In this document: positions 1 through 64,000 of the stretch, piece after piece
How positions within the stretch are numbered: the first letter of the stretch is position 1
How the letters are laid out: every line of letters starts with the position of its first letter
Notes under the pieces: generated by a model
What the model saw: only the letters and a program-made list of their open reading frames with translations
Told to the model about the DNA's origin: nothing
Database searches by the model: none
Position numbers and translations under genes: made by a program
Assembly (NCBI RefSeq): GCF_964355755.1
Contig: NC_092670.1
Location: forward strand, 920,201-984,200
Direction: 5' to 3'
Length of the DNA: 64,000 nt
DNA from: Antedon mediterranea
Lineage: Eukaryota > Animalia > Echinodermata

Positions 1-3000
1 ATTGCGTGTTTTACACAAAGTTACGCGCGCACGCGCATTTAAAATTTCAAAATGCGCGAAATTAATTTATAATCAACTTTCTACGCGTTTCATGTCGTTT
101 TAAGCATGTCAAAAATTCCCACGCGTGCGCACATTTTTACGTGTGCGGTGCGCACGTAGCATTGAAAACGTATTTTTTTCGCGTGATTTATGTTTTTCCA
201 GCCTTTTCATGTAATTTTACCAAATTTTTAACAATTTCGACTTAAAGATACGTCATACGAGCACGTCGAATTGGACAATTTGCGCGCGTTTTTTATGAAA
301 AGGTTAAAAAATTCGTTTAAAATATGCCTTTTTTTAAACAGTCGTAATTTCTAAACTAGACGGTCAACTTTTTGTGGATGGCATATTCTGGAAGTAGATG
401 AGTTGTAGATATCGGATCAGGTATTAATATGGCTAACCGGACATTGTGACGTCATCGTATGGCCACGCGAATATAAAATTTAGGATTTTTGTATCTTTCG
501 TCATAGGTCATCACATTGAATAGAGCGCATCTCCACTTATCCGTTTTCCATTTTCACCCCGATTTTGATATTGTCTAGGTCAATCAACTATCTTTCGCAT
601 GAGTGAAAAATATTTTAATTTTTATGACGTCATCATGCCTAAAAATTGAAATCACGTGTGGCATCAATTTCATCTTTACAGTAAATTTTAATCTGTTATA
701 GCTCGTAAGAATAAAATGTGATAATCACGATTAAAACTTTTTCTGGAAGCTATTGGATTGTAGATACGAAATTATGTCAAAATGTTGCCAATCGGATGTT
801 GTGACGTCATCATATGGCCAGTTAAATAAAAAAGGTCGTATTTTCATCTTTTGCGTCATAATTCATTACATTTAAAAGAGCGCGCATCAATATTTCACGT
901 ATTCAAATTTCTTCTACACGCTAATACGTTGTTGCTGAGATAATTTCCTTTCGGAATTGCTACCTTCGCGTTTCATTTTAAAACCGTCAACATGTTAAAA
1001 ATTGCAATAAATAGCGGGTCCCGTAATTTCACCTATTCTACACTGTATGTGATATGGATACAGATTATACTGTGTATACTATATATGAATTTAAACAATA
1101 AAATTCAGCAATAACAACATATCATATTCTTCAGTTCAGGTCATAATGCCAACGTGAACACTTCCTTTTGTCCTCAACCTATCCCCTTAATGTTAATGTT
1201 GCACCACTTGCGCGGCGGATAACCAAACTCGTCAAAGTGACGAGTTACATGTCTAGTCTTCTTTCTTTCTGTATGATTTTTGTGTAACGCTTTTCTCTAA
1301 AACTTGCAAACATAACATTTTGTTAACTATGTTAACATTTTGACATTTATGTAACGTCGTCAAGCGAAGCTTTTCATGATGTTTACAATTGCGCAACGTG
1401 ACGTACGCGCGATTTAACGATTTTCTCGTATTTAACATATGTCGAAAACCAAATAACATTTTAAAGTGAAACTTTGCAAAAGTTTAATTTATATCATGCG
1501 CTAACTTTCTGTTGAAAAAAAATTGCGTGTTTTACACAAAGTTACGCGCGCACGCGCATTTAAAATTTCAAAATGCGCAAAATTAATTTATAATCAACTT
1601 TCTACGCGTTTCATGTCGTTTTAAGCATGTCAAAAATTCCCACGTGTGCGCACATTTTTACGTGTGCGGTGCGCACGTAGCATTGAAAACGTATTTTTTT
1701 CGCGTGATTTATGTTTTTCCAGCCTTTTCTAGTAATTTTACCAAATTTTAAACAATTTCGACTTAAAGATACGTCATACGAGCACGTCGAATTGGACAAT
1801 TTGCGCGCGTTTTTTATGAAAAGGTTAAAAAATTCGTTTAAAATATGCCTTTTTTTAAACAGTTGTAATTTCTAAACTAGACGGTCAACTTTTTGTGGAT
1901 GACATATTCTGGAAGTAGATGAGTTGTAGGTATCGGATCAGGTATTAATATGGCTAACCGGACATTGTGACGTCATCGTATGGCCACGCGAATATAAAAT
2001 TTAGGATTTTTGTATCTTTCGTCATAGCTCATCACATTGAATAGAGCGCATCTCCACTTATTCGTTTTCCATTTTCACCCCGATTTTGATATTGTCTAGG
2101 TCAATCAACTATCTTTCGCATGAGTTAAAAATATTTTAATTTTTTTGACGTCATCATGCCTAAATATTTAAATCACGTGTGGCATCAATTTCATCTTTAC
2201 AGTAAATTTTAATCTGTTATAGCTCGTAAGAATAAAATGTGATAATCACGATTAAAACTTTTTCTGGAAGCTATTGGATTGTAGATACGAAATTATGTAA
2301 AAATGTTGCCCATCGGATGTTGTGACGTCATCATATGGCCAGTTAAATAAAAAAGGTCGTATTTTCATCTTTTGCGTCATAATTCATTACATTTAAAAAA
2401 GCGCGCATCAATATTTCACGTATTCAAATTTCTTCTACACGCTAATACGTTGTTGCTGAGATAATTTCCTTTCGGAATTGCTACCTTCGCGTTTCATTTT
2501 AAAACCGTCAACATGTTAAAAATTGCAATAAAAAGCGGGTCCCGTAATTTCACCTATTCTACACTGTATGTCACTGAGCTGTATGTGATATGGATACAGA
2601 TTATACTGTGTATACTATATATGAATTTAAATAATAAAATTCAGCAATAACAACATATCATATTCTTCAGTTCAGGTCATAATGCCAACGTGAACACTTC
2701 CTTTTGTCCTCAACCTATCTCCTTAATGTTAATGTTGCACCACTTGCGCGGCGGATAACCAAACTCGTCAAAGTGACGAGTTACATGTCTAGTTCTTAAT
2801 CTTCTTTCTTTCTGTATGATTTTTGTGTAACGCTTTTCTCTAAAACTTGCAAACATAACATTTTGTTAACTATGTTAACATTTTGACATTTATGTAACGT
2901 CGTCAAGCGAAGCTTTTCATGATGTTTACAATTGCGCAACGTGACGTACGCGCGATTTAACGATTTTCTCGTATTTAACATATGTCGAAAACCAAATAAC

Positions 3001-6000
3001 ATTTTAAAGTGAAACTTTGCAAAAGTTTAATTTATATCATGCGCTAACTTTCTGTTGAAAAAAAATTGCGTGTTTTACACAAAGTTACGCGCGCACGCGC
3101 ATTTAAAATTTCAAAATGCGCAAAATTAATTTATAATCAACTTTCTACGCGTTTCATGTCGTTTTAAGCATGTCAAAAATTCCCACGTGTGCGCACATTT
3201 TTACGTGTGCGGTGCGCACGTAGCATTGAAAACGTATTTTTTTCGCGTGATTTATGTTTTTCCAGCCTTTTCTAGTAATTTTACCAAATTTTAAACAATT
3301 TCGACTTAAAGATACGTCATACGAGCACGTCGAATTGGACAATTTGCGCGCGTTTTTTATGAAAAGGTTAAAAAATTCGTTTAAAATATGCCTTTTTTTA
3401 AACAGTTGTAATTTCTAAACTAGACGGTCAACTTTTTGTGGATGACATATTCTGGAAGTAGATGAGTTGTAGGTATCGGATCAGGTATTAATATGGCTAA
3501 CCGGACATTGTGACGTCATCGTATGGCCACGCGAATATAAAATTTAGGATTTTTGTATCTTTCGTCATAGCTCATCACATTGAATAGAGCGCATCTCCAC
3601 TTATTCGTTTTCCATTTTCACCCCGATTTTGATATTGTCTAGGTCAATCAACTATCTTTCGCATGAGTTAAAAATATTTTAATTTTTTTGACGTCATCAT
3701 GCCTAAATATTTAAATCACGTGTGGCATCAATTTCATCTTTACAGTAAATTTTAATCTGTTATAGCTCGTAAGAATAAAATGTGATAATCACGATTAAAA
3801 CTTTTTCTGGAAGCTATTGGATTGTAGATACGAAATTATGTAAAAATGTTGCCCATCGGATGTTGTGACGTCATCATATGGCCAGTTAAATAAAAAAGGT
3901 CGTATTTTCATCTTTTGCGTCATAATTCATTACATTTAAAAAAGCGCGCATCAATATTTCACGTATTCAAATTTCTTCTACACGCTAATACGTTGTTGCT
4001 GAGATAATTTCCTTTCGGAATTGCTACCTTCGCGTTTCATTTTAAAACCGTCAACATGTTAAAAATTGCAATAAAAAGCGGGTCCCGTAATTTCACCTAT
4101 TCTACACTGTATGTCACTGAGCTGTATGTGATATGGATACAGATTATACTGTGTATACTATATATGAATTTAAATAATAAAATTCAGCAATAACAACATA
4201 TCATATTCTTCAGTTCAGGTCATAATGCCAACGTGAACACTTCCTTTTGTCCTCAACCTATCTCCTTAATGTTAATGTTGCACCACTTGCGCGGCGGATA
4301 ACCAAACTCGTCAAAGTGACGAGTTACATGTCTAGTCATCTTTTTATTAGTTATCCGCATTCAGCGGATAACTCCTTGTAACTGTCCTGTTTCATCATCT
4401 TTTTTTTTTTTCTGTATTCTTCTTTCTTTCTGTCATTTTTGTGCAGAGCATATCTCAAAAACGTGTACAGTTAACATTTCATAACTTTGTCAACATATGG
4501 GCATTCACGTGAAGTTGTGCTTTTTTATTTTTGAATGACGTCAGAATTGCGCAACATGAATTACGCGCGTTTTAACGAATTTCGCGTATTTAACATAAAT
4601 CAAAAACCATATAACAATTTAAATTGAAACTTGGCAAAAGTTTAATTTATATTCTGCGCTAACTGACTGTGGGAAAAAAATGGCATGTTTCACACGAAGT
4701 TACGCGCGCACGCGCGTTTAAAATTTTAAAATGCGAAAAATCAATTTCTAATCAACTTTCTACGCGTTTCATGTCATTTTGACCATGTAAAAAATTCCCA
4801 AGCGCGCGAATATTTTTACGCGCGTGGTGCGCACGTAGCGTTGAAAACCATTTTTTTTGCGTGATTTAGGTTTTTCCAGCCTTTTCTAGTAATTTTACCA
4901 ACTTTTAAACGATTTCGACTTAAAATCAAGTCATACGAGCCCGTAGAATTGGATAATTTATGTGCGTTTTTTATGAAAAAGTTCAAAAATTCATCAAAAT
5001 TTGTCAAAATTATACCTTTTTTAAAACAGTTGTAGTTTCTAAACTAAACGGTAAAAGTTGTTTTTATTACGTATTCTGGAAGATGATGAGTTGTAGATAT
5101 CGTATCATGCATCAATATGGCTAACCGGACATTATGACGTCATCGTATGGCCACTCTAATATAAAATATAGCGATTTTTTCTCTTTTGTCATAGCGCATC
5201 ACATTTAATAGAGCGCATCTCCACTTATCCGTTTTCCATTTTCACGCGGATTTTGATATTGTCTAGGTCAATCAACTATCCTTTGCATGAGTTAAAAATA
5301 TTTTAATTTTTATGACGTCATCACGCCTAAAAATTTAAATTACGTGTGCCTTTAATTTCATCTTTACAGTAAATTTTAATCTGTTATAGCTCGTACGAAT
5401 AAAATGTGATAATCACAATTAAAACGTTTTCTGGAAGCTATTGAATTGTAGATACAAAATCATGTAAACATTTTGCCATTCGGATGTTGTGACGTCATCA
5501 TATGGCCAGTTAAATAAGAAAAGTCGTATTTTCATCTTTTGCGTCATAATTCATTACATTTAAAAGAGCGTGCATCAATATTTCACGTATTCAAATTTCT
5601 TCAGCACGTTAATATGTTGTTACTGAGATAATTTCCTTCCCAAATTGCTGTCTTAGTTTTTCATTTTGATACCGTCGCCATGTTTAAAATAGGAATAAAC
5701 GGGGGTTCCCGTAATTTCACCTATTCTACACTGTATGTAATATGTATACAGATTATGTATATACTATATGACACAAAATAACAGAATTCAGCAATAACAA
5801 CATATCATATTCTTCAGTTCAGGTCATATTGCCATAATCTTTTTCTGTGTCCAATATTCTAACGTATGACGTGCACGTGGCCTTTGTCGTGCGGATAACT
5901 AACTCGTCAAAGTGACGAGTTACATGTCTAGTTTTTCTTCTTTCTTTCTGTATGATTTTTGTGTAACGCTTTTCTCCAAAACTCGCAAACATAACATTTT

Positions 6001-9000
6001 GGTAACTATCTTAACATATTGACATTTACGTAACGTCGTCAAGCGAAGCTTTTCATGACGTTTACAATTGCGCAACGTGACTTACGCGCGATTTAACGAT
6101 TTTGTCGTATTTAACATAGCTCGACAACCAAATAACATTTCAACTTGAAACTTTGCAAAAGTTTAATTTATATCATGCGCTAACTTTCTGTTGAAAAAAA
6201 ATTGCGTGTTATTCATCACATTGAATAGAGCGCATCTCCACTTATCCGTTTTCCATTTTCACCCCGATTTTGATATTGTCTAGGTCAATCAACTATCTTT
6301 CGCATGAGTTAAAAATATTTTAATTTTTTTGACGTCATCATGCCTAAAAATTTAAATCACGTGTGGCATCAATTTCATCTTTACAGTAAATTTTAATCTG
6401 TTATAGCTCGTAAGAATAAAATTTGATAATCACGATTAAAACTTTTTCTGAAAGCTATTGGATTGTAGATACGAAATTATGTAAAAATGTTGCCAATCGG
6501 ATGTTGTGACGTCATCATATGGCCAGTTAAATAAAAAAGGTCGTATTTTCATCTTTTGCGTCATAATTCATTACATTTAAAAGAGCGCGCATCAATATTT
6601 CACGTATTCAAATTTCTTCTACACGCTAATACGTTGTGGCTGAGATAATTTCCTTTCGGAATTGCTACCTTCCCGTTTCATTTTAAAACCGTCAACATGT
6701 TAAAAATTGCAATAAATAGCGGGTCCCGTAAGTTCACATATTCTACACTGTATGTGATATGGATACAGATTATACTGTGTATACTATATATGAATTTATA
6801 TATAGATAAAATTCAGCAATAACAACATATCATATTCTTCAGTTCAGGTCATAATGCCAACGTGAACACTTCCTTTTGTCCTCAACCTATCCCCTTAATG
6901 TTAATGTTGCACCACTTGCGCGGCGGATAACCAAACTCGTCAAAGTGACGAGTTACATGTCTAGTCAACTTTTTGGTTATCCGCAACGAAGTTGCAGGAT
7001 AACCTCTTGTGATTGTACGAAATCATCATCTTTTTATTTTTGGTTATCCGCAACGAAGTTGCAGGATAACCTCTTGTGATTGTACGAAATCATCATCATC
7101 ATCATCATCATCAACTTTTTATTGGTTATCCGCAACGAAGTTGCAGGATAACCTCTTGTGATTGTACGAAATCATCATCATCATCATCATCATCATCAAC
7201 TTTTTATTCTTCTTCTTTCTTTCTGTATGATTTTTGTGTAACGCTTTTCTCTAAAACTCGCAAACATAACATTTCGGTAACTATGTTAACATTTTGACAT
7301 TTATGTAACGTCGTCAAGCGAAGCTTTTCATGATGTTTACAATTGCGCAACGTGACGTACGCGCGATTTAACGATTTTCTCGTATCTAACATATGTCGAA
7401 AACCAAATAACATTTTAAAGTGAAACTTTGCAAAAGTTTAATTTATATCATGCGCTAACTTTCTGTTGAAAAAAAATTGCGTGTTTTACACAAAGTTACG
7501 CGCGCACGCGTATTTAAAATTTCAAAATGCGCAAAATTAATTTATAATCAACTTTCTACGCGTTTTATGTCGTTTTAAGCATGTCAAAAATTCCCACGCG
7601 TGCGCACATTTTTACGTGTGCGGTGCGCACGTAGCATTGAAAACGTATTTTTTTCGCGTGACTTATGTTTTTCCAGCCTCTTCTAGTAATTTTACCAACT
7701 TTTAAACAATTTCGACTTAAAGTTACGTCATACGAGCACGTCGAATTGGACAATTTGGGCGCGTTTTTGATGAAAAAGTTCAAAAATTCGTCAAAATTAT
7801 GCCTTTTTTTAAACAGTCGTAATTTCTAAACTAGACGGTCAACTTTTTGTGGATGGCATATTCTGGAAGTAGATGAGTTGTAGATATCGGATCAGGTATT
7901 AACATGGCTAACCGGACATTGTGACGTCATCGTATGGCCACGCGAATATAAAATTTAGGATTTTTGTATCTTTCGTCATAGCTCATCACATTGAATAGAG
8001 CGCATCTCCACTTATCCGTTTTCCATTTTCACCCCAATTTTGATATTGCCTATGTCTATAAACTATCTTTCGCATGAGTTAAAAATATTTTAATTTTTAT
8101 GACGTCATCATGCCTAAAAATTGAAATCACGTGTGGCATTAATTTCATCTTTACAGTAAATTTTAATCTGTTATAGCTCGTAAGAATAAAATGTGATAAT
8201 CACGATTAAAACTTTTTCTGAAAGCTATTTGATTGTAGATACGAAATTATGTAAAAATTTTGCCAATCGGATGTTGTGACGTCATCATATGGCCAGTTAA
8301 ATAAAAAAGGTCGTATTTTCATCTTTTGCGTCATAATTCATTACATTTAAAAGAGCGCGCATCAATATTTCACGTATTCAAATTTCTTCTACACGCTAAT
8401 ACGTTGTTGCTGAGATAATTTCCTTTCGGAATTGCTACCTTCGCGTTTCATTTTAAAACCGTCAACATGTTAAAAATTGCAATAAATAGCGGGTCCCGTA
8501 ATTTCACCTATTCTACACTGTATGTGATATGGATACAGATTATACTGTGTATACTATATATGAATTTAAATAATAAAATTCAGCAATAACAACATATCAT
8601 ATTCTTCAGTTCAGGTCATAATGCCAACGTGAACACTTCCTTTTGTCCTCAACATATCCCCTTAATGTTAATGTTGCACCACTTGCGCGGCGGATAACCA
8701 AACTCGTCAAAGTGACGAGTTACATGTCTAGTTCTTCTTCTTTCTTTCTGTATGATTTTTGTGTAACGCTTTTCTCTGAAACTTGCAAACATAACATTTT
8801 GTTAACTATGTTAACATTTTGACATTTATGTAACGTCGTCAAGCGAAGCTTTTCATGATGTTTACAATTGCGCAACGTGACGTACGCGCGATTTAACGAT
8901 TTTCTCGTATTTAACATATGTCGAAAACCAAATAACATTTTAAAGTGAAACTTTGCAAAAGTTTAATTTATATCATGCGCTAACTTTCTGTTGAAAAAAA

Positions 9001-12000
9001 ATTGCGTGTTTTACACAAAGTTACGCGCGCACGCGTATTTAAAATTTCAAAATGCGCGAAACTAATTTATAATCAACTTTCTACGCGTTTCATGTCGTTT
9101 TAAGCATGTCAAAAATTCCCACGCGTGCGCACATTTTTACGTGTGCGGTGCGCACGTAGCATTGAAAAGGTATTTTTTTCGAGTGATTTATGTTTTTCCA
9201 GCCTTTTCATGTAATTTTACCAAATTTTAAACAATTTCGACTTAAAGATACGTCATACGAGCACGTCGAATTGGACAATTTGCGCGCGTTTTTTATGAAA
9301 AGGTTAACAAATTCGTTTAAAATATGCCTTTTTTTAAACAGTCGTAATTTCTAAACTAGACGGTCAAATTTTTGTGGATGGCATATTCTGGAAGTAGATG
9401 AGTTGTAGATATCGGATCAGGTATTAATATGGCTAACCGGACATTGTGACGTCATCGTATGGCCACGCGAATATAAAATTTAGGATTTTTGTATCTTTCG
9501 TCATAGCTCATCACATTGAATAGAGCGCATCTCCACTTATCCGTTTTCCATTTTCACCCGGATTTTGATATTGTCTAGGTCAATCAACTATCTTTCGCAT
9601 GAGTTAAAATATTTTAATTTTTTTGACGTCATCATGCCTAAAAATTTAAATCACGTGTGGCATCAATTTCATCTTTACAGTAAATTTTAATCTGTTATAG
9701 CTCGTAAGAATAAAATGTGATAATCACGATTAAAACTTTTTCTGGAAGCTATTGGATTGTAGATACGAAATTATGTAAAAATGTTGCCAATCGGATGTTG
9801 TGACGTCATCATATGGCCAGTTAAATAAAAAAGGTCGTATTTCCATCTTTTGCGTCATAATTCATTACATTTAAAAGAGCGCGCATCAATATTTCACGTA
9901 TTCAAATTTCTTCTACACGCTAATACGTTGTTGCTGAGATAATTTCCTTTCGGAATTGCTACCTTCCCGTTTCATTTTAAAACCGTCAACATGTTAAAAA
10001 TTGCAATAAATAGCGGGTCCCGTAATTTCACCTATTCTACACTGTATGTGATATGGATACAGATTATACTGTGTATACTATATATGAATTTAAACAATAA
10101 AATTCAGCAATAACAACATATCATATTCTTCAGTTCAGGTCATAATGCCAACGTGAACACTTCCTTTTGTCCTCAACCTATCCCCTTAATGTTAATGTTG
10201 CACCACTTGCGCGGCGGATAACCAAACTCGTCAAAGTGACGAGTTACATGTCTAGTTGGTTATCCGCAACGAAGTTGCAGGATAACCTCTTGTGATTGTA
10301 CGAAATCATCATCATCATCATCATCATCAACTTTTTGGTTATCCGCAACGAAGTTGCAGGATAACCTCTTGTGATTGTACGAAATCATCTTTTTTTTCAT
10401 CTTCTTTCTTTCTGTATGATTTTTGTGTAACGCTTTTCTCTAAAACTTGCAAACATAACATTTTGTTAACTATGTTAACATTTTGACATTCACGTAACGT
10501 CGTCAAGCGAAGCTTTTCATGATGTTTACAATTGCGCAACGCGACGTACGCGCGATTTAACGATTTTCTCGTATTAAACATATGTCGAAAACCAAACAAC
10601 ATTTTAAAATGAAACTTTGCAAAAGTTTAATTTATATCATGCGCTAACTGTCTGTTGAAAAAAAATTGCGTGTTTTACACAAAGTTACGCGCGCACGCGC
10701 ATTTAAAATTTCAAAATGCGCAAAATTAATTTCTAATCAACTTTCTACGCGTTTCATGTCGTTTTGAGCATGTCAAAAATTCCCACGCGTGCGCACATTT
10801 TTACGTGTACGGTGCGCACGTAGCATTGAAAACGTATTTTTTTCGCGTGATTTATGTTTTTTCAGCCTTTTCTAGTAATTTTACCAAATTTTAAACAATT
10901 TCGACTTAAAGATACGTCATACGAGCACGTCGAATTGGACAATTTGCGCGCGTTTTTTATGAAAAGGTTAAAAAATTCGTTTAAAATATGCCTTTTTTTA
11001 AACAGTCGTAATTTCTAAACTAGACGGTCAAATTTTTGTGGATGACATATTCTGGAAGTAGATGAGTTGTAGATATCGGATCAGGTATTAATATGGGTAA
11101 CCGGACATTATGACGTCATCGTATGGCCACGCGAACATAAAATTTAGGATTTTTGTATCTTTCGTCATAGCTCATCACATTGAATAGAGCGCATCTCCAC
11201 TTATCCGTTTTCCATTTTCACCCCGATTTTGATATTGTCTAGGTCAATCAAGTATCTTTCGCATGAGTTAAAAATATTTTAATTTTTTTGACGTCATCGT
11301 GCCTAAAAATTTAAATCACCTGTGGCATTAATTTCATCTTTACAGTAAATTTTAATCTGTTATAGCTCGTAAGAATAAAATGTGATAATCACGATTAAAA
11401 CTTTGTCTGGAAGCTATTGGATTGTAGATACGAAATTATGTAAAAATTTTGCCAATCGGATGTTGTGACGTCATAATATGGCCAGTTAAATAAAAAAGGT
11501 CGTATTTTCATCTTTTGCGTCATAATTCATTACATTTAAAAGAGCGCGCATCAATATTTCACGTATTCAAATTTCTTCTACACGCTAATACGTTGTTGCT
11601 GAGATAATTTTCTTTCGGAATTTCTACCTTCGCGTTTCATTTTAAAACCGTCAACAAAAAATTGCAATAAATAGCGGGTCCCGTAATTTCACCTATTCTA
11701 CACTGTATGTGATATGGATACAGATTATACTGTGTATACTATATATGAATTTAAATAATAAAATTCAGCAATAACAACATATCATATTCTTCAGTTCAGG
11801 TCATAATGCCAACGTGAACGCTTCCTTTTGTCCTCAACCTATCCCCTTAATGTTAATGTTGCACCACTTGCGCGGCGGATAACCAAACTCGTCAAAGTGA
11901 CGAGTTACATGTCTAGTTATTCTTCTTCTTTCTTTCTGTATGATTTTTGTGTAACGCTTTTCTCTAAAACTTGCAAACATAACATTTCGGTAACTATGTT

Positions 12001-15000
12001 AACATTTTGACATTTATGTAACGTCGTCAAGCGAAGCTTTTCATGATGTTTACAATCGCGCAACGTGACGTACGCGCGATTTAACGATTTTCTCGTATTT
12101 AACATATGTCGAAAACCAAATAACATTTTAAAGTGAAACTTTGGAAAAGTTTAATTTATATCATGCGCTAACTTTCTGTTGAAAAAAAATTGCGTGTTTT
12201 ACACAAAGTTACGCGCGCACGCGCATTTAAAATTTCAAAATGCGCAAAATTAATTTATAATCAACTTTCTACGCGTTTCATGTCGTTTTAAGCATGTCAA
12301 AAATTCCCTCGCGTGCGCACATTTTTACGTGTGCGGTGCGCACGTAGCATTGAAAACGTATTTTTTTCACGTGATTTATGTTTTTCCAGCCTTTTCTAGT
12401 ATTTTTACCAAATTTTAAACAATTTTGACTTAAAGATACGTCATACGAGCACGTCGAATTGGACAATTTGCGCGCGTTTTTTATGAAAACGTTAAAAAAT
12501 TCGTTTAAAATATGCCTTTTTTAAAACAGTCGTAATTTCTAAACTAGACGGTCAACTTTTTGTGGATGGCATTTTCTGGAAGTAGATGAGTTGTAGATAT
12601 CGGATCAGGTATTAATATGGCTAACCGGACACTGTGACGTCATCGTATGGCCACGCATATATAAAATTTAGGATTTTGTATCTTTCGTCATAGCTCATCA
12701 CATTGAATAGAGCGCATCTCCACTTATCTGTTTTCCATTTTCACCCCGATTTTGATATTGTCTAGGTCAATCAACTATCTTTCGCATGAGTTAAAAATAT
12801 TTTAATTTTTTTGACGTCATCGTGCCTAAAAATTTAAATCACGTGTGGCATTAATTTCATCTTTACAGTAAATTTTAATCTGTTATAGCTCGTAAGAAAA
12901 AAATGTGATAATCACGATTAAAACTTTTTCTGGAAGCTATTGGATTGTAGATACGAAATTATGTAAAAATGTTGCCAATCGGATGTTGTGACGTCATCAT
13001 ATAGCCAGTTAAATAAAAAAGGTCGTATTTTCATCTTTTGCGTCATAATTCATTACATTTAAAAGAGCGCGCATCAATATTTCACGTATTCAAATTTCTT
13101 CTACACGCTAATACGTTGTTGCTGAGATAATTTCCTTTCGGAATTGCTACCTTCGCGTTTCATTTTAAAACCGTCAACATGTTAAAAATTGCAATAAATA
13201 GCGGGTCCCGTAATTTCACCTATTCTACACTGTATGTGATATGGATACAGATTATACTGTGTATACTATATATGAATTTAAATAATAAAATTCAGCAATA
13301 ACAACATATCATATTCTTAAGTTCAGGTCATAATGCCAACGTGAACACTTTCTTTTGTCCTCAACCTATTCCCTTAATGTTAATGTTGCACCACTTGCGC
13401 GGCGGATAACCAAACTCGTCAAAGTGACGAGTTACATGTCTAGTTGGTTATCCGCAACGAAGTTGCAGGATAACCTCTTGTGATTGTACGAAATCATCAT
13501 CATCATCATCATCAACTTTTTATTGGTTATCCGCAACGAAGTTGCAGGATAACCTCTTGTGATTGTACGAAATCATCAACATCTTTTTCTTAATCTTCTT
13601 TCTTTCTGTATGATTTTTGTGTAACGCTTTTCTCTAAAACTTGCAAACATAACATTTTGTTAACTATGTTAACATTTTGACATTTATGTAACGTCGTCAA
13701 GCGAAGCTTTTCATGATGTTTACAATTGCGCAACGTGACGTACGCGCGATTTAACGATTTTCTCGTATTTAACATAGCTCGACAACCAAATAACATTTCA
13801 ACTTGAAACTTTGCAAAAGTTTAATTTATATCATGCGCTAACTTTCTGTTGAAAAAAAATTGCGTGTTTTACACAAAGTTACGCGCGCACGCGCATTTAA
13901 AATTTCAAAATGCGCAAAATTAATTTAAAATCAACTTTCTACGCGTTCCATGTTGTTTTAAGCATGTCAAAAATTCCCACGCGTGCGCACATTTTTACGT
14001 GTGCGGTACGCACGTAGCATTGAAAAGGTATTTTTTTCGCGTGATTTATATTTTTCCAGCCTTTTCTAGTAATTTTACCAAATTTTAAACAATTTCGACT
14101 TAAAGATACCTCATACGAGCACGTCGAATTGGACAATTTGCGCGCGTTTTTTATGAAAAGGTTAAAAAATTCGTTTAAAATATGCCTTTTTTTAAACAGT
14201 CGTAATTTCTAAACTAGACGGTCAACTTTTTGTGGATGGCATATTCTGGAAGTAGATGAGTTGTAGATATCGGATCAGGTATTAATATGGCTAACCGGAC
14301 ATTGTGACGTCATCGTATGGCCACACGAATATAAAATTTAGGATTTTTGTATCTTTCGTCATAGCTCATCACATTGAATAGAGCGCATCTCCACTTATCC
14401 GTTTTCCATTTTCACCCCGATTTTGATATTGTCTAGGTCAATCAAGTATCTTTTGCATGAGTTAAAAATATTTTAATTTTTTTGACGTCATCATGCCTAA
14501 AAATGTAAATCACGTGTGGCATTAATTTCATCTTTACAGTAAATTTTAATCTGTTATAGCTTGTAAGAATAAAATGTGATAATCACGATTAAAACTTTTT
14601 CTGGAAGCTATTGGATTGTAGATACGGAATTATGTAAAAATGTTGCCAATCGGATGTTGTGACGTCATCATGTGGCCAGTTAAATAAAAAAGGTCGTATT
14701 TTCATCTTTTGCGTCATAATTCATTACATTTAAAAGAGCGCGCATCAATATTTCACGTATTCAAATTTCTTCTACACGCTAATACGTTGTTGCTGAGATA
14801 ATTTCCTTTCGGAATTGCTACCTTCGCGTTTCATTTTAAAACCGTAAACATGTTAAAAATTGCAATAAATAGCGGGTCCCGTAATTTCACCTATTCTATG
14901 TATGTCACTGTATGTGATAGATACAGATTATACTGTGTATACTATATATGAATTTAAATAATAAAATTCAGCAATAACAACATATCATATTCTTCAGTTC

Positions 15001-18000
15001 AGGTCATAATGCCAACGTGAACACTTCCTTTTGTCCTCAACCTATCCCCTTAATGTTAATGTTGCACCACTTGCGCGGCGCGGCGGATAACCAAACTCGT
15101 CAAAGTGACGAGTTACATGTCTAGTTCTTCTTCTTTCTTTCTGTATGATTTTTGTGTAACGCTTTTCTCTGAAACTTGCAAACATAACATTTTGTTAACT
15201 ATGTTAACATTTTGACATTTATGTAACGTCGTCAAGCGAAGCTTTTCATGATGTTTACAATTGCGCAACGTGACGTACGCGCGATTTAACGATTTTCTCG
15301 TATTTAACATATGTCGAAAACCAAATAACATTTCAACTTGAAACTTTGCAAAAGTTTAATTTATATCATGCGCTAACTTTCTGTTGAAAAAAAATTGCGT
15401 GTTTTACACAAAGTTACGCGCGCACGCGCATTTAAAATTTCAAAATGCGCGAAATTAATTTATAATCAACTTTCTACGCGTTTCATGTCGTTTTAAGCAT
15501 GTCAAAAATTCCCACGCGTGCGCACCTTTTTACGTGTGCGGTGCGCACGTAGCATTGAAAACGTATTTTTTTCGCGTGATTTATGTTTTTCCAGCCTTTT
15601 CATGTAATTTTACCAAATTTTTAACAATTTCGACTTAAAGATACGTCATACGAGCACGTCGAATTGGACAATTTGCGCGCGTTTTTTATGAAAAGGTTAA
15701 AAAATTCGTTTAAAATATGCCTTTTTTTAAACAGTCGTAATTTCTAAACTAGACGGTCAAATTTTTGTGGATGACATATTCTGGAATTAGATGAGTTTTA
15801 GATATCGGATCAGGTATTAATATGGCTAACCGGACATTGTGACGTCATCGTATGGCCACGCGAATATAAAATTTAGGATTTTTGTATCTTTCGTCATAGC
15901 TCATCACATTGAATAGAGCGCATCTCCACTTATCCGTTTTCCATTTTCACCCCGATTTTGATATTGTCTAGGTCAATCAACTATCTTTCGCATGAGTTAA
16001 AAATATTTTAATTTTTTTGACGTCATCATGCCTAAAAATTTAAATCACGTGTGGCATCAATTTCATCTTTACAGTAAATTTTAATCTGTTATAGCTCGTA
16101 AGAATAAAATGTGATAATCACGATTAAAACTTTTTCTGGAAGCTATTGGATTGTAGATACGAAATTATGTAAAAATGTTGCCAATCGGATGTTGTGACGT
16201 CATCATATGGCCAGTTAAATAAAAAAGGTCGTATTTTCATCTTTTGCGTCATAATTCATTACATTTAAAAGAGCGCGCATCAATATTTCACGTATTCAAA
16301 TTTCTTCTACACGCTAATACGTTGTTGCTGAGATAATTACCTTTCGGAATTTCTACCTTCGCGTTTCATTTTAAAACCGTCAACATGTTAAAAATTGCAA
16401 TAAATAGCGGGTCCCGTAATTTCACCTATTCTACACTGTATGTGATATGGATACAGATTATACTGTGTATACTATATATGAATTTAAATAATAAAATTCA
16501 GCAATAACAACATATCATATTCTTCAGTTCAGGTCATAATGCCAACGTGAACACTTCTTTTTGTCCTCAACCTATCCCCTTTATTTTAATGTTGCACCAC
16601 TTGCGCGGCGGATAACCAAACTCGTCAAAGTGACGAGTTACATGTCTAGTTCTTCTTTCTTTCTGTATGATTTTTGTGTAACGCTTTTCTCCAAAACTCG
16701 CAAACATAACATTTTGGTAACTATCTTAACATATTGACATTTACGTAACGTCGTCAAGCGAAGCTTTTCATGACGTTTACAATTGCGCAACGTGACTTAC
16801 GCGCGATTTAACGATTTTGTCGTATTTAACATAGCTCAACAACAAAATAACATTTCAACTTGAAACTTTGCAAAAGTTTAATTTATATCATGCGCTAACT
16901 TTCTGTTGAAAAAAAATTGCGTGTTATACACAAAGTTACGGGTGCACGCGCATTTAAAATTTCAAAATGCGCAAAATTAATTTATAATCAACTTTCTACG
17001 CGTTTCATGTCGTTTTAAGCATGTCAAAAATTCCCACGCGTGCGCACATTTTTACGTGTGCGGTGCGCACGTAGAATTGAAAACGTAATTTTTTCGCGTG
17101 ATTTATGTTTTTTCAGCCTTTTCTAGTAATTTTACCAAATTTTAAACAATTTTGACTTAAAGATACGTCATACGAGCACGTCGAATTGGCCAATTTGCGC
17201 GCGTTTTTTATGAAAAGGTTAAAAAATTCGTTTAAAATATGACTTTTTTTAAACAGTCGTAATTTCTAAACTAGACGGTCAAATTTTTGTGGATGACATT
17301 TTCTAGAATTAGATGAGTTGTAGATATCGGATCAGGTATTAATATGGCTAACCGGACATTGTGACGTCATCGTATGGCCACGCGAATATAAAATTTAGGA
17401 TTTTTGTATCTTTCGTCATAGCTCATCACATTGAATAGAGCGCATCTCCACTTATCCGTTTTCCATTTTCACCCCGATTTTGATATTGTCTAGGTCAATC
17501 AACTATCTTTCGCATGAGTTAAAAATATTTTAATTTTTTTGACGTCATCATGCCTAAAAATTTAAATCACGTGTGGCATCAATTTCATCTTTACAGTAAA
17601 TTTTAATCTGTTATAGCTCGTAAGAATAAAATTTGATAATCACGATTAAAACTTTTTCTGGAAGCTATTGGATTGTAGATACGAAATTATGTAAAAATGT
17701 TGCCAATCGGATGTTGTGACGTCATCATATGGCCAGTTAAATAAAAAAGGTCGTATTTTCATCTTTTGCGTCATAATTCATTACATTTAAAAGAGCGCGC
17801 ATCAATTTTTCACGTATTCAAATTTCTTCTACACGCTAATACGTTGTTGCTGAGATAATTTCCTTTCGGAATTGCTACCTTCCCGTTTCATTTTAAAACC
17901 GTCAACATGTTAAAAATTGCAATAAATAGCGGGTCCCGTAAGTTCACATATTCTACACTGTATGTGATATGGATACAGATTATACTGTGTATACTATATA

Positions 18001-19699
18001 TGAATTTAAATAATAAAATTCAGCAATAACAACAGATCATATTCTTCAGTTCAGGTCATAATGCCAACGTGAACACTTCCTTTTGTCCTCAACCTATCCC
18101 CTTAATGTTAATGTTGCACCACTTGCGCGGCGGATAACCAAACTCGTCAAAGTGACGAGTTACATGTCTAGTTATTCTTCTTCTTTCTTTCTGTATGATT
18201 TTTGTGTAACGCTTTTCTCCAAAACTCGCAAACATAACATTTCGGTAACTATCTTAACATATTGACATTTACGTAACGTCGTCAAGCGAAGCTTTTCATG
18301 ACGTTTACAATTGCGCAACGTGACTTACGCGCGATTTAACGGTTTTGTCGTATTTAACATAGGTCGACAACCAAATAACATTTCAACTTGAAACTTTGCA
18401 AAAGTTTAATTTATATCATGCGCTAACTTTCTGTTGAAAAAAAATTGCGTGTTTTACACAAAGTTACGCGCGCACGCGCATTTAAAATTTCAAAATGCGC
18501 AAAATTAATTTATAATCAACTTTCTACGCGTTTCATGTCGTTTTAAGCATGTCAAAAATTCCCACGCGTGCGCACATTTTTACGTGTGCGGTGCGCACGT
18601 AGCATTGAAAACGTATTTTTTTCGCGTGATTTATGTTTTTCCAGCCTTTTCTAGTAATTTTACCAAATTTTAAACAATTTCGACTTAAAGATACGTCATA
18701 CGAGCACGTCGAATTGGACAATTTGCGCGCGTTTTTTATGAAAAGGTTAAAAAATTCGTTTAAAATATGCCATTTTTAAAACAGTCGTAATTTCTAAACT
18801 AGACGGTCAAATTTTTGTGGATGACATATTCTAGAAGTAGATGAGTTGTAGATATCGGATCAGGTATTAATATGACTAACCGGACATTATGACGTCATCG
18901 TATGGTCACGCGAATATAAAATTTAGGATTTTTGTATCTTTCGTCATAGCTCATCACATTGAATAGAGCGCATCTCCACTTATCCGTTTTCCATTTTCAC
19001 CCCGATTTTGATATTGTGTAGGTCAATCAACTATCTTTCGCATGAGTTAAAAATATTTTAATTTTTTTGACGTCATCATGCCTAAAAATTTAAATCACGT
19101 GTGGCATCAATTTCATCTTTACAGTAAATTTTAATCTGTTATAGCTCGTAAGAATAAAATGTGATAATCACGATTAAAACTTTTACTGGAAGCTATTGGA
19201 TTGTAGATACGAAATTATGTAAAAGTGTTGCCAATCGGATGTTGTGACGTCATCATATGGCCAGTTAAATAAAAAAGGTCGTATTTTCATCTTTTGCGTC
19301 ATAATTCATTACATTTAAAAGAGCGCGCATCAATATTTCACGTATTCAAATTTCTTCTACACGCTAATACGTTGTTGCTGAGATAATTTTCTTTCGGAAT
19401 TGCTAACTTCGCGTTTCATTTTAAAACCGTCAACATGTTAAAAATTGCAATAAATAGCGGGTCCAGTAATTTCACCTATTCTACACTGTATGTGATATGG
19501 ATACAGATTATACTGTGTATACTATATATGAATTTAAATAATAAAATTCAGCAATAACAACATATCATATTCTTCAGTTCAGGTCATAATGCCAACGTGA
19601 ACACTTCCTTTTGTCCTCAACCTATCCCTTTAATGTTAATGTTGCACCACTTGCGCGGCGGATAACCAAACTCGTCAAAGTGACGAGTTACATGTCTAG
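1..19699 (+). mobile_element. Nested cluster of ~1.55-1.6 kb non-autonomous Helitron2/Helentron-like (HINE/DINE-1-type) elements; continues beyond the left edge of the window
   Basis: 13 near-identical bodies end in subTIR GCGGATAACC + hairpin CTCGTCA-AAG-TGACGAG + TTACATGTCTAG (last G at 1256, 2792, 4335, 5931, 6964, 8731, 10255, 11916, 13443, 15124, 16649, 18171, 19699). 8 heads TTGGTTATCCGC-AACGAAGTT-GCAGGATAACC...(CAT)n start near 4347 (divergent variant), 6973, 7040, 7122, 10256, 10335, 13444, 13523. No TSD, no RepHel ORF. The subTIR + 5' inverted repeat + microsatellite + 3' stem-loop layout matches the HINE/DINE-1 architecture. Confidence 0.85.
4347..5931 (+). mobile_element. Complete divergent subfamily copy of the HINE-like element, inserted in the linker of another copy
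   Basis: Head TTAGTTATCCGC-ATTCA-GCGGATAACT, 3' subTIR GCGGATAACT, same hairpin and CTAG end; body alignable to but clearly diverged from the neighbouring copies. Confidence 0.85.
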
Positions 19700-20423
19700 T
19701 TAATTTTACTATTTTACTGATCAGTAGGCCTAGTGGCAACACACTTATTAAGGGTGCTGTCAACTAATAAACTAGACATACAATTAAAACGTTATAAACC
19801 ACATTTAACCACAACACACCAAAAAGAAATATATATCATGTACACTCAGCGATACATACATAGACATGTTATTTTTTAGTAGATGTAATTAGGGTACATC
19901 ATAATATATTTTACATATTTAATTTTGAAATGATGTACAGTCGTTATTTTAGTAATGATGGCATTTAAATTATATAAACAATTGAATTGATAAAAATAAC
20001 ATGACCATTTGTTTTGCAAATTGAATGTATCGTGTACATAGATATTTTAATTTAAAATCAAAATGAAATTACTGAAATGAAAATGTTGTGGGTAGGCCCA
20101 TCAGATATTTAATTAAAATAAATAAATGGTAATTTGAAGAAAAACAAAGTTTTAAATTAAAAGGAGACGGAATCTCCCAGAGCCATAATATAAAAAAAAA
20201 GCAATTCCGCCCTCTATGTGAGCTAGCTAAATGACTGGAGAAAAGGCGACAGAGAAGCGGCGGCGGAACACTCGTTGGCGGTCTAGGCCTCCTACAGTAG
20301 GCACAATATACTTGAATTATGCTACCTAAATTTCCACTTTATCAGTGAAGATTGTCAATTTGGATTCAGCCAGTTCGAAATATAATAGTTGAACTGTGCT
20401 CAGATCGTCATAAATACTTACAG

Positions 20424-22745
20424 ATGGCTTTTGACGGTAAGATAATGACAATCATTGGGAGTAATTATAATTCTAAAATAGTTTATTTAAGACTGACTGA
20501 ATAAAAAGGGGATTTCCCATCTCCAATGACCGGCATATAGCACGTACAGAGTACAGTGCTACATAATACTAGAATAGGTGGAACAATACATAATTTCATT
20601 TTAGGCCTACACTGTAGCAGAAGGAATTGGATTTAGCTATTTCCTAGATGTCTGCATTTTATGAGTCATATTAAGGCTATATCATGTTTTATATTAATTC
20701 AGCCAATTATTTTTTATAAGGAATGTTGATTAAAAATAAATTATAAATAAAAAAAAAAAAAAACCAAAATGTTCACTGTAGCTTGCTAGACCTAGTTAGT
20801 AATATACCAGGGAGTTTTATTTGACAACTCCCTGGTATTACTACTCAAGTAGTAAGAAAAAGGAAATAAACTTAAACTAGGTCATGGGAACTTTAAAAAG
20901 GGATCTTTTTTGGTTACACAGGTTATTATGATTTTTACATAACAAGCGATGACTATGATTGGGAGACCAGAATACTGCGGAAATTAGAAGCAAAGGGTCT
21001 CCGTGGTTACCACAGAAACACTTTTACCCTTGGAAGTTTGAAATCTAGTAGCAGACTCAATGGGATCAAGAACAGTAAAGTCACCATAATTGGTTTCGTA
21101 CCACTATCAAAAACAAAATCAAGCGTTGACAAATATCTCGCTAGTTTGTCGTTTGAATTTAAAGGAGAGTTGATATGCGTGCAGATAACAGAAGATTCTG
21201 TAATTCCTGACGAGTATGCAGGTCTTGTACATTACCATGGTTCTGATGAGGAAGGCCTCTGTTGTCGAATTGAAGAAGTTATAAAGAGTCTTCCTTCAGG
21301 TTGGTCCATTAAGAATATATATTTTTTGAAAAAAAAATTGGCAAAGCTTCATAAATTATTTTTCTTTTTGACCTTATGTTTTCAAGTTTCTTTGAGAATC
21401 CGTTCATCTTTGAATGCATTGTAAATATGTATATATTGGTATGAAATTATTGAATTCGAAAATGTTATCTTCTGAACTCTTTGGCTAATAATGTTGATTT
21501 TTTTACATCTTTTTAAGGAGGAGACAATTTTTCAATGGAAACTGGTATGTACTATTCATTACAGTATAATATGAACTATTCATTTAGTACACATGACATG
21601 CCTCTCGACTCCATACACAGCTGTTGAGTAATTCTGCAAATGCTCATATAATATTCTAAGCTGCATGTCAGTTAAGTGGCACAAAATGAAAGGGGACCAC
21701 CATGTGAAGACTAATATGATCTTCCCATCTCTATTTAAACATAGTTTGCCATTTATATAAATATTACTCAAAATGTTGCTGTATTGAGCTGTATTTTCAC
21801 AGATTAGTGATACAATAAAGTGATAAAATTACATTGTATAAATACCTGTATGTGATTATATCTAAACATTGTCTTAGGGGATGTCGTTGATTCAAGTCGT
21901 CCACAACCATTAGGTAAGACTACTGTTTAAAATGTACATGTGTTATGAATCATCATCAAAGGCCGCAGCCACAGTGCAGCACACTGGGAGCAGATGCCCA
22001 TCTTTTTTTAATGTGTGCCATGTGCATTGTATGTACACATAGGCTTTACAAAGACAAGAGTAAAGCGTCATGTTTTAAAGATAGAAGCAATGTGGCCGGC
22101 ACAGCTCTTTCTTTATCCCTTTCACGTGCTAATCCCTTTCACGTGCTAATCCCTTACCATTATGTCATATTATGTAAAAAAATTCTTTATATCAAACCAA
22201 TGGTAACAAATTCCTTTCACAAATAACTTCTTCAGAAGAAATTGTTTGAGAAAGGAACAACTAAACCATCAAGAAAGTATTTACCACCTATTTTTGTATT
22301 TTTTACAATTGGTTTGATATAAAGAATTGTATACAAGTTGTTTACAAACCGGATGAACATTTACAGTCATTATCGCTCTCACTCACAATAATATGAAATT
22401 CCAAAATCTTGGCTCCTCCTTCTATTTTTGGCAATAGCTTATGTATATTGTTTTTCTGTTCTAGAAGACTTTGGACCACTCACAGACCTCCGTATTGCCG
22501 AGTTGGCAAGAGAGCTTGGTAATGATTGGTCCATGTTGGCAACGTATTTAGGGATTTCACTCGCTCAACAACAAGATTTACGGCGTGATCATCAAATCTG
22601 TAGTCGGGAACGCAATCAAGAAATGTTGGTTTTATGGCGCAAGAGAGATTCATGCTCTCCATCAGAGAAACTACGTACTCTAATGACTGCATTGGAAAAA
22701 AGTGATAGAACAGATTTAAAAGACATTGTTAGTCTATGGCAATGA
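20424..22745 (+). CDS. TIR-like domain + C-terminal DEATH domain protein, 244 aa, 5 exons
   Basis: Exons 20424-20436, 20922-21299, 21518-21544, 21878-21913, 22465-22745; all introns GT-AG and phase 1; total 735 nt. N-terminus MAFDGYYDFYITSDDYDWETRILRKLEAKGLRGYHRNTFTLG...IKNSKVTIIGF resembles TIR box1/BB-loop. The last exon LTDLRIAELARELGNDWSMLATYLGIS...QEMLVLWRKR...LMTALEKSDRTDL is a typical death domain. Confidence 0.8.
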
Positions 22746-24022
22746 TGGAACAAAGTGGAAGAACGGATTTAAAAGACATGGTTAGTCTATGGCAATGAAA
22801 GCTATGAATCAACAACATTAAAAAACCATAATCACTTTTTATACCATACCTACCTGAATGTCTGGACTATAACTGGAGGTCTCCTTTATAAATAAGAAGA
22901 GCAGTACCCTATAATGTCTTGACTCATTTTAATTGAGGTTGAGGTTAGGACTACTTATGTTATAGTATACTGTATTTATGACATTTTAATATGAATACCA
23001 GTATGGCTATATGATTCAGCAACCAATAATTGACTAGATAACAAGTGTAGGTTATAATGGCACATGTTTCCTACCAATGCTTAGTGGTATTCACTAATAA
23101 CTAAGGAGAACAATTTTTTGTACACTTTAAGTGTGAGCGCCTACCACTTCAGGAAAATCCTTTAATTAAATTGGTTTAAAACAGGAATGCAGTTTCTCAC
23201 TTTTGGTGTCATTTGGTCCATGATTGGTGTCATTCTCTATGGACCTAATAGGTCCATGATTGGTGTCATCCACAACGTTCAGATTGTCTAAATTCCATCC
23301 AGTTTTTTTTGTGTTACCATTTTCAAAGATATGAAGCTGGTAACTCATATTTAATTTTAAAGACCTGCTTGTGGACATCGGGGACCACCTACTAATTAAT
23401 TTTAAATCTTTTAAACATAGTATTAAGAAAAATATACTGAAATTTAATTAATTAATTTGAAACGATAAGATGAGGAAATCTGCGAGAATGAGAAAATATT
23501 TTTTATGCAATTTTAATCCTTTTTAAATATTTTAAAAATATTTAATTACTTGTTTGTATTCCTTTGTGGAGATTTTCTCAACTGTTATTTTTGTTATAAC
23601 ATTTAGGTAATTTAATAATAATAATAATAATAAATGAAAACTTATATAGCGCCGGTATCCTCCACCCATGTGGCGCTCATTGATTTACATTTGTTATGTA
23701 TGTATGTATGTTTGTTTTTGTTTTCTATATAGCGAAATAAATGAATATGAAATATATCATATCCAATGTATGTAAAGGTTTAATCAGATTTCAATTTAAC
23801 ATGATAAAGATACTTTAATTAATGTTGAGGTATCCTTACTTGTAAATTTCAAGATACTTACTTAGATATAGTCAGTATAGTATTTTGTAATATTACTGTG
23901 ACTTGTTTACTACATATTAAATGTAACCATTCTTAGTATGTCATCTAAATAAATGATAAATTGAGTAGATACTTGTGTTGTTTATAGATTTCATTACAAA
24001 TAATTTACTATAAAATATCAAG

Positions 24023-27000
24023 TTAGTTTGTGGCAGACTTTCTTTGTTTTTTTCCTTGAGATTTTCTCAATTTTTCTTTGTTTTGTTTTTGGTCTTCTTT
24101 CATCTTCTTTACAAGTGTTTGTAGCTAGAAAAGGAAATCAATGACGAAAAAATAATTTAAAAATAAAATCAACTATAATAATAATAATATTTATATACTG
24201 TAGCGCCCTTTTCATTTTTCCTTTTTATTTACTGAACTTAAACATTTTATAATTGAAAAAATTTTGAATTGAAAAAATATATTTTATATTTGATGTTGAA
24301 ATTTGTGCGTTTTATTGTAAGATGATGTAATCCATCTCCTTCTTTGTTAATTGCCCCATGAGAGATGAATAAAGATATATACTCATACTGATAGCATTTT
24401 AAGATATAGATAATCTATGTGTACATTACACACACTTACCGACTTCCTGGACTTTTTCTTAACAAGTTCTTTATCAGTTGTGTCCATCTCATTGTCTCTG
24501 TCGCTCCAATTATGCGTCATTTCATCCCATTCAAAATCAACTGGAGATGTTTCTTCTAAACGGTTATTATTATGATTGTTTTTCACCTCTGGATTCGAGT
24601 CCTTTGTTGACAAGTATTTACCATTTGTTTGAGATAATCTATTAGACTTCTTTAATTTCTTTTGTGATTTATCTTTAATGTCCGTTTCAGAAGCCGATCT
24701 CTTTTGAACAGGAATTTCTGTTTCAGATGGAGTTACCTTTTCTATAGTTGTTTCAGCAACATTTTCTTTCTCTATAATATTTTCTGATATGCCTTGGATT
24801 GGTTTGACAGAAGTTGACGGAATATCTTGTACTTGCGTAGATGTGGAAGGAACACTTATTTTATTCCGTAAAGAAAATTGCTCAGCATCAATGTAATAAC
24901 TTTCTTCTGCGTTAATTTCTCTTTTTTCATCCGCATTTCTATAGAAATAAACATTTATTTAAAAAAAAATTTAATAAAAATAATTTATTTGGAAGCTACA
25001 CTCTTAAAACAGTGACACACTTCTTGAATGAAGGTGCGTCTAGAGTAATACAAATAAAAGAAAAGTGATTTAACGATAGGTCTATTTACAAGAAAACTAA
25101 ATTATTTACAAAATATAATACAGGGTTAAAAACAAATATTACTTTCCCTTCTATTTTTCCACAAATAAAGAAATTCAATATTAGGTGTGCACTTTACCCT
25201 TCCCTCATACAGACACCCAATCATTTCTTAGTAAACATTATTTATCATTTATTTATTCAACTCACTGTATAGAGGGTGCTGTTACTGTTCGTAATCTATG
25301 CCAAGTGTACTCAACAAACATCGATTGCTCCATTAAACGATTCATTCGTGAGAAATGTCTCTCTAAAACAAAATTGAAATCATGGTAAAATCATTTTTCT
25401 AGGTTTCCGAATCAAATAATTAATATTCAAAATGGGTATAATATTCTTTCAATATTAATAAAGTGATATAATTGTTGAATATTGCTATAGTTAACGTACG
25501 AGTGTAAGGTAACAAGCCTTCAAGACTCTCTGTAATGTTGACACACTCCAAAAGCTGGGCCTGTGAAAACTGACTGAGCACCGTGTTCACTACAGCTTGG
25601 GCTACATGACAGTGCTTAGAGTTGGTGTTCCACTGAACGGCAAACTTCAGTAATGCATCTAAAGAAAAACAATTGAAAGTTAAGCACTGTTTACACTATC
25701 AAACTAGTGCCCAAATATGGTAGTAATATGATGTCATCGTGTCCATATGAGCACATCACATTTTTGTTGTCACATACAGTTTGGTAGTGTAGACAATAGA
25801 AATCACAATGTAATGCTATATTTAGAACTTGATGGATGGATTCAATAAAAATGGAAACAGAGATTATGCACTTAATTACCTGTATGGTATTTATAATATA
25901 AGAAAGGAAAGGTTTTGATAGATCTATTTCAAAATATTATGTTAGTCTTACCTATTTGATCAAGTCTGAGTTTTGCAATAATATTTGCAAGACATGCTTT
26001 GCCATCGGATTCATTTAACATCCCTGCAGAAATAAATAAATTTATCAGTGTTTGTGATCAAAGCAATAAAGCTTACTTAGACTGTCTCACTCAATATTTC
26101 AATCTTTTTCTTATAATTATATCATGTTAAGAAATAAAAGATGGCAGACGACTAATGTTTCAAACAAGTGCATGCATGTTAATGTTTTAATGTTTGTATC
26201 GCACACAAAAATGATCAAAATGACGGCAACCAAAACTACGTAATTAAGTCCATTAAATACCTTTTAAAATATTAAGAAGTCTAAATGGTTGTTCCAACGT
26301 TAGAGCCAACCCGATTGCTTTCTTGAAATTTTTACCAATAATCATGTTTGATAGTTGCTGTAGTCTGCGAAAAAAACAAATACAACAATATATTAAATTG
26401 TTTAGCATTCTACAAAATTCTATCATAGAAGAAAATATGTTTAAAAAAAAGTTACCTAATGTTTAATTCATACTTCAACACATCAATGATCCATGTACTA
26501 ACTAAAATTGTAATAAAATTGAGCTTTAAAAATAAAAACAGAGTGTCTCACTTGATAACTTGATCCTCTTCTTTTGATTGGTTCTCTTCCCATTCCCTTT
26601 CTGTTACATCCTACGCACAAACAGTTTAAAATATTATTTAATAACAATAATAATATATCCTGGATTTATATACGCTGAACATTATTACCCCAGACATTTG
26701 TTTTTGGATCAAACACATATGGAAACATACTCCCATCAAATGCAGCTAGTAATCAGCGCAAAGCTGTGTCTTTATCTAACCGGGTACCCATTTATACATT
26801 TGGTTGGAGAGAGGCAAACATAATTAAAGTATCTTGCCTAGGATACAAGCAACGTGACGAGAGTTGGATTCAAACCACGATCAGTAGTCCAACTTCCAAC
26901 ACACTGCACCACATGCCCTTATTTATATTGGTTTATACAAGTCTATAAAATCACTAGCAACATCGGTGAAAATGTCACCCAATTTGATGTAAATACATTC

Positions 27001-30000
27001 AATTCTCTGTACTGTATCACCATATATGGTATTACCTGTGCAGTATCATAGGCAAGTTCTGTCATGCAGTGTCATATATGTATCACATGTGATGTCTGTA
27101 ATATGTTATGGCCTATTATTAGAAACAAAGACAATACTGATAATCGGCTAAAATATGTTTTCTCAACACTACCTTATCTTACAATGGTATGTAAACAGTG
27201 CATATTTCTAAGATTTCTAACCTTCCAGAAAGCAATGACAGAGTCTGCCCCTCCCGTAGCAACAGTATCTTCTGATGAATTGACGGTAAGTGCCCAGAGC
27301 TTGTCGCTATGTTCATCGTAAGTTGTAAGACATTCGTTATCTTTGATTGACCAAATCTTTAAAAGTCCATCTGATCCACTGTAAATAAAACATGACAAGA
27401 AATATTTTATAATTTTTTAAATCTGAATGAAACAAGAAAGAAACAACTCACCCAAGTTATAAATGCTATATTTACAAAGATAAATTACAAAAAAACACTT
27501 TAAAATGATACTTTTACTTTTAAGTTTAGGCATGTGTTCCTGATCCAGTAATTTTTTAATAGAATACAACTTTTAAAATGAAAGAATTACAAAAATTACC
27601 TGGACAATAACTGCATTCCTCTTGTAAGGAAGGCGACTCGTAAAACTGAAGTATCATGTCCTTGAAAAGTCTGCAATGATAAAAGAAAATATTCTAGATA
27701 ACAGGGCATGATATAACAGGACTATTGCATGCTATAACAGGCCTAGAGCGTGATATAACAGGACTATTGCGTGATATAACAGGCCTATTGCTTGATATAA
27801 CAGGCCTAAGGCGTGATATAACAGGCCTAAGGTGTAACATAACAGGCCTAGGGTGTGATATAACAGGACTAGAGCGTGATATAACAGGACTATTGCGTGA
27901 TATAACAGGACTATTGTGTGATATAACAGGACTATTGCGTGATATAACAGGCTTAAGGTGTGTTATAACAGGCCCAGAGCGTGATATAACAGGCCAAGTG
28001 CATTGCATACAATTTGGAGGCCAGACTACCACCAATTTTGCCTACTGACTTCAATGAATTTTATTATTTCGGTAACTAACCTTAACACAACTAAAATCTG
28101 TAATTGACCAGATCTTTATTGTGCCATCAGCTGAGCTAGTGGCTACAACCTGATCTGCTGGAGAGAACTGAACACACCAGATGCTTCTCTTGTGACCTCG
28201 AAAGGTTCCCAAAAATGTGTGGTTCTCCAAATTCCAAAGCTTAGCAGTTTTGTCAAGAGAGGCAGTCACCAGCAGTTTATCATTGGGTGCCACGGCGACG
28301 CTGTTGATGTCCTATAAATTTATAAAAATCAAATATTATTTATAGAAGTTATTGATTATTTATAGAAAAAAATTGTAATTAAGGTTTTATTTTGGGTAGA
28401 AAAAATACATTTTGACTTGACCGGATGCTTTAAGCTCTGTCTACACTATCAAACTATGTAATAATGGACATGACAATGTCATATCACTACCATATTTGGG
28501 GACATTTTTTTTGTGATATAAAGTGTGATGGTGTAGACGGAGCTTTAGAAATTCACCACAAGCTTTTCAATTTGATGTCACAACAAATACATTGACATGT
28601 ACATTTACATTCACATACAATTGAAGCAAAGATGTATTAATGTGTTTGATTAGGTTACCTTTTCGTGAGCTCGGTGTGTAAAGTTAACTGCCAGGTGTTG
28701 TGGTGAATTACTTGGTTTTAGGTTTTCTGGAATATTCCAAACTTTCACAGTGCAGTCTTCACTGCCAGACACAATGAAGTTACCCGACAACCTATTTTAA
28801 AAAGCAGTGGGTAAAGCACAGGCACATTCAACATTTTATTTGTCCAAAGGGGAATTCATGTTGACATACTATTGCTCAAAATTAATATGTTAGTACCACG
28901 GAAAAAGACAATAATATTTGAGAGCTACAAAATTACTCTGATAAACAATGAAAGTCATACAGCTAGTTCAAAATGATTTTAAATTATGAAAATGTTTTAC
29001 CTACCTAGACAAAGCAATTGCTCCTACTGAGTGGGTATGACCAAATGCAACTCCTATGCACTCAAACTTCTGCTCAGTGTTCATTTTCCAAAGCCTAACT
29101 GTATTATCCTATGAGATGTTAGAAAAAAAGACAGATTTCTAGAGTGTGAGTAACCATGCAGGAAAAAACTATTTGTAGGTTAACAAAAGTGGAGTGTTTA
29201 AGTCTGTTTCAATATCATTGTTTTTTGTCAACTTTTTTCACAATTCAGTTTTACACTGCAACAAAATTAAGTTATGATTATTGATGAATTTTTGAATAAA
29301 GATATCTTTATAGTTATTGAAAATTATGGTAATAAATCCAAGCACATTGAAAGAGAATAAATTATTTATAAGTATTTACAAGAATATAGTGAACTCCTTT
29401 ACTTTACCTTAGAGCTACTTGCCATAGTCTTCTTATCGTTAAATACATCAACAGACAACACAATGTCTACAATCAAATGATAACAATAAAACAAAATGTT
29501 ATTAAGTCTTGAAATGAATGATTGCAAAGTTATGTTATCAACATATCAAAGAACTCGTACATACCTGTGTGACCTCGCAAAATTTGACAGTTCAGAGTTG
29601 AAATGTCATAAACCTTGACATATTCACTGTTTGTTGCTACGACGAGGTGAGAATCATCAGAACCAGCAAACTTTACATCTAGAACTTCATCATTAAATCC
29701 AACAAACTAAAAGTAGAAAAACACAGTAAAATAATTAAAAAGTTAGTGATTGTTAATCAGAAAATAGGTAGGTCATATATCATGTGTACAACTGGTATGG
29801 CAAATGATGACTAAAACACCTCCCTACTAACATACTTAGCTGTTAGGACCAATTTACACAGACGAGCAGTGTGCCCACAAAGAGGATGTATATATCCTCA
29901 AAGGAAACCAGCCGTCCACTCCATGCTTTGTGTAAATGGTCATAAGGAATAACATAGATTCTATATTTTTATTACCGTTACCGCTCATCTGTGTAAATTG

Positions 30001-33000
30001 GCCTTAAGTGAGCTGGAATATTTGTTTGTAACAATCTGCCCAATAAATAATCAAATTGTTATTGTCATAATCTGTAACACATACTACTGACCTGTTTATG
30101 CAAATCACCACCATCAACATTGTAAAAAAGAATATGATGATCATAGGTGACTAGCATTATCTGACCAATAGCTGGACACAATTCTGCACATGTGATCACA
30201 CTGGTTAATTCGCCATTCTCACCACGAACTGGTATCGTCGTGGCAACCGTTGTCTGTTGATAAACTACCTGACCATTTACAGAATCAATTCCTCGAAGGT
30301 ACCCTGATTTTAAAGAAATATACATTAATAAAATGTTTTAGAAGAGTTAATGCATGTTATCCAGGCATACATTATGGGAATTGGACTCTTCCATTAATAT
30401 TGATATATTTATATATATATATGATATGATGATATAAATATATAAATATTCATACTAAAACACGTTTGAATTACCGAGTGATCCACCAATCATCACTACA
30501 GGATTATTGCAGGAAAAGCCAAGTCTCTCTTGACAATCTGGTGGTATCCAAAAAGCACTCTCAACCACCTAAAAAAAAGTAAACATTTAATTATATACAG
30601 GGACTAATAACCATTGCCATAAGTCTTTGTACGTATGAACTTCAAAATAACAATGTGAATGATGGCTGCATTATATTTTGAGTGTTATACAGTTGCTGAG
30701 CACCTTACCTCCATTACAGGGATGGTGTTGATTGGTTCAGTTGTTTCTACATTCCATATTACCAAAACTTTGTCTCTTCCACCAGAAACCATTCTGTGTC
30801 CATCCGAAGAGAAATCTAAACTTGTGACCGTTCCATAATGGGTCTCTAAGCCCACCTTCAACCTGAAATTACCGTTTTACATTAAAATAATTCATTTATT
30901 CACATGTCTTTAGTCATGGTTTAAAAAAAATTAAAGTACATAAATGATGGTAAGGATCCTGCATAAAGAAGTTTCTGTTTTTGCAGAACCTATTTACATA
31001 AATCATAAAAATAAAACACAACATACGGTAAATAAAATAAAAGGGAGAAAGAAATGTTGTTTCCTAACACATTGCTTATAATTATAGCATTTATATTTAC
31101 ATTCATAAACTTATAAAGAAACTTACTTGCTATTTTGTAGATCCCAAACATATATAAAGGATCCAGCACAAGAAAACAACAGTAATTTCTCAATATTCGG
31201 ATGAAACTTCAGATAACTATGAACAAACAATGTATAAAGTAAGTTATTTGCTAGGCCTAGCTGGATACATGTGTATCCAGCTAGGCCTAGCTGGATACAT
31301 GTGTATCCTATATGAATTTAAAGCAAGGCTCAGCATACTTTACAAGCCACGACACTGGGTTACGCATGTTAACTACCAAAACACAGTTCCACTTTTATTT
31401 ATTTATTTCTTTATTTCTTTTTGTTCCGAATTTAATGGTATTGTATCCAGATTAGAACCAAGTATACTGGGTTTGAAATGTAAACACCATAACATTGGAC
31501 AATTATAACAATTTAACTAGGTTATTGATAATAAAATAATGTACAGTATTCACACATACCTTACAACTGAGTGACTACCCTTTAAGTTGTGTGTGCAGTA
31601 CTGTTGTACTATGTCCCAAATTTTAATTGTGTGGTCACCACTGCCAGTGGCTAAGAGTGTGGAGGTTGCATCAAATGCCATACTGACAATCGGGGCTGTG
31701 TGAATTGCCTTAGTAAATAATTACAACGAAAGTGGTATTCATTTCATATGCATATATTATCATTATTTCATAGCATATTATAATACAAGCAGCTACTAGA
31801 CAAGTTGTTCACAAAGTTGTAAAAACTATTTTCAGCTAGATCCCTGCTAGAAATATAACTCTTTCAAACTATCCAAGTGTAATAAATTATCATTCCTAAC
31901 AAATACAGTAGCATAGTGTAGAATAGATGTTTTGATTTAAGAAACCATGTATAATTATTATAAGAACAATCAGGAACATTCCAGTATGCTATTAAGTATA
32001 AAGAACGATCTAGAAGGATAGGAACATCTTGTATATAAAGAGATGTAAAACGATTGTAAGGGTGTTGGATATTCGATTGTAAAAGTTATTGTAAAGCTGT
32101 TGTTTAAAGTGCTTACTGGATTGTTGAAAGTTGAAGTTGATTGAAATTAAAGCTTTGTTTTGAGTTATTTTACAACTTTGTGGATTTTGTGTTTATACTT
32201 TTATATCACAATGGAGTTCCTAAATATTTTCAACAGCTCGGAAACATACGTAAGAGTAGTTCGTGACACCAATCCTAACTTGCCTACTTTGTTTAAGGAT
32301 GCAAATGTGTATTGCATAGATTGATGATGAAGTTTAAATAATATCATAAATCCAGATCATTTGCAAAACACAATATACCTTCCAAGTGCGGACACATGTC
32401 TCTTCCTTCCAATCCCACTGACGAATAAGAAGACTCCTATAGGCAATCACTACAATCTATTTTTAGAAGAAATAAAATCAGGTACTATTCTATTTTGCAA
32501 TTAAATCTACGGGAATAGAGAGATTGGTAGAACAATTGAATTAACACATAAAGTCTTTCCTCATTATAAGTCCGTCCTCATCTAAGTTTGTCCTCATCTA
32601 AATTCTCCCTAAATAAAAGCTGGTCAGCTTACCTGATCATCTTGACTGACACTAAAACAAGTCACTTCATCATCATCCTGTAGAAATAACAATACAATAA
32701 AAGGTTAAAACAGAAATGGTTCAGTTTGAGGTGACATTCATGGTTTTCATGCCAATCACAAAGATTTCTGGCCGATGGGATTCCTATGTTAAACTTATTG
32801 ACAATGCCATTTATATTGAGTCCATCATGATTTTAGATTTTATGTCATAACGATGATGCAGTTTTCCTCCTCTGTAGACCTTTACTGACCTGTTTTAGAG
32901 AATGTAGAACTTTGCCAGATGTGGCTTCTAATATTTTGACTGCTTCCCCGCAAGTACAGAAGATATACCGACCATCCTTAGATATTTCTACCTTGCCACC

Positions 33001-34814
33001 AGTGTAAACAGACTCAATTTTATGCACAACACTCAAGCTGAAAAAAGTAAAAGTTTGATCATAAACTTTGCCTACATAAACTAATATTGTTGTTGGATGG
33101 AAATACAATCATCATTTTCGTATTTCACATCATATTCTTAAAACAATTAAATGTCAAGTGTTCTGTTCTTTGTAGGGCGCCATATAAAAACTTGTATAGA
33201 ATAGAATAGAAAATAAGTTTAAATAATATGAATTAATATGAATAAATAATATGAATAGGATACAAAACAACAAGAAGAATGTACAATGCATACAATATTG
33301 CATTATTATTGCACATTTTAAATAATCAATAAAACAGGCTTTCATTTTACTTTATTATTATTAGTCTATATGCCCTAGCCTATATATTATAGGCCTATTT
33401 ATTATTAAATTTAAATTTCACACTTCATTCATTTCATGGCCGGCCCGGCCGCGATTTTTTTTTTCGTACATAAGTTGGGGACCCCCTCATGAAACGTCAC
33501 AAAATAAACATGAATAATTCATCAGTTAAATTTTCTTGTTCCGTGTGCACCCAAGCGTATAGCAACAAGAAGTGATTACACAAGATTCTAGGCCTATCTC
33601 CGCTATTGTTGCGGCGTGCGATTTCATAGAAGAATAGCGGCGTTTTGTGTGGATTGTCGAAATAATCAGCCTTTAGTTTATGGTGTTTTTAATATAATTT
33701 ATTACTAAAGAATTACGTGTTAAAACTATAGTTTCTATTAATACTATTAGGCCTAATTATTAGTCTCTAAACCCATGTCTATTCTAGTAGTAGCTGTGTG
33801 GTGTGGGTGTGTGTGACGTGTGTGTGTATTTATAGGTATGACCAAAGATAGTAAGTGTAACTATCTTTGGTATGACACAATCCGAATAATAAGTCAGCAA
33901 AATTAAACAATAAACATTACACAAAAATACATTTTTTATTCTCGTGGGTCAAATCTTCCCATCTCATGTGTTCATATACGCGCATTTTTAAAATTCCTTT
34001 GAGTACATGCATATTGTTTGATAATAAAATAGCAGAATTAAAAAAATACAGTACACAAATTTTTATACACATTCTTTATTCTTGTGGGTCTAAGCTTTCT
34101 TTGGGCTATGTCCAATGAATTACTACTTAGTTTAATGTCTTGCCTAGCTGTCGATTAGCCTCGACTCGACACATTTTGTGTGAAGAAGAGTGCGCGAAGG
34201 CAATCACGTGAATTGACTTGCAATCCTAGGCCTACTATACTGTAGAAAGTATCGTATCGCAGTTGTGTAATCACTTCTTGTTGCTATACGCTTGGGTGCA
34301 CACGGAACAACAAATTTAACTGATGAATTATTCATGTTTATTTTGTGACGTTTCATGAAGGGGTCCCCAACTTATGTACGAAAAAAAAAATCGCGGCAAA
34401 GTCCCAGTTGTTTCACAAAGGACCAAGCCTCCTACCTTGGACCAACCAAGGTATAAAATCTAGAGGCCTATCTAACTAATATTATAATACTCTACAAATA
34501 CAAATAATAAATACCTAGAAATACTATTCTAAAAGTGCTGGAAACCTCCACTGTTATATCTCTCATCCGTAGGAATACCGCTCTATAGCTAGGCCTAGCC
34601 AGGTAGTAGTCGGCCTCACGATAGATACTAGAACGGCTTGGTGCGTCGCGTGTAGCGTGACGTGAGTATGGTTGTTGGTGGTTGGGAGGCCTAACTATTA
34701 TTAAGTAAGCTAAACATATTTATAGGCTCGAAATACCAATATTATAAATTTGTAATATATTATTTATTTATCTTTATAAATTACTTACCTTTGTTTTAAC
34801 AACGGGGGTGCCAT
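24023..34814 (-). CDS. TBL3: Transducin beta-like protein 3 / UTP13 (WD40 SSU-processome subunit), about 22 exons
   Basis: ATG at 34814 (MAPPLLKQ). Exons include 32890-33037 (VVHKIESVYTGGKV), ~31560-31709 (AIHTAPIVSMAFDATSTLLATGSGD), ~28081-28311 (VAPNDKLLVTASLDKTAKLW...GHKRSIWCVQFSP), ~25498-25658 (QWNTNSKHCHVAQ, Utp13 C-domain), 25266-25362, 24440-24938 and 24023-24124 (TAA). Strong recognisable similarity to vertebrate TBL3. Confidence 0.93.
25682..25795. mobile_element. Degenerate short MITE, same family as 28433-28544
   Basis: Ends AGCACTGTTTACACTATCAAAC ... TTGGTAGTGTAGACA; internal CCCAAATATGGTAGT is the reverse complement of the core of the 28.4-kb copy. Confidence 0.5.
26640..26915 (-). 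mobile_element. Degenerate tRNA-derived CORE-type SINE in a TBL3 intron
   Basis: Minus strand reads B-box-like GGTTTGAATCC, then TGTATCCTAGGCAAGATACTTTA...TGCCTCTCTCCAACCAAATGTATAAATGGGTACCCGG (CORE/MIR-like central block); (AAT)n-type tail near 26640. Confidence 0.6.
27705..27995. repeat. 21-bp minisatellite (GTGATATAACAGGACTATTGC), about 13 copies
   Basis: Direct tandem periodicity in a TBL3 intron; explains the spurious DITGLLR/PVISRNS ORFs. Confidence 0.95.
28433..28544. mobile_element. Short MITE (Tourist/Harbinger-like)
   Basis: TIRs AGCTCTGTCTACACTATCA / TGATGGTGTAGACGGAGCT with TTA/TAA-type flanks. Confidence 0.6.
29846..30003. mobile_element. Short MITE (PIF/Harbinger-like)
   Basis: TIRs GGACCAATTTACACAGACGAGC / GCTCATCTGTGTAAATTGGCC, flanked by TTA on both sides. 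Confidence 0.6.
31878..32268 (+). mobile_element. Possible solo LTR (391 bp) in a TBL3 intron
   Basis: TGTAA...TGACA termini, flanks CCAAG/CCAAT (5-bp TSD with one mismatch), internal TATATAAAG (~32032) followed by ATTAAA (~32146). Confidence 0.4.
33448..34397. mobile_element. Non-autonomous DNA element with ~135-bp near-perfect terminal inverted repeats, in TBL3 intron 1
   Basis: 33448-33583 (GCCGCGATTTTTTTTTTCGTACATAAGTTGGGGACCCC...GATTACACAA) is the reverse complement of 34262-34397 with few mismatches; no ORF; no clear TSD. Confidence 0.85.
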
Positions 34815-35549
34815 TGTGGTTGTTTATCTTATTTTACAAATTGTTTTCTAAAGGCGCACGTGGGAGCTACCATTTAATTTTACGTGGCATGCACAACAGA
34901 GAGAACATATATTGAATTTTTTGTAAAGCTGTATTCGAATATCGTTTTGGACCGCCAAACCAATACCCTTTATTCACTAACAATTTATGATGGTTTAGTT
35001 CATTTTAGTGGAAGGTAAACACTAAATATCCACATACATAAGTTTAACCTAGGCTTAAAATAAATAAAACGTAAATTAATAAACAAGTCAATTACATTAA
35101 TTAATATTTATTAGGATTAATCCTTTATAAAAATAATATAAAATGAGAAGTGTACCTATTTGCAAATGGACGAATCTTCACATTATGCAATTCACTTTTG
35201 AAACGTAAACAAAATCACTGTGTCACTTCTCACTTGTTGTTGTGGTTCTGGTGTCTTTTGTATTATTATAATCATTTTATGTTCAGCAGTAATAGGGTTG
35301 TTGCTTGCGTACACACTTTCACGCATAAAGTATTCTTCTTTTGTTGGTGTGTGTGTGTGTTTATTTTTATGTAGGATAAGCTAGGCAGACCTAACAAATA
35401 AGTGAAGATTGAGTGCCCGCCTAGCTAGTTAGATGGAGATGATGTCATTTGATAATTAATTAAAATCCTCAGAGACTTGTTTACAACCATTGTTTCAAGT
35501 TGATTAATGCAGCCTACTGCCTTTCATTGTCTACAACTCATTTTCCACA
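34815..35549. promoter_or_regulatory. Probable divergent promoter region between TBL3 and the ankyrin gene, with a CACGTG E-box at 34857-34862
   Basis: Two start codons point apart 735 bp from each other; canonical E-box 43 bp upstream of the TBL3 ATG (ribosome-biogenesis genes are often Myc/E-box targets). Confidence 0.45.
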
Positions 35550-38500
35550 ATGTATCAACAAGCCAACGAAGCTGGTAAGTTCTTGTTTTCTACGTTTTTG
35601 TGAAATAATTATGTCAGCTTGCAAACCATCACCTTTCCCCCATTTTCATCCATTTCAAAACAATCTTCATTATAGTTTCGTTATTTTTCTGTTTATAATT
35701 TTTATATTTTTTATTATTTCATTCGTATACGTGTTGTTTACAATTATCATGAATTATCTCATAATTGTGTTTATATCTTAAAAGAATGAATTATAGTTTA
35801 ATGATGTTCAAGATTCAAGAAATTTTGTTAATATTTTTCAGCTATTATCGGATCATTACAAGTAATTAACGACCATTTAAATCATGGACAGGTAATTATA
35901 TGAAACTATTCATTTCTTGTAATTATATATCCTATTAATAGGCCCAGCAGCAGTAAAGTCACAATTATCTAAAGTAATATACAATGCAAGACTGCGTCAC
36001 AGTAGGCCTTGTAGAGTTCTAATTATAAATACAAAGCCGTTGTTTAAGTCTTGAAAATGATAAAATATATAAAAAAAAATTGTTGTATGGGCTTTAACAT
36101 TCATACTGCAGAATATTTAAAAAATATTGAAAAGCATTATAAAATGGATATTGAAGAACCATTGATGGTCTGGACCAAATTGGAATAAAAAAAAAAAGTA
36201 CCAATAATGTTTAAGAACAGAGTAGGTTACTGGGTCACTCTTTTAGACAGACACCTGTATAAACTAAACTTTTGTCGTAGTTCAGACTAACATTAAAAAA
36301 AAAATCAACTAAATCTGTGACTGATTCAACAAAACCTAGACTACTGTAAATCAAGACAGATTTTTATCAACTTTTTAGGCAGGATAAGGGCACGCTAAAT
36401 AGTTGACAAAAAGTTAGACCCTGGCATTGAGCAACTGTCCAGCTCCTGGCTACCATAGTAGTAGTACATTTGTTGTTAATTTACAGGATCCAAATTACAA
36501 ATACCCATACAACTTGACTCTATTGCATAAAGCAGCAATGAATGGTAATTTGGATTGTGTGCAATGCTTGGTGCAAAGGGGCTCCAACGTTGATTCTACA
36601 GATGTAACAGGTAAGCTATTTTAATTTATGTTTTTACTTTTAATGCTTAGCTTACAATTTATTAGTACAGGTATATAAATATTTTGTAAACAATTTTTTG
36701 TTGTTGAATATGCCATTTTAATGTCACATAATAAAAAAAAAAATATTGACCACAATAACACTAACAATATTAGTACCTGAAAGAAAAAAAATACCCAACC
36801 AGAAGTCAAGTTTCTTAATTGACCTCAAAAGTCTCAGGTTTTTGGTTAAACTTACCCGTTTATTTTATTTTTTTAGGTTTTTTTCTGCGAAAGTGAATAA
36901 CTTTATTAACACTACAAGATGGCCTATTCAAAGTTTGATTTATTCATCTTTATTTTTCACATGGACAAAACATCTTTTTCCTTGTAATAGGCAGAACAGC
37001 CCTACACCACGCAGCAGGAAATGGACATCTAACAGTAGTAAAATGGTTGATAGATGTGGCAAAAGTAGATGATACTTGTAAGACAGTCAAAGGACGAACA
37101 CCCAAGATGCTGGCAGCCAAGAATGGTCATAAAAAAGTTGTCAACTTCTTGAATGGTTTGTTTCATAATAACATTTTTATAATTTTGACCCCAACCACAA
37201 CATTGTCATTTTTGTCAGTAATTTGCATTTGGATTTATAATTCTCAATTATAAACATATTGTAGAAGATGGTGTTGCTGGTGTCAATTTTTCTGGCTGTT
37301 TTACTTTATCGTTTTGATTTAGCTTATTTTATTTTGTATCTTCATTGAGATCCAGCCACTGATACCCACAACATTGTCATTTTTTCGGTGCTTATTTTAT
37401 TTTGTATCTTCATTGAGATCCAGCCACTGATACCTACAACATTGTCATTTTTTCGGTGCTTATTTTATTTTGTATCTTCATTGAGATCCAGCCACTGATA
37501 CCCACAGCATTGTCATTTTTTCGGTGCTTATTAGGTTATATGCATTCATGCATATAACCTCTTGATTCTGTCAGAATCTTTATTTATTTCTTTATTTATT
37601 CTTTCCTTAGCACTATTTGTCCGTCAATTATCTTGATATCAGTTTCATATAACTAAGTCAATTTTTCAGAGTATATTCCTTATGGCCAGGAATCGATGTG
37701 GTTATGTTTTCACGGTGCGGAATCAAACATTACGCGGTCTACGCGCGATTTAACAAAATCACGTTTGTAATCATATCTTCACAAGCATGAATCACTTTTA
37801 AACAAAATTTGGTACTCATAAATTTCAGGTCATATTTCATCATATGGCAATACAATTACGTGCGTAGCGCATATAACGCATGCGTACGCGCGCTTAAAAT
37901 GTTCAAAATTTTCAGAATTTATTTTCGATGAAATTAGAGTACGTTTCAGGCAATTTTAAGCGTTAAAAAAATTGCCATAAGTGCGCAGATTTTTGCACGC
38001 GCACTGCGCGTCAAACGTTATTGCGCACTGTTTTTGTCCGATTACTGTTGTATAACCTTTCTTTAACAATATCATCATATTGTATTAACTTTTCAACGCG
38101 AAACAGCGTTATACGAGCACGTCAAAAGTGACAGGCTATGCACGTGTAAGTTAACAAAATGGTGAAAATATGCTAAATTTTAAAATTAATATATATCGTT
38201 AGAATGCTCGGGAACACGGATTTTTTATTTCATTTTCTTGAAGTGTATGTATCATATGTATGATTTATTATGAAATTAAGAGAACAAAAGTTGATTAAGT
38301 CATCATTAATGGCATATTAAATTTACAAAAATTAATTTCGACAATCAAACAAATTATAACATTTTCTTAGGCCGAAATAACAAACTTAACATTAACTTTC
38401 TTCCTTAAGAAGTTCATATATTAAAGTTAAAAGTATATAGTTTGACAGTGCATCATTTTAAAAAATCTTTAAAGATGTCATCATAGTAAAACATTATAAT

Positions 38501-39629
38501 TCATTGCGGTATGTAATAATCTATCTGCACCAAAGTGGTTACTGCATAGTAAATACACGGAGGAATATTTCCATCATTTTTAGTCAGTTGTGTATGGCTC
38601 GGTGGTCTTTGGTCGTGTCTATAGCATTCAAGGTACCGAGTTCGAGTCTCACCTTGGGAAACGAAACGAAATAAGATTATTTTTTATTACCCGTATTGTT
38701 TGTTCAATTGTATTTCTTAGTGTATAGATTATACAGATGATTTATAATGAAACTTACTTAAAAACACAAATGTGGTTTATGACGTTATATACGCAGAAGG
38801 ATCTTTGATCGGATTATGATACCGGCTATTGTATTTGCGTTAGCAAGCTCCTATCATTATTATAAATAACTAAAGATTCTGAGAAAATCAATCAATCAAA
38901 ATATCTTAAATCAATCAATTATCTTTATTTAAATCAATGCATATAACCTATAATTCGTCATAGGGACGAATTAAATCTAGTTTTATTTTGTATCTTCATT
39001 GAGATCCAGCCACTGATACCCACAGCATTGTCATTTTTTCGGTGCTTATTTTATTTTGTATCTCCATTGAGGTCCAGCCACTGATACCCACAGCATTGTC
39101 ATTTTTTCAGTGTTTATTTTATTTTGTATCTTCATTGAGATCCAGCCACTGATACCCACAGCATTGTCATTTTTTCAGTGCTTATTTTATTTTGTATCTT
39201 CATTGAGATCCAGCCACTGACACCCACAACATTGTCATTTTTTCAGTGCTTATTTTATTTTGTATCTTCATTGAGATCCAGCCACTGACACCCACAGCAT
39301 TGTCATTTTTTCAGTGCTTATTTTATTTTGTATCTTCATTGAGATCCAGCCACTGACACCCACAGCATTGTCATTTTTTCAGTGCTTATTTTATTTTGTA
39401 TCTTCATTGAGATCCAGCCACTGATACCCACAGCATTGTCATTTTTTCGGTGCTTATTTTATTTTGTATCTTCATTGAGATCCAGCCACAGCATTTTTTC
39501 AGTAATTTGCATTTGGATTTATAAACATTTAGATATTAACATCATGATTGAACCAAGAATATAATTACTATTACTTGATGATAACAAACATAACTTTTTC
39601 TTTTAGAATGCAAGTTAGCCTGGACTTAA
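35550..39629 (+). CDS. Small ankyrin-repeat protein, 128 aa, 5 exons
   Basis: Exons 35550-35574, 35842-35891, 36487-36610, 36991-37155, 39607-39629; GT-AG, phases consistent, 387 nt. MYQQANEAAIIGSLQVINDHLNHGQDPN...LTLLHKAAMNGNLDCVQCLVQRGSNVDSTDVTGRTALHHAAGNGHLTVVKWLI...GRTPKMLAAKNGHKKVVNFLNECKLAWT; about 4 ANK repeats. The last exon is the least certain. Confidence 0.85.
37323..39497. repeat. 68-bp minisatellite (about 11 copies) split by a HINE-like insertion
   Basis: Unit CTTATTTTATTTTGTATCTTCATTGAGATCCAGCCACTGATACCCACAGCATTGTCATTTTTTCGGTG at 37323, 37391, 37459, resuming after 38980 (39045, 39113, 39181, 39249 ...). Confidence 0.95.
37531..38980 (+). mobile_element. Complete 1450-bp non-autonomous Helitron2/Helentron-like (HINE) element, second family
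   Basis: 5' TTAGGTTATATGCAT-TC-ATGCATATAACCT + (TTTA)n microsatellite; 3' GCATATAACCT + hairpin AATTCGTC-ATAGG-GACGAATT + AAATCTAG. Removing it restores an exact minisatellite unit (GCTTA|TTTTATTTTG), so there is no TSD. Confidence 0.88.
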
Positions 39630-40819
39630 CTGTTTGCTACTTTCCATTTGGATTTGGCTATAATCCCAGTACAGCTTCTCAGCCTTAGTGTCGGTGCTCC
39701 TAGATTAGTTACTTAATGTAGATGTCTTCCACACTTCTTCATTTAAGTACTACTGATTGCTTGTCCAACCTACTGGTTCCCACAAAACTGTATTTATGCG
39801 TTATTAATATTAAAGTGTAATATTAGGGCCAAGTACTAAGCAAGTGTCTATAACACCAGAGATTGGTGTGCAAGTCTCTTTAACCATAAAGTCAGTCATA
39901 ACAACTCCATTTATATAAAGGTCCCTCCAGCAACTTCAAACATTCAAGTTGTTGCTTAATGTGCTGTGCAATTTTATTGGTGCTTTGCCATGTGTGTGTA
40001 ATGTAAATAATGTAGTAATAAATAAAATGTTACATATCTGTTCATAATGATATATACTGTGAAAATGATTGTTTAATTCCTCAACATTGTCAATCAGCGT
40101 ATTTTAATAGTCTATTTAGCATGTTTTGTAATATCCTATTAATGTCTTATTCCTGATCATGACCTAATAAATGATTAAACGTTTAATTGTGGCGTCTCTC
40201 TCATTTTATCTGTCTTGTTATTTTCCCCAATTTAATTCCACAACAAATTCCTACTTGCAGAGTTACAGTCGTTACATTTAATAGTATTTTAACTGCAAAA
40301 GAAAATTGTATTCGAAAATACAGTATGTTAATCAATAACAAGAAATTAAGAATCCAATCTGACCGACAATTCAGAGGTCAATAATATCCAGTACTTTCAA
40401 ATACAGTAGGAGCTACATTTTATGCACCCTGATGTTTATGTATAGTGACCGATGACGTCATCATTTTTTTGTAATACACAATAATAGTATATTGAGGACC
40501 CCATTGAAAGTCCCACATCGGGACTTCCGTAGGGCTATCCTGTATCTCTGTATTTGTTTTTTAAAATTTAAAAATATATACTGTATATATCTTGTATCAT
40601 AAACTGTGCACGTTTTTAATGAGATGCAAATAAATCAGAAAGTAGTTTATTATTCTCCAAAATCCAACCAATAATGGGATAAAATAATACGTAAGGGCTC
40701 TATGGTAATTTTTTTGTAATACACAATAATACTCTATACATAATATGTTTTCATTATTTTTTATTGGAAAAAACCCAATAGTGGGATAAAAGTAAGGGCC
40801 TTATGATAAATTTTAAATG

Positions 40820-42835
40820 TTATCTATCATTACGAGATGAACGGCTTGTGGACTGACCATTTGGCCAGGTGTCATCTGTCTCACTGGAATTATAATCATT
40901 ATCAAGCAATAATTTGGTCAAGTTATCTTGGTCTGTGGTCAAGTTATCTTGGTCTGTGCTCAAGTTATCTTGATCCGTACTAGAGAAGTCATTACTAAAA
41001 GCATCTAAAAAATCTTCGTCATCGATGCTTGAGTCAGACAGAGATACGTTGGTAAATGGCGCCCAACTTGATTCATCCGAACTAGAAGCAGCCAGCGCAT
41101 CAACAAGTTCTTCAATTGTGTTTCTGGAGAGGATAGGTTCAGTGGATAGCACGGAAGCACTTTGTTGTTTACTTTTCACTTTCCCACTTCCAGGATTGGT
41201 CTCCGATGACGAACCTCTACGAGCAGAAATTCTTGATGATCTGCGCACGTTAACAATCATAACATTTCTATCTTCCTGGTTTTCAGATTCAAAAGACAAC
41301 AAATCGACTTCGCTGGAAGTGTTCATCCTATCTGGTTGAGGGTTACCAGCATCTAATCGGGGACTACTATTGACTTGATTGCTAGTTGCTTGATTCAGGT
41401 TGACAGTTTCTTCTTGTACCGCTTGACATGTTGGTGTGTCATTGTTTAACATTATCTCTGATGATGACCCTCCTTCTATATTTTCTACTGCACTACTAAA
41501 AACTACGTCAGTAGTCAAGGATCCACTGCTAAAAGATCTGTTCATCTCGGAATAGAATGACTCATCTCCAGAGGTTATTGGTGTGCTATCAAAACCAGAC
41601 AACTGAAGAGTTGACGTATCTGAAAACGATGATGATATCTCCGATTCATTATTATCGGATGACCAAATTAGGGGAGACCTACTACGACTTCTTGAAATAC
41701 TGGTGTCAAAAAGTGATGATCTACTTTCGCTTCTAATCTGTCTTAATCGTTGTCGTATACCTCTTAACAAGGGATTGGAATCATGTCGTCCTCGTCTGCG
41801 TGAATCATGTCGTCCTTGTCTGCGTCTATTACTTTGTTCATTGCGATTGTTATTGTGGAAATCATCAGATCTTCTACGATTTGGACCACTTGGAGAATAC
41901 CAAGGCGATAGAGGGCTCCCTGGTGGTGAAATTGAAGGTGACCTATCTGACGTTTGATTAGGAGCACTTGGTGAAAACCAGGGCATTGGAGGGCTCTCCC
42001 TCCTTGACATTGGAGAAATGGAATGGGTTCTCGACCTCCGAAGTCTTCTGTGACGTTCTAACTCTTTAACTCGTTTTTCTAAGTTTGACAATTCAGTTGA
42101 CACTGTCTGATAGTTGTCTTCTACTTCTGTAAAATAAAAAAAAAGACAGAGAGCTTAATTTTTGGACTAAATTTTCTTGTACTGTATCATTTAAAGAGGG
42201 CCACTTAACATCAGATAACCCACTGGGCTAAACTGGAAGGGTTACCCTCTTTAAAGATGGTGAAATCTATTTTTTTTGGTCAATTTAGTAAAGTAGTCTA
42301 AAGCAATAAAAAAGAAATAGTACCTACTTTGTAGTTTAACCTTCAATTCTGACATACAGTTATGTTCTCTGAGTTTGCCAAGAGGAAACATCAGATCACA
42401 TCCCTTGTCACATTTTGTCAATCGATGACAACATTCATTCTCATGTTCACTTAAATGTTTGCGTAATACTTCTATGTTACATTCATTGTTTTTACACTTA
42501 ACCATTGAATACTCGCAAACATCTATGTGATTGTTGTTATAGGTTTCCAACTGGGAGGTATATACACAACCAGTTTCAGCGTTCTCACAGCGTACTTGTA
42601 ATCTGTTTATCATGTTGCATAATATTGGAAGAACTGGCTTTAGACGCGATGAATGTAAATATGCTCGACAGTTTGGACAGCTTCTATGGTTGCGAAGCCA
42701 CGTAGAGATGCAGACTTTACAGAAGACGTGTTGACAGGGGCTTACCATGGGATCATCCAGCACACAGCAACAAACGCAACAGATCAAATCAGGATCGGGG
42801 GCAGTGACAAAACGATGTACTTCAAACCTCCCCAT
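40820..42835 (-). CDS. RING (C3HC4) + TRAF-type zinc-finger E3 ligase-like protein (RNF151/RNF41-like N-terminus) with a long Ser/Arg-rich and acidic disordered tail, 604 aa
   Basis: Exons 42328-42835 and 40820-42126 joined by a phase-1 GT-AG intron, 1815 nt. MGRFEVHRFVTAPDPDLICCVCCCVLDDPMVSPCQHVFCKVCISTWLRNHRSCPNCR, then C-x6-C...H-x3-C TRAF-like fingers and a short coiled coil. Confidence 0.88.
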
Positions 42836-43082
42836 ATTGATGTTTCTGTTTGGACTTTGCTCTGAGAACAAATCAACATTTAAATTCTTTAATTAAATAA
42901 TATTAACAATAAATATGAATAAGTATTTTCAGTTTCATATAAAAATTTTGTTTTGTTATTGTTAACGTTTATATACGAATTCTGACAAAAAAGGATAATA
43001 TTTAAAAAAATACAATTACAATGCAAGAAAATAGAAATGATAAATGTAAAAGGTCATAGTTTCAAGGCAGATGGAGCTTTAA

Positions 43083-43708
43083 AGCCCCATTCCCTACGTT
43101 TTTTAGATCTAATTTAAGATCACAAACTATATTTAATGTAAAAATAATACTATATGATCCTATTGCGATAACTTTTTTCGTCTTTAAACGGTTAAAAATG
43201 TGAAAAATAAGTCGATTCTAATAATTATAGCGGCCCGCTATAAATCCCAAAATGCATTGCGCGCGGATTGATATTTTTGTTTTTCACCTGTAATTCGCCC
43301 ACTTTTCGATCGATCGTGAGGCCAAAACAAATGGAAGACTCCTAACTTTTCAGCGAAAATACCGGGTTTTCCCCAATTTGTATCAACGGAGTCTGGCAAA
43401 AATAGAAAGACAATTAATGCAGCAACTATACAACGTCAGGCTAGGTATATAGGTAGCGTACGATGTTCGTACGTTACCGATGTTTACCAGCTAGGCCTAC
43501 AAAACTAAGCCTAGCTAGGCTAGGCCTAAGACCGTCCACGAGAGGTCGATCGCCGCGAGCTACTTAGGTAGTGCATTGTTTCTAACTTTTTATCATAATT
43601 TACCATAAAACGTAAATTTAAGACAAGGAATGACATGGTTTAATGTTTTTAAAGTGATATATATGTATTATTTTCCAAAAAACGTCCAAAATTGCAGGGA
43701 AGGGGTCT
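43083..43708. mobile_element. Non-autonomous DNA transposon with TTAA TSD (Kolobok-like)
   Basis: TTAA|AGCCCCATTCCCTAC ... GCAGGGAAGGGGTCT|TTAA; AG...CT termini with TTAA flanks fit Kolobok rather than piggyBac. Confidence 0.7.
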
Positions 43709-43989
43709 TTAAAAAATAAATGATAATGAATAGGAAAATTCAAAAAAATATATATAAAAGAAACAAATTCGATCCTTTATTTAATTAATATTAATAAATA
43801 ATAGATAGGGCCGAGTTGACGTGGGACCGACTTGAATTTGGCTGAGACGGTTTAGGGCCGAGTGACTTGACCTGACTAACTTAGCTAGGCTAATAGTAAT
43901 ACTGGCCTGGCCCAAGGCAAGAAGTTAGTCTACTAGTAGTACTACTAGGCCTAGGCCTAGTAGTAGTAGTAGTAGTAGTAGTACTACAC

Positions 43990-46589
43990 GGGTGCTGGTC
44001 AACCCGTACCCAAACCAACCCGTACCCATGCCAACTCGTACCCAACTTGGCTAACCCGTACCCAAATAATTGGTCAACTCGTACCCACTTTGGCTAACCC
44101 GTACCCAAACCAACCCGTACCCATGCCAACTCGTACCTAAATATTTGGCTTACTCGTACCCAAGTATTTGGCTTACTCGTACCCATTTTTTGGCTTACCC
44201 GTACCCATTTTTGGCTTACTCGTACCCATTATTTGGCCTACTCGTACCCAATTTGAATAATTACTTGTAATGATTTGATCGGCGTAAAACTAGTGGTATG
44301 CTTTTGCCGTATGAATATTTTTATATTTAAATTGTTTTTTTATTTTACATACAGGTCTCGGTGAAATGTGTGCTAATAAAAATGACCATTGATTTGATTG
44401 TAGACTTCGTTTAATTAGGCATATATTTGTTAACATTTATTTAAATCTAGTATTATAGTTTTATAAACGTATGTTTATTTTATTTTATTTATTTTATTTT
44501 CAATCTTTCTACATAGCAAAAAAACAAACATATAAGTATAACAGGAGAGTAGCGGAAAAGCAAAAGTGTAAAACTGTCATCTTGTGATGTGCTTGACCAG
44601 CCCCTGTCAACTTGAACGATACAATAAAACCGACATTTAACAAATTTAGAAAAATACATAGAAAAATAAGGTATAATAAAATGTTAACAAAAGTGTTATA
44701 AAAATGCAATTGCTATCTGAACAATCTGATTGTGTAAAAGTTAAAAATTCTGATTGTATAAAAGTTAAAAATTCTGATTGAATAAAAGTTAAAAATTATG
44801 AATGTATAAAAGTTAACAATTCTGATTGTATAAAAGTTAAATTCTGATTGTATAAAAGTTAAAAATTCTGATTGTATAAAAGTTAAAAATTCTGATTGTG
44901 TGTCTTTTTTATTTACGTAAGAGAACATTAATTAATAAAAAAATATTTTAACAACACCCTGTTTTAAGCGAAAAGCCTGCCGGGCTATGGGGTCGAATTA
45001 CTCGTAGATTTCGTGTTACGTGTTTTTTCTGACCGGGATTAACCTTTTATTATAAAAAACACGCATTTATAGGGCCGGCGTCAAAGAGACGACTTAGTAA
45101 TGACGTATGATCATTTTCCATATATTTTATTTATTAATAATTCAGTGAAATGATCATATACACGTACTGTCGTACTGTAGCCTAAGGCAATTAAACATTT
45201 TGGCAGATTTTCTTCTATAACAGCTACGTGTTTTTGCTGAATGGGGATTCCTCTTTATTATTAAAAAAAAAAACGCATTTGTACGGGTCCATTTGTAGTG
45301 TGTCCAAAAGGTTCAATGTGGCGTATGATCGTTTTCTATTTATTTTTTTTCTTAAATAATTCAGTAAAATTATCTGTTTGTTTACGGTAATTAAACATTT
45401 TTGGTAGATATTTCCTCAATAACTTACAGCTACGTGTTTTTGCTGACGAGGGATTCCCTTTTTTAAAAAAAAATACGCATTCTATAATGTGTCAAATAAG
45501 ACAAATGAAATGAACTACGATCGTTTTTCCATGGCAACGGATGTCGTCTTATTTACTAAAATAATATAAACGTTCTGAAGGCCTACCTACACGTGTCTGA
45601 GTTCTTACGTATCTGTCAGCGATAAGATGATTTTTTTAAGTTTTAGTAGTATTTATTTCGGTTTTTAGTCATAATAATACAGTAATAATCATTATAAAAT
45701 GAAAAGGTAATAACAGCAAATGTCGTCGTTTGTAATTAAATGTTAAATTATTGGAGGTTAGTACAGTAGTTACCTTTTATTATTACTCTCACATCCGTCA
45801 TTGTATACTAGATAAACGGCAATAATCTAATCTACTACTAAATGCTCATAGCAGCAATGAGGCTGGTATCCACTTAAATAGTTTCGTGATTTTAAAATAC
45901 GAGTGACTATTTAAAAATGTATTAAATATTTTCGAAATGTTAAAACAGTTTAATATTTTCCAAAACTTGCAAAACAAAACAACAAAAACCATTCGTTTTA
46001 AAACGATTTTCAAAAAGCACATTACTTCATTATCTGTAAAATAAAATGAAAATACAAATTATGTATAAAAGATATTTATGTTTACTTTTAATAATTCAAG
46101 TTTTCATCATCACAGACTAGTGGGTATTTCAATTTCCGTGTACTACTATTCGTAGAAAATAATAGATTAATAACTCATAAATGAAAAAAAAATAGAATGC
46201 AGCACAGCCGACCACTGACATCTTCCACAGAGCCATATAAAACAGCGCCCTCAAGTATTAACTTTACCAAATACGACGTACGCAAATACGATGAAAGCTG
46301 TGCTTTTTACGTACGAGTCTGTACATATTATTATACATTTTAGGTCAATAGTTTTTGCCATTATAATATCGAACATATGATTGGTATCTAAAAATTTAAT
46401 AAAACTGGGTTTAAATGTAATATAAATATACTTTAAATAGCATTAAACTTGGGTACGGGCCAGCCAATGATGGGTACGGGTCAGCCAATGATGGGTACGG
46501 GTCAGCCAAAATTTTGGGTACGAGTAAGCCAAAATTTGGGTACGAGTTGGTGGGTACGAGTTGGCATGGGTACGGGTTGACCTGTATTC
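43990..46589. mobile_element. 2.6-kb non-autonomous MULE/foldback-type element with tandem-repeat subterminal arms
   Basis: Left arm 43990-44250 of repeated CCAACYCGTACCC units; right arm ~46450-46589 of GGGTACGRG units in inverted orientation; G...C termini; perfect 9-bp TSD GTACTACAC (43981-43989 and 46590-46598); no transposase ORF. Confidence 0.85.
44720..44900. repeat. ~24-bp minisatellite (AAAAATTCTGATTGTATAAAAGTT), about 7 copies, inside the MULE-like element
   Basis: Direct tandem periodicity. Confidence 0.9.
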
Positions 46590-46743
46590 GTACTACACTA
46601 CCTGGGCCTAGGCTACCCTACTAGTACTCTAGCTACTCTACTAGGCCTAGCTAGAGCCGTGACTTTAAGATTGATTATAAAAAAAGCTCAAACATATAAT
46701 AGATGGAAAAAAGACGATAGGCCGCACTCCGACATTCACTTAC

Positions 46744-46900
46744 TAAAGGAAAAACACGTTTTTATTGTTGAGAATGTTGACAATCCTGTGACGTGTGTAG
46801 GAGGCCTGAGTACACACAGCGCCGACAGCAGGTAGGTGGCAGCAGAAAAAGATCAAAGGCGACTACTCGACACCGCCCCACGCGCGCGTAATGGCAATTT
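46744..46900 (-). promoter_or_regulatory. Candidate promoter and non-coding first exon of the RING gene
   Basis: Local GC/CpG-rich patch with a GC box (CCGCCC ~46873); minus-strand donor GTAAGTG at 46743-46737; minus-strand acceptor TTCTCAG at ~42862, just upstream of the ATG. Confidence 0.4.
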
Positions 46901-47779
46901 ATTTACTTTGCTTAATGAAGCGTGACCGTGCACACTTTTGGGTGGCCTTACACAATATAAAAATAATAAGCTCATCTTTAAGCATTTATGGGGAAAAAAT
47001 TAAATCCATGTACTACTACTTTACCAATATTTTTTTTTTTCAAATTTGATCGATCCTCAAATTCAATTGTTATGTCATCATAATAATATTGCCCCACATT
47101 GTCTTACCAACATCTTTATTAAATATTATAATACTAGTTTATATAAAAAAAGGATCAAAATGTTCCTCTTAAAAAAATCAAAAATTGTTATGCAATAATT
47201 GCCATAATATTATATGCGCATATATTGTGTTAGCATCATCTATCAAAAGCATTTGACACAAAATAAAAAAGCCTTTACAAGATTTTTTTATTGACTATTT
47301 ATTATGGTGTGAATCATGACAGAAACCATGTCACAGGGGGCCGGGGGGGGGGAGGAGATGCTGAAGAGAGTGCCTTGGAATGTCAGTTATGAAACGCCTT
47401 GTGTGCCTTATTTATGGTTTTTACCACAACATTATTTGTCTTCCAAAATGACCAAAAAAGAACAACACAAAATCATTTCAATCACAATTTCTTTATTTTA
47501 CACATAGATACAAGTTAGTTTTCCTCTAGTTAAATAACATCATAAAACACATTAAGATTTACATTAATATGAAAAAAAACCAAACAAATTTAGATGGTTA
47601 GAATGGAGAGGAGTAATGTGATGGGTCTAGGAATGTGACTAGGAGGCAGGAAGTAGTTTATATAATGCTCATCATGACATACATTCATGATGATTTACAT
47701 CAGTTATGCACAAAGTGTTAATGTGAACACATGTCAAAAGTTACAACATGAATTAACTTAATATGGCAGTCATTATATC

Positions 47780-48185
47780 TCAGCAGTGTGGACACAGCCT
47801 AGACATTGAATTTAAACAGGAGTTTCTATCCCATTATCATAGTATCTTACTATACCAGTGTGGACACAGTCTAGAAATGAATGTAAACAGGAGCTACCAG
47901 GCCATAGTATCTTACTTTACCAGTGCAAACACATCCTAGAAATTAAATGTAATCAGGATATTTCTATAGGCCATAATATCTTACTTTACCAGTGTGGACA
48001 CAGCCTATAAATTGAATGTAAACATGAGTTTCTACAGGTCATAATATCTTACTTTACCAGTGTGGACACAGCCTATAAATTGAATGTAAACCTGAGTTTC
48101 TATAGGCCATAATATCTTACTTTATCAGTGTGGACACAGCCTACAAATTAAATGTAAACATGAGTTTCTATAGGCCGTAGTATCT
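47780..48185. repeat. Degenerate ~68-bp tandem repeat, about 6 copies
   Basis: ATCTTACTTTACCAGTGTGGACACAGCCTA...GTAAAC recurs at 47978, 48046, 48114 and earlier. Confidence 0.85.
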
Positions 48186-48522
48186 ACATTTTCAAATCAT
48201 TGCTCGAAAAGTACTAGTAAATTATCCACAAATAACAATAATAACAAAATATTAAGAAAATTACTGCACAAAATATAAAAATAACTTGCACTGAATTTCG
48301 ATAAAACATCAGTGGAATCATGTGGTGGGATAATGTAGAATATTTGTATGGTAATATAGTACTATAATAGACTTGTTCCTGCCTAAAAAAGATGGCCTAA
48401 GCTTGAGACATCTCAGGTCATGTAGCTTACCTTATATAAATGAAAACAGAGATTTAAATATTTAATAAAATACAATTATAAATAAATAAATAATAAAATA
48501 CAATTAGAAACGAAGAATAACT

Positions 48523-48524
<2 letters not shown>

Positions 48525-48597
<73 letters not shown>
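48525..48597. repeat. (AT)n microsatellite
   Basis: About 36 uninterrupted AT units. Confidence 0.98.
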
Positions 48598-48598
<1 letters not shown>

Positions 48599-50484
48599 GT
48601 AAAAAACTAAATAGAATTTAAATCTAAGAAAAAAACAAGCATTGACATTGTGGAAATATTGCAATTAATTATGATATTAAAAACAGACTATAGATTATTT
48701 TACTAAATTATAATAACAAATAATGTACCAACAAAAATATATATTAACAGTATACAACATGTAAAGGCCATTAATATCAAACTAACTCAACACTAAGAAT
48801 ATTTCAATTATATATATACCATATTGGAGTATGATGACATCATCACAACCATGGGAATGTTGACCGATTCATTAATACTTTAGTTCAAACAATTTACACT
48901 TTCCCTCGGAAAATTCTTTACACAAAATTGTTATTTCTACATAAATGGTAGAATATTTTCCGCCAAATCATCGACACATTTTAATACTAAAAATAAAGAC
49001 ATGATTTATAATTACCACAAAAGAAATAAAATAGATTCAATAGATTGGTGAGCACCATTAACTTCCATGATTTACATGTTCCAATCCACAAAATCAACAC
49101 TCTTCCTGTTGTCTAGTACTTAGTAGTGCACACAACTTAGATCATCTTTAATAACTTTGTATGTTACCTATGATATGATATGATATCTGTAGTTAATGCT
49201 AGCATATTTAGATTTGTTTGTGTTTATTGCCAAGGATAAACCATGCAAATTCCTTCAATAAGGTGGCAATCCTGACAACAAACATACACAAAATGCTCTA
49301 AATAAGCAAAAATGATTAAACAAGTCTTTGGGAGTAGAGTTGTATAGCTGAGAGGAATTGAACAAAGGACCCTAGCCGAGCTGCATCTTAATACCAAGCT
49401 ACAACTCCAGTACAGCACTGATATTTGCACCTAGTAAATAAATTACTGAACTGGCAACATACCATAGTAACTTTTTAATATGTTGCTGAAAGAGTGGTTA
49501 CTGCAGTAAACTATTTTCTTCTTCTTTTGTCTTCTCACAAAAACATACAATATTATAGTTTGACAAACAAATAAATACTACATAGATAGTAGTTTTACTT
49601 ACATACTTAATTTTTAATACAAATTAAATGAATTAGGAACGGCAATAGTCAACCTCACATCAACACAAACCTCAATCTTCTTCTCTGGCATCAATACAAC
49701 AGAACTAGAATTGAACTGAAAAAGTGACTCTTATACTACACTAAGGATTCAGATATTACATACTGGTGAATAATCTTGTCTTACATAACTAACAACTGCA
49801 GTTGGCTTGTCCATCAGCACAAATGTAGAGCCGTATAGTGAAAGAGTTACAACAAAAACAATGCATTAACTATAGAGAATCATGATCTAAACTAAATGTG
49901 CACATGTAGATCGCAATATTTTGAACACAAAAATGGCTTCTAATCCATTTAATGTCGGAACTCTTTTAATATTATGGCTCTACACAAATAGGTTTACTGC
50001 CCTCAATCATCCAAACAACTCACTTGAAGAAGAAATTAATATCAAACACATATATAATTATAATAGATATGTACTGTACTATTGTGGATCTTGTTCACTC
50101 TCTCTTTGGGAATTGTGGTTAAACAATATTAGTATCTACAAAAAACAAATAGAAAAAAAATTCATAGTGATCATATTGCAAATTAACTTGCATGATATGA
50201 ATCACATTTTGGTTTTTATAAAGAATATTGCAAATTTACGGTTTCATCTATTACACATTTAGAAATATTTACAAATAAGTTAGTTAAATTAAATTATGAT
50301 TGTCAATCAGACAATGGAATAAAGGATTTAATCAAGCAATTTATATTAGTACTAATTAATATAATTTAAATACAAAAAATAATGTTGGAAAAAAAGACAT
50401 TTTAAAGCTTATAAGATGTTATAATTGAACATTTTGATGTAATTTTTTTATAACTGACTTATAGAATGCTTTAAATTGGAATAC

Positions 50485-51075
50485 ATTGATAGCATTACTA
50501 TTGATAGCATTACTATTGATAGCATTACTATTGATAGCATTACTATTGATAGCATTACTATTGATAGCATTACTATTGATAGCATTACTATTGATAGCAT
50601 TACTATTGATAGCATCACTATTGATAGCATCACTATTGATAGCATCACTATTGATAGCATCACTATTGATAGCATCACTATTGATAGCATTACTATTGAT
50701 AGCATTACTATTGATAGCATTACTATTGATAGCATTACTATTGATAGCATTACTATTGATAGCATTACTATTGATAGCATTACTATTGATAGCATTACTA
50801 TTGATAGCATTACTATTGATAGCATTACTATTGATAGCATTACTATTGATAGCATTACTATTGATAGCATTACTATTGATAGCATTACTATTGATAGCAT
50901 TACTATTGATAGCATTACTATTGATAGCATTACTATTGATAGCATTACTATTGATAGCATTACTATTGATAGCATTACTATTGATAGCATTACTATTGAT
51001 AGCATTACTATTGATAGCATTACTATTGATAGCATTACTATTGATAGCATTACTATTGATAGCATTACTATTGAT
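50485..51075. repeat. 15-bp minisatellite (ATTGATAGCATTACT), about 39 copies
   Basis: Nearly perfect array with a block of 5 ATCACT variant units at ~50610-50680. Confidence 0.98.
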
Positions 51076-51329
51076 TTATACATATAATCTGTTTTCTTTT
51101 ACTATTCTATATTCTTATTTATAAGAGTTTTTCATTTACATTGAAGAGTGGCAGTGGCAGTGAAATTAGTGTAAGTACAGTTAACAATATACAATAAACT
51201 TTCTGATTGTAAAAGCAGTAAACAGTCTAAAGTCTTAGTGTTCTACTTGTTACTGGTGGTCACTGTGACATCTGGTGCTATTCAATGCCTCAACAGGCTA
51301 CAATAAATGCCTCAACAGGCTACAATTTC

Positions 51330-51830
51330 CTGCCACAATTGGCTGTAATCACTACCCCAACTGGTTGCAATCACTACCCACATTGGCTCCAATTACTACC
51401 CCAAATGATAATACAATATCTACCCACATTGGCTGCAATTACTACCCCAACTGGTTGCAATTACTGCCACAATTGGCTGCACTTACTACCACAACTGGTT
51501 GCAATTACTGCCACAATTGGCTGCAATTACTATCCCAAATGATAATACAATCACTACCCACATTGGCTGCAATTACTACAACAAATGGTTGCAATTACTG
51601 CCACAATTGGCTGCAATTGCTATCCCAAATGATAATACAATCACTACCCACATTGGCTGCAATTACTACCACAACTGGTTGCAATTACTGCCATAATTGG
51701 CTGCAATTACTACCCCAAATGATAATACTGTACAATCACTACCCACATTGGCTGCAATTACTACCCCAACTGGTTGCAATTACTGCCCATCCCCAATTTC
51801 CTACAATCACTGCCCCAATTACCCAATTAC
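51330..51830. repeat. Degenerate ~22-bp repeat (ATTGGCTGCAATTACTACC) with a 90-bp higher-order period
   Basis: GATAATAC recurs at 51541, 51631 and 51721. Confidence 0.85.
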
Positions 51831-52623
51831 AGTACTGTAAATACACACACAATCCTAGCATCAAATACTGCCACAGGACCTTTGAATTGTAGTCAAGCAC
51901 TATAAACTCACAATCACAATACATACCCAATCACTGTACTGATGAATTTAAAAAAATAAAAATGTTTGTTTTGTAGTTAATGCTATTATATATTTATTAT
52001 TCTATTGTATTTTTATAATATATTGTCTTTTTCAATATTGGTGTTTTTTTCTTTTATGTGCTTGTAAATTTTACATGCAATCTGGTCATTGGCCACAAGT
52101 TGTAACGTATTGCTACATTGTTTTTGAATTAAAAAGGTGTAAGTAAGATGTAGTGTACTTTCTTCATCACAATACTTTATATGACAATATACACATGTTA
52201 CTCTAGTAGCTAGTAGTATGAAGAGGAATGATTTCACCAGATTTATATCAAATTAAAGAGCGACATTTTTTGTTATTCTAAGATAGAATTTATAACCAAA
52301 ATCTTCAAAATGATGTCATTAAGTAATTAACGCACTTAATTTAAATGTTATCGTTACTAGCCAATGGCAGAGCTGATACTGCATGTAATAGGTACAGGCC
52401 AAAAAAGTATCTAAAAATTAACCTTAATTTCTTCTTACAAATATTTTATATATACATCTCTATTTAAAAAAAGTATTTTCTTCACTTCATAATCTTTGTA
52501 TATATTTGATTTAGCAATCATATCATAACAACCTCCAATGGATCTGATGCTTTGTTATCACTAGCAAGAAGACATTGAAACCATATGAAGTAGACCTGTA
52601 CTGGATCCATTCTCTGCTGCTAA

Positions 52624-55600
52624 TTAAGAAGTGCAACAATTAGCGGGGTTTACTTTTTGTTCATCTACATACTGTTTTACGCTGAATGATGGGTCGTTGG
52701 CTTTTCTTGTTTTCTTTGAACGAAGGTCTCTGCAAGACAAATTGAATGCTTACAATCAATGATCTTTATCATCCAACAATCTTTTAACTAAACACAAGAT
52801 TATTTTTGTAAGCAAATGATGTGACAAAAATGCTAAAGGCCACAAAGAAATCCAGATTATCTTTTTAATTTAGCAGTTCAACATCAAGCTGACTCTGCAC
52901 TTCTGGTGGATGAGAAACTAAACCCAATTTTAATCGCACTTTTATTAGTACTACTAGTCATTCCTAGTGAAGGACCTTGAAGTATGCCAACCACAAAGGA
53001 CCTTTACATTTGAACCTAAGTAAAAAACTTATCAATGTACATACTTTGCTACAGCTATAAAGGCAAGTTCAACATTCAAACCAGTTTTTGCTGATGTTTC
53101 CATAAATGCTATTCCATGGTCCTAAGAAAATAAAAACAAGTACAAGTAAATTTGTATTTAAAAAAGAGATGACATTTTGAAATAAAACACATTGTTGGGG
53201 TAACACTTCTTCTGCAGCCATATTGTTTTCAACAATTCATAAAAATCTGATTCAGTCAAATTGAATGAATCAAAATGACACCCTCTACAGTTTGCATTAA
53301 AGACAAATTTGCTGAATGGATGAGATTAGAATGAATGATTTCAACAACAAATGCTCTAATGGCTCTAATTGCTTCTAATAATATACTAACTATCAAATAC
53401 CTACATTTCAGAGTACAAAATGTCCAGTACATAACAGTAGTAGTTATATATAAACACATCAGGCAAAGAACATTAATTTTAAACCGCCCGGTGATATACT
53501 GAAATTTAATTAATTAATTTGAAACGATAAAGATGAGGAAATCTATGAGAATGAGAAAAAGTCGCCCCAACCGAGACTCGAACTCGGACCGCCTGCTTGA
53601 TATGCAGAGGTCCTAACCATTAGACCACTGGGGCTTTCATGGTATTGTTCGAACTCGATTGGATAGCGACTCTTTAACACTCTCGGCGTGGTACGGCGGA
53701 ACAGCACTAGTCCTCAGTTGTACGCACGCGCAACAGAGATCAAATTGATACGCCCTCATCTTTCAGTATTTTTATTCACGAGGCGGGATCTCCGAAGAGA
53801 TACTTTTATATATAAACACAACAGGCAAAGAACATTAATTCTAAACCGCCCGGTGATATACTGAAATTTAATTAATTAATTTGAAACGATAAAGAGTAGT
53901 TATATATATAGTAGTTATATATATATATATTAAATTATATACAGTACTATAAAACAGGAATAGAAACTAGTTTTTTAAATACATTTAAATAGTTTTTAAT
54001 TGTTAGGCCTTCATCTGGCTTACCCTAGCTAGTTTTTCGCCTTCATCTCGCCTCACTACCCTGTCTGAAGATATATCAGCTTTGTTGCCTAGTAACATGA
54101 CAACAACATCATCACTGGCATACTCTTTGATTTCTGCCACCCATGACTGCAAGAAAAAGAAAAAAATTAACTTTAATTCGGTATTGAATTATAACCGAGT
54201 GACCATATAAAGCAAGACATTCTAACAACAGGATGTTGAGCTCCAGAGAACAAAGGGTTTATCTGTGGCTGCGACATGATCAGTTCCACACCCCTTAAGA
54301 GATCAAAGGGTTTATCTGTGGCTGCGACATGATCAGTTCCACACCCCTTAAGAGATCAAAGGGTTTATCTGTGGCTGCGACATGATCAGTTCCACACCCC
54401 TGAAGAGATCAAAGGGTTTATCTGTGGCTGCGACATGATCAGTTCCACACCCCTTAAGAGATCAAAGGGTTTATCTGTGGCTGCGACATGATCAGTTCCA
54501 CACCCCTTAAGAGATCAAAGGGTTTATCTGTGGCTGCGACATGATCAGTCCCACGCCACTTAACAGATACCACATGGTTGCAGAAAATATGTACATAGTT
54601 TCTTCACTCACCCGAATATGATCAAACGATTGCCGATTAGCAACATCGTACAGTAAAAGTAGAGCATGTGCATCACGGTAGTATGCATGCGTTACGCTGC
54701 GAAACCTTTCTTGGCCTGCAGTGTCCCATATCTGATAAAATACACAATTAAAATCAGTGAAATACACAGGTACACCAAATTTAATAATGGATTTTTAAAA
54801 GTTGTTTTTGTACTTGAATCACATTTTGTAGAGGATACTAAGTTAGGGATAGGAGGAGGTGGCTTAGGAGCTTCTTAGTTTAAGGTTAATTTTTTCAAAT
54901 GGTACAAATTAGAAGTAAAAATCCTCTGTTATTCTGTTTTTCAATAATGAATCAATTGAATTTTCAACTTGGTTTTGATAACAGTTCATATTCACTGTTT
55001 GACAGACAATTTTTTTTATTATCAAACTCTAAATTGGTCACATTTCCAAATGTTCTGTTAAGTACAGTAGTCCAAAAATATAAATTACCATAGCATTTAC
55101 AACACACCTGTTCAAGTGTAAAGTAGACTGTATCAGTGCCTATTACAGTAGTAGGCCTACAACGATTTGCCTTTCAATGGGAATTTGTCTTTATATGGAA
55201 AATAGTTACATTTCACATTTTAATTAGTAAAATGCATCATTTCAAGCAAAGCAATGTTTATTATGTAACATTTCATAAAAGAATAATGTGTCTCCTGTCA
55301 GCATCTATAAAGTCTGTACTTCCAAATGGCTTAATAATAATAAGAGAGATATTTATTCAAAATAATACACTGCAATGCATTTCTTTGAATAAAATGTAAA
55401 TTATCTATCAGAATACTCAATTGAGACTGAGAGCAGTGAAACATGTTTAGTGACATTTAAAATAAAAACCTCCTTTGAGACTTTAAGTGACATTTTCACT
55501 CTGAAATATTCTGGCAGCAAAGAGACTATTGAAATGGATACTTCAATAAGTGTGAACTACGACCTTTACAATAAAAAAGATTTTCCATGGAAACTTGTTT

Positions 55601-56766
55601 TTACAATAAACCTTCTAACTAACAGTATGAATGTTCAACATTTTTGTTACATATCCATGTAGACTATTAAAGTACTAGTGTTTAAATATAAAACAACTGT
55701 ACAAAGTGTACTTAGAGGATGCTTCTACCGTGCTTAATTATTCATAAGTTACTGACAATGACATTTTAAATCATAAAAACACATGCATGAAAACTAATTT
55801 ACAGTATTCACACACAAAAACACAAGTTTCTGTCATTTTCAATACAACTTGTGTATGACAGACAGTGGATATCCATCCATACATAAATAACACGTACTGA
55901 CATTTTATTACCAAAAAAAAAAATGCAGTGATGTGTATCAGCAAATATTATTGAATGTTCTCTGAGTAGTCTCAAAATCCAGTCCTTAAACTGTTATGAC
56001 ATAATTGGACCATTGACATTTTACATGTTTCAACTCATTGAATAAGATACAAATTTATGGCAAATTATGAAGTCTTCAAAGATGATGTTGCTACCCTTTT
56101 GTTATTTTCTTTGCATTCATTACGTACGTAACGATGTTATACACTAGGTTAAACCATCATCACTTAACACAACTACTTAGCATAGAGTAGCTTGCTGACC
56201 CTGAACCATACAGTATTTACATTAAAGCAATCTACCACTATCAGATGAACACACAATGCACTGAAATATTATACAAATAATGTATGTCTATGAGTGTGAT
56301 GGTACGAATAATTTCATCTATCTATTGTCACAAGGCGAAGCCATAAAAATGAACTGAGATGACATCAAAGTACATGAGGAGAGATGACATGAGATGAGAT
56401 GGCATGGCATGAGATGAGATGAGATGGGATGATGTGAAAGATTTCTTATACAGTACATGAGAATGTAATTTGAGCATACAGTATATCTGCATAAACGTTT
56501 GCGACATACACACACGGCTCAATGTGCAGTGAAACCGGCTATAGCATTTACAAGATCGAAACTCAATTAAGGGGAAAATATTATAAATAAATAAGATTCT
56601 GAGATATAATCAATATAATATCTTTATTTTATAAAATCAATAAATCTTTTTTAAATCAACTGTGTATAACCTACCAATTAAATCTAGTTTTAATTGCAGT
56701 AATTGTAATACTGTATGAACTAACCTGTAATTTAATCTTGGAGCCATCCACATCAACTACTTTATT
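52624..56766 (-). CDS. RAB37: Rab26/Rab37-like small GTPase, last 5 coding exons (5' exons not found in the window)
   Basis: Exons 56725-56766 ([14 protein letters not shown]), 54612-54731 ([30 protein letters not shown]), 54024-54146 (VMLLGNKAD), 53045-53121 ([16 protein letters not shown]), 52624-52729 (...[12 protein letters not shown] prenylation motif). [11 protein letters not shown] is characteristic of Rab26/37; an invertebrate copy is probably co-orthologous to both. Confidence 0.88.
53444..53895 (-). mobile_element. Dispersed repeat carrying a tRNA-like module, bounded by ~90-bp direct repeats
   Basis: 53444-53533 is repeated at 53806-53895; a fragment of the same sequence occurs at ~23434-23495. 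Confidence 0.65.
53563..53634 (-). pseudogene. tRNA-Asp(ATC)-like cloverleaf, probably repeat/SINE-borne rather than a translational tRNA
   Basis: GCCCCAG-TG-GTCTAATGGTTAGGAC-C-TCTGC-ATATCAA-GCAGG-CGGT-CCGAG-TTCGAGT-CTCGG-TTGGGGC-G: 72 nt, all four stems pair, A and B boxes intact, but A32 and the ATC anticodon are non-standard. Confidence 0.7.
54251..54555. repeat. 53-bp minisatellite, about 5.7 copies
   Basis: CAAAGGGTTTATCTGTGGCTGCGACATGATCAGTTCCACACCCCTTAAGAGAT at 54251, 54304, 54357 ... Confidence 0.95.
56530..56687 (+). mobile_element. 3' remnant of the second HINE family
   Basis: ACCGGCTAT...TTATAAATAA..AAGATTCTGAGA...AATCAA..GTATAACCTA..AATTAAATCTAG aligns with 38821-38980 but the terminal hairpin is missing. 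Confidence 0.6.
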
Positions 56767-56884
56767 CTGTAAAGATGAAAAGAGAATGGTTAACATTAAT
56801 AAACATAATTGTTAACAAATATTACAATAATCATCAGGTATGGGTGTGGTGGTAAAAATTGAAGGCCCAGTGTACTATCACTTA

Positions 56885-59146
56885 TCATGCAGTATGGGGT
56901 GTTACTGGTCCTTCACATACTGGTGCTAGAGGATATGTCTCCCAGGGGTATTAGCATGCAGTATGGGGTGTTACTGGTCCTTCACATACTGGTGCTAGAG
57001 GATATGTCTCCCAGGGGTATTAGCATGCAGTATGGGGTGTTACTGGTCCTTCACATACTGGTGCTAGAGGATATGTCTCCCAGGGGTATTAGCATGCAGT
57101 ATGGGGTATTACTGGTCCTTCACATACTGGTGGTAGAGGATATGTCTCCCAGGGGTATTAGCATGCAGTATGGGGTGTTACTGGTCCTTCACATACTGGT
57201 GGTAGAGGATATGTCTCCCAGGGGTATTAGCATGCAGTATGGGGTATTACTGGTCCTTCACATACTGGTGCTAGAGGATATGTCTCCCAGGGGTATTAGC
57301 ATGCAGTATGGGGTGTTACTGGTCCTTCACATACTGGTGCTAGAGGATATGTCTCCTAGGGGTATTAGCATGCAGTATGGGGTGTTACTGGTCCTTCACA
57401 TACTGGTGGTAGAGGATATGTCTCCCAGGGGTATTAGCATGCAGTATGGGGTGTTACTGGTCCTTCACATACTGGTGGTAGAGGATATGTCTCCCAGGGG
57501 TATTATCATGCAGTATGGGGTGTTACTGGTCCTTCACATACTGGTGCTAGAGGATATGTCTCCCAGGGGTATTAGCATGCAGTATGGGGTGTTACTGGTC
57601 CTTCACATACTGGTGCTAGAGGATATGTCTCCCAGGGGTATTACTTTAGCATGCAGTATGGGGTGTTACTGGTCCTTCACATACTGGTGGTAGAGGATAT
57701 GTCTACCAGGGGTATTACTTTAGCATGCAGTATGGGGTGTTACTGGTCCTTCACATACTGGTGGTAGAGGATATGTCTACCAGGGGTATTACTTTAGCAT
57801 GCAGTATGGGGTGTTACTGGTCCTTCACATACTGGTGGTAGAGGATATGTCTCCCAGGGGTATTAGCATGCAGTATGGGGTGTTACTGGTCCTTCACATA
57901 CTGGTGCTAGAGGATATGTCTCCCAGGGGTATTAGCATGCAGTATGGGGTGTTACTGGTCCTTCACATACTGGTGGTAGAGGATATGTCTACCAGGGGTA
58001 TTACTTTAGCATGCAGTATGGGGTGTTACTGGTCCTTCACATACTGGTGCTAGAGGATATGTCTACCAGGGGTATTACTTTAGCATGCAGTATGGGGTGT
58101 TACTGGTCCTTCACATACTGGTGCTAGAGGATATGTCTCCCAGGGGTATTAGCATGCAGTATGGGGTGTTACTGGTCCTTCACATACTGGTGGTAGAGGA
58201 TATGTCTACCAGGGGTATTACTTTAGCATGCAGTATGGGGTGTTACTGGTCCTTCACATACTGGTGCTAGAGGATATGTCTACCAGGGGTATTACTTTAG
58301 CATGCAGTATGGGGTGTTACTGGTCCTTCACATACTGGTGGTAGAGGATATGTCTACCAGGGGTATTACTTTAGCATGCAGTATGGGGTGTTACTGGTCC
58401 TTCACATACTGGTGGTAGAGGATATGTCTACCAGGGGTATTAGCATGCAGTATGGGGTGTTACTGGTCCTTCACATACTGGTGGTAGAGGATATGTCTCC
58501 CAGGGGTATTAGCATGCAGTATGGGGTGTTACTGGTCCTTCACATACTGGTGCTAGAGGATATGTCTCCCAGGGGTATTAGCATGCAGTATGGGGTGTTA
58601 CTGGTCCTTCACATACTGGTGGTAGAGGATATGTCTCCCAGGGGTATTAGCATGCAGTATGGGGTGTTACTGGTCCTTCACATACTGGTGGTAGAGGATA
58701 TGTCTCCCGGGGGTATTAGCATGCAGTATGGGGTGTTACTGGTCCTTCACATACTGGTGGTAGAGGATATGTCTCCCAGGGGTATTAGCATGCAGTATGG
58801 GGTGTTACTGGTCCTTCACATACTGGTGCTAGAGGATATGTCTACCAGGGGTATTACTTTAGCATGCAGTATGGGGTGTTACTGGTCCTTCACATACTGG
58901 TGCTAGAGGATATGTCTACCAGGGGTATTACTTTAGCATGCAGTATGGGGTGTTACTGGTCCTTCACATACTGGTGGTAGAGGATATGTCTCCCAGGGGT
59001 ATTAGCATGCAGTATGGGGTGTTACTGGTCCTTCACATACTGGTGGTAGAGGATATGTCTCCCAGGGGTATTAGCATGCAGTATGGGGTGTTACTGGTCC
59101 TTCACATACTGGTGGTAGAGGATATGTCTCCCAGGGGGTATTAGCA
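56885..59146. repeat. 69/74-bp minisatellite, about 32 copies, in a Rab intron
   Basis: Unit ATGCAGTATGGGGTGTTACTGGTCCTTCACATACTGGTGSTAGAGGATATGTCTMCCAGGGGTATTA(CTTTA)GC; the 5-bp insertion variant breaks the reading frame. Confidence 0.98.
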
Positions 59147-59634
59147 CCAACCTTCAATCATTAATTGATAATATTTTGTTTAAATGCATATTGTATTGTA
59201 TGATATTTCTTTGTCATAATATAAAATACATTGCATTCGATGCCATTGCATAATATCATAATAAATTCTTTATATTTGTTTTATTAATAAATTAATTGTT
59301 GTATGAGTGGGTGGTTTGCAATGTAATCTTTGTATACCTAGTACTGTACTAAACTGTTTATCAATGATTAGCTCAAGCTGTTAGTGGGTGAGCTAAATCT
59401 GGTTATTATTTGTCTACAAAGGTTCTTCTACAGTCTGTGATGTGATACATAGACTTTGGACACACTAAAAAAACTGACCAATCATGATACAGTAAACAAA
59501 CACTAGAGTAAATGTTGACAGGTCTACTACAAGGGTTCAAAGTTCAATTGATTTCAAACTTTCATCACTTCAGAATCATTGTAAGTTTGAACCTACAAAC
59601 ACAGTAGTAACCAGAAGGACACAGAATAGGATTT

Positions 59635-59788
59635 CCTCTCAACACACCTTGTTATCAGTACTGTAGTTCTCAACACACCTTGTTATCACTATCATCAGTA
59701 CTGTAGTTCTCAACACACCTTGTTATCACGATCATCAGTACTGTAGTTCTCAACACACCTTGTTATCACTATCATCAGTACTGTAGTT
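59635..59788. repeat. 40-bp tandem repeat, about 3.5 copies
   Basis: TCAGTACTGTAGTTCTCAACACACCTTGTTATCAC at 59655, 59695, 59735, partial at 59775. Confidence 0.9.
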
Positions 59789-60972
59789 CAATTACAACTA
59801 AATCATCATATTATTGATTGTTTACTAATCCTTCCCTAAAGCTTGGTTCCCACTTGCACATGCAGGGAATAATTTCGCCAGTGTAGCATAGCAAAAAGCT
59901 ATACAAAACAACCTTATTGCTACACATTTTGCAAATTGTGTAGCAAAAAATGCAATACAAAACTATGTCAGTTTGTTTAGCAATTTTGCTAAACAAAATT
60001 TTTAAATGAAATTTTTCCCTGACGTAATGCAAGAAAGTGAGCGCATCGTAAAGTAATTGACCAATCACGACGTGATGGATTATCCAATCGGAACTGTCAC
60101 TTTGGCACACTTACTTTCGTCCATATGGGAACAACGCTTTTACCTTTCTTGACTAGGCCTACTGGCCATAGAGTATGGAACTGAACATACACTTAATGAA
60201 GATGAATGAATGAATGAAGTGAACACACCAGACCATTACACGTTGGTCTTTCTCTTAAGCATGTTCTAAAAAGTTAGTTCACAACATGCCTTAATGTTAG
60301 AAAATGCCTTAAATCTATTTTAAAAGAATATGCACATGTTAACAAATGAATTACATGGACATTATGTCAACATTGCTAAAGCATTGTCAGACAGCGTGGG
60401 AGCAAATTCATATAGAAAATGGAAAGTGTTCAGCAAACAGAAGGGGTACACCTGTTTTGTCAATTCAACAGTTTTAAAACAAGAGGTTTACAAACAGAAG
60501 CTAGGACAGCTGATAAAACATGCTGCAAAATTATATACCGAGTGTACTGTACATCCACCACATTTTTGGCTCAATAAAGATATGAGAAATTATTGTCATT
60601 TCGGTCAAAATACAATACTGTTTTTGTACAAATGTTTGTGCAAATAATTATTTTAGGTTTTTTTAAACATCATTATGTAAACTGCACCACAGCATTCAAT
60701 CCACAAACAGAAATTAAAAATTGATTTTATTGCCTAGAATCGTGTGGATTTAACATCATTATCTATCTGAAATTAGCTTTTTATAAAATAGATTGACTAG
60801 ATTATTTATACATTACTTGTATTATATAGTACAAACAGTATAATGGAATAATAACGGATTAAATACTTAGATGGGAAAATCTGATTGGATAAAATCAGGT
60901 GTTATGTATGCAAACACTAATGCTTCCAGATAAATCACATTTCTGTTTTTTTTAAATGGACAATACAGTATA

Positions 60973-61010
60973 TATGACTATGACTATGACTATGACTATG
61001 ACTATGACTA
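60973..61010. repeat. (TATGAC)n microsatellite
   Basis: About 6 hexamer copies. Confidence 0.9.
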
Positions 61011-61357
61011 GTTGGAATGAAGGGTTTTTGTAGTAAACTTTGTCATTTTCATTCAGTTGATTTTCCAACTTTCATGTCTATTCCTTGGTGTGAATGTGGG
61101 GAAAGAAATACAAGTTATAAAATGTCTTTTCAGGTTATCCATCTATCATTTAGCAACAAAAAATCCTTGCTCAATTTTTCATCTTTCATTGGATCTAAAC
61201 AACAAGAGGTTTGCAAACACCACCTACGTATTTTACCAAAGTGTTAGAAACAAATTATTGTTTAATGTACTGTAGATTACTAGAAAATGAAATTTGAAAT
61301 AACTATCAACATCAAATCACAATAATTTACTCCCACACATACTGTATACCAAAGTTG

Positions 61358-61628
61358 AAAAATGAGGGGTGGTTAGGTTGAGTCCAAAATGAGGGGTGGT
61401 TAGGTTGAGTCCAAAATGAGGGGTGGTTAGGTTGAGTCCAAAATGAGGGGTGGTTAGGTTGAGTCCAAAATGAGGGGTGGTTAGGTTGAGTCCAAAATGA
61501 GGGGTGGTTAGGTTGAGTCCAAAATGAGGGGTGGTTAGGTTGAGTCCAAAATGAGGGGTGGTTAGGTTGAGTCCAAAATGAGGGGTGGTTAGGTTGAGTC
61601 CAAAATGAGGGGTGGTTAGGTTGAGTCG
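61358..61628. repeat. 27-bp G-rich minisatellite (AAATGAGGGGTGGTTAGGTTGAGTCCA), about 10 copies
   Basis: Perfect tandem periodicity. Confidence 0.97.
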
Positions 61629-64000
61629 GAGGACGTTTATCATCAAGAACAAACGAGTAGCACAGTAACAAGCGGTAGTGTACATGAATACAGAATACAG
61701 ATTTAAAACCGCAGATGGTCATACAATGACTTAAAAATAGCAAATTGGTTTTTATTTGAGATCATTTTGTAGCATTTGAATGCAGAAAAAACACATTCAA
61801 ATTTTCCTTGTAAATAGAACAATATGGAAGTCTAGTGGCTAAAACGTGTTGCCATGTGGATACAACTACAAGAAAAGAAGTCAAAACTATGGATACCAAC
61901 CATACTGTAGTTATCAAAATATTAAGCAATGACAGTAATTGCTTTACTGGGTGCCTACCTGTACTGTCATTTTGTTCAGTATGTGATAAAATACAATAGA
62001 ATTAATAAAGAGTTTTAAAATCAATTTCCAGGGTACTTGATTTTAACTTCAATATTCCCAGTATTGTGATACAGTCTCATGGAATATGGACTGCTAACTA
62101 ATTGTTTTATATTTAAGTCATTTGAAATGCTTGATCATCAATGTGTGATTGCATAATTTGAATATTAAGACAATTAGGAAACTAAGCATTGTACTAAGTA
62201 TGTGATTTGGATTTTCTGCAATCTTGTAAAAATGTTGTCAACAGATTTTCTTCTACTACAGTATCTCAATCGTATTTGTCAAGATTCTTGAAATTAATAA
62301 CATCAACAATGAGATATTTTAATAGACCTTTGAATACTAAAACCATCTCCACTTTTTCAGTGAGAGGAACTTTAGTTCTCAATCTGGTAAGCAATAGAAA
62401 CAGACAGGGTGCATAAAAACCTGGAGATATTCATTCTCCATGATCTAAAAGTAACTGTTTCAATTAAAAAAAATGAAATGAATTTATATAAATAGATTTT
62501 AGTATAAGCTTAAATTAATTTAAATAATTAGCTTAAATAATTTGATTTCATCCATTTAACCATTACTACAGTATTGCACATTATCTACTTATTTATCTAT
62601 CTTCATCTCATTAATAATTCTTGATAGGTTTTTATGATCGAATGCTATCATTTCCATAACAACTATAAAGCATATTTCTCTTTCTTTTCTCCTTTGTAGT
62701 ATCATCCACCTTTATTGTTCCTCTTTCTTTTCTCCTTTGTAGTATCATCCACCTTTATTGTTCTCATTTTTATATTGCATGCAGTGTATTATACTTTACT
62801 ATCACAATACATAAACATCCATATTTTCTATTGATCATTAAAAACTAACAGTAAATCTTTGATAGATATATAGTCAATCATAAAATGAGACTTGATAGAC
62901 ATTTAATATGCTGTGTATTGATTTGATTCATCTGAAATAAGCTTTCTAGAAATGATCTCATAATTTAATACTTTTTTATTTGGATAGCTTATGGATGCTT
63001 ACATTAAGCATTGCAACAAACATCTATACAACAAAAACAACACAATCTATTTTTTAAACTAGCTACAGTAGCCCAACGTCATTTTGCTAGCCCAAAGTCA
63101 TTTTGCAAGCCCCAACTAATTGTTTTTGCTTCATAGCGTCGAATAAACTGTTTATTTAAAACAAGATTTAAATATAATTTGTATATGTATACTGTACTGT
63201 ATATATTTCTGCTAAATTTATTCTCCCAAAAAACCATTTCAATCAGTAAGTGGTCGTCAACAGAAATTGTTACCTAAAATGCAAAGTGCTCTGGAATAAA
63301 TCATTAAAGGGGGGTTCCGGGTTTAAAATGAATAGTAAAAAATGTAAAATATATTTGTTTGTCTCTTGAACGGTAAAAGTTTCAATTTATATAAGCGTCC
63401 AGTGAAGCAGAACGAAGGCTGTGAAATCAGGCCAGATTACAAGTGCAGCTACGGCAAAATCACACTGTGGTTACAAAATAGGAAATTCGTGAAATGGTCC
63501 ATCTTCCGACGACTCGTTATCATAAACCATATCAATTACTTTTGTAAAATTATACTTATCTGATGTAATTTTAGTCGGTCTTCCCATTTATAAAGTCAAT
63601 TTTTTTATGAAAATTCATCAAAACAGTGAAAAATTAGATATGTTTGCACTTTACGTTTGCCGATTTTCGCACCGACTTAAGGAAAAATCAAAATCAATGA
63701 AGCGTAACGTATACTGTACATTCCTGCTGAGGATCGAGCGAGACGACGATACACGTGCTCTCTCTGCTGCCCATGCCTTGCATCGTCACGTCTAGGCTCG
63801 CGCTAACCGCTCGCCAATTCGCCAATGGCGACTGGAGTCTCCATTTGGCGAAAATAATTATTGCCTCGTTCGCCAAATTGGCGAAAATACATTTCCAAGC
63901 CTAGGCCTAGCCTGGTCGGCGTGACTTCTTATGGGAGCGAGAATTCGCCACACTTCGGTACTTTCTGACTCGGGTACACTTTTTACCACAACAGCATTTT

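Follow-up and report, generated by a model that had tools for sequence, protein, structure and literature searches.

The element and its closest described relatives

Helitron tandem arrays are usually ascribed to read-through or unequal crossing-over. Clusters formed by preferential insertion into an element's own copies are found in Zepp of Chlorella, a retrotransposon that uses other enzymes. DIRS-1 of Dictyostelium (Cappello 1984, listed in PMC3266345), likewise a retrotransposon with other enzymes, is reported to cluster through preferential insertion into its own copies as well. Site preference can also produce tandem junctions and seed arrays through double insertion, as McGurk and Barbash describe in the portion of their study available (10.1101/158386); their route involves target duplications and head-to-tail dimers, whereas at the locus reported here the target lies inside the element and each insertion brings in a further target. 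FoHeli of Fusarium oxysporum belongs to the same HLE2 group as our element and has its first 31–85 nt repeated, with up to five 5′ termini (accessible sections of PMC5148889 and PMC13342296). The repeated termini were ascribed, as a proposal, to self-insertion near the 5′ end (PMC5148889). Self-insertion near the 5′ end has therefore already been proposed in fungi, and our array is an unusually deep case in another sequence family. FoHeli has several heads piled on one 3′ end, whereas here no host body has been lost, the linkers rebuild to the base, and the animal-type genome holds a stack of at least 13 copies. Our literature search found no deep, balanced stack forming a satellite-like array.

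The array occupies positions 1–19699 of the window, the 64,000-nt stretch of DNA analysed, and is built from a 1.6-kb non-coding element of HINE/Helentron type with 12-bp subterminal inverted repeats, two hairpins and a (CAT)n/(TTC)n linker (Table 1). No stop-to-stop frame of at least 120 aa was present anywhere in 1–19699, and Rfam gave no match in 6900–10300. For HINEs (HLE2) we used inverted repeats of 11–17 bp, the 3′ one ~38–60 bp from the end, and a palindrome 8–35 bp from the end. The element is non-coding, its 3′ inverted-repeat arm starts 42 nt from the end, its 5′ hairpin is followed by a (CAT)n microsatellite (7171–7198), and its 3′ hairpin (−8.8 kcal/mol) stops 10 nt before the end. 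Canonical Helitrons (HLE1) begin with 5′ TC and have no inverted repeats, unlike all 8 heads here, which start with TT and carry an inverted-repeat arm. HLE1 elements also have a 3′ hairpin, a CTRR end and an A|T target, and here 13/13 ends show CTAG after a hairpin and 3/6 visible insertion sites are A|T.

As far as the available text of the HINE/DINE-1 literature goes (PMC4067079; oyster Cg_HINE, PMC7492417), these families share with our element the non-coding body, 12-bp subterminal inverted repeats, a 5′ hairpin followed by a microsatellite, a 3′ palindrome near the end, T-rich targets and no TT duplication. All insertion sites here are T-rich, but the HINE norm is T|T with Ts on both termini, whereas our element ends in CTAG, enters A|T as often as T|T and is without central tandem repeats. 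The accessible parts of those two papers say nothing of elements nesting in their own microsatellite linker. The Phytophthora proto-Helentron (PMC4067079 and PMC11417382, in the passages available) shares the 5′ TT, the 3′ CTAG and A|T insertion, a likeness by termini; it differs in being autonomous, ~14 kb long, reported only from Phytophthora, and otherwise arranged in its repeats and hairpin. Exact 20-nt end-motif scans of metagenome and viral contigs gave 0 loci for the element, and no autonomous partner sharing its ends and encoding a Helentron-type RepHel protein was seen. A relaxed motif returned 20 + 28 loci, 0/48 of which matched the element by blastn, and these were discarded as chance hits.

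Table 1. Coordinates of the array and of the reference copy within the window.
Feature	Position	Strand
Body and CTAG end; head upstream of window	1..1256	+
Linker right half, then body (same sequence as in the next row) and end; head upstream	1257..2792	+
Linker right half (of the type unbroken in copy 13523), then body and end; head upstream	2793..4335	+
11-nt middle piece of a twice-split linker	4336..4346	+
Complete sister-family element, 1585 bp, 14–18% apart, inserted at A|T	4347..5931	+
Linker right half and body (505 columns deleted internally near 6210); pairs with fragment 4336	5932..6964	+
8-nt middle piece of the outermost copy's linker	6965..6972	+
Head and left linker half; own body 16650–18171	6973..7039	+
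Doublet 1: host head 7040–7121, inner intact copy 7122–8731, host body 8732–10255	7040..10255	+
5′ arm of the 12-bp subterminal inverted repeat (reference copy)	7122..7133	+
5′ hairpin, −11.7 kcal/mol, containing part of the 5′ arm	7124–7153	+
Landing zone: unsplit linker of (CAT)n, T-run and (TTC)n	7171..7226	+
3′ inverted-repeat arm 8690–8701, 3′ hairpin 8701–8721, CTAG end	8690..8731	+
Doublet 2: host head 10256–10334, inner copy 10335–11916, host body 11917–13443	10256..13443	+
Doublet 3: host head 13444–13522, inner copy 13523–15124, host body 15125–16649	13444..16649	+
Linker right half and body of head 6973	16650..18171	+
Linker right half, body and outermost end; joins fragment 6965	18172..19699	+

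Nesting and linker restoration

The array is a nested stack of at least 13 copies, and we consider it probable (roughly 0.8) that it was built by repeated same-direction insertion of this HINE-type element into the linkers of resident copies with transposase supplied in trans. All 8 heads (4347, a sister-family variant, 6973, 7040, 7122, 10256, 10335, 13444, 13523) and 13 CTAG ends (1256, 2792, 4335, 5931, 6964, 8731, 10255, 11916, 13443, 15124, 16649, 18171, 19699) lie on the plus strand, and read as brackets they give ))) () ) ((( )) (( )) (( )))), exactly as written in the first-pass annotation, which had also proposed a common orientation. Automatic excision over 1–19699, innermost copies first, removed 8 elements of 1582–1610 bp and left 5 unmatched ends. 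Doublet 2 adjoins doublet 1 end-to-head at 10255, and doublet 3 adjoins doublet 2 in the same way at 13443. The DNA after the outermost end is unique and T-rich.

The annotation's central claim, that removal of inner copies restores the linkers to the base, held throughout: in the nested, last-in-first-out parse 6/6 left/right linker pairs rebuild a 19-nt core. As it had stated, heads 7040, 10256 and 13444 and the fragment at 6965 joined to 18172 yield four cores identical to the intact linker at 7197–7215, while head 6973 with body 16650 and fragment 4336 with body 5932 yield two cores identical to each other, a second haplotype. The bodies of this second pair (5941 and 16656), which the annotation had described as sharing diagnostic SNPs, are close kin, differing at 9/1021 sites in a supported clade (99/95). 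Only 4/720 permutations of the six right halves give an all-exact rebuild (12/720 by length alone), and a first-in-first-out parse was rejected, with rebuilt lengths of 19, 16, 25, 19, 13 and 22. Head 6973 and its own body lie 9.6 kb apart; the nearest relative of that body, 0.9% apart, has the same linker haplotype with another breakpoint.

Insertions fall at A|T or T|T (three of each among the six visible sites), 67–82 nt from the host head in the four cases where that head is visible, in agreement with the first reading of the locus. Its proposal that target sites are not duplicated stands for a TT duplication, since TC comes after 3/13 ends. Duplication of one T, however, would be indistinguishable, because T is the next letter after 13/13 ends. 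At least five heads had been predicted upstream of the window; five unmatched ends are indeed present, but bodies 1262–2792 and 2805–4335, an adjacent pair, are identical over 1531 bp, so the surplus may be 4. The array had also been said to store its insertion order; it records only a partial one, because the three doublets share one site and two linkers each received two insertions.

An ordinary tandem array, in which rolling-circle read-through or unequal crossing-over multiplied the units and slippage varied the linkers, would account for the identical adjacent pair, and tandem arrays of Helitrons are on record (PMC4067079; Xiong 2016 in the summary of PMC12628747, both in part). This explanation is nevertheless very improbable. 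It offers no way to stacked heads with complementary last-in-first-out stubs, and is contradicted for 4336–19699. Breakpoints occupy three distinct positions among the 6 visible sites, with 4 further half-visible sites, and serial duplication would not yield breakpoints that differ between copies. Classical satellites have identical junctions and neighbours that are most alike; here end-to-end spacings range over 1033–1767 bp with differing junctions, and for 10/12 same-family bodies the nearest relative is non-adjacent, a single adjacent pair being nearest relatives. The junctions and the relations among copies did not fit serial duplication.

Relatedness of copies and junctions in public contigs

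Copies are 0.9–4.2% apart (14–18% for the sister-family copy), and 2/9 forks in a tree of 13 bodies are supported. The bodies are mosaic (59/174 near pairs incompatible against 165/317 far pairs, p = 0.005), so recombination has acted. Private changes numbered 24 v 6, 15 v 15 and 13 v 7 in inner copies against hosts; inner copies did not have fewer, and divergence did not track nesting depth in this attempt at dating. Doublets 1 and 3 have a common breakpoint, but their hosts differ at 22/1515 sites and their inner copies at 50/1514 (p = 0.0013), and their inner linker types differ; no doublet is a duplicate of another. Copying in cis into the own donor was rejected for the doublets, where inner and host bodies are 2.2–2.9% apart and are not nearest relatives, and is possible for the identical pair.

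The nested units could also have been built elsewhere and moved or amplified as blocks, through end bypass or circles, with 1257–4335 a tandem duplication and fewer insertions made locally. Three balanced doublets that meet at a circle-type junction, the identical bodies 1262 and 2805 and the mosaicism are all consistent with such movement, and the part of PMC5148889 available describes mobile Fusarium composite elements with several 5′ termini. We regard this as unlikely, though well worth weighing: the linker stubs at the start of the two identical bodies differ, and since no two doublets agree in both breakpoint and inner linker type, each would still need a self-insertion of its own. Block movement would alter where the insertions occurred, not whether they did.

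End-to-linker junctions were also found in contigs of three samples from three studies (X12/X13, one sample possibly of the same source as the window; X15; X3), which indicates that self-insertion has recurred outside this locus as well. X2, which gave one contig, was left out, as were runs with small shares (X8–X11). In X13, depth reaches 1971, 402 and 168 in three of the contigs with this junction, against 46–74 for the six private deletion joints listed, depth here not being copy number and none of the listed junction contigs having the 31 letters on both sides set as the bridging threshold. Among the commonest loose ends behind CTAG are the linker-plus-body starts of sister families and a new head, the latter in 14 contigs of X12 and 11 of X15. 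For one junction type the depth ratio is 0.6–1.9%, a lower bound, against a neutral expectation of up to 0.5% in the worst case tried.

These junction types, together with 11/12 same-family bodies being distinct sequences, make an assembly artefact within a high-copy repeat extremely improbable. The identical pair could be a duplicated unit and the long-range order of the array rests on the assembly, but an assembler has no reason to restore linkers over 9.6 kb. Nested self-insertion into the element's own linker, as first proposed, is strongly supported by the nesting, the linker restoration and the contig junctions. With base-exact evidence, the array shows a third route to Helitron tandem arrays. 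Repeat-finding and assembly software will take loci of this kind for plain tandem repeats.

Target choice and a proposed mechanism

The linker is the most T-rich 21-mer of the element (0.76 against 0.62 for the next). At 18 nt, compared with 9, it is also the longest run of pyrimidines there, and 6/8 equally T-rich sites within the element fall in it. The element had been said to carry its own landing pad; within the element this stands, the linker being the best T/pyrimidine site, but an excess over equal sites in the genome is argued only by a growth model and by contig depth. The 44.3-kb flank has 284 equally T-rich sites, none with a copy, and two pyrimidine tracts of at least 18 nt. In a Yule-Simon growth model, one stack of at least 12 required a self-insertion share near 0.1–0.2, against a modelled share of 0.0005–0.006 for loose T-rich targeting at 500–2000 copies.

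Nesting might follow from target sequence alone, with long one-strand T/pyrimidine tracts strongly favoured by the transposase or its endonuclease and the resident element unrecognised. This is a serious alternative, to which we give rather less than even weight. The composition of the linker would explain both position and orientation, a T-rich preference of HINEs is known from the available text of PMC4067079 and PMC7492417, and under a strict rule (tracts of at least 18 nt, as rare as in the flank) such stacks would be expected from sequence preference alone at ~5000 copies in 300 Mb. However, the insertions do not keep to so strict a rule, since two of the half-visible sites are in the (CAT)n portion and the DNA flanking the outermost copy, though T-rich, is not a pyrimidine tract. 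With looser rules, at most 1e-7 such stacks would be expected at 1500 copies, and rough contig depth, a weak estimate, puts the family at ~500–1500 copies. End-to-head junctions also recur.

Under our reading of repeated self-insertion, a Helentron transposase made elsewhere in the genome would place new copies repeatedly, always in one direction, into the T-rich linker on the 5′ side of a T, 50–95 bases inside the front end of resident copies. By analogy with Helitron biochemistry (PMC4778049), this may proceed by single-strand copy-paste via a circle joined CTAG-to-TT, without target duplication. Each insertion would split one linker and bring a fresh one, so that the stack would gain targets while growing, a positive feedback. 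The end-to-head junctions at 10255 and 13443 may reflect insertion at the T-run just before a resident head, and the bodies would later have been shuffled, likely by gene conversion or template switching. For the excess we favour a combined cause, the linker being the best T/pyrimidine target and the transposase possibly being tethered nearby. That transposase bound at the adjacent 5′ inverted repeat and hairpin attracts incoming copies to the linker seems to us an even chance.

Each junction preserves a target choice made in nature by an HLE2 transposase; for this group our literature search found no biochemical target data. The long-noted DINE-1/HINE microsatellite gains a testable role as insertion target. 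More tentatively, and at slightly under even odds, some animal HINE families may be self-homing, their transposase recognising a resident 5′ end and inserting in the adjacent linker far above the expectation from base composition. If so, the DINE-1/HINE microsatellite linker would be a built-in landing pad common to sister families. Self-insertion reinforced by positive feedback would then offer dispersed transposons a general way, distinct from others, of becoming satellite-like arrays, one that can be read as brackets. The sister-family copy, which has a matching change in both inverted-repeat arms, landed in the same linker.

Anatomy of the repeated element

The first 19.7 kb of the window consist of copies of a single element, in which a terminus scan found 8 heads (5' termini) and 13 ends (CTAG 3' termini), all on the plus strand. 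An intact copy (7122-8731) carries a 12-bp inverted-repeat arm within a 5' hairpin, a (CAT)n/T-run/(TTC)n linker at 49-104 nt, an interior of ~1.5 kb in which long reading frames are absent, and a second inverted-repeat arm 42 nt before the end, followed by a hairpin and CTAG. Seven heads share a 53-nt identity; the eighth (4347) represents a sister family and was paired with end 5931, since this end has a matching change in the second arm. The interior also contains a 144-bp direct repeat (7861-8003 and 8216-8358, 72% alike), perhaps a decayed central repeat. The anatomy is like that of HINE/DINE-1 elements (non-autonomous Helentrons; PMC4067079, PMC7492417, PMC11417382), but the CTAG end and the use of A|T sites deviate from these and recall proto-Helentrons. 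The element is provisionally filed as HINE-like HLE2.

Nesting of the copies

The first-pass annotation had read heads and ends as brackets and claimed that removal of inner elements rebuilds the linkers to the base. When the innermost head-to-end units were excised first, 8 elements came out, 5 ends were left without a partner, and all six split linkers closed to a 19-nt core, four of them matching the intact linker at 7197-7215 and the other two each other. Of 720 pairings of the six linker halves, 4 give this all-exact result, among them the nested order, which had been set by the brackets alone. First-in-first-out pairing fails at 4 of the 6 linkers. The strongest single check of nesting is head 6973, whose own body starts 9.6 kb downstream, past three doublets (each a host copy with one inner copy in its linker). 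Its rebuilt linker is identical to the one obtained by joining fragment 4336 to body 5932, although the two linkers were broken at different bases. The bodies of this head and this fragment are closer to one another than to any other copy (9 of 1021 sites differ; support 99/95), in agreement with the diagnostic SNPs noted earlier as shared by bodies 16650 and 5932. We regard the array as real, well-resolved nested self-insertion, with a probability of about 0.9.

Body divergence, doublet breakpoints and inner linker types make serial duplication very unlikely as the origin of the array. Apart from one identical adjacent pair, same-family bodies are 0.9-4.2% apart, and the copy phylogeny of simple serial duplication, which the first-pass annotation had set against its own proposal, was not matched. 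Doublets 1 and 3 have a common breakpoint, yet their hosts differ at 22/1515 sites and their inner copies at 50/1514 (p = 0.0013), and their inner linkers are of unlike types; the breakpoint of doublet 2 differs from both. The identical bodies (1262/2805) may have arisen by duplication or when a copy inserted into the element that gave rise to it, or they may be an assembly error. Private changes in inner copy versus host (24 v 6, 15 v 15 and 13 v 7, the inner copy never having fewer), a mosaic pattern in the bodies (p = 0.005) and a body tree with 2 of 9 forks supported speak against a clean history. The idea that the array stores its insertion order holds in that inner copies are later than their hosts, but because the three doublets share one site the record is only partial. 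Provided that only A|T and T|T were used, we infer that the doublets accumulated from right to left, the one at 13444 first, the one at 10256 next and the one at 7040 last.

Target preference and mode of growth

Helraiser, a canonical Helitron, is established to move by copy-paste via a circular intermediate without target duplication, into A|T and then T|T in AT-rich context and without local hopping (PMC4778049). In the array, a transposase acting in trans would join the CTAG end to a T of the linker top strand. Each event would leave the newcomer flanked by the undamaged head and body of its host and would supply a fresh linker; insertion directly before a resident head would create an end-to-head junction. 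Growth mainly through such nested self-insertion is likely.

No window of the element is richer in T than the linker, which holds 6 of the 8 sites that equal the used ones in T content, and T-richness can account for the position and orientation of insertions within the element. All 284 equally T-rich sites in the 44.3-kb flank are empty, a count biased by the choice of the window for its array, and insertion preference relative to the genome probably exceeds T-richness. Under a Yule-Simon model, one stack of at least 12 requires a self-insertion share of ~0.1-0.2, and loose T-rich targeting yields 0.0005-0.006 at 500-2000 copies (genome size and copy number assumed; depth hints at ~500-1500 family copies). 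If only pyrimidine tracts of at least 18 nt were strictly preferred, such stacks would form unaided (3.9 expected for ~5000 copies in 300 Mb), although this rule is at odds with the sites in (CAT)n and with the outermost flank. Homing beyond base composition has at best an even chance. We favor a combined cause, in which the best target would coincide with an attraction to the adjoining inverted repeat, the latter part being roughly a coin toss. A lepidopteran Helitron-like family reportedly disrupts (GAAA)n.

Related work describes Fusarium FoHeli elements with the first 31-85 nt repeated, up to five 5' termini and a proposed self-insertion near the 5' end (PMC5148889, PMC13342296), double insertion that seeds satellites (10.1101/158386), read-through arrays and shuffled oyster loci (PMC12628747), Helitrons targeted to telomeres (PMC13085455), and HINE abundance in oysters (10.64898/2026.02.10.705023). 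In the literature covered, largely outside subscription journals, we found no account of deep, balanced stacking of HINEs in which the linkers are restored.

Junctions in public sequencing runs and the downstream flank

Sixteen public runs contained the whole or partial element, and contigs from five (X2, X3, X12, X13, X15) were compared with it. Over a 120-bp stretch spanning the junction at 8731, contigs that continue past the CTAG end into linker sequence, none of those listed with 31 letters on both sides, occurred in X12 and X13 (one sample, which may be the source of the window itself), X15 and X3. In X13, three had depths of 1971, 402 and 168, or 26-43, 5-9 and 2-4 times those of six listed private deletion joints (46-74), although depth is not copy number and could be raised by amplified nested units. 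The 16650-type junction was present in 4/4 runs and made up 0.6-1.9% of the summed depth; these shares are minimum values, because overlapping contigs inflate the denominator. The 22 loose ends listed, of 52, included junctions of an end with a head (X12, 14 contigs; X15, 11 contigs) and junctions at which a sister-family linker and the start of its body come directly behind the end. Over 8672-8791, loose ends in X12, X13, X15 and X3 revealed at least two more sister families, which have the 3' end region in common with the element or serve as targets in their linkers. One X12 contig runs from an end into non-element DNA (depth 266); dispersed copies thus exist as well.

Downstream of 19699 lies ordinary intron-rich, gene-bearing DNA with Death, WD40 and RING-TRAF exons and no full family copy, and the array is therefore not part of a general transposon heap.

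Features of the array and its flank (window positions)
Feature	Position	Strand	Remarks
Doublet 1	7040-10255	+	
Intact copy	7122-8731	+	1610 bp; TT at start, CTAG at end
Doublet 2	10256-13443	+	
Doublet 3	13444-16649	+	
Open frame	20897-21424	+	175 aa; no Pfam match; 1.2 kb downstream of array
Death-domain exon	22392-22745	+	2.7 kb downstream of array
WD40 exons	24383-28311	-	
RING plus TRAF-zinc-finger frame, then serine-rich frame	40820-42892	-	
Minisatellites, period 68	37322-37532, 38981-39489, 47784-48185		
Minisatellites, periods 15, 53	50485-51075, 54245-54568		
Minisatellites, periods 69, 27	56882-59146, 61359-61627		

An unrelated second element of ~390 bp (31797-32185, minus strand) appears to carry subterminal inverted repeats of 15 bp and to end in CTAG with a T behind it; it may represent a further HINE-like family whose terminus is of this type. 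A fold-back or MITE-like element at 33448-34397 has ~135-bp inverted arms that are 96-99% complementary. The 113-bp stretch at 37882-37994, 69% alike to element positions 381-492, is an old relative or a shared module.

Follow-up and report, generated by a model that had tools for sequence, protein, structure and literature searches.

Antedon mediterranea, a crinoid, carries a small gene whose predicted product places a TIR domain before a death domain, the reverse of the order found in MyD88. Is this protein a relative of MyD88, an analogue assembled from other parts, or something else, and what could it do? The gene lies on the plus strand of a 64,000-nucleotide stretch of contig NC_092670.1 (positions 920,201 to 984,200), referred to here as the window, and all coordinates below are those of the window. 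The original prediction, made from the sequence alone, had described the gene as a 'reverse MyD88'.

Gene structure, transcripts and surroundings

The gene product is a protein of 244 residues with the layout TIR-linker-death domain, encoded by five exons that join into one open frame. All five exons have AG/GT ends, and all four introns are in phase 1. This structure, including the symmetric micro-exons of 27 and 36 nt, had been proposed in the original prediction, and it is borne out by the annotation: the model is identical, letter for letter, to RefSeq isoform X1 (P0002; XP_071953492.1), which the source database names as an uncharacterised protein of Antedon mediterranea. Isoform X2 (P0001) is spliced to a second acceptor, which lies 3 nt further along, and is one residue shorter. 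The parts of the gene are as follows.

20280..20423 (at least), plus strand: 5' untranslated part of exon 1, in an unbroken run-X1 contig from 20280; contains in-frame stops and one upstream ATG
20424..20436, plus strand: coding part of exon 1 (13 nt), the start codon and four further codons, ending in a phase-1 donor; joint to 20922 in run X1
20922..21299, plus strand: exon 2 (378 nt, phase 1-1), the entire divergent TIR, residues 6-130; identified by profile, AlphaFold, Foldseek and VIA-align
21518..21544, plus strand: exon 3, symmetric micro-exon (27 nt), acidic linker; both joints in run X1
21878..21913, plus strand: exon 4, symmetric micro-exon (36 nt), linker; both joints in run X1
22465..22745, plus strand: coding part of exon 5 (281 nt), death domain (approximately residues 154-244) and stop; a second acceptor at 22468 gives isoform X2
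22746..23460 (at least), plus strand: 3' UTR, in a run-X1 contig that extends to 23460; starts within a 53-bp tandem duplication

The duplication just mentioned (22693-22798, 90% alike) repeats the end of exon 5, including the stop codon.

Four sequencing runs (X1-X4) were compared, of which X2, X3 and X4 represent one sample. None of the five runs that cover the stretch is recorded as RNA, and X1 is RNA by our guess. Contigs of X1 bridge all four introns at the predicted sites, with one contig per joint, and several intron bins show little or no coverage in this run; runs X2-X4 display none of the joints, their contigs continuing through the introns. As X1 also skips the intron at 24124-24440 of the neighbouring minus-strand gene, it fits RNA better than a retrocopy. 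The predicted splicing is therefore seen in one probable RNA run, where the link between exon 2 and exon 5 is made by overlapping contigs, no single listed contig spanning both.

The ATG at 20424 is likely to be the start codon, because in-frame stops lie upstream of it within the transcribed stretch. An upstream ORF of nine codons shares the frame of the main ORF; it begins at the ATG at 20319 and ends at the stop at 20346-20348. In a second allele, present in runs X1, X3 and X4, this stop is lost and a new one appears at 20340-20342, two codons earlier, so that the upstream ORF stays terminated in both alleles; an N-terminal extension from 20319 was ruled out on these grounds. In the X1 contig, 50 letters that match nothing in the window precede position 20280, and could reflect either an allelic difference or a non-coding exon located upstream, beyond the window. 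When the X1 allele is compared with the window, one difference is found in approximately 735 coding bases (the final base of exon 3, within the linker) and seven to nine in approximately 859 UTR bases (Fisher p 0.025-0.076 against coding), which provides a weak hint of constraint on the coding part.

No second TIR or death-domain exon was found in the window by tblastn, and the neighbouring genes are non-immune.

24383-33108, minus strand: 3' exons of a WD40 gene of the Utp13/TBL3 type, whose product has a long acidic tail; the gene converges from the right on the TIR-death gene
36939-37250, plus strand: ankyrin-repeat exon
40823-42892, minus strand: RING/TRAF-zinc-finger gene with a long Ser/Arg-rich tail
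53563-53634, minus strand: tRNA-like match
54510-54794, minus strand: Ras-family exon

The left flank (1-19700) is occupied by a head-to-tail array of an element of approximately 1.5 kb, which ends some 580 bp before the transcribed 5' UTR. Twelve copies of an identical 45-nt end recur in it at a spacing of 1522-2629 bp, and the units carry a hairpin with a 9-bp stem shortly before CTAG (z -2.3); this unit end resembles a 3' end of the Helitron/Helentron type. In all four runs the depth over the array is very high, which suggests that the element is present in many copies genome-wide.

The TIR and death domains

Exon 2 had been assigned to the TIR family by eye. Alone, it matches TIR_2 with an E of 0.013, under the Pfam cut-off; a family profile built from nine homologous domains, however, matches the TIRs of TLR15, TLR2 and TLR3 significantly (E 2.3e-7 to 1.4e-5). 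Up to E 10, 18 of the 20 matches of this profile are TIR-bearing TLR, TRR-2, IL-1RAcP or TIR-STING chains. None of the 20 is a chain of a cytosolic adaptor (MyD88, MAL, TRIF, TRAM or SARM1), an absence which, like that of IRAK and Pelle from the sequence matches, is still compatible with remote homology.

The AlphaFold model of exon 2 calculated on an alignment of 18 native homologs had a pLDDT of 85.8 and a pTM of 0.80, while the single-sequence model (pLDDT 44.9, no Foldseek match at E 0.001) was uninformative. With the alignment-based model, Foldseek returned 49 matches within an E of 0.001, led by the TIR of Hydra TRR-2 (E 8.4e-6, TM 0.78), and exon 2 matches solved TIR structures with the flavodoxin-like alpha/beta fold, SARM1 and C. 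elegans TIR-1 among them. The best VIA-align superposition was with MAL (Z 15.5, rmsd 2.1, 122 aligned), tied with TRR-2 (Z 15.1) and the MyD88 TIR assembly (Z 14.8). SEFIR structures rank well under the TIRs (Z 11.0 and 10.7), and the protein does not match SEFIR (PF08357) at E up to 10; PADLOC and NCBIfam gave no matches. Family profile and fold thus confirm that exon 2 is a TIR domain. Because MAL, TRR-2 and MyD88 tie, the fold cannot choose between a receptor and an adaptor TIR, and it is the sequence that favours a TLR-like receptor origin. Such an origin would suit a TIR contained whole in one exon, given that most sea-urchin TLRs are single-exon genes (PMC3367398).

A further claim, that the TIR lacks the glutamate of the WCxxE segment, also stands. 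The equivalent segment is V73-D74-K75-Y76-L77; in the profile, K75-Y76-L77 aligns with K-Y-E of TLR2, which puts Leu77 at the position of the catalytic Glu, and an ungapped register puts Tyr76 there instead. None of the 22 aligned domains of the clade described below has a Glu in this column. A weak doubt persists, since model confidence around the site is low (pLDDT 64-69) and Asp74 is kept in all three members of the TIR subgroup to which the query belongs. Human signalling adaptor TIRs are likewise without the catalytic Glu (PMC11745336). In the BB-loop, Leu41-Gly42 aligns with Pro-Gly of TLR2, and Leu41 replaces the proline, a residue that in the TRIF filament is buried in the interface (PMC11745336). 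Among the 22 clade domains this position is occupied by Pro in 10 and by Leu in 8, and Leu is also present in two of the three NLR-fused TIRs that cover it.

Exon 5, predicted to encode a death domain, matches Pfam Death (PF00531) with 44.7 bits (cut-off 22.6; E 1.5e-11). Its best sequence matches among solved structures are PIDD (E 1.9e-8), THOC1, ankyrins and RIPK1, followed by FADD and RAIDD, and none of the 19 matches at E up to 10 is MyD88, IRAK, Pelle or Tube. An Atlas structure search, with predicted models on both sides, placed ankyrin-like and PIDD clusters first (TM 0.87-0.91). Exon 5 is a death domain of the PIDD/ankyrin type.

No transmembrane stretch was found in the 244-residue protein (highest 19-residue hydropathy 0.85), and a pattern scan of it showed neither a RHIM nor a TRAF6-binding motif; the TIR and the death domain are therefore the only evident handles. 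Two candidate identities were rejected: a TLR/IL-1R receptor, by the start codon five residues before the TIR, the upstream in-frame stops and the lack of a transmembrane helix, and membership of the TRIF/TICAM family, by the negative outcome of the same scan for RHIM and TRAF6-binding patterns.

A clade of TIR domains in crinoids

A full HMMER search with exon 2 of 1.84 billion representative proteins (E up to 0.001) gave ten matches: the query, eight proteins from crinoids or hemichordates, and one protein with Ig repeats. The latter (P0005, 4294 aa) does not match the family profile and was dropped as a chance match. Six of the nine non-self matches carry TIR_2 matches below the cut-off. 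When a clade profile was applied to proteins of 243-2000 aa, 7991 candidates were scored and 16 of them matched, five belonging to Antedon and 11 to Anneissia japonica. Both searches combined yield 19 non-self relatives, two of them from a hemichordate, and one relative, P0014, exceeds the TIR_2 cut-off. In word-index searches, neither exon 2 (220-2000 aa) nor the whole protein (134-427 aa) retrieved anything other than the query protein. The homologs recovered by these non-exhaustive searches include no sea urchin, starfish or amphioxus protein.

The partner domains in the 19 relatives are diverse: four have NACHT(-LRR), five are TRIM-like (B-box, RING or NHL), two have a weak DED before the TIR, one is kinase-like, one has a CARD (Saccoglossus), two are tandem-TIR proteins and four show no other Pfam domain. 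None has a death domain, and the closest relative, Anneissia P0003 (a partial model, 47% identity over 131 aa), aligns over the TIR alone, so that the TIR-death fusion is observed in a single species. A tree of 21 TIR domains, built without two isoforms that were near-duplicates and without two domains that were short and partial, pairs the query with P0003 (87/78) and separates it from a 16-member crinoid group that contains the NLR- and TRIM-fused TIRs, this split being weakly supported. The query sits on a long branch, with 19-47% identity to its relatives; its identity to the three full-length TIRs found on NACHT proteins, which fall on a separate branch, is 25-28%. We conclude that the TIR of this gene, as judged from sequence, belongs to a crinoid-expanded clade that is newly recognised here. 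The phase 1 of all four introns of this gene and the many partner domains would be consistent with exon shuffling of a TIR module.

Several members of the clade deserve mention in their own right. P0008, P0015, P0017 and P0023 are crinoid NACHT(-LRR) proteins, three of the four from Antedon mediterranea, with a divergent TIR before the NACHT that is missed or scored under the cut-off in Pfam; by their sequences, they are animal TIR-NLRs that lack the catalytic Glu and had gone unannotated. P0010, P0019, P0020, P0021 and P0024 are TRIM-like Anneissia proteins in which a TIR of this clade stands at the N-terminus; their other domains are RING, B-box, filamin and NHL. P0009 (Saccoglossus LOC102801105) is a TIR-CARD protein, and the TIR-only P0011 has a nearby accession. 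Since the clade lies mostly under the Pfam cut-off, the RefSeq TIR-NLR, TIR-TRIM and DED-TIR proteins are annotated without a TIR. TIR shuffling in invertebrate deuterostomes was known already; what appears to be new is the TIR-death gene and this hidden crinoid TIR clade.

Proposed function and relation to known systems

We propose that the gene product is a putative soluble, non-enzymatic scaffold adaptor that would connect TIR-bearing sensors to death-domain signalling and that arose independently of MyD88, a reading to which we give a probability of approximately 0.5. A TLR-like TIR exon would have become a mobile phase 1-1 module in crinoids and been fused to many sensor and effector domains, and in this gene to a PIDD/ankyrin-type death-domain exon. 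Upon oligomerisation of a sensor carrying a TIR of the same clade (TIR-NACHT-LRR or TIR-TRIM), or of a TLR, the adaptor could join through TIR-TIR contacts, and its clustered death domains might then recruit partners of the PIDD/RAIDD/FADD/RIPK1 class, leading to caspases or NF-kB. Partners of this class would be the likeliest downstream, rather than IRAK4/Pelle. The protein would operate in the manner of MyD88 or ASC, with two homotypic modules and a short linker, and be a member of neither family. Homotypic pairing with the NLR-fused TIRs is weakened by their 25-28% identity to the query and their separate branch, and the replacement of the BB-loop Pro by Leu41 also speaks against an adaptor, although Leu is found there in 8 of the 22 clade domains. 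A broader extension of this proposal, which we regard as doubtful, is a private innate-immune circuit of crinoids in which TIR-NLRs and TIR-TRIMs sense and the TIR-death protein serves as an ASC-like hub towards a PIDDosome- or ripoptosome-type complex. If it were true, an animal TIR-NLR pathway would signal by scaffolding and not by NAD+ cleavage, and the hemichordate TIR-CARD would be a parallel invention.

The same BB-loop residue is central to the main rival, a decoy or feedback brake that would bind TIR assemblies or death-domain complexes and cap them, its altered loop and a death domain unsuited to Myddosome kinases providing the logic. Leu41 and the long branch with low identities would suit such a role, and amphioxus offers precedents in bbtTIRA and bbtTIRC, two TIR adaptors that inhibit and whose induction depends on NF-kB (PMC6043800). 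Yet both domains seem intact and properly folded, Leu is frequent at this position across the clade, NLR-fused TIRs included, and the known inhibitory variants, among them amphioxus CIKS2, work through the lack of a death domain (PMC11087794). We consider a decoy possible but less likely than the adaptor. That the protein is instead a functional stand-in for MyD88, binding TLR/IL-1R TIRs and recruiting IRAK4/Pelle with its domains swapped, seems unlikely: it has the domain types and size of MyD88, the MyD88 TIR assembly shares the top rank in fold, the TIR sequence resembles those of TLRs and MyD88 clusters head the Atlas ranking by whole-protein features (0.87, a value at the level of a lead), but neither the 19 death-domain matches (MyD88, IRAK, Pelle or Tube) nor the 20 TIR profile matches (MyD88 or MAL) include the expected relatives, and the BB-loop proline is replaced.

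That the architecture is seen in one species raises another alternative, namely a young shuffling product that is transcribed and has little or no selected function. Three word-index searches and one full HMMER search found no relative of the same architecture, and the gene stands among housekeeping neighbours next to a repeat array, with no paralog cluster in the window. A frame open across five exons, accurate micro-exon splicing and alleles nearly free of coding differences argue against it, as does a TIR at 47% identity in a second crinoid species, and no more than two crinoid proteomes are represented among the matches; we hold this explanation to be quite improbable. Least credible is an enzymatic TIR with NADase activity, activated by death-domain-driven clustering in the manner of SARM1. 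The SARM1 and TIR-1 fold matches, the Asp74 kept in the three-member subgroup and the uncertain register near the site would allow for it; against it stand the catalytic column, which holds no Glu in any of the 22 domains, the Tyr76 that the ungapped register offers, and the need of TIR NADase activity for the catalytic Glu (PMC8295901).

Should the scaffold adaptor reading be correct, the protein would represent a small hub for signalling by invertebrate deuterostome NLRs that have no CARD or PYD, and would offer a natural way to ask whether Myddosome-type assembly depends on the order of the domains.

In the literature examined, mostly open-access, we found neither this gene nor its TIR clade described, nor a crinoid protein in which a TIR precedes a death domain; in PMC12909245, 'TIR-DEATH' is the name of a MyD88 ortholog. 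The protein shares the TIR fold with the SARM1, TIR-STING and TeTIR NADases, but lacks the catalytic Glu and the SAM, STING and WD40/TPR parts; TeTIRs also sit on NACHT proteins (bioRxiv 10.64898/2026.09.21.753143). With the shuffled TIR proteins of amphioxus (TIR-NACHT, TIR-SAM, Death-TIR, bbtTIRA and bbtTIRC) it has in common a lineage-specific TIR shuffling in an invertebrate deuterostome. Such shuffling is documented, with amphioxus TIR-NACHT and Death-TIR as examples (PMC2575513, PMC2858798). The protein differs in that no amphioxus homologs were found and that the TIR-then-death order was not met in the amphioxus literature examined. The Saccoglossus protein LOC102801105 shows a parallel layout: its TIR belongs to the same clade (33% over 103 aa) and precedes a death-fold domain, which is a CARD in place of the death domain; as the protein has no similarity to the query after the TIR, it is a separate fusion. 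The amphioxus proteins bbtTIRB and bbtTIRC reportedly carry a death domain.

ASC, RAIDD/CRADD and FADD are two-module death-fold adaptors, and the protein resembles them as a small bipartite adaptor with a C-terminal death-fold domain, the death domains of RAIDD and FADD being among the weaker sequence matches of exon 5; their N-terminal module is a PYD, CARD or DED, whereas here it is a TIR. Like MyD88, it is soluble and of similar size, and comprises one TIR without the catalytic Glu and one death domain joined by a short linker. Unlike MyD88, in which the order is death domain-linker-TIR, it has TIR-linker-death domain; its closest sequences are TLR TIRs and PIDD/ankyrin death domains, and its BB-loop proline is replaced. 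Measures of kinship with MyD88 differ, as the sequence matches point to TLRs and PIDD, but MyD88 ties for the best fold and tops the Atlas features. Of the 'reverse MyD88' description, then, the domain order stands, and a kinship finds no support in sequence, the TIR being TLR-like and the death domain PIDD/ankyrin-like. Our verdict is that the gene product is probably an analogue of MyD88 rather than one of its relatives: a MyD88-like connector of TIR and death domain that seems to have been assembled anew, with other parts and with the domain order reversed.
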